Shown here: one piece after another, positions 1 to 64,000 of the stretch
Layout: every line of letters starts with the position of its first letter
How positions within the stretch are numbered: position 1 is the stretch's first letter
Assembly: GCA_964057225.1 (NCBI GenBank)
Contig: OZ059897.1
Location: 11,036,001-11,100,000 of the forward strand
Direction of reading: 5' to 3'
DNA length: 64,000 nt
From: Auanema rhodensis
Taxonomy: Eukaryota; Animalia; Nematoda
Made by a program: the position numbers and the translations under genes
Notes under the pieces: generated by a model
The model's input: only the letters and a program-made list of their open reading frames with translations
The model's database searches: none
Told to the model about the DNA's origin: nothing

Positions 1-400
1 AATTGAAGAATCTTAGTTCAATTCAGTAACAATGAACACACTAACTTTGTTAAGTTGTTGTAATATCGGCTCAAGTAATATAGTGGTTAGTACTCCACGT
101 TGTGGCCGTGGCGACACAGATTCGATTCCTGTTTTGGGCATTTTTTGTTTTGAAATTTAAATGCTATAAAATTATTGCTTGCTTGTCATGTTAGATTTCT
201 TTAATTTGAATATTTATTCAAGTTATAACAATTTTCGATTTAATCACGTTCAATCAACTGTATTGTTTTCAAAAATAAAGACAAAATTCAATTTCTGTTC
301 ATTGAATTAGAATTTTCATGTTGTCACACAGAAATTGAAGAATCTTAGTTCATTTCAGTAACAATGAACAGAATAACTTTGTTTAGTTGTTGTAATATCG

Positions 401-472
401 GCCCAAGTAGTATAGTGGTTAGTACTCCACGTTGTGGCCGTGGCGACACAGGTTCGATTCCTGTCTTGGGCA
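401..472 (+). tRNA. tRNA-His(GTG), canonical copy (same sequence at 1397, 2393, 3389, 4053, 4385)
   Basis: 72-nt cloverleaf: acceptor GCCCAAG/CTTGGGC, anticodon arm CCACG-TTGTGGC-CGTGG, T arm ACAGG-TTCGATT-CCTGT. A box TAGTATAGTGG, B box GGTTCGATTCC, then TTTTTT. Confidence 0.96.
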
Positions 473-3400
473 TTTTTTGTTTTGAAATTAAAATGCTATA
501 AACATATTGCTAGCTTGTCATGTTAGATTTCTTTAATTTGAATACTTATTCAAGTTCTAACAATTTTTAATTTAATCACGTTTAATTAATAGTATTGTTT
601 TCAAAAATAAAGACATCTTTCAATTTCTGGCCTTTGAATTAGAATTTTCATGTTGTCACACAGAAATTGAAGAATCTTAGTTCAATTCAGTAACAATGAA
701 CACACTAACTTTGTTAAGTTGTTGTAATATCGGCCCAAGTAATATAGTGGTTAGTACTCCACGTTGTGGCCGTGGCGACACAGATTCGATTCCTTTGTTG
801 GGCATTTTTCGTTTTGAAATTAAAATGCTACAAAATTATTGCTTGCTTGTCATGTTAGATTTCTTTAATTTGAATACTTATTCAAGTAATAACAATTTTC
901 GATTTAATCACGTTCAATTAATAGTATTGTTTTCAAAAATAAAGACATCTTTCAATTTCTGGCCTTTGAATTAGAATTTTCATGTTGTGACACAGAAATT
1001 GAAGAATCTTAGTTCATTTCAGTAACAATGAACACACTAACTTTGTTAAGTTGTTGTTATATTGGCCCAAGTAATATAGTGGTTAGTACTCCACGTTGTG
1101 GCCGTGGCGACACAGATTCGATTCCTGTCTTGGGCATTTTTTGTTTTGAAATTAAAATGCTACAAAATTATTGCTTGCTTGTCATGTTAGATTTCTTTAA
1201 TTTGAATACTTATTCAAGTTATAACAATTTTTGATTTAATCACGTTCAATCAACTGTATTGTTTTCAAAAATAAAGACATCTTTCAATTTCTGGTCATTG
1301 AATTAGAATTTTCATGTTGTCACACAGAAATTGAAGAATCTTAGTTCATTTCAGTAACAATGAACACACTAACTTTGTTAAGTTGTTGTAATATCGGCCC
1401 AAGTAGTATAGTGGTTAGTACTCCACGTTGTGGCCGTGGCGACACAGGTTCGATTCCTGTCTTGGGCATTTTTTGTTTTGAAATTTAAATGCTATAAAAT
1501 TATTGCTTGCTTGTCATGTTAGATTTTTTTAATTTGAATACTTATTCAAGTTTTAACAATTTTGGATTTAATCACGTTCAATCAACTGTATTGTTTTCAA
1601 AAATAAAGACATCTTTCAATTTCTGGTCATTGAATTTGAATTTTCATGTTGTCACACAGAAATTGAAGAATCTTAGTTCATTTCAGTAACAATGAACACA
1701 CTTACTTTGTTAAGTTGTTGTAATATCGGCCCAAGTAGTATAGTGGTTAGTACTCCACGTTGTGGCCGTGGCGACACAGATTCGATTCCTGTCTTGGGCA
1801 TTTTTTGTTTTGAAATTAAAATGCTATAAACATATTGCTTGCTTGTCATGTTAGATTTGTTTAATTCAAATACTTATTTAAGTTCTAACAATTTTCGATT
1901 TAATCACGTTCAATCAACTGTATTGTTTTCAAAAATAAAGACATCTTTCAATTTCTGGTCATTGAATTAGAATTTTCATGTTGTCACACAGAAATTGAAG
2001 AATCTTAGTTCATTTCAGTAACAATGAACACACTAACTTTGTTAAGTTGTTGTAATATCGGCCCAAGTAGTATAGTGGTCAGTACTCCACGTTGTGGCCG
2101 TGGCGACACAGATTCGATTCCTGTCTTGAGCATTTTTTGTTTCGAAATTAAAATGCTATAAACATATTGCTTGCTTGTCATGTTAGATTTGTTTAATTCA
2201 AATACTTATTTAAGTTCTATCAATTTTCGATTTAATCACGTTCAATCAACTGTATTGTTTTCAAAAATAAAGACATCTTTCAATTTCTGGTCATTGAATT
2301 AGAATTTTCATGTTGTCACACAGAAATTGAAGAATCTTAGTTCATTTCAGTAACAATGAACACACTAACTTTGTTAAGTTGTTGTAATATCGGCCCAAGT
2401 AGTATAGTGGTTAGTACTCCACGTTGTGGCCGTGGCGACACAGGTTCGATTCCTGTCTTGGGCATTTTTTGTTTTGAAATTTAAATGCTATAAAATTATT
2501 GCTTGCTTGTCATGTTAGATTTTTTTAATTTGAATACTTATTCAAGTTTTAACAATTTTGGATTTAATCACGTTCAATCAACTGTATTGTTTTCAAAAAT
2601 AAAGACATCTTTCAATTTCTGGTCATTGAATTTGAATTTTCATGTTGTCACACAGAAATTGAAGAATCTTAGTTCATTTCAGTAACAATGAACACACTTA
2701 CTTTGTTAAGTTGTTGTAATATCGGCCCAAGTAGTATAGTGGTTAGTACTCCACGTTGTGGCCGTGGCGACACAGATTCGATTCCTGTCTTGGGCATTTT
2801 TTGTTTTGAAATTAAAATGCTATAAACATATTGCTTGCTTGTCATGTTAGATTTGTTTAATTCAAATACTTATTTAAGTTCTAACAATTTTCGATTTAAT
2901 CACGTTCAATCAACTGTATTGTTTTCAAAAATAAAGACATCTTTCAATTTCTGGTCATTGAATTAGAATTTTCATGTTGTCACACAGAAATTGAAGAATC
3001 TTAGTTCATTTCAGTAACAATGAACACACTAACTTTGTTAAGTTGTTGTAATATCGGCCCAAGTAGTATAGTGGTCAGTACTCCACGTTGTGGCCGTGGC
3101 GACACAGATTCGATTCCTGTCTTGAGCATTTTTTGTTTCGAAATTAAAATGCTATAAACATATTGCTTGCTTGTCATGTTAGATTTGTTTAATTCAAATA
3201 CTTATTTAAGTTCTATCAATTTTCGATTTAATCACGTTCAATCAACTGTATTGTTTTCAAAAATAAAGACATCTTTCAATTTCTGGTCATTGAATTAGAA
3301 TTTTCATGTTGTCACACAGAAATTGAAGAATCTTAGTTCATTTCAGTAACAATGAACACACTAACTTTGTTAAGTTGTTGTAATATCGGCCCAAGTAGTA

Positions 3401-4716
3401 TAGTGGTTAGTACTCCACGTTGTGGCCGTGGCGACACAGGTTCGATTCCTGTCTTGGGCATTTTTTGTTTTGAAATTTAAATGCTATAAAATTATTGCTT
3501 GCTTGTCATGTTAGATTTGTTTAATTCAAATACTTATTTAAGTTCCAACAATTTTCGATCAAATCACGTTCATTTAACTGTATTGTTTTCAAAAATAAAG
3601 ACAAAATTCAATTTCTTTTCGTTGAATTAGAATTTTCATGTTGTCACACAGAAATTGAAGAATCTTAGTTCATTTCAGTAACAATGAACACACTAACTTT
3701 GTTAAGTTGTTGTAAAATCGGCCCAAGTAGTATAGTGGTCAGTACTCCACGTTGTGGCCGTGGCGACACAGATTCGATTCCTGTCTTGGGCATTTTTTGT
3801 TTCGAAATTAAAATGCTATAAACATATTGCTTGCTTGTCATGTTAGATTTGTTTAATTCAAATACTTATTTAAGTTCTATCAATTTTCGATTTAATCACG
3901 TTCAATCAACTGTATTGTTTTCAAAAATAAAGACATCTTTCAATTTCTGGTCATTGAATTAGAATTTTCATGTTGTCACACAGAAATTGAAGAATCTTAG
4001 TTCATTTCAGTAACAATGAACACACTAACTTTGTTAAGTTGTTGTAATATCGGCCCAAGTAGTATAGTGGTTAGTACTCCACGTTGTGGCCGTGGCGACA
4101 CAGGTTCGATTCCTGTCTTGGGCATTTTTTGTTTTGAAATTTAAATGCTATAAAATTATTGCTTGCTTGTCATGTTAGATTTGTTTAATTCAAATACTTA
4201 TTTAAGTTCCAACAATTTTCAATCAAATCACGTTCATTTAACTGTATTGTTTTCAAAAATAAAGACAAAATTCAATTTCTGTTCGTTGAATTAGAATTTT
4301 CATGTTGTCACACAGAAATTGAAGAATCTTAGTTCATTTCAGTAACAATGAACACACTAACTTTGTTAAGTTGTTGTAATATCGGCCCAAGTAGTATAGT
4401 GGTTAGTACTCCACGTTGTGGCCGTGGCGACACAGGTTCGATTCCTGTCTTGGGCATTTTTTGTTTTGAAATTAAAATGCTATAAAATTATTGCTTGCTT
4501 GTCTTGTTAGATTTCTTTAATTTGAATACTTATTCAAGTTATAACAATTTTCGATTTAATCACGTTCAATCAACTGTATTGTTTTCAAAAATAAAGACAA
4601 AATTCAATTTCTGTTCATTGAATTAGAATTTTCATGTTGTCACACAGAAATTGAAGAATCTTAGTTCAATTCAGTAACAATGAACACACTAACTTTGTTA
4701 AGTTGTTGTAATATCG

Positions 4717-4788
4717 GCCCAAGTAATATAGTGGTTAGTACTCCACGTTGTGGCCGTGGCGACACAGATTCGATTCCTGTCTTGGGCA
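4717..4788 (+). pseudogene. Representative majority tRNA-His variant (G10A + G53A), probable pseudogene
   Basis: TAATATAGTGG and GATTCGATTCC replace the A-box and B-box consensus; each change also breaks a D-stem or T-stem pair. Confidence 0.75.
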
Positions 4789-7700
4789 TTTTTTGTTTTG
4801 AAATTAAAATGCTACAAAATTATTGCTTGCTTGTCATGTTAGATTTCTTTAATTCAAATACATATTTAAGTTCTAACAATTTTTGATTTAATCACGTTCA
4901 ATTAACTGTATTGTTTTCAAAAATAAAGACAAAATTCAATTTCTGTTCATTGAATTAGAATTTTCATGTTGTCACACAGAAATTGAAGAATCTTAGTTCA
5001 TTTCAGTAACAATGAACACACTAACTTTTTTAAGTTGTTGTGATATCGGCCCAAGTAATATAGTGGTTAGTACTCCACGTTGTGGCCGTGGCGACACAGA
5101 TTCGATTCCTGTCTTGGGCATTTTTGTTTTGAAATTAAAATGCTACAAAATTATTGCTTGCTTGTCATGTTAGATTTCTTTAATTTGAATACTTATTCAA
5201 GTTATAACAATTTTTGATTTAATCACGTTCAATCAACTGTATTGTTTTCAAAAATAAAGACAAAATTCAATTTCTGTTCATTGAATTAGAATTTTCATGT
5301 TGTCACACAGAAATTGAAGAATCTTAGTTCAATTCAGTAACAATGAACACACTAACTTTGTTAAGTTGTTGTGATATCGGCCCAAGTAATATAGTGGTTA
5401 GTACTCCACGTTGTGGCCGTGGCGACACAGATTCGATTCCTGTCTTGGGCATTTTTTGTTTTGAAATTAATGTGCTACAAAATTATTGCTTGCTTGTCAT
5501 GTTAGATTTCTATAATTTGAATACTTTTTCAAGTTATAACAATTTTTGATTTAATCACGTTCAATTAACTGTATTGTTTTCAGAAATAAAGACATCTTTC
5601 AATTTCTGGTCATTGAATTAGAATTTTCATGTTGTCACACAGAAATTGAAGATTCTTAGTTCAATTCAGTAACAATGAACACACTAACTTTGTTAAGTTG
5701 TTGTGATATCGGCCCAAGTAATATAGTGGTTAGTACTCCACGTTGTGGCCGTGGCGACACAGATTCGATTCCTGTCTTGGGCATTTTTTGTTTTGAAATT
5801 AAGATGCTACAAAATTATTGCTTGCTTGTCATGTTAGATTTCTTTAATTTGAATACTTATTCAAGTTATAACAATTTTTGATTTAATCACGTTCAATCAA
5901 CTGTATTGTTTTCAAAAATAAAGACAAAATTCAATTTCTGTTCATTGAATTAGAATTTTCATGTTGTCACACAGAAATTGAAGAATCTTAGTTCAATTCA
6001 GTAACAATGAACACACTAACTTTGTTAAGTTGTTGTAATATCGGCCCAAGTAATATAGTGGTTAGTACTCCACGTTGTGGCCGTGGCGACACAGATTCGA
6101 TTCCTGTTTTGGGCATTTTTTGTTTTGAATTTTAAATGCTATAAACATATTGCTTGCTTGTCTTGTTAGATTTCTTTAATTTGAATACTTATTCAAGTTA
6201 TAACAATTTTTGATTTAATCACGTTCAATCAACTGTATTGTTTTCAAAAATAAAGACAAAATTCAATTTCTGTTCATTGAATTAGAATTTTCATGTTGTC
6301 ACACAGAAATTGAAGAATCTTAGTTCAATTCAGTAACAATGAACACACTAACTTTGTTAAGTTGTTGTAATATCGGCCCAAGTAATATAGTGGTTAGTAC
6401 TCCACGTTGTGGCCGTGGCGACACAGATTCGATTCCTGTCTTGGGCATTTTTTGTTTTGAAATTAAAATGCTACAAAATTATTGCTTGCTTGTCATGTTA
6501 GATTTCTTTAATTCAAATACATATTTAAGTTCTAACAATTTTTGATTTAATCACGTTCAATTAACTGTATTGTTTTCAAAAATAAAGACAAAATTCAATT
6601 TCTGTTCATTGAATTAGAATTTTCATGTTGTCACACAGAAATTGAAGAATCTTAGTTCATTTCAGTAACAATGAACACACTAACTTTTTTAAGTTGTTGT
6701 GATATCGGCCCAAGTAATATAGTGGTTAGTACTCCACGTTGTGGCCGTGGCGACACAGATTCGATTCCTGTCTTGGGCATTTTTGTTTTGAAATTAAAAT
6801 GCTACAAAATTATTGCTTGCTTGTCATGTTAGATTTCTTTAATTTGAATACTTATTCAAGTTATAACAATTTTTGATTTAATCACGTTCAATCAACTGTA
6901 TTGTTTTCAAAAATAAAGACAAAATTCAATTTCTGTTCATTGAATTAGAATTTTCATGTTGTCACACAGAAATTGAAGAATCTTAGTTCAATTCAGTAAC
7001 AATGAACACACTAACTTTGTTAAGTTGTTGTGATATCGGCCCAAGTAATATAGTGGTTAGTACTCCACGTTGTGGCCGTGGCGACACAGATTCGATTCCT
7101 GTCTTGGGCATTTTTTGTTTTGAAATTAATGTGCTACAAAATTATTGCTTGCTTGTCATGTTAGATTTCTATAATTTGAATACTTTTTCAAGTTATAACA
7201 ATTTTTGATTTAATCACGTTCAATTAACTGTATTGTTTTCAGAAATAAAGACATCTTTCAATTTCTGGTCATTGAATTAGAATTTTCATGTTGTCACACA
7301 GAAATTGAAGATTCTTAGTTCAATTCAGTAACAATGAACACACTAACTTTGTTAAGTTGTTGTGATATCGGCCCAAGTAATATAGTGGTTAGTACTCCAC
7401 GTTGTGGCCGTGGCGACACAGATTCGATTCCTGTCTTGGGCATTTTTTGTTTTGAAATTAAGATGCTACAAAATTATTGCTTGCTTGTCATGTTAGATTT
7501 CTTTAATTTGAATACTTATTCAAGTTATAACAATTTTTGATTTAATCACGTTCAATCAACTGTATTGTTTTCAAAAATAAAGACAAAATTCAATTTCTGT
7601 TCATTGAATTAGAATTTTCATGTTGTCACACAGAAATTGAAGAATCTTAGTTCAATTCAGTAACAATGAACACACTAACTTTGTTAAGTTGTTGTAATAT

Positions 7701-8632
7701 CGGCCCAAGTAATATAGTGGTTAGTACTCCACGTTGTGGCCGTGGCGACACAGATTCGATTCCTGTTTTGGGCATTTTTTGTTTTGAATTTTAAATGCTA
7801 TAAAATTATTGCTTGTTTGTCATGTTAGATTTCTTTAATTTGAATACTTATTCAAGTTCTAACAATTTTTGATTTAATCACGTTTAATTAATAGTATTGT
7901 TTTCAAAAATAAAGACATCTTTCAATTTCTGGCCTTTGAATTAGAATTTTCATGTTGTCACACAGAAATTGAAGAATCTTAGTTCAATTCAGTAACAATG
8001 AACACACTAACTTTGTTAAGTTGTTGTAATATCGGCCCAAGTAATATAGTGGTTAGTACTCCACGTTGTGGCCGTGGCGACACAGATTCGATTCCTTTGT
8101 TGGGCATTTTTCGTTTTGAAATTAAAATGCTACAAAATTATTGCTTGCTTGTCATGTTAGATTTCTTTAATTTGAATACTTATTCAAGTAATAACAATTT
8201 TCGATTTAATCACGTTCAATTAATAGTATTGTTTTCAAAAATAAAGACATCTTTCAATTTCTGGCCTTTGAATTAGAATTTTCATGTTGTGACACAGAAA
8301 TTGAAGAATCTTAGTTCATTTCAGTAACAATGAACACACTAACTTTGTTAAGTTGTTGTTATATTGGCCCAAGTAATATAGTGGTTAGTACTCCACGTTG
8401 TGGCCGTGGCGACACAGATTCGATTCCTGTTTTGGGCATTTTTTGTTTTGAAATTTAAATGCTATAAAATTATTGCTTGCTTGTCATGTTAGATTTCTTT
8501 AATTTGAATACTTATTCAAGTTCTAACAATTTTTGATTTAATCACGTTCAATTAACTGTATTGTTTTCAAAAATAAAGACATCTTTCAATTTCTGGCCTT
8601 TGAATTAGAATTTTCATGTTGTCACACAGAAA

Positions 8633-8878
8633 TGTGGCGTTATACCACAAGTGTATAGTATGGTTGGAAGTAAAACACAAAGCGAATATGTAGAAAAGGG
8701 TTTATTGATGAATTAACAAGACAAGCACGGAATAAAATCACTGACTGCGAACGTTGAAAATGTAAGACTGATCTCTTCTCGTGGGCGGTCGTCAGCCTGA
8801 AACAAAGAGTTAGTCATGCCACATGTATAACACAACATGTGGTATGGATAAAAATTACTTAGGAAGTTAGAAGAAAGA

Positions 8879-8910
<32 letters not shown>

Positions 8911-8980
8911 AGAACAGGAGAGACAAATAAAACAATTGTTGAAGATAAAATTTATACAAACTCACTCGCTTATCGCGACA
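8633..8980 (-). repeat. 3' LTR of BEL copy 1 (348 bp)
   Basis: Minus strand TGTCGCGA...CGCCACA with (CT)n tract and AATAAA; preceded by TTGCCGGGAG (8981-8990). Confidence 0.96.
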
Positions 8981-9010
8981 CTCCCGGCAATGCGGGAATG
9001 AGAAGAAGGC

Positions 9011-9478
9011 CTACAAAGGTCTTTTACGTTTTATATCACCACAAACCACTCCATGATGCGTATCCGCCTTACATCTATAGCAGGATACCTCGCAAATCGC
9101 TGGATGTTTTTGATTCAAACATCTGATGCATAACCCCAGTTCATGAAGACGGAGAGTGCGTTCCGGTGAGGAAGGATAAATCGGACAGGCCGCAGTACGG
9201 TGCCCATCAGCTGTCGGTTTATTGCAGAATACACATGAAGCTTTAGGAGCAGTCTGAATGGTCAAATTGTCTAGTTTCAGATTTAACGAATGTTGAATAT
9301 TGTCCAGTCGTTCGGATAGATGGTTCACCGCGCTAGCTAGGTGCTCGTAGAGCCTCTTTTCAAGCACAATTAGTTGCCTCAGATTGGCAGCAGTGTTAGG
9401 TAGATGGGAATATTTTTTGAGGTCTTCCTCAAAGGAAGCATTCTCAATTATATTCGAGACAATATCTTCCATTTTCAT
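9011..9478 (-). CDS. Accessory protein: helical N-terminus, three Cys/His zinc-knuckle motifs, basic KRKRP tail
   Basis: CVFC..H....C, CIRC....H...C and CYRC....HH..VC. Homologue at 60648-61109. First ATGs at 9478/9472 follow a GTATATAAG box. Confidence 0.8.
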   Translation of the reverse strand: MKMEDIVSNIIENASFEEDLKKYSHLPNTAANLRQLIVLEKRLYEHLASAVNHLSERLDNIQHSLNLKLDNLTIQTAPKASCVFCNKPTADGHRTAACPIYPSSPERTLRLHELGLCIRCLNQKHPAICEVSCYRCKADTHHGVVCGDIKRKRPL

Positions 9479-9505
9479 GGAATATAGGAAAGACATGAGC
9501 TGCAT

Positions 9506-9515
9506 CCTTATATAC
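9506..9515 (-). promoter_or_regulatory. Candidate internal TATA box for the accessory ORF
   Basis: GTATATAAGG lies 43 nt before the ATG; the same 10-mer lies 42 nt before the homologous ATG in copy 2 (60606-60615), in otherwise diverged DNA. Confidence 0.55.
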
Positions 9516-9813
9516 ATGTTCACATCTGGACTTTAAACGCTGATTAACATCTATTAGTTTATTGTACAATGGTGTGTTTAGGTTATCTTGTTACAGATAC
9601 AATGAATTTTAGAGCCTGTACAAAAGGTTATGTGTTATGTAACTGATAAAAGAAACTTGATACTACCATAAATTGAAAAGAAAGAAAAACAATGATATTG
9701 TTTTATTACAATGGTTATATTCGTACATAATGCTTTCTTTTTCTTTTGTTTCATTAATATTTCAATTTTTAATTTTAAATTTTATCTCCACAAGAAATTC
9801 TTCTCTTATGCTT

Positions 9814-12800
9814 TTAAAATCTTTGATCCCGAAATAGGGCTTTTGATTTTATCCACAGTGTGAATATCCTGGTAGCTATCCATTGTGTGGTTAAGACTGT
9901 ATTCAAAACTACACAGTACATGATGGGTGTACATGCCACATATCCTATGGTGGCGGTTATTGCAACGCCTATCAATATGATTCCCAACTTTGATAAAATT
10001 AACTTGAAGATTGGAGCGAAGTCAATGGATTTGGATTCTGTACCCTTACTTGAGTCACTTTCGTTTATTTCATCTATGCTTGCTATGTGTTGTAATATTC
10101 CTTTAATAATGATCTTAATTTTTTTATTGTCGCATGTGGTATAGCATAATTCATCAATCTGAGAATTTTCTCTTTTCATTGTTACTTTTGTGATTGCTAC
10201 TTTTGGAGAGCATTTTATCATGAATACTTCTTTTTGACATTCGATAGAAATCCATGTTTCTTCTGCCGTAAGGCATTGGAATTCTGCGAATGCACCCTGC
10301 CCGCAGGAGTAGCAACCTGATAGTTTTGTCAGGGCAGGTGCGCAAGGCAAATTGTTGGAGAAAATCACTGAGTTTAAGAATAGGGATGAATCGACCGTAA
10401 CTAAATTTTCGTCTAAATTCGTAGAGAATGATAACGTGTTATCTTTAGTTTTAAAGTTTTGGTTAGGAGATTTTATGTCTGATGTATTGGACATTTTTTC
10501 AAAAGTAGGGGTATCACACCTACATTTTATTTCATCAAATCTATTGAATGTGCAAGGGCAGAATGAGGATACTGTACAGTTATTAAAATGTTTTAATGCG
10601 GCTTCCTCTGTTGCACATTGAATTATTCCCTTTGTGTGTATATCCGTAATGTACGTGTTTTCTTTGGAGGAAAAAAATAATTTTGTGTACATTTCTGGAG
10701 GAGGTTGTGATTGTGATAACGTTGTTATGTTGAAAAGTTGTTCACGATTTTTCGTGTAAGGTTGTAGAGTGATATTGTAATTATTTTTCTGCTGGAGTAA
10801 TGTTGTTTCTATATTAAATACGGTTTGGGTGGACCAACTATCACAAGTATAGACTTCGTATACTTCCTCAGTGACGGGTATATGCTCTATTTTGTAGAAA
10901 AGACACGGATCTGTCCAAATCATAGGACATGTGTAAAATCTCGCTGACGATGTGAAACAACCTGATTGTGAAGGGAACATATATGGTTGTAGTTCCTCGA
11001 TTTTATTATGGAGCGAGTTAGTTTCACATGTTCCGTCACACGAGCCCCGGTGACGGCATCGTAATATGCTCAATATGTTGACGGTTGTCTGTCTAGTGAA
11101 GTATCTAGTATTCTTCTGGCAGACATGTTCAGTATATAGTTTAGTTATTTTAAATTGACCAATTTCATGATTAGAATGCGTTATGGTAATGCATAATTGT
11201 TTTGTTCCGGGAGAAAATATGATATCTTGACTGTATTCGTGATAACAAGCTAAGTTGTCATCGCATCGTATGTTAACGAAGTGTTGAACATGAACATCGG
11301 AACATGAACTGCAGCTTCCAATACATAAAGCCAAGATGATTGCCAGTAACGATGGTAAAGATGTTTGCGACCCTCTAGTAAAGAGAGAGAATTTTGGTGG
11401 CTTTCTCGTATGGTTTAAAATAGGGTAAATATGCTTTTGAAAGGTTTCATGATCCACAATATTAGCGTCTTGTGTGTTCGTTTGTTTTAATTGCAATGTA
11501 TCATTGTGGTCTTCTGTTATTTTTTGATCAGTTTCATGATCTTCTTGTTCGGAGATTGTTTTATGTTTTAATTTCATGATGTTGAGCATGGTTTGAGTGT
11601 TTTTGGACCATGTCTTATATCTATATTGGCTGTAACCCATGCGGCATAGACAAGAGACTATGAGGGTAACTGCCATAATGGTTATTATCACTGTCCATGT
11701 TGCCATTTCTGGGGAGCAATGAGGATTCGCTATAAGTTTTGTGGTGAACATGTTAGAGTCCTTGCAACTATTGATTTCTTCGGCATATGTCGAAGTAATT
11801 ATAATCGGTAATGAAAGGGCTTTCATTATGTCAGCTGCTATTTTTGGGTTTATTTTATTTTTCCTTTGGTGTGTGGCATAGGACATTTTTAGTGGGAAGG
11901 CTTTTATATTTTCCTTCTCAGTGACCTCATCTTGTTCTGTATATTTTGCTGTTTTCACTGATGATAGTTTTGCTTTATTTTGAGGTCGATCGTTTGTTGC
12001 ATCCTCATTATTCTCTGTTTCTGGAGTGTATGTATTATCATGTTGAGAGTTGTCTGATTCATATGCAATATCGTAATTATGGTTGCTATCATTTATGTTA
12101 TTGTTCTCATGTATTGTTTCATCTGTATGTTCTATATGATGATCGGAGTGTATGTTGTCTAATACGGTATCAGTATGTGCTATTCTATCTGTTGAGCTAT
12201 TATTTTCTTGGACTATGTGTGAGTTGTCTTCTATGATTTTGTTGTTGCTAGTGTTGCATCTTATCTCTAGTGGATAGAGCTGATTGATGGATCGAGTAAT
12301 TATGTTTCCGTTGCTTGTTGCAACTTTTGCTGAACGTATGTTGCCATCTGAACTAGTAATTGTTTCAATAATGCGACCTAGTTTCCATGTTCCTCGTGGC
12401 GACATGTCGTTTTGTATTATTACTATTTCATCCTTGTGAGGAAAGAGATTTGTGTGATTTTTTCTCTTGTTTTTATGTTTGAAAATGTCTTTTAAACTAG
12501 TTAGATACTCCTCCTGGAAACGTGTCCAGAATTTAGACGCTGAGTCTTCTGATAACTGAAGAGCTTCTAGCGCTTGTTCTGTCGATTGAATCGTTTGGAT
12601 ATCGCTGTGAATATCGAATATATGAGTGTTATCATTGTTTTCTGGTAATGAAAACTTTATTGCTGATGTTAAAAAATCAATTGGTCTTATGGGTAAAGCA
12701 TCTAAATTATCTGGGTGTGGATGAGTGAGTGGGCGTGTATTAATTATGGCTTCTATTTTTACAATAGCTGTGTGTAAATCATCTAGTGACATTTGACTAG

Positions 12801-15417
12801 GAACGAAGCATTTTTTGAGGGATGATTTGGTGACACCTACTAAGCGTTCCCAACAACCTCCTTTCCAAGGAGATAGCGGAGTGTTGTATATCCATTTAAT
12901 TTTTCTTTGAGCTAATGTGTTTAGTATGCTACTTTCATTGTAATCCGAGGTTTTTTCAAGGGTTTCTAATATTTTTGAGCTCAGAATAAAGTTTCCTGCG
13001 CAGTCACTGCGCATAATTTCTGGAGTACCTCTGCGTGAAATAAATCTATTAAATGCATTCATAAAGGCAACTGTGGATTGATTGGTGACTACCTCTAAGT
13101 GAACCGCTCTAGTTGTCATGCATGTAAACAGACAAATATGGACTTTAGACCCATTTCGAAGGGTGAAGGGGCCCATAAGATCACACCCTGTTGAAAAGAA
13201 TGCTCTTGTAAGAATTGCTCTGTCTTTTGGTAGCGATGGCATATCTGGTAATTCATAAGGATGTGATTGAAATCTTTTACATGTCACACAGTTTTTCAAT
13301 GTTTGCTTAATGACTCCGGTTATTTTTGGTATATAGAACTTTTGTCTGAGTTGAATAAGCGTGAAATTTTTGCCTTGATGATTATTATCTTTGTGTATTT
13401 TGTTGATCAGTTTTTTAACTATGGGGTTTGTTTTGAGAAGGAATATAGGGTTTTTTGTCTCTTCGGGAAGAAGAGTATTTTGTAAACGACTTCTTACGCG
13501 ATAAATGTCCCATGTATCTTTGAAGAATTTTAAATTTATATTTCTTTGCTGTAGCTCATCGAGGCTCATATTAGATTGGCTGTTACTGATCAAAATTTTT
13601 TCAATTATGTTGATGTCTTCAACAGTATTCGTGTCTGTTGATGTGAGATGTTTTATTTTTTGCAACTTGTTGGCGTTGTTAGGATGGACTTTAAGAAACC
13701 ATTTTTTGAATAATTTTCCTACGGTTGTCATTGTTTTGATCACATCATCATAGTTTTCACGAATGTTCCAAATATCATCGGTTGGAAGATTGTCTATAAT
13801 TATGTGGACCACATTGTGATGCTCCGATTCTGATTCTGCGTTATTCCTGTTAGAGTTCTTAGGCGAGCCGAATGATGTCAGAGGGTTATGAGCGGAAAGT
13901 TTAGTTAACCAATGTGGACCCTTTATCCAGTCGGAATCTTGTAGTTTCTCGATGTCTGCACCTCGGGATCCGATGTCTGCAGTATTGTACGAAGTTTGTA
14001 CATGATGTAATTCTACATTGCAACATACTTGTTTGATTTGGTGTAGCTGTTTATTTATAATGTTTGTTTGATTTTTAATGAACAGTGGGAGGGATTTTAG
14101 AGAAATAATCCATGATAGCGCGATGTTGCTATCGCTTACAATGTTGACTTTTGCCACTTTCGGGCATATGGTTACAATAGCTAATGCCATTCGTACTGCT
14201 AAGCGGATGGCTAATAATTCTAATCGAGGAATTGTGGTCTTATTTTTGGGTGCTATGCGGGATTTACCGTTGAGCAGAGAACTAATCTGCTCGTTTGTTT
14301 GGAAATATGAACATGCGGCCATGGCTTGGTTGCTTGCGTCAGCAAAGACCCATAACTGTGTTTTATGTTCAGAGAATTTAAAATATCTTTTCATGGTCAA
14401 TTGCTGATTGTTAATGTGATTAATATGTTGTTCCCATTGTTTGATATTATCTGATTCAATGGGTTGGTCCCATGATAATTTTGTGTTTATGATTTCTCGC
14501 AAGATAAGTTTGAGAGGTAACAGTAATGGTGCTGCTAATCCAATGGGATCAAATATTGAGTGTAGCTGACTGAGTAGAATTCTCTTGGTGTAACTTGTGT
14601 GAGTCGTTGTTATTTTTATTGGGATAATGAAGGAGTCGTGTTCTTTATTAAAAGATATGCCAAGTATTTTGGTTGTCATGTTCGGATATCTGTCTTCTTC
14701 AGGAAGGTTCTGTATTACTTGTTCGTCGTTTGACAAGAATTCGCGAACATGCATGTTTATTTCTGTAAATAGTTTTTGGGTTTCTTTACATTTCTTTATA
14801 GCTTCTGCTGTTGTATTTGCTGTAAGAATGATATTGTCAACGTATAAGTTGTTCAGTATTTCCATAGCTAATGGGTTGTCTACTTTTGATTCTAAGAACC
14901 ATTTTATGCCCATGTTCAATACGCTGGGGGATGCAGTGATACCGAACGGTAATCTGTTGAATCGAAGGGTTATGATATTGTTGTGAGATATTGGGTATTC
15001 TTTGTTTTTTATCCAAAAGAATTTGCATAGATTTTTGTGATTCTCTGTCAGTTGTATTTGTAAAAATGCGGCTTTGATATCGCATGTTATTAATATTGGT
15101 CTTGTTCTGCAGGAGATCATGATGTCGTGTATATATGTGATAAATGATCGTCCTGTGTGTATTATCTCATTCAACGACGGGCTGTCTTTCTGTTTAGCGG
15201 AGGCGTCAAAAACGATTCTGAGAGGGTTAGCCTTGCTGGGCTTCCAAACCCCATGGTGGGGCATATAAAACTCTAAAGGCTCCTGGTGATTGTTGGGAAT
15301 TTGTTCGACAATGTTATCTTTGAGGTAACTTTCAATGGTTGTAGTATAGTGTGAGAGCATTTCTGGATTGTGCAGTAACTTTCGCCATAGGGATACGAAT
15401 CTATGGTACGCGGGCAT
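9814..15417 (-). CDS. pol: BEL Pol-Env part of the polyprotein: RT, RNase H, integrase, phlebovirus Gc-like class II fusion protein
   Basis: LRIVFDAS, YVDN (RT); VFADAS (RNase H); H...HQG...CVTC, CDLMGP, RSDC, GGCWERLV (IN). Cys-rich Gc at about 9814-11304 (RCRHRGSC...C, CLFYK, GCYSCGQGA) with C-terminal TM. Originally in frame with gag. Confidence 0.93.
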   Translation of the reverse strand: MPAYHRFVSLWRKLLHNPEMLSHYTTTIESYLKDNIVEQIPNNHQEPLEFYMPHHGVWKPSKANPLRIVFDASAKQKDSPSLNEIIHTGRSFITYIHDIMISCRTRPILITCDIKAAFLQIQLTENHKNLCKFFWIKNKEYPISHNNIITLRFNRLPFGITASPSVLNMGIKWFLESKVDNPLAMEILNNLYVDNIILTANTTAEAIKKCKETQKLFTEINMHVREFLSNDEQVIQNLPEEDRYPNMTTKILGISFNKEHDSFIIPIKITTTHTSYTKRILLSQLHSIFDPIGLAAPLLLPLKLILREIINTKLSWDQPIESDNIKQWEQHINHINNQQLTMKRYFKFSEHKTQLWVFADASNQAMAACSYFQTNEQISSLLNGKSRIAPKNKTTIPRLELLAIRLAVRMALAIVTICPKVAKVNIVSDSNIALSWIISLKSLPLFIKNQTNIINKQLHQIKQVCCNVELHHVQTSYNTADIGSRGADIEKLQDSDWIKGPHWLTKLSAHNPLTSFGSPKNSNRNNAESESEHHNVVHIIIDNLPTDDIWNIRENYDDVIKTMTTVGKLFKKWFLKVHPNNANKLQKIKHLTSTDTNTVEDINIIEKILISNSQSNMSLDELQQRNINLKFFKDTWDIYRVRSRLQNTLLPEETKNPIFLLKTNPIVKKLINKIHKDNNHQGKNFTLIQLRQKFYIPKITGVIKQTLKNCVTCKRFQSHPYELPDMPSLPKDRAILTRAFFSTGCDLMGPFTLRNGSKVHICLFTCMTTRAVHLEVVTNQSTVAFMNAFNRFISRRGTPEIMRSDCAGNFILSSKILETLEKTSDYNESSILNTLAQRKIKWIYNTPLSPWKGGCWERLVGVTKSSLKKCFVPSQMSLDDLHTAIVKIEAIINTRPLTHPHPDNLDALPIRPIDFLTSAIKFSLPENNDNTHIFDIHSDIQTIQSTEQALEALQLSEDSASKFWTRFQEEYLTSLKDIFKHKNKRKNHTNLFPHKDEIVIIQNDMSPRGTWKLGRIIETITSSDGNIRSAKVATSNGNIITRSINQLYPLEIRCNTSNNKIIEDNSHIVQENNSSTDRIAHTDTVLDNIHSDHHIEHTDETIHENNNINDSNHNYDIAYESDNSQHDNTYTPETENNEDATNDRPQNKAKLSSVKTAKYTEQDEVTEKENIKAFPLKMSYATHQRKNKINPKIAADIMKALSLPIIITSTYAEEINSCKDSNMFTTKLIANPHCSPEMATWTVIITIMAVTLIVSCLCRMGYSQYRYKTWSKNTQTMLNIMKLKHKTISEQEDHETDQKITEDHNDTLQLKQTNTQDANIVDHETFQKHIYPILNHTRKPPKFSLFTRGSQTSLPSLLAIILALCIGSCSSCSDVHVQHFVNIRCDDNLACYHEYSQDIIFSPGTKQLCITITHSNHEIGQFKITKLYTEHVCQKNTRYFTRQTTVNILSILRCRHRGSCDGTCETNSLHNKIEELQPYMFPSQSGCFTSSARFYTCPMIWTDPCLFYKIEHIPVTEEVYEVYTCDSWSTQTVFNIETTLLQQKNNYNITLQPYTKNREQLFNITTLSQSQPPPEMYTKLFFSSKENTYITDIHTKGIIQCATEEAALKHFNNCTVSSFCPCTFNRFDEIKCRCDTPTFEKMSNTSDIKSPNQNFKTKDNTLSFSTNLDENLVTVDSSLFLNSVIFSNNLPCAPALTKLSGCYSCGQGAFAEFQCLTAEETWISIECQKEVFMIKCSPKVAITKVTMKRENSQIDELCYTTCDNKKIKIIIKGILQHIASIDEINESDSSKGTESKSIDFAPIFKLILSKLGIILIGVAITATIGYVACTPIMYCVVLNTVLTTQWIATRIFTLWIKSKALFRDQRF

Positions 15418-15488
15418 TTTGTTGTTTTTAAGATTTTTGAAGTTATTTTTTAACGGGAACGGTGCAATAATACGGTTGTTCTCAATTT

Positions 15489-17735
15489 TTATATCTTTTG
15501 AGTATTCTTCATAGTAATCAATAGTGCGGCATTTTCTGTATTGATGCCGATAGAATCCAGTTCAAACAGATTAGTGAGGAGTTCTTTATGAGAGGTTTCT
15601 TTTGTTATTTCTTCTACTGTAGAGCATAATATTACTTCTTGTTGTGTATTATCATGGGGAAGAGGAGCTTCTCCATGTATCATGTGGCCGAATACCGAAT
15701 TTTTCAATCTCATACGTGAGGGGAGTTCGGTTTCTTCGTTTAAATGCATGAACAGTTTGTATCTATCCATACCTATCAGTATATCCGGAGTAAATGATTC
15801 TCCGTTTGTTTGTGGATTGGCTAATTTTATTTTTCTTGTCTTTATAAATTTCAAGTCTTCTTTAGATAGTTTTGGACAACGTATGGGTGTGGTTAACATG
15901 GGTTTGGTGAATAGTTTTGTTACGATAAGGGATCCACTTGAGGTTCCAATAATTACCTTTACGTCCTGAACTTCGTGCGTTTCGGACAATGCTCCGATAC
16001 CGTAAAAGGTTTTCTTTTGAGAACCAAGGATGGGCAATCCTAACTTAGTGGATAAGTCCTTGGATATAAAAGATCTCATGGATCCTTCATCTATGAGCAT
16101 GCGTACTTGCTCATATTTTTTACTATTGTGGTTGTATATGTTCGCCATTGCTGTTCGTAATATTACTTGACTTTCTTCAATATTATGGGTGTCGGCAATG
16201 TGATTAAGCGATACTGGTGCATTAAGTGCCGCAGTAGGGATTCGATTATTAGTGTCAGATTCTTGTTTATATTCTGTTGTTTTTTTATTCAATAATTCAT
16301 CTGTGGTGATCAGTAAAGCCTGATCTTTTTTAATTGTGGGAGTTTCTTTATCTTTTTGGATATTTTGTACACTTTTTCTTCCTTGTGAGCACAAGGCGGA
16401 ATTATGATCTCCTTGGCAATTGCGACATTTTTGTTTTCTGCATTCCGAACTTTTGTGTTTATCGGAAAAGCAAATCCAACAGATGGCCTTTCCGCGAATG
16501 CGGTACCTTCTTTTCTCTGGTGTTTCAAATGTGGTGCATTGATAAAAACGATGCTCGGATGAGTCGCAAAAGACACATGGCCAAGTTTGGGTTTTCCGTT
16601 GTTCTGCAGTGCTGTCTTTATGTGAAACAGATGTGACATTGTCTTTGTGATTTCGAAACTTTTGTTCATGACTATTTCTTGTTTGTTCTTTTAGAATAAA
16701 CGAATAGATTTTATGGTCTACAGCTGCCAGCATTTCTTTAGTAGAATGGTAGTTGTTTGGATGAATTAGAATGTCTTCCACGATGTGGTATGGGAATTTG
16801 TTGAGAATCATCGCGGTACACATTTCGCGGGATACTGTAGCTCCGGCTGCTTCAATTTGCCTGATAAGTGCCTTGGTTTCTCCAAATGTTTCTTTGCATG
16901 CTTTTGCATTATTGCTTGCAAATCTCAAATTACGTAGTTGTGTTAAAAGAGAGTTGATATCCGACGAATAGTCTCCAAATTCAGAAACTAATGCTTCACG
17001 CATGAGCTCATAATTTTGAGCAGAGGGTTCTATTCCTCTGATTGCTATTTGTGAATTGCCTTTGAGGCTTTCACAGAGTAGGTTTACCTTTTCTAAGGTT
17101 GTAAATTGTTCATTATCATGAACAAGTCTATCAAAACGGCCCCAGAATGATTTGAAGTTCTCTGGTTTGCCATCAAATGTAGGTAGCGACATCGCTGGTT
17201 TTTGGATGCTAGTTTGTTGGATGTGTAGGAATGACTTGATAATTTCCAGAAATTGATCATTCGATTTGTTTTCTGTTTCATTGTTTTCTGTTGAGCAATT
17301 GCTGTTGTGCTCAGATTCATTCTTATGAAGCGTTTTTCTCAGCTTTCTAAGTATGCGTTCGGCTTTCATGATGTGTTCGTCAAGCTCAATAATGGCGTTT
17401 TGAACCTTTTTAATGTTGGGTTCAAAGTCTTCATCGGATGTGAAGGCGATGTACTGTTCGTCTAATGCTTTACGAAGCGTTTTGTCTGATGCTTCGTAAA
17501 ATTTTTGGAATTTTTTCTCGTTATCTTGATGATTTTTCAACGATTCTTTGAATTGGTGTTGGACTTTTGTCCAGCGAATGATAAGGCAAGAGAGGGTTTC
17601 CTCTTCTTCCTCAGTGTGGAAGTCGCAATCTACCAGAATACCAGGAAGGTCCTTCACTTCCATCTCGTATCGTGTAAGCAGTTCTCCAAGAAACTGGTTA
17701 GATTGTTTGATATGATTGACAAAAAGGAGTGACAT
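15489..17735 (-). CDS. gag: BEL Gag + aspartic protease (ends at a 10-bp-deletion frameshift)
   Basis: LPTFDG..NF..FW..F capsid motif, three Cys/His knuckles (CVFC, CWIC, CRNC), LIDEGSMRSFI and PDILIGMD protease motifs. Confidence 0.92.
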   Translation of the reverse strand: MSLLFVNHIKQSNQFLGELLTRYEMEVKDLPGILVDCDFHTEEEEETLSCLIIRWTKVQHQFKESLKNHQDNEKKFQKFYEASDKTLRKALDEQYIAFTSDEDFEPNIKKVQNAIIELDEHIMKAERILRKLRKTLHKNESEHNSNCSTENNETENKSNDQFLEIIKSFLHIQQTSIQKPAMSLPTFDGKPENFKSFWGRFDRLVHDNEQFTTLEKVNLLCESLKGNSQIAIRGIEPSAQNYELMREALVSEFGDYSSDINSLLTQLRNLRFASNNAKACKETFGETKALIRQIEAAGATVSREMCTAMILNKFPYHIVEDILIHPNNYHSTKEMLAAVDHKIYSFILKEQTRNSHEQKFRNHKDNVTSVSHKDSTAEQRKTQTWPCVFCDSSEHRFYQCTTFETPEKRRYRIRGKAICWICFSDKHKSSECRKQKCRNCQGDHNSALCSQGRKSVQNIQKDKETPTIKKDQALLITTDELLNKKTTEYKQESDTNNRIPTAALNAPVSLNHIADTHNIEESQVILRTAMANIYNHNSKKYEQVRMLIDEGSMRSFISKDLSTKLGLPILGSQKKTFYGIGALSETHEVQDVKVIIGTSSGSLIVTKLFTKPMLTTPIRCPKLSKEDLKFIKTRKIKLANPQTNGESFTPDILIGMDRYKLFMHLNEETELPSRMRLKNSVFGHMIHGEAPLPHDNTQQEVILCSTVEEITKETSHKELLTNLFELDSIGINTENAALLITMKNTQKI

Positions 17736-18007
17736 TTTTGTTGTAGATGTAGGAATAATGCTTATATTCCTTTTTTGTTTTCTTTTTTCTTTGTTTGTTT
17801 GGTGATCACAGTATATGTGAACGTAAGGAAATTGAAACCTCTGTTTCTAATTTCAGAGTTTGCTTATTGTTCAAGTCTGTTTGGTGTGACTTGACGTGGA
17901 CTTATGATCGCCACGATTTTTATTAAGTATGTTTTTTGCTCAAACACGCTTGGTTCGAGTTGTATCTCACCTGCCACGCGGGACTTAAAGCGGCTAAGAT
18001 CTAAACT

Positions 18008-18020
18008 AGCCGATGCACCA
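18008..18020 (-). promoter_or_regulatory. Primer-binding site, tRNA-Gly(GCC) type
   Basis: TGGTGCATCGGCT 3 nt inside the 5' LTR; complementary to the ...CGATGCA-CCA 3' end of nematode tRNA-Gly(GCC) as recalled. Confidence 0.85.
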
Positions 18021-18023
18021 ATT

Positions 18024-18259
18024 TGTGGCGTTATACCACAAGTGTATAGTATGGTTGGAAGTAAAACACAAAGCGAATATGTAGAAAAGGGTTTATTGAT
18101 GAATTAACAAGACAAGCACGGAATAAAATCACTGACTGCGAACGTTGAAAATGTAAGACTGATCTCTTCTCGTCAGCCTGAAACAAAGAGTTAGTCATGC
18201 CACATGTATAACACAACATGTGGTATGGATAAAAATTACTTAGGAAGTTAGAAGAAAGA

Positions 18260-18291
<32 letters not shown>

Positions 18292-18361
18292 AGAACAGGA
18301 GAGACAAATAAAACAATTGTTGAAGATAAAATTTATACAAACTCACTCGCTTATCGCGACA
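18024..18361 (-). repeat. 5' LTR of BEL copy 1 (338 bp)
   Basis: Matches 8633-8980 by eye except for a 10-bp deletion (GGGCGGTCGT). Confidence 0.96.
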
Positions 18362-21300
18362 AGAAATTGAAGAATCTTAGTTCAATTCAGTAACACTGAA
18401 CACACTAACTTTGTTAAGTTGTTGTAATATCGACCCAAGTAATATAGTGGTTAGTACTCCACGTTGTGGCCGTGGCGACACAGGTTCGATTCCTGTCTTG
18501 GGCATTTTTTGTTTTGAAATTAAAATGCTATAAACATATTGCTAGCTTGTCATGTTAGATTTCTCTAATTTGAATACTTATTCAAGTTCTAACAATTTTT
18601 GATTTAATCACGTTTAATTAATAGTATTGTTTTCAAAAATAAAGACATCTTTCAATTTCTGGCCTTTGAATTAGAATTTTCATGTTGTCACACAGAAATT
18701 GAAGAATCTTAGTTCATTTCAGTAACAATGAACACACTAACTTTGTTAAGTTGTTGTAATATCGGCCCAAGTAGTATAGTGGTTAGTACTCCACGTTGTG
18801 GCCGTGGCGACACAGGTTCGATTCCTGTCTTGGGCATTTTTTGTTTTGAAATTAAAATGCTATAAAATTATTGCTTGCTTGTCTTGTTAGATTTCTTTAA
18901 TTTGAATACTTATTCAAGTTATAACAATTTTCGATTTAATCACGTTCAATCAACTGTATTGTTTTCAAAAATAAAGACAAAATTCAATTTCTGTTCATTG
19001 AATTAGAATTTTCATGTTGTCACAAAGAAATTGAAGAATCTTAGTTCAATTCAGTAACAATGAACACACTAACTTTGTTAAGTTGTTGTAATATCGGCCC
19101 AAGTAGTATAGTGGTTAGTACTCCACGTTGTGGCCGTGGCGACACAGATTCGATTCCTGTCTTGGGCATTTTTTGTTTTGAAATTAAAATGCTACAAAAT
19201 TATTGCTTGCTTGTCATGTTAGATTTCTTTAATTTGAATACTTATTCAAGTTATAACAATTTTTGATTTAATCACGTTCAATCAACTGTATTGTTTTCAA
19301 AAATAAAGACAAAATTCAATTTCTGTTCGTTGAATTAGAATTTTCATGTTGTCACACAGAAATTGAAGAATCTTAGTTCATTTCAGTAAAAATGAACACA
19401 CTAACTTTGTTAAGTTGTTGTAATATCGGCCCAAGTAGTATAGTGGTTAGTACTCCACGTTGTGGCCGTGGCGACACAGGTTCGATTCCTGTCTTGGGCA
19501 TTTTTTGTTTTGAAATTAAAATGCTATAAAATTATTGCTTGCTTGTCTTGTTAGATTTCTTTAATTTGAATACTTATTCAAGTTATAACAATTTTCAATT
19601 TAATCACGTTCAATCAACTGTATTGTTTTCAAAAATAAAGACAAAATTCAATTTCTGTTCATTGAATTAGAATTTTCATGTTGTCACACAGAAATTGAAG
19701 AATCTTAGTTCAATTCAGTAACAATGAACACACTAACTTTGTTAAGTTGTTGTAATATCGGCCCAAGTAATATAGTGGTTAGTACTCCACGTTGTGGCCG
19801 TGGCGACACAGGTTCGATTCCTGTCTTGGGCATTTTTTGTTTTGAAATTAAAATGCTACAAAATTATTGCTTGCTTGTCATGTTAGATTTCTTTAATTCA
19901 AATACTTATTTAAGTTCTAACAATTTTTGATTTAATCACGTTCAATTAACTGTATTGTTTTCAAAAATAAAGACAAAATTCAATTTCTGGTCATTGAATT
20001 AGAATTTTCATGTTGTCACACAGAAATTGAAGATTCTTAGTTCAATTCAGTAACAATGAACACACTAACTTTTTTAAGTTGTTGTGATATCGGCCCAAGT
20101 AATATAGTGGTTAGTACTCCACGTTGTGGCCGTGGCGACACAGATTCGATTCCTTTGTTGGGCATTTTTTGTTTTGAAATTAAAATGCTACAAAATTATT
20201 GCTTGCTTGTCATGTTAGATTTCTTTAATTTGAATACTTATTCAAGTTATAACAATTTTTGATTTAATCACGTTCAATCAACTGTATTGTTTTCAAAAAT
20301 AAAGACAAAATTCAATTTCTGTTCATTGAATTAGAATTTTCATGTTGTCACACAGAAATTGAAGAATCTTAGTTCAATTCAGTAACAATGAACACACTAA
20401 CTTTGTTAAGTTGTTGTAATATCGGCCCAAGTAATATACTGGTTAGTACTCCACGTTGTGGCCGTGGCGACACAGATTCGATTCCTGTCTTGGGCATTTT
20501 TTGTTTTGAAATTAATGTGCTACAAAATTATTGCTTGCTTGTCATGTTAGATTTCTATAATTTGAATACTTTTTCAAGTTATAACAATTTTTGATTTAAT
20601 CACGTTCAATTAACTGTATTGTTTTCAGAAATAAAGACATCTTTCAATTTCTGGTCATTGAATTAGAATTTTCATGTTGTCACACAGAAATTGAAGATTC
20701 TTAGTTCAATTCAGTAACAATGAACACACTAACTTTGTTAAGTTGTTGTGATATCGGCCCAAGTAATATAGTGGTTAGTACTCCACGTTGTGGCCGTGGC
20801 GACACAGATTCGATTCCTGTCTTGGGCATTTTTTGTTTTGAAATTAAAATGCTACAAAATTATTGCTTGCTTGTCATGTTAGATTTCTTTAATTTGAATA
20901 CTTATTCAAGTTATAACAATTTTTGATTTAATCACGTTCAATCAACTGTATTGTTTTCAAAAATAAAGACAAAATTCAATTTCTGTTCATTGAATTAGAA
21001 TTTTCATGTTGTCACACAGAAATTGAAGAATCTTAGTTCAATTCAGTAACAATGAACACACTAACTTTGTTAAGTTGTTGTAATATCGGCCCAAGTAATA
21101 TAGTGGTTAGTACTCCACGTTGTGGCCGTGGCGACACAGATTCGATTCCTGTCTTGGGCATTTTTTGTTTTGAAATTAATGTGCTACAAAATTATTGCTT
21201 GCTTGTCATGTTAGATTTCTATAATTTGAATACTTTTTCAAGTTATAACAATTTTTGATTTAATCACGTTCAATTAACTGTATTGTTTTCAGAAATAAAG

Positions 21301-24300
21301 ACATCTTTCAATTTCTGGTCATTGAATTAGAATTTTCATGTTGTCACACAGAAATTGAAGATTCTTAGTTCAATTCAGTAACAATGAACACACTAACTTT
21401 GTTAAGTTGTTGTGATATCGGCCCAAGTAATATAGTGGTTAGTACTCCACGTTGTGGCCGTGGCGACACAGATTCGATTCCTGTCTTGGGCATTTTTTGT
21501 TTTGAAATTAAAATGCTACAAAATTATTGCTTGCTTGTCATGTTAGATTTCTTTAATTTGAATACTTATTCAAGTTATAACAATTTTTGATTTAATCACG
21601 TTCAATCAACTGTATTGTTTTCAAAAATAAAGACAAAATTCAATTTCTGTTCATTGAATTAGAATTTTCATGTTGTCACACAGAAATTGAAGAATCTTAG
21701 TTCAATTCAGTAACAATGAACACACTAACTTTGTTAAGTTGTTGTAATATCGGCCCAAGTAATATAGTGGTTAGTACTCCACGTTGTGGCCGTGGCGACA
21801 CAGATTCGATTCCTTTGTTGGGCATTTTTCGTTTTGAAATTAAAATGCTACAAAATTATTGCTTGCTTGTCATGTTAGATTTCTTTAATTTGAATACTTA
21901 TTCAAGTTATAACAATTTTCGATTTAATCACGTTCAATTAATAGTATTGTTTTCAAAAATAAAGACATCTTTCAATTTCTGGCCTTTGAATTAGAATTTT
22001 CATGTTGTCACACAGAAATTGAAGAATCTTAGTTCAATTCAGTAACAATGAACACACTAACTTTGTTAAGTTGTTGTGATATCGGCCCAAGTAATATAGT
22101 GGTTAGTACTCCACGTTGTGGCCGTGGCGACACAGATTCGATTCCTGTCTTGGGCATTTTTTGTTTTGAAATTAAAATGCTACAAAATTATTGCTTGCTT
22201 GTCATGTTAGATTTCTTTAATTTGAATACTTATTCAAGTTATAACAATTTTTGATTTAATCACGTTCAATCAACTGTATTGTTTTCAAAAATAAAGACAA
22301 AATTCAATTTCTGTTCATTGAATTAGAATTTTCATGTTGTCACACAGAAATTGAAGAATCTTAGTTCAATTCAGTAACAATGAACACACTAACTTTGTTA
22401 AGTTGTTGTAATATCGGCCCAAGTAATATAGTGGTTAGTACTCCACGTTGTGGCCGTGGCGACACAGATTCGATTCCTTTGTTGGGCATTTTTCGTTTTG
22501 AAATTAAAATGCTACAAAATTATTGCTTGCTTGTCATGTTAGATTTCTTTAATTTGAATACTTATTCAAGTTATAACAATTTTCGATTTAATCACGTTCA
22601 ATTAATAGTATTGTTTTCAAAAATAAAGACATCTTTCAATTTCTGGCCTTTGAATTAGAATTTTCATGTTGTCACACAGAAATTGAAGAATCTTAGTTCA
22701 TTTCAGTAACAATGAACAGAATAACTTTGTTTAGTTGTTGTAATATCGGCCCAAGTAGTATAGTGGTTAGTACTCCACGTTGTGGCCGTGGCGACACAGA
22801 TTCGATTCCTTTGTTGGGCATTTTTTGTTTTGAAATTAAAATGCTACAAAATTATTGCTTGCTTGTCATGTTAGATTTCTTTAATTTGAATACTTATTCA
22901 AGTTATAACAATTTTTGATTTAATCACGTTCAATCAACTGTATTGTTTTCAAAAATAAAGACAAAATTCAATTTCTGTTCATTGAATTAGAATTTTCATG
23001 TTGTCACACAGAAATTGAAGAATCTTAGTTCAATTCAGTAACAATGAACACACTAACTTTGTTAAGTTGTTGTAATATCGGCCCAAGTAATATAGTGGTT
23101 AGTACTCCACGTTGTGGCCGTGGCGACACAGATTCGATTCCTGTCTTGGGCATTTTTTGTTTTGAAATTAATGTGCTACAAAATTATTGCTTGCTTGTCA
23201 TGTTAGATTTCTATAATTTGAATACTTTTTCAAGTTATAACAATTTTTGATTTAATCACGTTCAATTAACTGTATTGTTTTCAGAAATAAAGACATCTTT
23301 CAATTTCTGGCCTTTGAATTAGAATTTTCATGTTGTCACACAGAAATTGAAGAATCTTAGTTCATTTCAGTAACAATGAACAGAATAACTTTGTTTAGTT
23401 GTTGTAATATCGGCCCAAGTAGTATAGTGGTTAGTACTCCACGTTGTGGCCGTGGCGACACAGATTCGATTCCTTTGTTGGGCATTTTTTGTTTTGAAAT
23501 TAAAATGCTACAAAATTATTGCTTGCTTGTCATGTTAGATTTCTTTAATTTGAATACTTATTCAAGTTATAACAATTTTTGATTTAATCACGTTCAATCA
23601 ACTGTATTGTTTTCAAAAATAAAGACAAAATTCAATTTCTGTTCATTGAATTAGAATTTTCATGTTGTCACACAGAAATTGAAGAATCTTAGTTCAATTC
23701 AGTAACAATGAACACACTAACTTTGTTAAGTTGTTGTAATATCGGCCCAAGTAATATAGTGGTTAGTACTCCACGTTGTGGCCGTGGCGACACAGATTCG
23801 ATTCCTGTCTTGGGCATTTTTTGTTTTGAAATTAATGTGCTACAAAATTATTGCTTGCTTGTCATGTTAGATTTCTATAATTTGAATACTTTTTCAAGTT
23901 ATAACAATTTTTGATTTAATCACGTTCAATTAACTGTATTGTTTTCAGAAATAAAGACATCTTTCAATTTCTGGTCATTGAATTAGAATTTTCATGTTGT
24001 CACACAGAAATTGAAGATTCTTAGTTCAATTCAGTAACAATGAACACACTAACTTTGTTAAGTTGTTGTGATATCGGCCCAAGTAATATAGTGGTTAGTA
24101 CTCCACGTTGTGGCCGTGGCGACACAGATTCGATTCCTGTCTTGGGCATTTTTTGTTTTGAAATTAAAATGCTACAAAATTATTGCTTGCTTGTCATGTT
24201 AGATTTCTTTAATTTGAATACTTATTCAAGTTATAACAATTTTTGATTTAATCACGTTCAATCAACTGTATTGTTTTCAAAAATAAAGACAAAATTCAAT

Positions 24301-25757
24301 TTCTGTTCATTGAATTAGAATTTTCATGTTGTCACACAGAAATTGAAGAATCTTAGTTCAATTCAGTAACAATGAACACACTAACTTTGTTAAGTTGTTG
24401 TAATATCGGCCCAAGTAATATAGTGGTTAGTACTCCACGTTGTGGCCGTGGCGACACAGATTCGATTCCTTTGTTGGGCATTTTTCGTTTTGAAATTAAA
24501 ATGCTACAAAATTATTGCTTGCTTGTCATGTTAGATTTCTTTAATTTGAATACTTATTCAAGTTATAACAATTTTCGATTTAATCACGTTCAATTAATAG
24601 TATTGTTTTCAAAAATAAAGACATCTTTCAATTTCTGGCCTTTGAATTAGAATTTTCATGTTGTCACACAGAAATTGAAGAATCTTAGTTCATTTCAGTA
24701 ACAATGAACAGAATAACTTTGTTTAGTTGTTGTAATATCGGCCCAAGTAGTATAGTGGTTAGTACTCCACGTTGTGGCCGTGGCGACACAGGTTCGATTC
24801 CTGTCTTGGGCATTTTTTGTTTTGAAATTAAAATGCTATAAACATATTGCTAGCTTGTCATGTTAGATTTCTCTAATTTGAATACTTATTCAAGTTCTAA
24901 CAATTTTTGATTTAATCACGTTTAATTAATAGTATTGTTTTCAAAAATAAAGACATCTTTCAATTTCTGGCCTTTGAATTAGAATTTTCATGTTGTCACA
25001 CAGAAATTGAAGAATCTTAGTTCAATTCAGTAACAATGAACACACTAACTTTGTTAAGTTGTTCTAATATCGGCTCAAGTAATATAGTGGTTAGTACTCC
25101 ACGTTGTGGCCGTGGCGACACAGATTCGATTCCTTTGTTGGGCATTTTTCGTTTTGAAATTAAAATGCTACAAAATTATTGCTTGCTTGTCATGTTAGAT
25201 TTCTTTAATTTGAATACTTATTCAAGTTATAACAATTTTCGATTTAATCACGTTCAATTAATAGTATTGTTTTCAAAAATAAAGACATCTTTCAATTTCT
25301 GGCCTTTGAATTAGAATTTTCATGTTGTCACACAGAAATTGAAGAATCTTAGTTCATTTCAGTAACAATGAACACACTAACTTTGTTAAGTTGTTGTTAT
25401 ATTGGCCCAAGTAATATAGTGGTTAGTACTCCACGTTGTGGCCGTGGCGACACAGATTCGATTCCTGTTTTGGGCATTTTTTGTTTTGAAATTTAAATGC
25501 TATAAAATTATTGCTTGCTTGTCATGTTAGATTTCTTTAATTTGAATACTTATTCAAGTTCTAACAATTTTTGATTTAATCACGTTCAATTAACTGTATT
25601 GTTTTCAAAAATAAAAACATCTTTCAATTTCTGGCCTTTGAATTAGAATTTTCATGTTGTCACACAGAAATTGAAGAATCTTAGTTCAATTCAGTAACAC
25701 TGAACACACTAACTTTGTTAAGTTGTTGTAATATCGACCCAAGTAATATAGTGGTTA
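18362..25757 (+). repeat. Tandem tRNA-His array block 2 (22 full copies + 1 truncated)
   Basis: tRNA starts at 18433 + 332n up to 25405; the last unit breaks off at 25757. Confidence 0.98.
18765..18836 (+). tRNA. tRNA-His(GTG), canonical copy (also 19429 and 24741)
   Basis: Same sequence as 401-472 with intact A and B boxes. Confidence 0.94.
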
Positions 25758-25854
25758 TATAGTCGGCGATGATAATACTTCGGAACCAACATCTATTCAA
25801 TCAGAACCTTCTACTAACTACTTCGTCCATATCACTACTAACAAATAAATTATA

Positions 25855-27157
25855 TTAGGTCCCGAACTAAGTCTTGCGCCCCCCCTAGTGTGATATGAAA
25901 AATCAAAAAAAAAGTATGTAGTTGCAAAAAATTTATTAAATACTGTATTGCCCTTTGTTGGCAATAACCTTCTCCCACTTTTCTTTCAGCTTTCGAATTC
26001 CGTTTCTGAAAAATAGTTTACTTTTAGATGCAAAAAAAATTTTAACAAAATTTTCAACTTCCTCTAAGGTTTTGAAGTTTTCACCCCTTAAACTATGCTC
26101 CATTGATCTAAACAGATGGTAATCTGTTGAAGCAAGATCTGGAGAGTATGGGGGATGCTTCAAAACCGTCCAGTTCATGTCCTGAAGCGTCTGTTGGGCT
26201 TTCGCACAACAGTGTGGGCGCGCGTTATCGTGCAGTAGCGCGATGCTCCTGTTTCTGAGCGCCTCATCAGCTTCAATGGCAGCATGAAGCTTTCTGAGTT
26301 GCTCAGAATAGTAGTTCCCATCTATGGTTCTTCCATAAGGAAGAAGCTCATAGAAAAGAACACCGTTTTCGCTCCAGAAAACGGATAGGAGAGCTTTTTT
26401 AGGCGTTTGTGGGTTTGCCCTGGGGGTCATTGGAACTTCCTGCCCAGGGTTTACCCAAAACTTAAGCCTGTTTGGATTGGAGTAGAGAATCCACTTCTCG
26501 TCTCCAGTTACCAAACTTTTGAAAAAACCCCTTTTTTGGCTCATTTTCAGAAGATCCTGAGCCAAACTTATTCTCGATCTGAGATTACTCTCAGTCAGAA
26601 CATGTGGGGAAAAAGGTGAAATTTTATGGATTTTACCCATTTTTTTCAACCTTTTTGAAATAGCAACATCGCTGACTTTCAGAATGTTTCCCATTTGAAG
26701 CTGAGTTGCTCCAGGATTCTCATCCAAAACATTCTGAAGGTCTGCGTTGCTGAATTTCTTACCAGCGCCAGACCTTGGACGATCTTTTAAATCGGTTTCG
26801 CCCGCTCTAAAACGCGAATACCATCTTTTGCAGGTGCTGTAGTTTGGAGATGAATCTCCATAAACAGCTCTCATTTTTTTAAAGGCTGCTTTCGCAGATA
26901 ATCCTTCATTAAAATGATAAAAAAGAGTATGGCGCGCATGAGTAGAATTCATAACAGAAAACAGCAAAAAAAAAGATGGAAAATTAAAAACTAATTTTTC
27001 AAACAAAAAAATTTGTTTTTTGAAATTTTTTTTTGATAATATTGTTTTAAAATATTCAAATTTTCTTAATTTTAAATAATTTTAAATTTTTTTTTAAATT
27101 TTTCGAAAAAATTCGAAAAACTAGGGGGGGGGGCGCAAGACTTAGTTCGGGACCTAA
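25855..27157 (-). mobile_element. Mariner (DD34D) DNA transposon, about 1.3 kb, apparently intact
   Basis: Perfect TIRs TTAGGTCCCGAACTAAGTCTTGCGCCCCCCC flanked by TA; single transposase ORF. Confidence 0.96.
25936..26952 (-). CDS. Mariner transposase (338 aa from first ATG)
   Basis: HTH region (RWYSRFRAG..DLKDRPRSG), VTGDEKW, HDNARPH, HPPYSPDLASTDYHLF. Confidence 0.96.
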   Translation of the reverse strand: MNSTHARHTLFYHFNEGLSAKAAFKKMRAVYGDSSPNYSTCKRWYSRFRAGETDLKDRPRSGAGKKFSNADLQNVLDENPGATQLQMGNILKVSDVAISKRLKKMGKIHKISPFSPHVLTESNLRSRISLAQDLLKMSQKRGFFKSLVTGDEKWILYSNPNRLKFWVNPGQEVPMTPRANPQTPKKALLSVFWSENGVLFYELLPYGRTIDGNYYSEQLRKLHAAIEADEALRNRSIALLHDNARPHCCAKAQQTLQDMNWTVLKHPPYSPDLASTDYHLFRSMEHSLRGENFKTLEEVENFVKIFFASKSKLFFRNGIRKLKEKWEKVIANKGQYSI

Positions 27158-27201
27158 TATAAAACTTTTATTAAAAGATTAAAACCATATTAAATAAAAA
27201 T

Positions 27202-29765
27202 TTACTTCGTTTTATTTCTCGAGTTTGGTCGAGTTTTATATTTTTGGAAAAGTTCTTCAGCCAGATCGTCAGGTAGCTGCTCCCCTACAAAGACGTCCTC
27301 CACATTTACTTCATATAACTGCTGTTTCTACAAAAAAAACTTTTTCATGACATGTTTTTAAAATGCTTACCTTCTTTAAAATGTAGCCTACTATAATTTT
27401 TTTTCTATCTTCCGTATAGCCCATTATTTTGCCTTTCTGGTAATAGAAAGATTCGTGCATGCCGTAGGCTACAAAGCAACTATTCCCTACAGGGTGAGGG
27501 TCAATTTCCTGAATAAAAAATGAAATATAGATTTTTACTTATTATTTTACTTCATTTATGTACAACAATTGGCCGCTGTGTATTACAAATTTTTTTGTAA
27601 CTGGATCAAATTTTTTTATCGAGACCGTTCTAGGTCTCCTAGATTTTTTCTTCATCTCGTTAATCAACTTAATAATAATTTTAACAAGCTTGTCCCAAAA
27701 TACATCCTACCTTACGGCCTGGTGGTACTTCAAAAGGTGATGATACTTCTAAAGCATCCATTATTGAACGGCATATCTTGGCTCCATCAACTATGGTAGA
27801 ATTGCCTAATCGCATTTTTTTTGGAGGAGGGGGAGAGGAGACCTGTAACAGAATGAATCTGGGAATGTAAGGCTTTAACTTACTTGATGAGTTGAAGGAG
27901 ATCCTTCAGGGAGAGATTGTCCTCTACGAGAACAGTTGACATCACGAACTTCGGTACGTGATTGAGATCTTAACGCCCTATTAGTAACAGGGGTTTTGAC
28001 CTGAAATGAAAATGTAGCCTGGGAATGTAAGGCTTTAATTACTTGATGAGTTGAAGGAGATCCTTCAGGGAGAGATTGTTCTCTACGAGAACAGTTGACA
28101 TCACTTACTTCGGTACGTGATTGAGATCTTAACGCCCTATTAGTAACAGGGGTTCTGACCTGAAATAAAAATGTAGCTCATATTTATTGTATAACTAACT
28201 TACTTCACAATGTGAAGGGGAGCGTTCTGGATCAGTAGCAGGGGGGGTGACCTGAAAAAGAATGTAAGGCATATATTGAGAATTACAACGTACTTCACTA
28301 CGTGAAGAATATACCCGATAAGTAACAGGGGAGGTGACCTGAAATAGAATGTGAGGCTCATATTTAGTGTATAACTTACTTCACTACGTGAAGGGGAATT
28401 TTCAGGGAGAGAAGGTTCTCGACGAGGAGAGTTGACGTCAGGCACTACAGTGCGTGATCGAGATCTTGCCGGATTAGTACGTGATCGAGATCTTATAGGA
28501 ACAGAGGAGGTGACCTGAAATGGAATGTAAGGCTCATATTTATTGTATAACTTACTTCACATTGTAAAGGGAAAATTTCTGGATTAGTAACAGAGGAGGT
28601 GACCTGAAAAATAATGTAATGCTTACATCATTAGGCTTTATTAAATAAATAAAAAATATATAATTATTTTGTACCTCTAGGACTGCATCAACTATTTTTC
28701 TACCTTCTAATTTCAAATAGTCGATGGGGTCAAACGAAAAGTCAATATTTGAACAGAAATCCTAAAAAACAACAAATCCAATTAAAATAATACTATTAAT
28801 CATACATCTATTGGAAACTTGAGAGTTTCAGCTATAGACTCCTGGAATGATTTAATAACAAGGTGTTGATTTTCCCATTGATCCGAAGATAAGATCCACA
28901 GGGCGGAGGAACATCTTGCACATAGTAGAGTTGCAGCAACCGCATTTGCAACATTTTCCTCGAAGTACTTGGAAGTTGGCTTACACGTTACTGTATGCCT
29001 GCTGCTGTCAGAACTAACAAAAATGTGTAAAAATCAACAAGAAAAATCCTACTGTTTTTTTTTAAACAATTCGTGTGCTAAATCCACCCTGTACTCCATC
29101 CATTCCCCTTCCCAGCATAACTTGATCATATGAGGATTAAAGCTAATTTCCTAAAAAAAAATAAGAATATGCAAGTCTGAAGGTTATATATTACCCCTAG
29201 TAATCCCAGTCTGTTGCCCACACCATATCGTCCTTTGATTTTGGTAAAGATGGTGGAATCTTTACCCCCGCTGGGGTTAAGCGGCTGTAGAAAGACTCGG
29301 TGATCCAGGTAAGGAGACGCCTGGGGCGGCTGGAGAAACGTTTCAAAAAAAGGAACCGTATGATGTAGGCTCGACGTCTAAAAAATAATATAAAAACAAT
29401 ATCAGATAAATAAAAATAAACATACGCATTTTGACTTGGGCCTCATGGAGAAATTTTCATATATGTATCTCGTGATGAAATACAACATTCTCAAGTTTCG
29501 AATAATCTGGTATCTTGGATGCCTGGACTTTAAGGCTAAGCAAAAGTTGAAGGATTGACACCCTGAGAGTATTTTATCAACTTCATTGGCTATCTTGCTA
29601 TTTTTATGACAGTCAATATTATATAAGTTAATTAGCTAAAAAAATTAATTTGTAGGGTTGTTAAAATTAAATAAAACGTACAATGTCGAACAGTGGACGA
29701 TTGTTCCTTAGGAAACTTTGGACATTTATTTCTTTTAGAAGTCCCTCATCATAATGTTTAAACAT
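27202..29765 (-). CDS. Multi-exon gene 'A': unknown N-terminal domain, Ser/Arg/Pro repeat linker, C-terminal Tudor-like domain
   Basis: Manually spliced with GT-AG introns. TTTTCAG directly precedes ATG 29765; exon 1 is 29682-29765 (MFKHYDEG...). Last exons 27371-27508 and 27202-27327 read HPVGNSCFVAYGMHESFYYQKGKIMGYTEDRKKIIVGYILKKKQQLYEVNVEDVF. Paralog at 31180-33900. Splicing through the repeat linker was not fully resolved. Confidence 0.7.
27840..28620 (-). repeat. Tandemly repeated exon+intron units in gene A
   Basis: Recurring TTTCAG|GTCA...GAA|GTAAGT units; a near-exact duplication of about 160 bp at 27861-28020 / 28021-28178. Confidence 0.8.
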
Positions 29766-30129
29766 TAACTGAAAAAATTGAAACTAATTAAAAAATATTT
29801 CATTATATAAAAAATATATATGATATATGTGAGCATTATATAGCATATTTAAACGTAAGGTTCACATACTTAATGATCTGTGCGGGACCATTAAATAAAA
29901 GGCGGCATGAGCGTCCCTGTAAGGCTTACATTTTTTGGTTATTTTCAGGTTACGACATGTAAGGTTTACGTGCACAGGATTACGTTCGTATACATGTTTT
30001 TCAAGAGGAAGAACATTTCAGAGAAAGAGGAATTAAAAAAAAAAGGTTGAGCATAAATCTCACTATACAATGTATAGTTGAAATAGCAAAAAAGGTATGA
30101 CGATGTATTATTTAGATCTAAATTGTTTT

Positions 30130-31038
30130 AGAGGCTTGAGGTATTAAGAATTGGAGATGTAAATTGTTTTAGAGGCTTGAGTTATTGAGAATTGGAGATG
30201 TAGAACAGGCGGGTCAATTGTTAAAACAATTGAAAGAAGTTGACCATTACTGCTTAACTTCCAATATCTTCCTATATTTGCGGATACTATGGTAGCTTAG
30301 AAGAAGGTGAGGCGAATGACGACTACACGATATTAACAAAATTTGGCGACTTTGAAGCATCTCATGTACAAAAATTGTTTAAGCCGGTATGAAAGCCTTA
30401 CATTTATAAACTGTACATTACGTATGGCTTACATATTTTTAGGAACCTGGGTTCATGTTTGCTGAATCATACGCCAATCATTGTCTACTTCATAGCAATT
30501 CTGAGATGGTTACTTGTTTCGAATTCAACGACTTCCCCATACTCATACTCAGAGCCATTAAAACTATTAGAAATGGACAACAAATTTTATTTAATTATAA
30601 TATAACGGGAAAGCAATGTCTGCGATTTGATTTTTATAATGAATGTCCCTGTTCATCGGAACAACCATTAATAAAGGATGTGAGACCCTTCGGTCCTCTA
30701 TCTCAAGAAGGCAAAGAAAAATGGACTAAATACTTTAGTCAATATTTTTTTATATTTTTTATGTTAATTATTCCTTTTCAGAAAGAAATAAAGAAGTTCC
30801 AAGTGCTTCATTAGGAAGCCAATGTTCCACCACTCAAGATTTGGAAATCACGGATGTCGTTATGATTAGTGACCAAACTGACAATGAAATTAATACTCCT
30901 TTTTCGAATAATGATATAGTCGGCGATGATAATACTTCGGAACCAACATCTATTCAATCAGAACCTTCTACTGATCCTGATGGGAACGAGTCAGAATTAG
31001 TCGTCGCTCACAACTCCAGCTTATTGCTACAAGTATAA
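30130..31038 (+). pseudogene. SET-domain (lysine methyltransferase-like) gene, internally rearranged
   Basis: YANHCLLHSN...LILRAIKTIRNGQQILFNY...CPC matches the SET NHxC / GEELxxxY / post-SET pattern. 41-bp tandem duplication at 30121-30202; apparent deletion junction near 30262 relative to 32190-32310. Confidence 0.7.
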
Positions 31039-31179
31039 ATTAAATATTAATCAATCAATTTGATAAAGTGTTCCAGATTATCCCTGATATGCAATTAAAG
31101 ATAACTAGACCGAACTACTACATTGGGAAACTTTGGTGTCCCATCTGTGGACTTCTCAAGAAACAAGGAAGCTATAACT

Positions 31180-32084
31180 GTAACCATGTGTTGGTTATCC
31201 CATCTATCGGATGTCAAAATCCATAAGGCCGAGGAGCATCTGGCACAAAGTAGGGTCGCAGCCACTGCTTGAGCGATATTCTCTTCGAAATGAGTCGACG
31301 TAGGCTTACAGCTGATGGTATGTCGGCTTTCACAACTTCAAAAATTATGGCATAGAAATTAAATTAACAAAAAGCCTACTGATTTTTTTCAAAAAATTCG
31401 TGGGCCAAATCTACCCTATATTCGATCCACACTCCTTCCCAGCATAATCTTATTATATGTGGATTGAAAGATATTTCCTAAATATATGTATTACTTTAGG
31501 TATTACTTTTGATATCTTACTCCAAGTAGCCCTAATCTATTTCCGACTCCATATCTTCCTTTAATCCTCGTAAAGATAGTTGAATCTTTTCCACCGTTAG
31601 GGTTGAGAGGCTGCATCACTACCCTATGGTCAAGATATGGGGAAGCTTGGGGAGGTTGGAGAAATGTTTCCAGAAACTGGACTGTGTGGTGGAGGCTCGA
31701 TGTCTAGAAAAATAATGCTACAACAATTTTGAATAATTTAACATACGCATTGGGCTTTAGGTCGCATTGTATAATTTTCATAAATGTATCTTGTTATGAG
31801 GTACAACATTCTAAGATTGCGAATAATTCGGTAGTGGGGATGTCTAGATTTTAGAGCAATGCAAAAGTTAAATGATTTACATCCTGTTAGTATTTTATCT
31901 ATTTCATTAGAAATTTTAATATTTTTTTTACATTCTATTCCATATAACTGAATAAGCTTAAAAAAATAAATGGTTGGGTAGTTAAAATTTTAAACATACT
32001 TTATCAAATATGGGACGGGTTGCTTTTCAAAAAGGCCTGTACATTTATCTCTTTTAAAATTCCTTCATCGTAATGTCGAAACAT
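31180..32084 (-). pseudogene. 5' half of gene A paralog (A')
   Basis: MFRHYDEGILKEINVQAF...; same intron positions as gene A; +1 frameshift in exon 1; truncated at about 31180. Confidence 0.75.
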
Positions 32085-32138
32085 CCAGCACTGAAAATTA
32101 AAAATACTTAAAAATATACATTTGAACATGGCATAAAA

Positions 32139-32710
32139 AATATAAAAATATAAACCAAAGTCAAAATATAAACCATTAATGATAAAAATATTAAGAATTG
32201 GAGATGTAGAACAGGCGGGTCAATTGTTAAAACAATTGAAAGAAGTTGACCATTACTGCTTAACTTCCAAAAAAGAGACAGCTATATATAATTATTGTCT
32301 AGCAACATGGGTAGGCTTTTTGTGTTTTAATTATTGTCTAGCAACATGGGTAGGCTTTTTGTTAATTTAATTTCTATGCCATAATTTTTGAAGTTGTGAA
32401 AGCCGACATACCATCAGCTGTAAAAATATAAAAATATAAACCAAAGTCAAAATATAAACCATTAATGATAAAAATATTAAGAATTGGAGATGTAGAACAG
32501 GCGGGTCAATTGTTAAAACAATTGAAAGAAGTTGACCATTACTGCTTAACTTCCAAAAAAGAGACAGCTATATATAATTATTGTCTAGCAACATGGGTAG
32601 GCTTTTTGTGTTTTAATTATTGTCTAGCAACATGGGTAAGCTTTTTGTTAATTTAATTTCTATGCCATAATTTTTGAAGTTGTGAAAGCCGACATACCAT
32701 CAGCTGTAAG
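32139..32710 (+). repeat. 286-bp tandem duplication made of SET-gene and gene-A' fragments
   Basis: Near-identical ORFs at 32179 and 32465; contains sequence matching 30184-30262 and the reverse complement of about 31310-31385. Confidence 0.85.
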
Positions 32711-33900
32711 CCTACGTCGACTCATTTCGAAGAGAATATCGCTCAAGCAGTGGCTGCGACCCTACTTTGTGCCAGATGCTCCTCGGCCTTATGGATTTTG
32801 ACATCCGATAGATGGGATAACCAACACATGGTTATTAAGGCTTTTCAGGAAGGCATTGCTGAAACGCTGAAGTTTTCCATGGATGTAAGATTAGGGTTTT
32901 TTGGATATCATAAATTGCGGTTTTTGTAGGATTTTTGCTCAAGTATGGACTTTTCTTTTGATCCAACGGACTATATGAAGATGGAAGCTAGAAAATTAAT
33001 GGATGCAGCCCTAGAAGTAAAAATAAAATTCATGTTTAATTGTTTTTATTTTTTTGTTTTACAGTTTTCCTCCTCCCACCTCCCTACTAACATCGAAAAT
33101 TCTCCTTCACCTAGTGAAGTAAGTTATAACTCTTATTGTAAGCCTTACATTCTTTACAGCCTTCTTCCCGTACTGACAGATCTCCTCCCCCCCTCATGAA
33201 GGAAGTTCATCACCTCATGAAGTAAGTAATATAATTCTTAATGTAAGTCTTACATTCTTTACAGACTTCTTCTCCTCCTGCCGATAGATCTCCTCCTGCT
33301 GACAAATCTCCTCCCCCCCCCCCTCATGAAGTAAGTTATAACTTTTAATGTAAGCCTTACATTCTTTACAGCCTTCTTCCCGTACTGACAGATCTCCTCC
33401 CCCCCTCATGAAGTAAGTAATATAATTCTTAATGTAAGTCTTACATTCTTTACAGACTTCTTCTCCTCCTGCTGACAGATCTCCTCCCCCCCCCCCTCAT
33501 GAAGGAACTTCATTTCCTCATGAAGTAAGTTATAATTCTTAATGTAAGCCTTACATTCTTTACAGACGTTCTCTCCTCGTCAAAAACGATCGCGAATGAG
33601 CTCTGTTCCTCAAAAAAGAGAAACCCCTCTCAAGGTTATTATTCCGTATTCCTAATTCCAGACTTTACATATTATTAAATTACAGTCTTTTATCTATCGA
33701 GAAACTGTTGCTGACGGAGCAACGATATGCCGTTCTATAATGAACGCCTTAAACGTAGATGAAGCGTCCCCATTCCAGGTGCCGCCAGGGCCTAAGGTAT
33801 AATGTATTTTATAATGTATTCAGCTAATTAGTATAAGTTCAGCTGGTAAATATCGATCCCCCCACCTTAAAAAGTTGAACGTCCTCGTTCAAAAACAAAA
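32640..33900 (+). pseudogene. 3' portion of gene A paralog, inverted, with repeated micro-exons
   Basis: CARCSSALW..., DFCSSMDFSFDP..., DGATICRSIM match gene A exons; repeated exon/intron units at 33100-33570; cut off by the Gypsy LTR remnant. Confidence 0.72.
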
Positions 33901-33966
33901 TAAATTAATTCACTTTTTTGTAGACTACATTGGTCTGTAAAATCGACGCGGGAGCATAACGGAACG

Positions 33967-33979
33967 TGGAGGTTCCACC
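33967..33979 (+). promoter_or_regulatory. Primer-binding site, tRNA-Gln type
   Basis: TGGAGGTTCCACC is the complement of the ...GGTGGAACCT-CCA end of eukaryotic tRNA-Gln and follows the LTR remnant directly. Confidence 0.85.
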
Positions 33980-35472
33980 TCGAACTTATAACAATTTTTT
34001 TCCTTCTCTCTAATGTTTGTGTTGTTAATTCATTTTCAAATCTCTTTCATCTCTCTTTTTCTCATACCATCTACTCTATGTCTTAACACAATACGGAGGG
34101 GCCAACAACGTTAAATGGGAACAGAGGCAAGTAATCCTTTTTTTTTTAAAGAAGGATTATACGTTTCGAGATTATTATTTTCCCGTTTGTTCACAAAAAG
34201 TTTTTCGTCTGAACCTTTAAATTTCGTATCCTTGCTTATAACATCTGAAATGCTCTGTTACCCAACCTTGAAGCTTGATGAGGGCTTTAGGCTGAATTAG
34301 TGAACAAATTCACCTAAAGTAATTGTTATTTTGTATTTCCCACGCCTTCTCCTTTTTAAGGATTAATTTTGGCTTCAAGGAAAGAATAACTTCGGTTATA
34401 TCTTTATATTTCGTGGATGAAGTTTGTTTTGCGATCAGGACTATTTTATTTTGCGTTACGATTTCGTTCAGACAAATTTTGCTTCTAACATCCTAAATTT
34501 ATAATCAGTACGCATGAAAAAAAATTACACGGGAAACCTCACCAGAAAGGGAGGATTGTTAATTTATAGATCGCTATAGTCCGAAAAATCCTGTTGAAAA
34601 ATGTTATCTCGAATTTGAATCATGATTAACACAGGTCGTGTTGGCTAAAGCATATCGGTTTGGATTTTCTCCCCTTACTGAATGTCACCTTCCTCATACC
34701 GTTATTGTTGTTCAGAAGCATAAGACTCACGCATTGAACCTTATTCCAACTTTAATACTAGTTCTTGTAATATTTAGCCATTTAACTCTGCTTTTATTTC
34801 AAAATTCGATTTCTGATCACGAAATATCTACATTCATCATTGCGAAACGCTCTTTTGTAAAACTAATATTACGAATCCCATGACTTTTGTTACAACGAAA
34901 CATGCGAGCTACACCAAATGTATTTGAAAACCAGATTGTAAAGAAACAAAAATTATTTTTGGTCACAAAAGAGAAATTGGTGCACATTTATTGTTAAACT
35001 GCTCTTTTATCAAAAGCATGTTACGAATTACACCATAAGTTTTGTTGCAAGATGACACACCACATGGTCGAGAAACTAGTGTAACAAAACATAAGTTTAG
35101 TCAGCATGAGGAAAATGGTTGCATACAAATCAGTAAAATGTGCTGTAATTGAACGAATATTACGAATTACACTAAACGTTTTGTAAAATAACAGCTTGGT
35201 CACCCCAGATGTTTTGTGAATCAGACTTTCAACTACAGAGAAAATACGGAGAGCACCAGAGTCCCGATATCACACAGTAGAAGGCGGATCCATCGCCATT
35301 GGCCAAGGCATCGACCTCATTCTCACAAGTTGTCGATACGACACCGGTCGCTCTCCAAAGCCTTTCTCATTTTGCCTACATCCTCATCCTTATTCACAGC
35401 ATTCTTTAACGTCTCAACATCCCACACGTTACCAAGCACTCAAGGTTTTTTCAAACCAAGAGTTCTAGCAAG

Positions 35473-36912
35473 GTGGCTAAGAGATTCCATTCAGCCGTAC
35501 CTATAAGTACGCATTTCGATTCCCAAGACTCAGCTCCCTTTACCAGAAGTCGAGCTCGAGCTCAAGACGTCGCTATATTAGAAGAGGAGCAGAAAGTCGA
35601 CAAGAAGCCGGATAATTTCCTTATTCCTACTACTGATTCTGTCTCACCTACTGAACAACTAGGCGACCCGGACTACGTACCTACTATAGAAGAAGAACTA
35701 TCAATCATTGTGGAGGAACAAACACCGATCACTCCTAAAAAGGTACGCTCCTCTAATTCTAATAAAAATAAGAAAAATCAAAACATCAGCGACGCTTCTC
35801 AGTCTCTCTCACTAACCGAACCAACCGATTCCCCTTTACTTTCAAAAACTTCTAGGGCGGGTGGGCTTAGTTCTCTTAGAAACATTGTTACTGATCTTTT
35901 TAACCTTTCGCCTAAAGATAAAACTTTCAACACCAAGCGCAAAAGCAGATATTCATCAGTCCCTAACATTAATATCTCACCAATTCAACCACCTGCGCCA
36001 AATACCAGTATTCATCAAACTTCTACTCCCATCTTAACAACAACAGACTCACTTCCTAAGGCACCCAATAGACCTATTCCATCCACGCAAACAACCCCTA
36101 TTTTGGAGACCCCACCAATAACAGGTAGAACGATCAAAATACCATCTACCCGTACGAATAACATTATGACGGAAGCTGTTTCCTCATTACCTGGGGCAGG
36201 GAAAACAACAATCGCGCAAGCCTTACTTTCGCCTTACTGTCCAACTTACGACGGCAGTCGTAACTTCCGTGATTTTACGGGTAAATTCAACTTGTTTGCT
36301 AATGCCATTGGCCTTGTTATCCCTGAAAGGTTAGCACTTCTTCCTTTGCTTCTCAAAAATGAAGCAGCAGAAGAAGCTTACAGACAAGTTCATGAACAAC
36401 TTAAAACAACTGGTTCGTGGAATGATCTGATTAGAGCACTAACATCGAAGCTCTGCCCTGAATATAATCAAGACCCTGCACTTATTAACCTTCAAAACAC
36501 CACGCAAGGGGAATTGACAATTGATGCATACGCCCAAGCATTAAGAACAATGGCATTGAGTGCATTTGCATCTGATGACCCACATAAAGATCAAATACTG
36601 AGATCAACATTCCTCAGAGGACTTAAAAATACTCTAAAACCAGCTGTGATTCGAGCAAAGCCAAAATCCTTCACAGAAGCGATTGAAGCCGCTCGCTGGG
36701 AGGAATCGATAGTGAACCAAACAACAGACACGCAATCGATGTTGGTCAACGCTGTGAACAAAGCACTAGCACCCTTTGCGCGTAATGATGAGAGACGAGA
36801 TAGCCAAACATTTAATCGCAATTATCAACGCGATAACCAAATGATAAGAAATAATCAAAATTATCAAAATAATCAAAATTATCAAAATACTCAAAATAAT
36901 CAAAATTATTAA
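35473..36912 (+). CDS. gag: Gypsy Gag (start uncertain; frame continues past a single TAA into env-pol)
   Basis: PTYDGSRNF...LQNTTQGELTIDAYAQAL...FLRGL capsid motifs. First in-frame ATG is 36166. N/Q/R-rich tail with no zinc knuckle. Confidence 0.85.
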   Translation: MAKRFHSAVPISTHFDSQDSAPFTRSRARAQDVAILEEEQKVDKKPDNFLIPTTDSVSPTEQLGDPDYVPTIEEELSIIVEEQTPITPKKVRSSNSNKNKKNQNISDASQSLSLTEPTDSPLLSKTSRAGGLSSLRNIVTDLFNLSPKDKTFNTKRKSRYSSVPNINISPIQPPAPNTSIHQTSTPILTTTDSLPKAPNRPIPSTQTTPILETPPITGRTIKIPSTRTNNIMTEAVSSLPGAGKTTIAQALLSPYCPTYDGSRNFRDFTGKFNLFANAIGLVIPERLALLPLLLKNEAAEEAYRQVHEQLKTTGSWNDLIRALTSKLCPEYNQDPALINLQNTTQGELTIDAYAQALRTMALSAFASDDPHKDQILRSTFLRGLKNTLKPAVIRAKPKSFTEAIEAARWEESIVNQTTDTQSMLVNAVNKALAPFARNDERRDSQTFNRNYQRDNQMIRNNQNYQNNQNYQNTQNNQNY

Positions 36913-37191
36913 AATTATCAAAAAAATAAAAACTTTTCTAATTTCAATAATAATCGAAACCGTTACGGTTCTTTCGCTAATAATAATCGCCGTACAAATT
37001 ATAACGAACAAGATAATAGGCAATCGAGTTCTGATTGGCATCAAAGAAATTATAATTTTCGTCATAACAACCAACGAGGTAGATTCAATAACAACAACGG
37101 ACAAAGAAGAGTTCAATTCAAAAATCAAAGAGACAACTCAAGAGGAAGAGATAGAAGCTCAACAAGAATAAACTCTGTCACCCTTTCGCCT

Positions 37192-40100
37192 TTGACGCTC
37201 ACAGTTATCATGGCAATAACAGCAGCAATATTCTTGCCCTGTGCATCTACATATCAAATCTGTACAAGAGCAACAGGAGGCGCATTACTTATGCCACCAA
37301 CAATCAGAAAATGCAGATTAACAGAGAAAAACCATGTGCTACGTACAGAAGTTCATCTATACACAAGAAATCACACAGCACACGAATGGGATGCGTGGCG
37401 TTGTTCAGAGGAAGTACACAAGTTATGCGTACGAGACCTGCTATTCCTCCGCGATACGAACAGAACAATAAATAGAATACAGCCTATAGGAGAGCGCGAG
37501 TGCAGACAGGCGATCCGCGATCGCAAGTGGAATAACATAGAACTGCAACGCATTGATAGTATCACCCAAGCAACTCCGGAGCCCTCCTATGACCCAGCGC
37601 GCGCGTTCAACCGCGACGCGTGCGAGGAGCGGTCACGTCTAATATTAGAGCGCGGAGTCATGACCCGTATGCCTGACGATACAATATTGTCAAACTTAAT
37701 ATTGAACACGGAAGGATGCAATGCACATCATGGTAATTGTGAATCAAGTACATCAATAATAATATGGGACCCACAAACCACTGGTTCATGTTGTAATTAT
37801 ATCGATATGCATACATATGACGCTATCATTAGTCAAGATACTATTTTAATCCCTAGTACACAATCGGCACTTATTCTTTCGAGCAAACCAACTCCGAAAC
37901 CTATTTCTTCTTGCTTCAGGCAGCCAGCGTTCTATACGACATCAGGAAATTATATCATTCTTCCTAAATTTCCAAACGACAACAATATAACCACCCTTAT
38001 TGAAAGAGAGTTCAAAAAGCTGCCGTTTAAAAGACCAAAACGTGCAGTCACCGAAGGATGTTCTTTCCCGCTGGATCAAGATCGGATCAACGAAGTTGAA
38101 GATTATGAAACAGTATTGCTTCACGTTTGTCCATATACTTTCCTAAGACCATTAATGAGTAATCCCGGTATTACTTCAATTATTCCTATAATCAAAGGAA
38201 GACGTTTAGTAGATCCAACATACTCTCTAAAGGCATGGATAACATCACATAAAGAAAAATTCGAATTTTTCTTCAGAATTCAAATAAATGAACATTCTGT
38301 TCGACATTTTCTCAAGCAATACGATTTCAGTGATAAAGAAGAAGCTCTGCTATATTATATAGCACAAAGAGAATTAGCCATTACTACAAAGGCAGCAATA
38401 TCATACTTAACATCTGAACAGCTTCTCGAACAAATATCAGATCGTTTGACAGTAATCGAATTCGATGAAATCATAAGGAAGAAACAAGGTTCATATCGCG
38501 AACGAATTGAAAGCATAGCTCTCAATTTAACCAATACACCAGTGATAATTGAAGAAGGACTGACAATTCCATCACGACAAGAAGTCCTACAAACGTTCAT
38601 ACAAATGCCACCAATAAGGAAACGTATACTAACTGACGAGGAAGAGAAGAAAAGCGAATTCATTAAGGCAACGATCAATTTACTAAGAGAACTAAAAACC
38701 CTCACAACAGTACGATGGAATAAAACTGCAGCATTTATTGATGACAGAAAATTTATAAAATTGCCAGCATCACGACAATTCATGCCAAATACAGATAAAC
38801 TATTTTATGACAGGAAGAATAATTATGGAATACCGATCGGTCCACACCCTAAGCTGATCAAGCCCAGCAATCTTTCAAAGAAATTATTATTGGAAATATT
38901 TTTACCCCTGCTCAATAATGTAAAAACACCTTATACATCGAGTAGGATAACACAAGAACAACTTCAAATCTTAATGGCAGAGAAAAATGAAACAAATTTT
39001 CGGCAAATCGCAACGCGGACATCCAGCGTCGCTGCAGGCGGCGCGGCTAGCGGCGCGGTTGTGACACCAGTCCAACCTTTGATCGAACAGAAGGGAACAA
39101 TCCAATCAGTCACCACAATACAGCCGCAAATAACGAACAATCCTCACACAAATGCAACAACCACCACAAGAGCACCATCATGGAGGCAACAGCCATCAAC
39201 AACGGCGCCTCACACGACCGCTGCGACAACAGCACGCACAACAACATCAACCGCTCGTTCGCCAACAACAACAAGAAGCTATGCCATATACAAAGACGCA
39301 CAGATTCCAAAAATACAAGAGACAACCGAAGCCTCTCCAACATTGATTCGAAAAAACCGAGCTTCCTCAACACCATCAGTAGAAACCTCAAATTTAGTGG
39401 AAGCAAATGCGAGATACATAGCAACGAAAATTGACTCGGTACAAGAGTTTCGTCAAAATATATCGAACAAAATAGCCCAAGATCATTTACAGTATGCTAC
39501 TACAATGATCCAAGAGGAATTGCAGAAACATTTTGAAGAATCATACGAATCGATTTGCGAGATACAAAATCGGTATCTGGAATTATGGAAATCAATTCTA
39601 CAAATTGAACCAACAATCGCAATGCGAACAATACTGGGAAGAGAAGATATAGCCGCACGGTTTGTAGGCAATGAAATTTTGCATATACATGTATGCCCTA
39701 CAGTGCTAGAGAAAACCATTTATCACAATCACACCGTAAATGGCACATGCTATCTCGAAACCCCAGTCTGGACACAAGACGGACAGTTACTGTTTGCAGC
39801 ACCCGGATCCAAGGATCTTTTACCTCATGGTAAAGAAATAAGCTGTGATCACGTACCAACAGATATCTGGTCTAGCGAAGGTGAATGGAAAGGAATTAAT
39901 GGGACTGCAGACGTCAATCTTGTATCAATGTGGGACGGACTTCATCACGAAAAAATAACACTATTAAAATTCACCGGAGCTCACTTATACACTAATTTAT
40001 CGTCTCGGGTATACTCAATGACCACAGCCATAGCTTACGGTGCGAGTTTAGCATCGATTCGTCAGAATCACGTTCTTCACACAATTCACAATGATCCAAA

Positions 40101-43100
40101 GATATCAGCTACATTCAGTGTACTAAAGAAAAGTAGCGACTACATATCGAAAGCTCAAGAATTCACCAAGAGCACATGGAAGTCATTCATCGATACAATT
40201 GCAGGAACGATTGAGCGAACACTAATAACGATCGGTGCAATTACATTATTTACCATCATACTCTTTGTGATAGGTTTCATTGTAAAGATCTATTTCTTCA
40301 AACCAGTAGGCATACCAGTTATGCATATTGCACTCAAAGATCACGACAGTGATCTACCAACATACGAAGAAACTTTGGAATTAGTTAGTCATCCGGACCA
40401 ACCGATTCCAAGACACATAATGAAACAATACTATCCATCAATGCTCACATTCATACCAATCGCACTACCATTAGTTTGCTCGATTTCCAAAAAGAAAGAT
40501 CAAGCGCTACCACTTCTATGGATGACTGTTAACGATAGACTGATCCTAACTTTATGGGACTCAGGTTCGTCCGTCAGTTACATAAGAATATCGACACTAC
40601 ACTACTTAGCTTTGAATGACTTTGTTAAGAAGAATACATTAAGAGCAACAACAGCGAACGGATCAGAATTTGTATTCATTGGTACTATCGACTTAACCGT
40701 CGAAATAGCCGGTTACGAAATCGACCATACATTCTTCATATCAGACGACAAAGACTGTCCATCGCCAGCGTTGATTGGATTAGATTTCATGAAAACACTT
40801 GACTGTCAAAACATTGGCATGAAACTAAGACCATACAAAAGAACACTGGAAATTGGAAATCATGTAGTATCTTTGGCTAGCGGAATTAACGGGGATATCA
40901 ACAGGATATCAAAAACTGTTAATTTGATAACCTTGGAACCGCGGAGTCTACTTCCACGACAAGTTTTTAATTTTCAAGTCCAATTAGAGAACCCAATCGG
41001 AGAAGACTTAATCGCTATGATTAAACCAAACGACAATACACCTCTCTCACCTCGATACGACACAGCATTTCGCGATGTTAACTCCATCAATATCCAATTC
41101 CGGAACAATTCTAAAGAATTCATAGAAATACCGGCCGGCACTGTGATTGCAGAAGCCGAAATAGGATCTATACCGGACTATGAAATCTTCTCAACAGAAC
41201 AACAGTACGACTATATTCCACCAGAAGCAGACTGGGAAGGCAAATTACCTCACTTCCCGGGTGATTTCATGAAAGAACTTGACCTAAAAGAGGCTGATCT
41301 TACGCAACGACAAAAAGACGAACTAAGAAACATCATTCGTCAACGTAAGAAGGCATTCCTCAATAAAGATAAAAAGATAGGATTGTTCAAAGGACCAGTA
41401 GAACACAAGATACCACTACGAACGGATATGGATATGCCAAAGCCACGAATTTCACGTATACCTCTCGGGAAACAAGAAGAGGTAGAAAGAAAAGTCCAAG
41501 AAATGCTCGAGCAAGGGATAATAGAACGTTCGACATCTTTGTTCAACAGCCCTGTCGTTCTCGTTAAGAAAAAAGACGAAACATTCCGTTTCGTTACAGA
41601 TTTCCGAGCCTTAAATAACGTTACAAGAAAACAAACATATGTGATTCCTAACATCTCTGATATCATTGACTTAGCTGCTGGATCACAACACTTTTCTAAT
41701 TTTGATCTTGTTTCTGGCTTTTTCCAAATACCATTATTGAAGAAGGATAGACCACTCACATCCTTTACCACCAATAGTGGGACTTATCAATACAGGAGAA
41801 TGCCTATGGGATTATGTGGTGCGCCACATACCTTTCAAACAGCCGTGAGATATCTCCAAAGTAAATGTAAATGCCGACTATTTGTCTATTTGGTCGATTT
41901 ACTAGTCATATCAGACAGCGCAGAACAACACCTCGAAGACATCAAAGAAGTATTACTCGCTGTAGAAAGACTAGGATTTAAGATTAAACTCAAGAAATGT
42001 TCATTTGCAAGACCAGAAGTGAAATTTCTTGGACTCATTGTCGGAAGAGACGGAGTTAAGCCCGATCAACAGAAAGTTTCCGCCATCCGCGATTACCCTG
42101 CTCCTCAAACACCCACAGGAGTAAGAGCATTCTTAGGAATGGTCGGATTCTTTAGAAAATTTATTAAAGATTTTGCGCATATAGCAAGTCCGCTGTATGA
42201 CCTTACTAAGCTAGACGCAGACTTCAATTGGACTAGCGAATGTCAACGTTCACTAGATAAGCTAAAGGAACGACTAATCGAAGCACCGGTACTGAAACCA
42301 CCACGATCAGACCGAACTTTCATCATTGAAAGTGATGGCAGCAACATCGCCATAGGCGCAGTATTACTGCAGCCCGAAGATCCAAACGAACCATTCAAGA
42401 ACTTACATCCAATTGCTTTCGCAAGTAGGAAATTAGTAAAAGCAGAACGTAACTATGCTCCCATAGAGATAGAAGCCTTAGGCTTAGTTTACGCTCTAGC
42501 ACAGTTTCGAACAAACATACTTGGATCACATTCAATTTGCATCACCGATCATCGCCCATTGACAAGCTTACTAACTAGAAGAGACCTATTTGGAAGACTA
42601 GCAAAGTTCCAATTGGTCATACAGGAATACGATATTGAGATCAAATATCGAGAAGGCAGATTAAACAAAGTCTGTGACGCACTCTCTAGATACATTGGAG
42701 ATGAAGCTAACGATCCAAAGACGTCGAACAAGAAACAAAAGACGAATTCGAAAGAGAAAATTGAGACACAACAAGTAAATGTTGTGAAGTTACCAGAATT
42801 CAGCTCAATCCAACAAAATACTCCTTGGATCAAGAGAACAATAGCTGAGATTGAATACAGAACGAAGAAAAATATGATTCAAAATCATCGTTATTGTGTT
42901 ATAAACAACTTACTCTACACAAAACCAAGCGTCAAAAGACCTCATCCAGCGTTAATATTGCCATCGGATAGTGATATAATTAACAAAATCATTGAAGAAT
43001 TTCATGAAGACCCAACAATCGGGGCGCATCAAGGCATCAACAAAACAAAAGAAGCCATATTACGAAGATTTTCCTGGACTAACATGCAGAACGACATAGC

Positions 43101-44205
43101 AAAATACGTAAAACAGTGCATCAAATGTGCACAACGAAAGAAAGATCCTCATGCTATGACCGTACAACCAATGGGTCAATTTAACATACCAACAAAACCA
43201 TTTGAGAGAATACATATGGATATCATGGGACCATTCCCAACATCAAAAAGGAACAACAGCTATGTCCTCACAATACAAGACTCTTTCTCCAAATGGGCTA
43301 CAACTATCGCCATACCAACAATTGTTAGTGAAGTTGTCATTGATAGATTCCTCAGAAACTTTGTATATGTCTATGGACCACCGAACCGCTTAATAACAGA
43401 CCGCGGTTCCAACTTCCTATCAAGGAAATTTGAAGACATGTGCGAAAAACTCGGTATCAAACATGAATCAACACTCCCACATCAGAAGAATTCCAATGGA
43501 CAAGTAGAAAGACTTCATAGAACGTTAGAAGAAGGACTCACACATTATCTCAACGAAGATGTCACTGATTGGGACATGTTTTTGCCAAAAATTACCTTTG
43601 CATTGAACACCACAACGCATGCAACCACAGGAATATCACCATACGTTGTACTATTCGGGAAAGAAAGCCGTTTGAGATTGGATAAAGATTTATACCCCGA
43701 AACAACTGAACCAAAGGAAATTTCAAAGGAGATTGAAAATATTGAGAAAATCCGAAGCAAACAGAAAACAATCATTCAAGAAAATTTGGAAAAGCATCAA
43801 GAATTAGCAAAAAAGAAACATGATGCTCGATTACGCACTCACGAAAGAGATATACAAGAAGGAGACTGCGTTATGTTAGCTGTGAAAATGCACAAGCCAG
43901 GACAAAAGCTTCGGAAAGCTTATGATGGACCATTTGAAGTTATTAATGTGAAGGGAAACATGGTTCAAATCAAAAACCTTTTCGGAAAGATCCAAGACGT
44001 TCACAAGGACAATCTCAAATTATTTAATCGAGAAACAGATGACGGAATCGCACATAAGCCCAGTACACGTACAGACAGCTCAGACGATGACAGCGATATT
44101 GAAATCATAGAGGTTATCAACGGAAACAACAACGATGAAGACTCTTATGACGAACCAGAAGACCTTTCGGATACAAATTGGCTACCATCAAGAAAAAACC
44201 ATTAA
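37192..44205 (+). CDS. pol: Env-Pol polyprotein: signal peptide, class III (gB-like) fusion glycoprotein, TM, protease, RT (YLVD), RNase H, integrase
   Basis: Hydrophobic signal then YQIC; KRPKR at 38029-38043; gB-like helix region about 39484-39850; TM 40219-40299; LWDSGS; YRRMPMGL; ESDGS; H...HQG...CIKC, MDIMGP, TDRGSNF, GQVER, GPF. Confidence 0.9.
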   Translation: MTLTVIMAITAAIFLPCASTYQICTRATGGALLMPPTIRKCRLTEKNHVLRTEVHLYTRNHTAHEWDAWRCSEEVHKLCVRDLLFLRDTNRTINRIQPIGERECRQAIRDRKWNNIELQRIDSITQATPEPSYDPARAFNRDACEERSRLILERGVMTRMPDDTILSNLILNTEGCNAHHGNCESSTSIIIWDPQTTGSCCNYIDMHTYDAIISQDTILIPSTQSALILSSKPTPKPISSCFRQPAFYTTSGNYIILPKFPNDNNITTLIEREFKKLPFKRPKRAVTEGCSFPLDQDRINEVEDYETVLLHVCPYTFLRPLMSNPGITSIIPIIKGRRLVDPTYSLKAWITSHKEKFEFFFRIQINEHSVRHFLKQYDFSDKEEALLYYIAQRELAITTKAAISYLTSEQLLEQISDRLTVIEFDEIIRKKQGSYRERIESIALNLTNTPVIIEEGLTIPSRQEVLQTFIQMPPIRKRILTDEEEKKSEFIKATINLLRELKTLTTVRWNKTAAFIDDRKFIKLPASRQFMPNTDKLFYDRKNNYGIPIGPHPKLIKPSNLSKKLLLEIFLPLLNNVKTPYTSSRITQEQLQILMAEKNETNFRQIATRTSSVAAGGAASGAVVTPVQPLIEQKGTIQSVTTIQPQITNNPHTNATTTTRAPSWRQQPSTTAPHTTAATTARTTTSTARSPTTTRSYAIYKDAQIPKIQETTEASPTLIRKNRASSTPSVETSNLVEANARYIATKIDSVQEFRQNISNKIAQDHLQYATTMIQEELQKHFEESYESICEIQNRYLELWKSILQIEPTIAMRTILGREDIAARFVGNEILHIHVCPTVLEKTIYHNHTVNGTCYLETPVWTQDGQLLFAAPGSKDLLPHGKEISCDHVPTDIWSSEGEWKGINGTADVNLVSMWDGLHHEKITLLKFTGAHLYTNLSSRVYSMTTAIAYGASLASIRQNHVLHTIHNDPKISATFSVLKKSSDYISKAQEFTKSTWKSFIDTIAGTIERTLITIGAITLFTIILFVIGFIVKIYFFKPVGIPVMHIALKDHDSDLPTYEETLELVSHPDQPIPRHIMKQYYPSMLTFIPIALPLVCSISKKKDQALPLLWMTVNDRLILTLWDSGSSVSYIRISTLHYLALNDFVKKNTLRATTANGSEFVFIGTIDLTVEIAGYEIDHTFFISDDKDCPSPALIGLDFMKTLDCQNIGMKLRPYKRTLEIGNHVVSLASGINGDINRISKTVNLITLEPRSLLPRQVFNFQVQLENPIGEDLIAMIKPNDNTPLSPRYDTAFRDVNSINIQFRNNSKEFIEIPAGTVIAEAEIGSIPDYEIFSTEQQYDYIPPEADWEGKLPHFPGDFMKELDLKEADLTQRQKDELRNIIRQRKKAFLNKDKKIGLFKGPVEHKIPLRTDMDMPKPRISRIPLGKQEEVERKVQEMLEQGIIERSTSLFNSPVVLVKKKDETFRFVTDFRALNNVTRKQTYVIPNISDIIDLAAGSQHFSNFDLVSGFFQIPLLKKDRPLTSFTTNSGTYQYRRMPMGLCGAPHTFQTAVRYLQSKCKCRLFVYLVDLLVISDSAEQHLEDIKEVLLAVERLGFKIKLKKCSFARPEVKFLGLIVGRDGVKPDQQKVSAIRDYPAPQTPTGVRAFLGMVGFFRKFIKDFAHIASPLYDLTKLDADFNWTSECQRSLDKLKERLIEAPVLKPPRSDRTFIIESDGSNIAIGAVLLQPEDPNEPFKNLHPIAFASRKLVKAERNYAPIEIEALGLVYALAQFRTNILGSHSICITDHRPLTSLLTRRDLFGRLAKFQLVIQEYDIEIKYREGRLNKVCDALSRYIGDEANDPKTSNKKQKTNSKEKIETQQVNVVKLPEFSSIQQNTPWIKRTIAEIEYRTKKNMIQNHRYCVINNLLYTKPSVKRPHPALILPSDSDIINKIIEEFHEDPTIGAHQGINKTKEAILRRFSWTNMQNDIAKYVKQCIKCAQRKKDPHAMTVQPMGQFNIPTKPFERIHMDIMGPFPTSKRNNSYVLTIQDSFSKWATTIAIPTIVSEVVIDRFLRNFVYVYGPPNRLITDRGSNFLSRKFEDMCEKLGIKHESTLPHQKNSNGQVERLHRTLEEGLTHYLNEDVTDWDMFLPKITFALNTTTHATTGISPYVVLFGKESRLRLDKDLYPETTEPKEISKEIENIEKIRSKQKTIIQENLEKHQELAKKKHDARLRTHERDIQEGDCVMLAVKMHKPGQKLRKAYDGPFEVINVKGNMVQIKNLFGKIQDVHKDNLKLFNRETDDGIAHKPSTRTDSSDDDSDIEIIEVINGNNNDEDSYDEPEDLSDTNWLPSRKNH

Positions 44206-44898
44206 CTCATGAGATTTTATTGTAAATTGTTTTGTAATAACTTTCTTTAAAGTAATACTAGAACACAAATTTTGTAACGAGTCCTCTAAAACAAGTCACT
44301 CTCAAGTCAAAAAGTAAACTAGAGCATAATGAACACGGGAAATGTGAGAAGATAATTCTTTATCATATAGTTCGAACCTTCCTAATTTCAACTAACTTCC
44401 CCATACTAGATGAGATGAAAAATGAAAGACATAGTTTGCAACAATATCTGAGCAACAGTCTTCACTTGAGTAATCAATGACTCAATTTGGAAGTTATTTG
44501 GTATTACGCAAAACTTTTCTTTTTTTTTTTCTAAACTCACACAAATTGAAACAAACAACCGAGCTCTAGCAAAAAAAATTGTTAACTTTTTGTCTACACT
44601 TGTTAGAGCGTTATGCTTAAAAACTTTTTTTTTATTATTTTATAAGCACGTTCGCCAATAAAACATAGTCTAGTATTCGTTAAAGAGGGTTAAAACTTTC
44701 ATAATTTGGTTAAAAATTTTTTTAATTCTTTTCAGATACTGATGTTTTATATTGTATTATGTTCATATTATAAGAATTTTACGTAAAATATTGTATTGTA
44801 ACATGTACTTTAATACACACATTAACCCTTCTGCTACAGTTAATCAAGTCAAAACTTTTGGTTGTCGCGAGGACGCGACATAAACTCGAAAAAGGGCA

Positions 44899-45256
44899 CG
44901 TTCCATTCGAATGATCAATGCATTACATTCATATGACGAAGCTGTAGCAGGCGGGATAGAGTCAGAGAATGCGAGACTGAGAGAAGACGACCCGCCCTTT
45001 TCCATATTACAACACTTCAGCTTTGCCTCAGGGACGATCATGGATGGTTGGTCGTTCTCTCTCTGTTCTCTATTAGTGTAACCTTTACTTAGTTATATGT
45101 ATCTTATTGTAATCACGTAGATATAATAAACCAATCTTTCTCGAGTCTTATGTTTATCCTTATGCTCCATGTTTAACCGCTACATCTGGAATACTACCAC
45201 GCTCATTTTGTAGACTACATTGGTCTGTAAGATCGACGCGGGAGCATAACGGAACG
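44899..45256 (+). repeat. 3' LTR of Gypsy element (about 358 bp, CGTTCC...GGAACG)
   Basis: Inverted 6-bp termini, internal AATAAA, preceded by a purine tract; the right end is fixed by the PBS-adjacent 5' copy. Confidence 0.8.
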
Positions 45257-45301
45257 AAAGCAAGCAATAATTTTATAGCATTTAAATTTCAAAACAAAAA
45301 A

Positions 45302-45373
45302 TGCCCAAGACAGGAATCGAACCTGTGTCGCCACGGCCACAACGTGGAGTACTAACCACTATACTATTTGGGC
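45302..45373 (-). tRNA. tRNA-His(GTG), inverted, G7A acceptor-stem variant (same variant at 45710 and 46042 on +)
   Basis: Intact A and B boxes; GCCCAAA/CTTGGGC mismatch. Confidence 0.75.
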
Positions 45374-46373
45374 CAATATAACAACAACTTAACAAAGTTA
45401 GTGTGTTCATTGTTACTGAAATGAACTAAGATTCAAAACCAAAAATGCCCAAGACAGGAATCGAACGTGTGTCGCCACCGCCAGACCTTTGTACTTGTAC
45501 ACCGAATACATGTACGATTTGTCTACAATTGTGTGTCGATTCCTGTTTTTGATCACGTTTAATTAACTGTATTGTTTTCAAAAATAAAGACAAAATTCAA
45601 TTTCTGTTCATTGAATTAGAATTTTCATGTTGTCACACAGAAATTGAAGAATCTTAGTTCATTTCAGTAACAGTGAACACACTAACTTTGTTAAGTTGTT
45701 GTAATATTGGCCCAAATAGTATAGTGGTTAGTACTCCACGTTGTGGCCGTGGCGACACAGGTTCGATTCCTGTCTTGGGCACTTTTTGTTTTGAAATTTA
45801 AATGCTATAAAATTATTGCTTGCTTGTCATGTTAGATTTGTTTAATTTAAATACTCATTCAAGTTCTAACAATTTCTGATTTAATCACGTTTAATTAACT
45901 GTATTGTTTTCAAAAACAAAGACATATTTCAATTTCTGTTCATTGAATTAGAATTTTCATGTTGTCACACAGAAATTGAAGAATCTTAGTTCATTTCCGT
46001 AACAGTGAACACACTAACTTTGTTAAGTTGTTGTAATATTGGCCCAAATAGTATAGTGGTTAGTACTCCACGTTGTGGCCGTGGCGACACAGGTTCGATT
46101 CCTGTCTTGGGCACTTTTTGTTTTGAAATTTAAATGCTATAAAATTATTGCTTGCTTGTCATGTTAGATTTGTTTAATTTAAATACTCATTCAAGTTATA
46201 ACAATTTTTGATGTAATCACGTTTAATTAACTGTATTGTTTTCAAAAACAAAGACATATTTCAATTTCTGTTCATTGAATTAGAATTTTCATGTTGTCAC
46301 ACAGAAATTGAAGAATCTTAGTTCATTTCAGTAACAGTGAACACACTAACTTTGTTTAGTTGTTTTGATATCG

Positions 46374-46445
46374 GCCCAAGTAGTATAGTGGTTAGTACTC
46401 CACGTTGTTGCGGTGGCGACACAGGTTCGATTCCTGTCTTGGGCA
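46374..46445 (+). tRNA. tRNA-His body with GTT anticodon (also 46706-46777), probably defective
   Basis: CCACG-TTGTTGC-GGTGG; A box, B box and acceptor stem are intact in this copy. Confidence 0.6.
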
Positions 46446-47039
46446 CTTTTTGTTTTGAAATTTAAATGCTATAAAATTATTGCTTGCTTGTCATGTTAGA
46501 TTTGTTTAATTTAAATACTCATTCAAGTTATATCAATTTTTGATGTAATCACGTTTAATTAACTGTATTGTTTTCAAAAACAAAGACATATTTCAATTTC
46601 TGTTCATTGAATTAGAATTTTCATGTTGTCACACAGAAATTGAAGAATCTTAGTTCATTTCAGTAACAGTGAACACACTAACTTTGTTTAGTTGTTGTAA
46701 TATCGGCCCAAGTAGTATAGAGGTTAGTACTCCACGTTGTTGCGGTGGCGACACAGATTCGATTCCTGTCTTGGGCATTTTTGTTTTGAAATTTAAATGC
46801 TATAAAATTATTGCTTGCTTGTCATGTTAGATTTCTCTAATTTGAATACTTATTCAAGTTCTAACAATTTTTGATGTAATCACGTTTAATTAACTGTATT
46901 GTTTTCAAAAACAAAGATATATTTCAATTTCTGTTCATTGAATTAGAATTTTCATGTTGTCACACAGAAATTGAAGAATCTTAGTTCATTTCAGTAACAG
47001 TGGACACACTAACTTTGTTTAGTTGTTGTAATATCGGCG

Positions 47040-48611
47040 TTCAGTGCATATGGTGTTTGTAGTCTACGAGTGATCAGAAATACGCATGCGAATAGAATTG
47101 GCTTAAAGCGAGAAGTTTTTTTGCGTTTAATTTAAGAAGCACATTGCTATTTCTGTAGATATTATTTGTCATCGATGAAGAAAATATATTTTATAGAAGA
47201 TGGAAGTTTACAGATTAGAATTATTATTGGATATCCAGCAGCTTTCACCTCTTCTGGAACCAGTTTGCCAACATTGGAGGATATAAGTGAACACAGAAGA
47301 AATGTTTCATTGTTGGAATCCATGAATCATAATGAAAAAGAGCGCTACTTCAGTAAATTAACCTTCATAATTCAATTTTAAATTTTTTGTAGATTCCTTC
47401 TTGGCTTCAGTTACGGACAGTGGAAGCTTACCGACTATTGGCTTGTGTTTGATGTTAGATACCACGTTTTCTCTTGGTTCAGCTAAATACGTAACATTGG
47501 TTTTAGGAATTTCGGATTCTTACAAGTAATTTTCTCAACAATTTCATCATTTTCTGTTTTACTTTTCAGAAGCAAATTTTCAAAAAAAAATTCAAGTATT
47601 ATTTTGGGTGTTATGATTCATTCAAAAAAAAGATACTGAAGATCATGAAGAACTTAGCTTGTTTTCAAATAAGATGTTCGAAAAGTATTGTCCAGGAAAA
47701 ACAATAGGAATTCAAGTACATGATGGAGAGCATAGTTTTCATGTTTATAATTCGGTAATCTTTGAAAAATATTTAGTCTATATTTAGCCAGCTATTTAGG
47801 GTTCTTTCTTGAAAAACTCTATACTTATTCGTTGTGACGTGCATCGACTCAATAACATGAAAGATGCTATTAATAAAGACAACCTCCACAATTACCACCT
47901 GGTCAAAGAGCTCATGTATGGTGTAAAAAGAAATGTGAGAACAATTTGAGAAAATTCAACTAAACTTTCTATTTCAGACTGATAAAGGCACTATACTCAA
48001 AAAAGGAATATTGTGCTCATTAACAAAAAATGAATATGAAGAAAAGATGATCAATTTTATCAATGAAACTGAAGGATCTCTCAAAAGATGGTTTTTTTAG
48101 TTCGGTTTATAAATTAATTTTGAATTTTAGGCTCACGTTGAATTTTACCAGTTTATACGAGTGTAACTCTATGGGAAGAAAACTTTTAGCTGGATGGCCC
48201 AATTTCTTTCTTCAAATATAATCGAAGCTCGTAATTGTCATCTTAAACAACTGATATCTTGCAAAAAACCTACGCAAAAACTTTTGAATGATTTCCTCAA
48301 TCTGCATAAAGGTATATAAAATATACTGAATAATAAAATACAGGAATTTCAGAAGAAATATAAAAGAGGGTCAGATCTGTTGGCGGTATCTCTAACAAGC
48401 TAATAAACGATTTTGCATTTACTCCCAACGAATGGAAACTCAAAAGTGCTTCCCAGAAGCGATTAGCATTAACTACATTTGGATTACAAAACTGTATTCC
48501 ATTGAACGTGTTCGATAATGTACCCGATTGGAGTCTGCCTTTGAAACTTCCAATTGAGACGTCAAATTCGCTGGTACAGGATACAAGTGTTCATATAAGT
48601 GGCAGATCGTG
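47040..48611 (+). pseudogene. Intron-containing Mutator/MULE-like transposase relic
   Basis: Manual splicing gives LMLDTTFSLGSAKYVTL, VHDGE, LIRCDVHRLNN (CxxH) and NIIEARNCHLK, which is the MULE DDE motif order. Frameshifts present; no TIRs seen; boundaries approximate. Confidence 0.6.
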
Positions 48612-48694
48612 TAACTTTGTTTAGTTGTTGTAATATCGGCGTTCAGTGCATATGGTGTTTGTAGTCTACGAGTGATCAGAAATACGCATGCGAA

Positions 48695-51600
48695 ATTGGA
48701 AATGAACAGGAAAATTATTGACGAATATATCGACAACGATATCATTGAAGGAGTTCCCTTTGAAACTTCCAACAATACTCATAATTCTGATATTATATGT
48801 CATTATATTCCACATCATGGGGTATGGAATACAAACAAGCCGAATAAACCTTTACGAGTTGTATTCGATGCTTCAGCTAAAACTGAGGGTAAATTATCCC
48901 TTAACGACATACTATATACTGGAAAAAGTTTTGTGAACAATATTTTCAACATTCTAATTGCTTCAAGAATAAAACCAATCATTATTACTTGTGTTATTCA
49001 ATCAGCCTTTTTACAAGTAGGCTTACAGAAGCAACATCGGGATCTTTGCCGTTTCTTTTAGGTAAAGGATTCTCAAGGAAATTGTAACCCAAGTAATACT
49101 AAGGTTTTTCGATTCAAACGCATACCATTTGGATTGACTGCCTCACCTAGCATACTAAACATGAGTGTAAATTGGTATTTAAGCTCTTTGAATACTGACT
49201 TATCAGATGAAATATTAAATACATTATATGTAGATAATATTCTATTATTTGCTGATAGTATAGATGAAGCTCAACAGAAATGTTCACTTACACAACAATT
49301 ATTTCAAAATATGTCGATGCATGTTCGTCAATTTGCATCGAATAAGCCAGAAGCTCTTCAGCACCTTCATAAAGATAATATTCTTTCTGATTGTCCACTG
49401 AAAATTCTTGGAGTACCTCATAATGCTCTAAGTGATTCCCTTTCAGTTCGATTCAATATACCGGAACTCTCTACAGTAACCAAACGAAACGCATTACAAC
49501 AATTACATTCAGTTTATGATCCTTTGGGTATAACAAATCCATTAATTGTACCCTTGAAGGTTATTCTTAGAGATGTTTTTGCAGTTAAAACAGAATGGGA
49601 TGATACTATACCTTCTGAATTATCAGCCTCTTGGACATCAACAATTAACGAGATTAATTATGCTAAGGTTACTGTACCTCGGGTACTATCACCATCTATT
49701 GAAGAAGGTACATTATGGGTCTTTGCTGACGCTAGTTCAACCGCGTTAGCTGTGTGTGCTTACATACAGACTAACAACAAAATGAGTTCTATTCTAGCAG
49801 GTAAAAGCCGCTTATCTCCTAAAACACCAATTACAATTCCACGCATGGAACTCTTAGCTATTCGATTAGCTATGAGACTTTCTCACACAATATTAATGGA
49901 ATTACCATGTAAAAAACTAAATATTGTAAGTGATAGCATCATTGCGTTATCATGGATTTCAAGAAATAAGCAATTACCTGACTTCATAGCAAAACAAGTT
50001 CAAAATGTACAACATATGACCCGTGTATTTGAAGAACATTCGATTAATGTTCAATTTTACCATGTTACTACGGATTATAATCCGGCTGACATTGGTTCAC
50101 GAGGAGCCAATAAATATCAACTTCAGGAATCTATGTGGCTTCTTGGACCACAGTGGATTCTTAACAGAACCGTTCAAGCTTTAACACCATATGGTTCCTT
50201 GCAAGTGATGTATGTTCCACCTGTATCATTACTTATAGCTCAAGCTATATCTGTACTTTTGGAACATAACCTAGCTTATCATAACGGTCATTTTGCAACT
50301 TTACGTTTGTTAGCACGTTTGGCTAAAATTATAAAAATATGGCATACAAAAACATTTAAAAATCGAAATGGACATAAATTACGGAATATTTCACAAATAT
50401 CAACATCATATCCCGTTTTAACAACTGATTTGAAGATAATACGTACTATTTTAATTCGACAAGCTCAAGATCATCTCATTATTGATGATTTACGACGACA
50501 ATATCCTGGTTATCATTTTTATCATGATGATAACGAGATACTTCGAGTAAGAAACCGATTACAAAATTCTTTACTATCCTATGATACAAAAAACCCAAAA
50601 AACCAAAAAGAATTTTTGATCACACATCTTCGTCAAACTTATTTTATTGCTCGCGCTGCAGCAATTATAAAACAAACTTTAAAGAAATGTCATTTATGCA
50701 ATAAATATCAATCTTTACCATATGGCACCCCTGATACGCCTTCATTGCCTAAAGATAGAGTGATATTAACTAAACCATTTCTTAACACTGGTTGCGACTT
50801 ATTTGGACCTATTATGCTTAAAAGTGGACATAAGGTCTATGTATATCTTTTTACTTGCTTAACCATACGTGCCATTCATCTTGAAATGGTCTATGATCAA
50901 ACAGCGACTTCATTTATGAACGCTTTCACTCGTTTCATAGCCCGACGAGGTTTACCAACCACAATGCGAAGTGATTGTGGGGGTAATTTTATACTCGGAG
51001 CTCAATTAATTGAGACAATACAAAAATCAGCTGAATTTAATTTCACCCCAGCTGATATTGTAGTCCATCTAGCCAAAAATAACATAAATTGGCTCTTTAA
51101 CACACCCAAGTCACCATGGAATGGAGGTTCTTGGGAAAGAATGGTGGGAATTACTAAAAATGCAATGAAAAAAGCAATACAAAGAAATAAATTAACATTT
51201 GATGAATTATTAACTTTAATTGTCAAAATTGAAGCAGTCATTAACACAAGGCCTTTAACACATCCAGATCCAAATAATATAAATCACGTACCTATTCGTC
51301 CTGTCGATTTCATTTTGCCTGGTCTTGTTTCTCTACCGGATGATTGTGGTTCTCGAGTTTATAATAATTCCATTGATATTCTTGTAATACAAAACGTTGA
51401 ACAAGCATTAGAAACTTTACAACTTACTTCTTATGCAGCTACGATGTTTTGGGATAAATTTCAAACAGAATATTTGATATATATTCGTGATATATACAAA
51501 CATTCCCGAAAACAACCTTCAGCAAAAGCCAATAAACCTAATATTGGTGAAATTGTAGTTATACATAACGATAACTTACCTCGTGGTCAATGGAAACTTG

Positions 51601-51778
51601 GTCGAATCACAAAACTTATAAGTAGTTCTGATGGAATCATTCGTACAGCTAAAGTTTTCACTCCAGCTAGAAACAACATATCACGTTCCTTAAATCATCT
51701 ATATTCACTTGAATTACGAAGTGTTTTACCTGATATGACATCAATTCCTCGATCTACTCCTTCCGAAGACGAAATGAA
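48695..51778 (+). pseudogene. pol: BEL/Pao pol fragment of a different family (RT-RH-IN), no LTRs
   Basis: YIPHHGV, LRVVFDAS, YVDN, VFADAS, CDLFGP, GGSWERMV. In-frame TAG at 49059; integrase HH segment deleted near 50595. Confidence 0.9.
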
Positions 51779-52680
51779 AAAAAAAATTGGTGTCTATTAA
51801 ACGGTATAAAAGTAAATACCTCTAAATCTAAAGTAATGATTATATCTAGTACTACTACATCAAGATTGAACACAATTTTCAAACTTGGCGACATCTCGTT
51901 AGCCACAGTATCAACATACAAAGATCTTGGTGTATGTACAGACTATAATCTTTCCTTCAATAGCCATATAAATAGAATATCTAACATTGCTGCTCACAAA
52001 TGTCGTGTTATCTTGCGTTGTTTTTACTCAAGATCACCAACCTTGATGTTTAAACTGTTTTGCTGTTATATTAGGCCTATATTGGAATATGCCTCAGTTG
52101 TATGGTCTCCTCAAAACAACAAAGATAAAGCACGCATTGAGTCTGTACAAAAAAAAATTCTTAAACGCTATTTTTAAGAGAGCCGCAATAGCTTTGGAAT
52201 ACAAAAACCAGCTATTGTTTCTTGGAGCTAAGGAACTATCTTTTAGAAGATTGTTAATTGATCTAGTTTTTTAACATAATCAGATAACCAAAAACATTCC
52301 AGAAAACAGCCTTAATTTTTTTACTGTCAAGCACTACGCTCATTCACTTCGTAGACACCTATGGAATGTTGAATATCCTGATCTTTGGAAAAGCGAAACA
52401 AGAACTGGAATTGAATACAGAGCTATTCAAACCTGGAACACTCTACCTGAAAACATCGTTCAACTGAAAAACACCGCCAGCTTCAAAAAACATCTATCTA
52501 TTATTTTAAATGATTTTTAACCTGTTCCTTGTTAATGTAACTTGAAATCTTGTTCATGTATATATTTTTCTTTCTATTACTAGCATTTTGCCTCACTGCA
52601 TGTTATGGTTAGATAGTTTCCTAGTTTACTTCTGAGACCTGTTACTACGTATCGAATCCTATAGACATTAGTCATATGGA
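51779..52680 (+). mobile_element. 5'-truncated CR1-like non-LTR retrotransposon (LINE) relic
   Basis: YKDLGV, YIRPILEYASVVWSP, IESVQK, WNTLPENIV.....FKKHL; frameshifts and stops; 3' UTR from about 52520. Confidence 0.82.
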
Positions 52681-52855
52681 TAAAAATCGTGGCAACCATT
52701 AGTCCACGTCAAGTCACACCAAAAAGACTTGAACCATAAGCAAACTCTGCAGACAGAAACAGAGATTCACTATCACATATACTGTGATCACCGAACAAAC
52801 AAAAAAAAGAGAAAGTAAAAGGAATATAAGCATTATTCCTACATCTACGACAAAA

Positions 52856-55800
52856 ATGTCACTCCTTTTTGTCAATCATATCAAACAATCTAACCAGTTT
52901 CTCGGAGAATTACTTACACGATACGAGATGGAAAAGAAGGACCTTCCTGGTATTCTGGTAGATTGCGACTTCCACACTGAGGAAGAAGAGGAAACCCTCT
53001 CTTGCCTTATCATTCGCTGGACAAAAGTCCAACATCAATTCAAAGAATCGTTGAAAAATCATCAAGATAACGAGAAAAAATTCCAAAAATTTTACGAAGC
53101 ATCTGACAAAACGCTTCGTAAAGCATTAGACGAACAGTACATCGCCTTCACATCCGATGAAGACTTTGAACCCAACATTAAAAAGGTTCAAAACGCCATT
53201 ATTAAGCTTGACGAACACATCATGAAAGCCGAACGCATACTTAGAAAACTGAGAAAAACGCTTCATAAGAATGAATCTGAGCACAACAGCAATTGCTCAA
53301 CAGAAAACAATGAAACAGAAAACAAATCGAATAATCAATTTCTGGAAATTATCAAGTCATTCCTACACATCCAACAAACTAGCATTCAAAAACGAGCGAT
53401 GTCGCTACCTACATTTGATGGCAAACCAGAGAACTTCAAATCATTCTGGGGCCGTTTTGATAGACTTGTTCATGATAATGAACAGTTTACAACCTTAGAA
53501 AAGGTAAATCTACTCTGTGAAAGCCTCAAAGGCGATTCACAAATAGCAATCAGAGGAATAGAACCTTCTGCTCAGAATTATGAGCTCATGCGTGAAGCAT
53601 TAGTTTCTGAATTTGGAAACTATTCGTCGGATATCAACTCTCTTTTAACACAACTACGTAATTTGAGATTTGCAAGCAATAATGCAAAAGCATGCAAAGA
53701 AACATTTGGAGAAACCAAGGCACTTATCAAGCAAATTGAAGCAGCCGGAGCTACAGTATCCCGCGAAATGTGTACCGCGATGATTCTCAACAAATTCCCA
53801 TACCACATCGTGGAAGACATTTTAATTCATCCAAACAACTACCATTCTACTAAAGAAATGCTGGCAGCTGTAGACCACAAAATCTATTCGTTTATTCTGA
53901 GAGAACAAACAAGAAATAATCATGAACAAAAGTTTCGAAATCACAAATACAATGTCACATCTGTTTCACATGAAGACAGCACTGCAGAACAACGGAAAAC
54001 CCAAACTTGGCCATGTGTCTTTTGCGACTCATCCGAGCATCGTTTTCATCAATGCACCACATTTGCAACACCAGAGAAAAGAAGGTACCGCATTCGCGGA
54101 AAGGCCATCTGTTGGATTTGCTTTTCCGATAAACACAAAAGTTCGGAATGCAGAAAACAAAAATGTTGCAATTGCCAAGGAGATCATAATTCCGCCTTGT
54201 GCTCACAAGGAAGAAAAAGTGTACAAAATATCCAAAAAGATAAAGAAACTCCCACAATTAAAAAGGGTCAGGCTTTACTGATCACCACAGAAGAATTAAA
54301 AAAGATCCATGAGATCTTTTCTATCCAAGGACCTATCTACAAGATTAGGACTGCCCATTCTTGGTTCTCAGAAGAGAACCTTTTACGGCATTGGAGCATT
54401 ATCAGAAACATATGAGGTTGAAGATGTTAAGGTAATTATTGGAACCTCAAGTGGATCCCTTATCGTAACAAAACTGTTCACAAAACCCATGTTAACCACA
54501 CCTATACGGTGTCCTAAACTATCTGATGAAGACTTAAAATTCATACAAAAAAGAAAAATTAAATTAGCCAATCCAAAAACAAACGGAGAATCATTTACTC
54601 CGGATATACTGATAGGTATGGATAGATACAAACTATTCATGCACTTAAACGAAGAAACCGAACTCCCCTCACGTATGAGATTGAAAAACTCGGTATTCGG
54701 CCACATGATACATGGGGAAGCTCCTCTTTCCGATGATAATACACAACAGGAAATAATATTATGCTCTACATTAGAAGAGATAACAAAAGAAACTTCTCAT
54801 AAAGAACTCCTCACTAATCTGTTTGAACTGGATTCTATCGGCATCAATACAGAAAATGCCAACGCAGACCGCACTATTGATTACTATGAAGAATACTCAA
54901 AAGATATAAAAATTGAGAACAACCGTATTATTGCACCGTTCCCGCTAAAAAATAACCTCCAAAATCTTAAAAACAACAAAATGCCCGCGTACCATAGATT
55001 CGTATCCCTGTGGCGAAAGTTACTTCACAACCCAGAAATGCTCTTACACTATACTACAACCATTGAAAATTACCTCAAAGATAACATTGTCGAACAAATT
55101 CCCAGCAATCACCAGGAGCCTTTAGAGTTTTATATGCCCCACCATGGGGTTTGGAAACCCAGCAAGGCTAACCCTCTCAGAATCGTTTTTGACGCCTCCG
55201 CTAAACAGAAAGACAGCCCATCGTTGAATGAGATAATACACACAGGACGATCATTTATCACATATATACACGACATCATGATCTCCTGCAGAACAAGACC
55301 AATAATAATAACATGCGATATTAAAGCCGCATTTTTACAAGTACAATTGACAGAAAATCACAAGAATTTATGCAAATTCTTTTGGATAAAAACCAAAGAA
55401 TACCCAATATCTCACAATAATATCATAACCCTTCGATTCAACAGATTACCGTTCGGTATCACTGCATCCCCCAGCGTATTGAACATGGGCATAAAATGGT
55501 TCTTAGAATCAAAAGTAGACAACCCATTAACTATGGAAATCCTGCACAACTTATACGTCGACAATATCATTCTTACAGCAAATACAACCGAAGAAGCTAT
55601 AAAGAAATGTAAAGAAACCCAAACACTATTCACAGAAATAAACATGCATGTTTGCGAATTCTTGTCAAACGATGAACAAGTAATACGGAACCTTCCTGAA
55701 AAAGACAGATATCCAAACATGATAACCAAAATACTTGGGATATCTTTTAATAAAGAAAACGACTCTTTCATTATCCCAATAAAAATAACAACAACTCACA

Positions 55801-58800
55801 CAAGTTACACCAAGAGAATTCTACTCAGTCAGTTACATTCAATATTTGATCACATTGGCTTATCAGCACCAATACTCTTACCCCTCCAACTTATCTTGCG
55901 AGAAATCATTAACACAAAATTATCATGGGACCAACCCATTGACTCAAACAGTATCAAGCAATGGGAACAACATATTACTCAGATTAACAATAAGCAATTA
56001 ACCATGAACAGATATTTTAAGTTTTCTGAACATGAAACACAGTTATGGGTCTTTGCTGACGCAAGCAACCAAGCCATGGCCGCTTGTTCATATTTCCAAA
56101 CAAACGAAAAGATTAGTTCTTTACTCAACGGGAAATCACGCATAGCACCCAAAAATAAAACTACAATTTCACGATTAGAGTTACTAGCCATTCGTTCAGC
56201 TGTACGAATGGCATTATCTATTGTCACCATATGTCCGAAAATAGCAAAAGTTAACATTGTGAGCGATAGCAACATCGCACTATCATGGACTGTCTCACAA
56301 AAATCTCTCCCACTGTTCATTAATAATCAAACAAATATTATACAGAAACAGCTCAAGCAAATCGAACAACTATGTTGCAATATAGAACTATATCACGTAC
56401 AAACCTCGTACAACACAGCACACATCGGATCTCGAGGTGCAGACATGGAAAAACTACAAGTTTCCGACTGGATTGAAGGCCCACATTGGTTAACTAAACT
56501 TTCCATGCGTAACCCTCTGACATCACTCGGCTCACCTAACAACTCGAGCAGGAATAACGCAGAATTAAAATCGGAGCATCACAATGTGGTCCACATAATC
56601 ATAGACAACCCTCCAACCCATGATATTTGGAACATTCGTGAAAACTATGATGACGTGATCAGAACAATGACAACCGTAGGGAAATTATTCAAAAAATGGT
56701 TTATCACAGTCCATCCTAACAACGCCAACAAGTTGCAAAAAATAAAACATCTCACATCAACAGACACGCACACTGTCGAAGACATCAACATAATTGAGAA
56801 AATTTTGATCAGTAACAGTCAATCTAATATGAGCTTTGATGAGCTACAGCAAAGACATATAAATCTAAAAATTTTCAAAGATACATGGGATATTTATCGC
56901 ATACGAAGCCGTTTACAAAATACTCTTCTTCCCGACGAGACGAAAAACCCAATATTCCTTCTTAAAACAAACCCCATAGTTAAAAAACTGATCAATAAAA
57001 TACACAAAGACAATAATCATCAAGACAAACATTTCACGCTTATTCAACTCAGACAAAAGTTTTATATACCGAAAATAACCGGAGTCATCAGACAAACATT
57101 GAAAAACTGTGTGACATGTAAAAGATTTCAATCACACCCTTATGAATTACCAGATATGCCATCGCTACCAAAAGATAGAGCGATTCTTACAAGAGCATTT
57201 TTTTCCACAGGGTGTGATCTTATGGGCCCCTTCACCCTTCGAAATGGGTATAAAGTCCATATCTGTCTGTTTACATGCATGACAACTAGAGCAATTCACT
57301 TAGAGGTAGTCACCAATCAATCCACAGTTGCTTTTATGAATGCATTCACTAGATTTATATCACGCAGAGGTACTCCAGAAAGTATGCGTAGTGACTGTGC
57401 AGGAAACTTTATATTGAGCTTAAAAATATTAGAAACCCTTGAAAAAACATCGGATTACAACGAAAGAAGCTTACTAAATACACTAGCACAACAAAAAATT
57501 AAATGGATATACAACACTCCATTATCACCCTGGAAAGGTGGATGTTGGGAACGTTTTGTAGGTGTAACCAAAGCTTCACTCAAAAAATGTTTCATTCCTA
57601 GTCGAATGTCCCTGGATGACTTACACACAGCCATTGTAAAAATAGAAGCTATAATTAATTCACGCCCACTCACCCATCCACACCCAGATAATTTAGATAC
57701 TCTACCCATAACGCCAATTGACTTTTTAACATCAGCCATAAAGTTTTCATTACCTGAAAACAACGCGGATACTCATATATTCGATATCCATAGCGATATT
57801 CAAACGATTCAATCAACAGAGCAAGCGCTAAAAGCGGTTCAATTATCAGAAGAATCAGCATCTAAAGCATAAAGCATCTAAAGCATTGAGCATAAACACC
57901 ATAGAAAAAATTACACAAACATCTTCCCCCAACCAGATGAAATAGTATTGATACAAAATGACATGTTGCCACGAGAAACATGGAAGCTTGGGCGCATCAT
58001 AGAAACAATCACTAGTTCAGACGGCAACATACGTTCCGCAAAAGTAGTAACTAGTAATGGAAACATAATTAGCAGATCAATCAATCAGCTCTATCCTTTG
58101 GAGATAAGATGCAACATACAGAACAACAGTACTCCAATAGAAAGTATACCCAAACAAAATCCCCATGAACCAATAGAACATGAAAGACATGAGGATAATA
58201 ATATGAATAATACCAAACCCAATCAATACATTTCAATCAAAGGACAATATACAAGCCATTCCATTAAAAATGTCATATGCTCTACAACAAAGAAGGAACA
58301 AGAGAAACCCTAAAATAGCAGCTGATATAATGAAGGCTCTCTCTTTACCTTATTATAATAACTTCGAGTCATGCTCAAGAAATGAATAACTGTCAGGACC
58401 ATAACATGTTCACGAAAAAACTCATAGCAAATCCTCATTGTTTCCCAGAATTAGCAACATTGAATATCATAATAATCATAATGGCAGTTACACTCATAGT
58501 CTCTTGCCTTTGTCGCATAGTGTATAGCCAATACAAATATAAGACATGGTCAACAAATACTCGAAATATGCTTAATGTGCTTAATATTCAAAACAGAAAT
58601 CAAAAAGTCCAAAAAGAAAAAGACCTCGGAATGGTCCAAAACACAACAGACAACAATGAAACTACAGATATGATACATATAAACACACGAGAAGACGGTA
58701 ACAGAGAACAAGAAACCTCTCAAAAAAATATTTATCCCACGCTAAACTTTACAAGAAAAACACTAAGATTCTCTATCCTCACCAGAGGATCTCAATCCTC

Positions 58801-60330
58801 CTTACCTTCATTATTTGCAATAATCTTAGTTGTATACATAGGAAGCTCCCATTCTTGCTCCGATGTTCATGTACAACATTATGTTAACATACGTTGCGAT
58901 CAAAACTTAGAGTGTTATCACGAATACAGTCAAGACATAATATTCTCTCCCGGAACAAAACAGTTATGTATCAACATAATACACTCTAATCATGAAATTG
59001 GCCAATTCAAAATAACTAAACTATACACGAAACATATCTGCCAAAAGAACACCAGATACTTCACCAGACTGACGACCGCCAACATATCCAGCATCTTACG
59101 ATGCCGCCATAGAGGCTCATGTGACGGAACATGTGAAATTAACTCACTTCATGATCAAATCGAGGAATTTAAACCATATTTGTTCCCTACACAATCTGGC
59201 TGTTTCACATCTTCAGCGAGATTTTACACATGTCCTATGATTTGGACATCTACAAAATAGAGCATATACCCATCACAGAAAAAGTATACGAAGTCTGTAC
59301 TGTGATAGTTGGTTTACCCAAACTGTATTCAATATATAAACAACACTACTCCAGCAGAAAAACAATTACAATATCACTCTACAACCTTACACAAAAAATC
59401 GTGAACAACTTTTCAATATAACAACGTTATCACAATCCCAACTTCCTCCAGAAATGTCCACAAAATTATTTTTTTCCTCGAAAGAAAACACGTACATTTC
59501 GGATATACATACAAAGGGAATAGTTCAATGTGCAACAGAGGAAGCCGCATTAAAACATTTCAACAATTGTACAGTATCCTCATTTTGCCCATGCACATTT
59601 AACAGATTTGATGAAATAAAATGTAGGTGTGATACCCCTACTTTTGAAAAAATGTCCAATACATCAGACATGAGATCTCCTAACCAAAACTTCAAAACTA
59701 AAGATAACACGTTATCATTCTCTACAAATTCAGACGAAAGTTTTGTTACGGTCGATTCATCCCTATTCTTAAACTCAGTTATTTTTCCCAACAATCTGCC
59801 TTGTGCACCTGCCCTCACAAAACTATCAGGTTGCTACTCCTGCGGGCAGGGTGCGTTCGCAGAATTCCAATGCCTTACGGCAGAAGAAGCATGGATTTCT
59901 ATCGAATGTCAAAGAGAAGTATTCATGATAAAATGTTCTCCATAAGTAGCAATTACGGAAGTAACAATCAAAAGAGAAAATTCTCAAATTGATGAATTCT
60001 GCTATACCACATGCGACAATAAAAAAATTGAGATTATTGTTAAGGGAACATTACACCACATAGCAAGCATAGATGAAATAAACGAAAGTGACTCGAAAGA
60101 GGGTTCAGAATCCAAATCCATTGACTTTGCTCCAATCTTCAAACTAATCCTATCAAAGTTGGGAATCATACTGATAGGCATTGTCATTACCGCTACTATA
60201 GGATATGTAGCATGCACGCCAATGTTATACTTTGTATTGTTAAATACAGTATTAGCCATACAATGGATGGCCAAAAGGATGTTTGCAATATACAGAAATT
60301 TCACAGCCTCACTTCGAGATCAGAGATTTT
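52856..60330 (+). pseudogene. Disrupted gag-pol-env polyprotein of BEL copy 2
   Basis: ORF pieces 52784-54415, 54309-57872, 57948-58313, 58382-59260 and 59454-59945 align to copy 1. A deletion of about 200 bp near 54300 removes the protease catalytic Asp. Confidence 0.92.
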
Positions 60331-60647
60331 AATAGAAAAGATATAAAAGGTAGAATAAACAAAAGCAAAGTATAAACTAAAATTCACATAAATAAAATAA
60401 ACCAAGGAGAGAAGAGAAGGGATTGATTTCTGAAATAATAATGTAACATGAATCTGCTAGTTTTACTTAAGATATCTAATCTGTAGTATTGAATTACATA
60501 ATAACTCGTTAACAGACGTTTAATGGATAATATCAAAAACAGAAGGATACCATATTAATTTCTGAATGACGTAATAGACACATGTCATAGACCAGACGTC
60601 AACCAGTATATAAGGTGGCAAAACAAGTTTGCCTCAACTCAGTAGTA

Positions 60648-61109
60648 ATGAAGGATATAACGCCTAACTTAGTTGAGAACACTTCCTTCGAGGAAGATCT
60701 CAAAAAGTATTCGCATCTACCCAATACTACTGCAAACCTGAGACAGCTAATGGTCCTTGAAAAAAGGTTCTATGACAACCTGGCCAGCGCTGTGAACCAC
60801 CTATCCGAGAGGCTCGACAACATTAACCACTCTCTAAATTTGAAACTAGACAACCTAGCCGTCCAAACCGCGCCAAAGGCCTCCTGCATCTTTTGCAGCA
60901 AACCGACCGCCGATGGTCACCGAACCGCAGCTTGCCCAATATATCCCTCGTCTCCAGAGCGGACTCTACGTCTACATGAATTGGGACTATGTATCAGATG
61001 CTTGAACCCGAAACATCCGGACACATGCGAGGTATCTTGTTATAGGTGCAAAGCAGAAACCCACCATGAAGTTGTATGTGGGGAGAACAAACGTAAAAGA
61101 CCCATGTAG
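60648..61109 (+). CDS. Accessory zinc-knuckle protein of BEL copy 2 (intact)
   Basis: Homologous to 9011-9472 with the Cys/His pattern retained and many synonymous differences. Confidence 0.8.
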   Translation: MKDITPNLVENTSFEEDLKKYSHLPNTTANLRQLMVLEKRFYDNLASAVNHLSERLDNINHSLNLKLDNLAVQTAPKASCIFCSKPTADGHRTAACPIYPSSPERTLRLHELGLCIRCLNPKHPDTCEVSCYRCKAETHHEVVCGENKRKRPM

Positions 61110-61131
61110 GTCTTTACACTCTTGCCGGAAG

Positions 61132-61499
61132 TGTCGCGATAAGCGAGTAATTTTTGTTTTTGTTATCTCTATCTCTCTCTCTCTCTATACCTCTCTTTAT
61201 CTCTCTCTATCTCTCTCTCTCTCTTTCTCTATCTCTATCTCTATCTCTATCTCTCTTTATCTCCTTCCTTTGTAACTAGATCAAAACACATATGCACAAC
61301 ATATGTGTTAACATGTGGCACAAGTAACAGTTTATTTCAGACGACCGCCCACAACGGAGGACAGTCTTACATTTTCAACGTTCGCAGTCAGTGATTTTAT
61401 TCCGTGCTTGTCTTGTTAATTCATCAATAAACCTTTTTCTACATATTCGCTTTGTGTTTTACTTCCAACCATACTATACACTTGTGGTATAACGCCACA
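61132..61499 (+). repeat. 3' LTR of BEL copy 2 (368 bp)
   Basis: TGTCGCGA...CGCCACA preceded by TTGCCGGAAG; contains a CT/CTAT microsatellite. Confidence 0.93.
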
Positions 61500-62690
61500 C
61501 AGAAATTGCAAAATCTTAGTTCAGTTCAGTAACAATGAACACACTAACTTTGTTTAGTTGTTGTAATGTCGGCCCAAGTAGTATAGTGGTTAGTACTCCA
61601 CGTTGTGGCCGTGGCGACACAGGATCGATTCCTGTCTTGGGCATTTTCTGTTTTGAATTTTAAATGCTATAAAATTATTGCTTGTTTGTTATGTTAGAAT
61701 TATTTAATTTAAATACTTATTTAAGTTCTAACAATTTTTGATTTAATCACGTTCAATTAACTGTATTGTTTTCAAAAATAAAGACATCTTTCAATATCTG
61801 TTCATTGAATTAGAATTTTCATGTTGTCACACAGAAATTGAAGAATCTTAGTTCATTTCAGTAACAATGAACACACTAACTTTGTTTAGTTGTTGTAATG
61901 TCGGCCCAAGTAGTATAGTGGTTAGTACTCCACGTTGTGGCCGTGGCGACACAGAATCGATTCCTGTCTTGGGCATTTTCTGTTTTGAATTTTAAATGCT
62001 ATAAAATTATTGCTTGTTTGTTATGTTAGAATTGTTTAATTTAAATACTTATTTAAGTTCTAACAATTTTTGATTTAATCACGTTCAATTAACTGTATTG
62101 TTTTCAAAAATAAAGACATCTTTCAATTTCTGTTCATTGAATTAGAATTTTCATGTTGTCACACAGAAATTGAAGAATCTTAGTTCATTTCAGCAACAAT
62201 GAACACACTAACTTTGTTTAGTTGTTGTAATGTCGGCCCAAGTAGTATAGTGGTTAGTACTCCACGTTGTGGCCATGGCGACACAGGATCGATTCCTGTC
62301 TTGGGCATTTTCTGTTTTGAATTTTAAATGCTATAAAATTATTGCTTGTTTGTTATGTTAGAATTGTTTAATTTAAATACTTATTTAAGTTCTAACAATT
62401 TTCGATTTAATCACGTTCAATTAACTGTATTGTTTTCAAAAATAAAGACATCTTTCAATTTCTGTTCATTGAATTAGAATTTTCATGTTGTCACACAGAA
62501 ATTGAAGAATCTTAGTTCATTTCAGTAACAATGAACACACTAACTTTTTTAAGTTGTTGTAATATCGGCCCAAGTAGTATAGTGGTTAGTACTCCACGTT
62601 GTGGCCGTGGCGACACAGGATCGATTCCTGTCTTGGGCATTTTCTGTTTTGAATTTTAAATGCTATAAAATTATTGCTTGTTTGTTATGT
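61500..62690 (+). repeat. tRNA-His array block 4 (4 copies, all T54A B-box variants)
   Basis: Starts at 61572, 61904, 62236 and 62568; GGATCGATTCC or GAATCGATTCC. Confidence 0.95.
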
Positions 62691-64000
62691 CGTTCCATGG
62701 TGGTTCCTCAAGGTTCCGGCTGGGTAACCACATGGAATTACTTTCTTTTCTTCCAAATATAAATGATAAAGAGTATAGAGAGAAAGGTTTATTCATGATA
62801 AAGTATACAAATTACAATAATGAAAGTTACATAATGATTCCTAGTCGCAGCCCAAAGGACTCGTAAGGAAACCTTATATAGTTTTCCTTACGAGCATAAA
62901 AAGTGGTTATATCAGGTCCGCGGAACTTGGTTCCGCTTGAATTGGGCTTTCTTTAATTAAACTTAATATGAAAAAGTGTTCGTTCATTGTTGCATTGAAT
63001 TCCTGTTTCTCAAATGTAGTGTCAGCTATTTGTTTTTATAATGTTCTGTTTTATAAGCGATTGACGTTGTCAATCGCTCTACTTATAGGACACGTATGGA
63101 ACATGCCTAATATCGAAAAAAAAAGTTGCTGACCTCAGATACATCGAGAAAGTGAAATTCCATGCAAATGTGAAAGTTGTAGGAAATGTTTTAAAAAAAT
63201 ATATAAAAGAATATTGATAATATAGAATAATTTAATGAAGAAAAATAAAGGGAAACGATGTAATTACAAAATAATATATCATATATCATACTGGGAATCT
63301 TTCAAAAGTTTTTTTTAGTCTTCTTCATAATACTGGTGTATCTCTGGTAATGGTGATGATCCTAGGTCGTGGAGAAGATCCATAGTCTTGTTGCATAAAT
63401 CCGTTTTTCTTTCCATTTCTTCCTTGGTGGTTGCTGGTGATGCCAGAAATATTTGTAGAGCATTTATAATGCTTTTTCTTGCCTCTGTGGATGGCAGTTC
63501 GCTGCAATGTTGCAGGCTCCATTCTTGATAGGCCGAATGGGTCTCGGCAATAATCCAGTTTGGTGTCTGCTGTTCTGTTGAATCGCAACTAGGTGAATAA
63601 CCTAGTTGGTCCCTTAGTTCAGCAATGGCATCTCGGATGACTCCTGCTGTGTTGGTCCATGGTCCTATGCAGTGGTCAACCTCCGATAGTCGATCCTTGT
63701 CGTATTGGTAACATAGGATTTTGAGCGTTTCAGTACTAGTTTTCGCTCTTGTTAGTCCTTGAACTAACTCTTTCAGGATCTTCTCTTTCATGGGGCGGTT
63801 GGCGATGGTATTGGCGCCTAGCTGCTTCAATTCTCTTACTAATAGTTGAATTGAAAGCCATCTCTTTTTGGCCATCATGAGGGGAATTTCGACGGCTTCA
63901 GGAAGTTGGGTGGACATTGTTATCTTTGTTACTGTTTTCTGTCCTTTTATCCTTTTTAAAACTAGGTCGGTCTGTTCCTTCCTTTTTGTCGCCTCCTTTT
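62691..64000 (-). mobile_element. 3' end of a second LTR element, probably Gypsy-related (LTR 62691-63103); continues beyond window
   Basis: Minus strand TGTTCCAT...ATGGAACG with TATATAA then AATAAA. The upstream context ...TCGATATTAGGCA|TGTTCCAT parallels ...TCGAAAAAGGGCA|CGTTCCAT of the Gypsy element. No pol sequence is visible in the window. Confidence 0.65.
63315..63917 (-). CDS. Hypothetical 200-aa helical protein in the 3' region of the LTR element
   Basis: Uninterrupted ATG-initiated ORF, more GC-rich than its flanks; no motif recognised. Confidence 0.55.
   Translation of the reverse strand: MSTQLPEAVEIPLMMAKKRWLSIQLLVRELKQLGANTIANRPMKEKILKELVQGLTRAKTSTETLKILCYQYDKDRLSEVDHCIGPWTNTAGVIRDAIAELRDQLGYSPSCDSTEQQTPNWIIAETHSAYQEWSLQHCSELPSTEARKSIINALQIFLASPATTKEEMERKTDLCNKTMDLLHDLGSSPLPEIHQYYEED

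Follow-up and report, generated by a model that had tools for sequence, protein, structure and literature searches.

The window, by which we mean the whole stretch of 64,000 nt of Auanema rhodensis DNA that was analysed, contains on its plus strand a decayed Ty3/gypsy element whose features are listed in Table 1. Two stop-to-stop stretches, one of 500 aa at 35410-36912 and one of 2430 aa at 36913-44205, lie in one and the same frame and are separated only by a single TAA, as an earlier note on this DNA had stated. The ORF starts given in that note, at 35473 and 37192, are a GTG and a TTG codon, respectively; these are bacterial-style start calls rather than true starts. Ahead of the first in-frame ATG (36166) are 252 open codons, among which no start was identified. 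The order along the frame is capsid, basic tail, signal segment, class III Env, one transmembrane (TM) helix, protease (PR), reverse transcriptase (RT), RNase H (RH) and integrase (IN); the Pfam matches confirmed both the position of Env between Gag and Pol and, from the PR-RT-RH-IN order, the Ty3/gypsy type of the pol region. Three slippery-like heptamers are in phase with the frame, all of them within env.

Table 1. Features of the Gag-Env-Pol element in the window
Feature	Position	Strand	Evidence or remark
5' LTR remnant	33916..33966	+	last 51 bp only; 50/51 identical to 45206-45256
Primer-binding site, tRNA-Gln	33967..33978	+	12 nt; reverse complement equals a tRNA-Gln end listed in eLife RP108449 supplementary file 1
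Gag-Env-Pol frame	35410..44205	+	2931 codons, one interruption
Stop-free S/T/P-rich stretch	35410..36165	+	upstream of first in-frame ATG
Capsid (Gag)	36328..36729	+	Pfam Retrotrans_gag 1.4e-6, Ty3_capsid 6.2e-6
N/Q/R-rich basic Gag tail, likely RNA-binding	36787..37179	+	sequence; aligns with same tail of Auanema P0002
Single in-frame TAA	36910..36912	+	inside N/Q-rich 9-nt repeat tract
Internal signal segment	37192..37251	+	hydropathy 2.05; signal peptidase predicted to cut before residue 615
Class III fusion glycoprotein ectodomain (gB / Monjiviricetes type)	37252..40218	+	Pfam; about 990 aa
Furin-type site R-x-K-R	38032..38043	+	sole such site in frame; P0002 has one at the aligned place
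Helical insert in Env	38047..39009	+	about 310 aa, after furin site; found in a subgroup of relatives only
T-rich, predicted disordered (mucin-like) stretch	38998..39384	+	pLDDT <50, model residues 583-711
Minimal R-x-x-R site	39349-39360	+	near end of mucin-like stretch
Env transmembrane helix	40219..40299	+	hydropathy 2.66
Predicted cytosolic Env tail / linker to protease	40300..40506	+	L-P-x-Y motif at 40354-40365
Aspartic protease	40525..40794	+	Pfam gag-asp_proteas 5.7e-7
Reverse transcriptase	41563..42039	+	Pfam RVT_1 1.3e-27
RT active-site motif, degenerate in this copy	41887-41898	+	sequence
RNase H	42229..42630	+	Pfam RT_RNaseH_2 and RT_RNaseH; 1.3e-27
Integrase zinc finger and core	42970..43479	+	Pfam Integrase_H2C2 4.7e-17, rve 1.9e-15
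Polypurine tract	44888..44896	+	sequence; 2 nt before inferred LTR start
3' LTR	44899..45256	+	358 bp, 5' border inferred; CG...CG ends as 6-bp inverted pair
AATAAA	45125	+	within 3' LTR

In Gag, the Retrotrans_gag match is above its curated cut-off (28.8 versus 24.1 bits) and the Ty3_capsid match is below it (26.2 versus 29.1 bits); inspection of the basic tail revealed no zinc knuckle. The Env ectodomain, with 13 N-glycosylation sequons and 17 cysteines, matches Monjiviricetes_fusion (9e-13) and, below the Pfam cut-off, Glycoprotein_B (1.4e-8). Herpesvirus gB was found both by sequence (best E 0.0024) and by a Foldseek search with the structure model of Env (pLDDT 73.4; best E 2.6e-10, with a low TM-score of 0.14/0.22). 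A 460-residue interruption separates the two conserved halves of the ectodomain. The helical insert matched no Pfam family (best DUF1216, E 0.0068) and no viral model in Foldseek (best E 0.11), and among 48,161 chains the best VIA-align Z was 3.8; there was no usable Atlas match either. As modelled, it appears to be an uncharacterised domain lying within a class III fusogen, although a missing fold match does not prove a new fold.

The hallmarks of a Ty3/gypsy LTR retroelement (Metaviridae) are present, namely a 3' LTR, a 5' LTR remnant, a primer-binding site and a polypurine tract. The remainder of the 5' LTR has been replaced by unrelated sequence, and the 51 bp that are left are too short for dating. 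Past 45256, two contigs of run X1 continue into unlike flanks (agreement 0.53). A second LTR of the same family, considered at 62691, was rejected, as the match is of 6 bp only and at chance level (15 found in the window, 12.5 expected). The copy is decayed: gag carries a stop, the RT motif is degenerate and the 5' LTR is cut short. Most likely, both the TAA and the degenerate state of the RT motif are private lesions of this copy, which as it stands would not be mobile on its own. The degenerate motif and the LTR remnant had been missed in the earlier note.

Relatives and integrity of the locus

Word-seeded protein searches recovered only one relative, the Auanema protein P0002, and a profile-free full scan gave a wider set, from which we examined 151 other proteins (the best 150 of 350 matches and P0002). 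Env was present in 138 of them and was accompanied by a pol domain in 60. The search for sister elements lacking env or carrying it after IN, on which the earlier note had staked the layout, left that layout standing, as Env precedes pol in 57 of these 60; since the query comprised Env, TM and PR and so favours matches with Env before PR, this is not an unbiased frequency. The three Env-last proteins and six further long proteins with a terminal Env all contain Peptidase_A17 (9/9) and are thus BEL/Pao elements. Within the same set of best matches, Gag precedes Env in all 27 proteins having both, and 16 proteins (P0002 and 15 others) hold Gag, Env and Pol together. In 42 of 44 proteins, Env and PR share a frame and the tail between them is no longer than 160 aa. 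Many of the database proteins are gene models, in which introns could conceal stops. P0002 runs from the end of the capsid through tail, signal, Env, TM and PR to the start of RT in 1666 aa, and its contig of 5045 nt leaves room for at most about 44 nt of intron.

The relatives with a species name (11 among 20 checked) are all from nematodes, of the genera Caenorhabditis, Acrobeloides, Aphelenchus and Auanema. In an RT tree confined to env-bearing relatives from the protein set above, the window element falls into a clade of six (support 99/97) together with C. japonica P0005 and C. nigoni P0018, both of which have Env before PR. At the locus itself, the junctions are bridged by contigs from runs of three studies (X3 record 12, 36496-40438; X1 record 5, 38652-41209; X5 records 22-23, 38415-41733), and no single contig spans the whole element.

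Predicted membrane topology and Env tail motifs

In the 2931-residue frame, only two 19-residue windows have a mean hydropathy above 2.0, one signal-like (37192-37248) and one (40225-40281) falling inside the TM helix that had been proposed at 40219-40299. Weaker hydrophobic windows occur in the capsid (1.58) and in the Env tail (1.52); the latter sits just before PR, has a counterpart in P0002 (1.61) and, if it crossed the membrane, would make Pol lumenal. With the window element counted in, 50 of 55 proteins have exactly one TM helix between the Env core and the pol region (four have none, one has two). The first 20 residues of the tail are net positive in 38 of 42. A hydrophobic segment precedes Env in all 25 Gag-Env proteins, window included, and reaches a mean hydropathy of at least 2.0 in 21, scored as the maximum over 55 positions without a shuffle control. 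Judged by hydropathy, charge and sequons, the two membrane segments put forward in the earlier note are thus predicted here too and appear conserved in relatives, with an internal signal followed by a stop-transfer helix giving a probable cytosol-lumen-cytosol topology.

We also searched the Env tails for short motifs. PT/SAP occurs in 7 of 42 tails, as compared with 0.17 expected, and none of 2000 shuffles reached 7. The pattern V/I-N/H-x-V/I/L, which resembles a protease site, is found in 30 of 42 tails versus 2.3 in shuffles; it was picked after inspecting the tails, and the tail counts come from related, non-independent sequences. The window element has five occurrences of it, all outside the Env ectodomain and none in its own Env tail, and directly before the signal segment such a motif is found in only 5 of 25 proteins. 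Two other candidates were rejected as family-wide features: L/P-P-x-Y as a late domain, present in the window copy and in P0002, occurs in 3 of 42 tails (1.27 expected; 259 of 2000 shuffles reach 3), and the Y-x-x-hydrophobic sorting motif occurs in 25 of 42, with 25.4 expected.

Comparison with known elements

The earlier note knew of no described family with this layout, which is wrong, since nematode, bryozoan and flatworm errantiviruses arranged GAG-ENV-POL with an HSV/gB-type ENV are in print (Chary and Hayashi, eLife 2026, RP108449, PMC13524379). In the text of that paper, the flipped ENV/POL order of nematodes is credited to Sacco et al. 2022, the gB-type ectodomains are described as having a transmembrane domain on either side, GAG-ENV-POL elements are said not to form a monophyletic group, and polyprotein processing and packaging are not treated (PMC13524379). 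The window element shares with its nematode errantiviruses the gene order, the gB-type Env and the Ty3/gypsy pol, and matches them in size (about 11.3 kb measured between LTR ends); the flatworm elements, including planarian ones, have the same order and Env class in another host phylum (PMC13524379). Among the 36 nematode rows of the supplement of PMC13524379, none is an Auanema element, eight have a tRNA-Gln primer, and two, Clat_errantivirus_4 and Ctro_errantivirus_1, have a 12-mer primer site identical to that in the window. A count by eye gave roughly 60 matching positions out of about 206 between Env domain I and that of Clat_errantivirus_4, which belongs to group Nematoda_C1. The window element is therefore a further member of a known layout. 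Unlike the published nematode elements it is not intact, and its long helical Env insert is confined to a subgroup.

The non-canonical nematode endogenous retroviruses (NERV) of Sacco et al. 2022 (J Gen Virol) are said to have a continuous gag-env-pro-pol frame, a metavirus-type pol with an RNA-virus-like glycoprotein before it and, reportedly in some, small or helicase accessory frames. Set side by side by description only, they share the glycoprotein before pol with the window element, which is in frame throughout but for the one TAA, the 16 proteins mentioned above being continuous. Region 33967-36200 of the window showed no accessory frame of either type.

Env-bearing BEL/Pao elements of nematodes include Atlas, Cer7/13 and Tas. 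They resemble the window element in a single long frame that includes Env, of the same gB type in some; however, they have a Pao-type pol and carry Env after integrase, neither of which holds for the window element. The Pao domains Peptidase_A17, DUF1759 and DUF5641 are absent from it by Pfam and were found in a neighbour at 9814-17846. The polyprotein of flaviviruses and hepaciviruses has a cytosolic capsid, an internal signal, a lumenal glycoprotein and cytosolic enzymes. The likeness to it drawn in the earlier note is apt as an analogy of predicted topology and goes no further, as there is no homology: the fusogen is class II there and class III here, the polymerase is an RNA polymerase there and a reverse transcriptase here, and the window element would pass the membrane once after Env, unlike those polyproteins.

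Packaging of Pol

The reading that we favour, with some reservation, is that of a decayed nematode Ty3/gypsy endogenous retrovirus with a one-frame gag-env-pro-pol, whose polyprotein likely threads the ER membrane twice and leaves Pol on the inner tail of Env. Gag would be synthesised in the cytosol; the hydrophobic segment that follows would send Env into the ER lumen, with cleavage by signal peptidase at that point, and the TM helix would halt transfer, so that PR, RT, RH and IN would remain cytosolic. Furin may cleave Env after its first beta domain. Gag might assemble beneath the Env-rich membrane, and Pol would plausibly enter the particle as an Env-tail fusion instead of as Gag-Pol. PR may then act on V/I-N-x-V/I/L-like sites, located downstream of the capsid, ahead of the signal segment, within the Env tail and at the joints between enzymes. 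The budding machinery may be recruited by short motifs of the tail, namely PT/SAP in some relatives and L/P-P-x-Y in the window element.

Pol packaging and the budding (late-domain) signal are normally jobs of Gag. We put forward only tentatively, as a possibility on the doubtful side, that there is here a third way of building a particle, in which the Env tail would be both the tether of Pol and the carrier of late domains and in which, in the subgroup, furin would free a folded 35-kDa helical domain without known structural relative, potentially a receptor-binding cap or a secreted factor.

One frame would yield Gag, Env and Pol at 1:1:1, which calls for an as yet unexplained route to excess Gag. 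This would be solved if most Pol came, as Gag-Pol or free Pol, from an RNA that skips env, produced by splicing or by an internal start, with the fused frame serving mostly for Gag and Env, and Cer1 of C. elegans, which uses splicing, offers a precedent. We nevertheless think it unlikely. By these two consensus words, 35410-40600 contains no GT[AG]AG donor and the interval from env to PR lacks a TTTCAG acceptor, the sole TTTCAG lying inside env; the retention of Env and PR in one frame in 42 of the 44 proteins compared also speaks against it. The DNA joints that were seen, 36521 to 43566 in four of four runs and 38690 to 41180 in two of four, remove PR as well and are thus deletion derivatives, not env-skipping forms.

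That Env is an internal membrane scaffold, with particles at ER membranes and an element moving intracellularly without cell-to-cell fusion, seems quite improbable to us. The interruption of the ectodomain would fit such a role, and the entry mechanism is called unknown in the discussion of Chary and Hayashi (PMC13524379); however, relatives have retained the cysteine pattern, the furin site and both halves of the fusogen, which fold with high confidence, and the PT/SAP enrichment also argues against it. Programmed read-through of the TAA at 36910, setting a high ratio of Gag to Env-Pol as in gammaretroviruses, is very improbable. This codon does lie between capsid and Env, and read-through would fix the stoichiometry, but the repeat tract in the middle of which it falls varies in length (27 gap letters across the region in contigs of three runs), termination there would cut the basic Gag tail, P0002 and 15 other proteins have no stop, and this copy is damaged elsewhere. 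A one-off chimera, in which a gypsy element had taken up a piece of env, or a misassembly is hardly conceivable, even though the window is a tRNA array rich in repeats and nested elements, env-bearing BEL/Pao copies included, and no contig covers the entire element, because the junctions are bridged in runs of three studies, the env of the neighbouring elements is Phlebovirus_G2 (class II) and not gB-type, and the same order occurs in other nematode genera and in print (PMC13524379).

Our literature search found no treatment of late domains, signal peptidase or polyproteins for Ty3/gypsy elements, and no study of the life cycle of this family was found in the literature examined. What our analysis would add to the published layout is the PT/SAP enrichment in Env tails, the protease-site-like motifs at predicted borders of cytosolic domains and the predicted 310-residue helical insert. 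With the layout itself already published, it is a testable packaging mechanism that remains, and the single TM helix, the positive tail, the PT/SAP enrichment and the candidate protease sites are concrete places to test it. Were Pol to enter particles on the Env tail, the packaging of the enzymes would be decoupled from Gag-Pol fusion and recoding, and every enzyme-bearing particle would also have to be enveloped.

Reading frame and domain order

The gag and env-pol ORFs distinguished in the earlier note are one and the same frame, 35410-44205 (+), which is broken once, by a TAA (36910-36912) within a tract of 9-nt N/Q repeats. Along this frame the Pfam matches follow the order capsid, class III fusion glycoprotein (Monjiviricetes_fusion, E 9e-13; Glycoprotein_B, E 1.4e-8), aspartic protease (PR), reverse transcriptase (RT), RNase H (RH) and integrase (IN), and the glycoprotein is bracketed by two strong hydrophobic segments, 37192-37248 and 40225-40281. 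The claimed domain order and the single frame with one TAA were borne out by these analyses, and the element is real and was correctly described. The positions claimed as ORF starts, however, are not real ATG starts; their codons are GTG and TTG, and the earliest ATG in the frame lies at 36166. One continuous gag-env-pro-pol frame was reportedly found in nematode elements by Sacco et al. in 2022.

The stretch of the element is present in sequencing runs from three studies (11 of 14 rows among the matches listed), and contigs of four runs were compared with it. One contig of run X3 bridges gag to the transmembrane helix (TM) of Env (36496-40438), and one of run X1 bridges Env to PR (38652-41209); no contig spanning the whole element was found among the four runs. 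Since both junctions are bridged by single contigs, the possibility that the element is an artefact was rejected. The gag repeat region shows 27 gap letters, a multiple of three, in contigs of three runs. A joint of 36521 to 43566, observed in contigs of all four runs, marks an internally deleted derivative without env and most of pol, which is a candidate non-autonomous form.

Decay and surroundings of the window copy

The coordinates of the element's LTRs and of its surroundings are collected in the table. Only the last 51 bp of the 3' LTR have a 5' counterpart, and a 12-nt primer site lies directly 3' of this remnant. The LTR ends (44899-45256; 33961-33966) are CG...CG with a 6-bp inverted pair, and both LTR copies have the same terminus; LTRs usually end in TG...CA. 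With a stop in gag and the 5' LTR lost, the window copy is decayed; its RT active-site motif (41887-41898) is degenerate. At 27859-33597, short inverted tandem repeats about 5 kb apart flank internally duplicated sequence; this is possibly another transposon, and the loss of the 5' LTR may have happened within or next to it. A 381-aa open frame at 25936-27081 (-) is, by its motifs, presumably mariner transposase-like.

Features of the window
Feature	Position	Details
S/T/P-rich stop-free stretch	35410-36165	252 codons upstream of first in-frame ATG
5' LTR remnant	33916-33966	50/51 identical to last 51 bp of 3' LTR
Polypurine tract	44888-44896	before inferred 3' LTR
3' LTR (inferred)	44899-45256	358 bp; from polypurine tract, terminal inverted pair, AATAAA and contigs diverging behind 45256
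AATAAA	45125	within 3' LTR
tRNA-His(GTG) array	1-8633, 18362-25757, 45258-47038, 61496-62690	332-bp unit, one gene per unit
BEL/Pao elements	9814-17846 (-), 52733-59945 (+), 49062-51800 (+)	

The surroundings of the element are a tandem tRNA-His gene array, in which the BEL/Pao elements lie as well; in the window, 56 tRNAs were called, two of them with an Asn-type anticodon. A preprint describes very large tRNA arrays in Auanema rhodense (bioRxiv 10.64898/2026.08.27.747507). The 3' end of the element (45256/45257) is 45 nt beyond the 3' terminus of an oppositely oriented tRNA-His gene. At 62690/62691, an unrelated sequence, which opens with the same 6 bases and contains a 227-aa ORF of unknown kind, begins 51 nt past another tRNA-His gene. 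These sites could hint at an insertion preference downstream of tRNA genes; they are no proof, being just two cases in an array dense in tRNA genes. The minus-strand BEL/Pao element has its Env, which is of phlebovirus G2 type (class II), behind integrase, an Atlas-like arrangement, and the copy at 52733-59945 is broken and 84-96% identical to it. The window carries two unrelated envelope classes.

Relatives and the published family

One relative, P0002 (source name Auanema sp. JU1783), is 45% identical in a 786-residue span that reaches from the end of the capsid into Env, and 52% identical from the Env core to PR. It has no stop, and its coding length falls only about 44 nt short of the contig. 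In a homolog scan that covered 1.84 billion representatives, 350 matched with E no higher than 0.001. Among the best 150 of these together with P0002, 60 proteins combine Env with a pol domain, and Env comes first in 57; the query contained TM and PR, a choice that favours Env-first matches. In the same set, 16 proteins hold Gag, Env and Pol together, and 7 of the 16 extend as far as RT and IN. The 9 terminal-Env proteins that were checked all belong to BEL/Pao. A species name was found for 11 of the 20 relatives looked up, and all 11 are nematode. In an RT-RNase H tree without outgroup, built from the 28 rows in which 150 or more RT residues aligned, the element groups with C. japonica and C. 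nigoni proteins (clade support 99/97).

The earlier note knew of no described family with this layout, but errantiviruses of Nematoda, Bryozoa and Platyhelminthes with an HSV/gB-type ENV and a GAG-ENV-POL arrangement have already been published (Chary and Hayashi, eLife 2026, PMC13524379). According to that article, they are not monophyletic, and the flipped order in nematodes was first reported by Sacco et al. 2022. Of the 36 nematode elements tabulated in its supplementary file 1, 8 are primed by tRNA-Gln, and in 2 the 12-nt primer site is identical to that of the window copy. In Env domain I, about 60 of 206 positions match the Clat_errantivirus_4 row of the article (by-eye count). The element is almost certainly a nematode gag-env-pol Ty3/gypsy element, and we concluded that it is a new, decayed member of the published family.

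Envelope, its tail and the proposed packaging of Pol through it

The Env model (31 sequences; pLDDT 73.4, pTM 0.48) opens with a beta-rich domain, followed by a helical block modelled with confidence, a T-rich stretch that is disordered, and a long core helix. Foldseek ranked herpesvirus gB highest (E 2.6e-10); the global TM-scores were low (0.14/0.22). The gap between the conserved Env halves is 460 residues in the element and P0002, and 15 to 522 in other relatives. The helical block, common to six other proteins, begins directly after the sole R-x-K-R site, a predicted furin site. Folded alone the block gave pLDDT 72.0 and pTM 0.70; Pfam, viral models and 48,161 solved chains yielded no clear match to it, which does not establish a new fold.

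Env tails were compared in a set of 42, two of 44 being left out as longer than 160 aa. The pattern V/I-N/H-x-V/I/L, picked after inspection of the tails, occurs in 30 of them against 2.3 expected; 16 of 1909 ectodomain windows and none of 514 RT-RH windows contain it. In the element's frame, one occurrence follows the capsid, one precedes the signal segment, one separates PR from RT, and two fall in the interval from RNase H to IN; the element's own Env and Env tail have none. Judged from sequence, the occurrences are candidate protease sites. PT/SAP, a candidate late-domain motif, is present in 7/42 tails (0.17 expected), from at least two RT clades (P0005 from C. japonica; P0064), and L/P-P-x-Y, the form in the window copy, is not enriched (3/42 vs 1.27 expected). 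Neither a consensus splice donor in 35410-40600 nor a TTTCAG acceptor between env and PR was found, which argues weakly against a gag-to-pol splice.

All 25 Gag-Env proteins, that of the window among them, have a hydrophobic segment ahead of Env (scored as the best of 55 window positions, with no shuffle control). The Env core and pol are separated by exactly one TM in 50 of 55 proteins, and in 38 of the 42 tails the first 20 residues carry a net positive charge. These features would place Gag and Pol in the cytosol and Env in the lumen; this topology, claimed by the earlier note, stands as a prediction, and as such it is conserved across relatives. The note further proposed that Pol is tethered to the Env tail, a mechanism that a limited literature search did not find in print. 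Two features are problems for this model: Gag, Env and Pol come out in equal amounts from a single frame, and a third hydrophobic stretch, though a weak one, lies ahead of PR. On balance we lean towards the model, in which Pol would stay on the Env tail until PR cuts and would be packaged through it.
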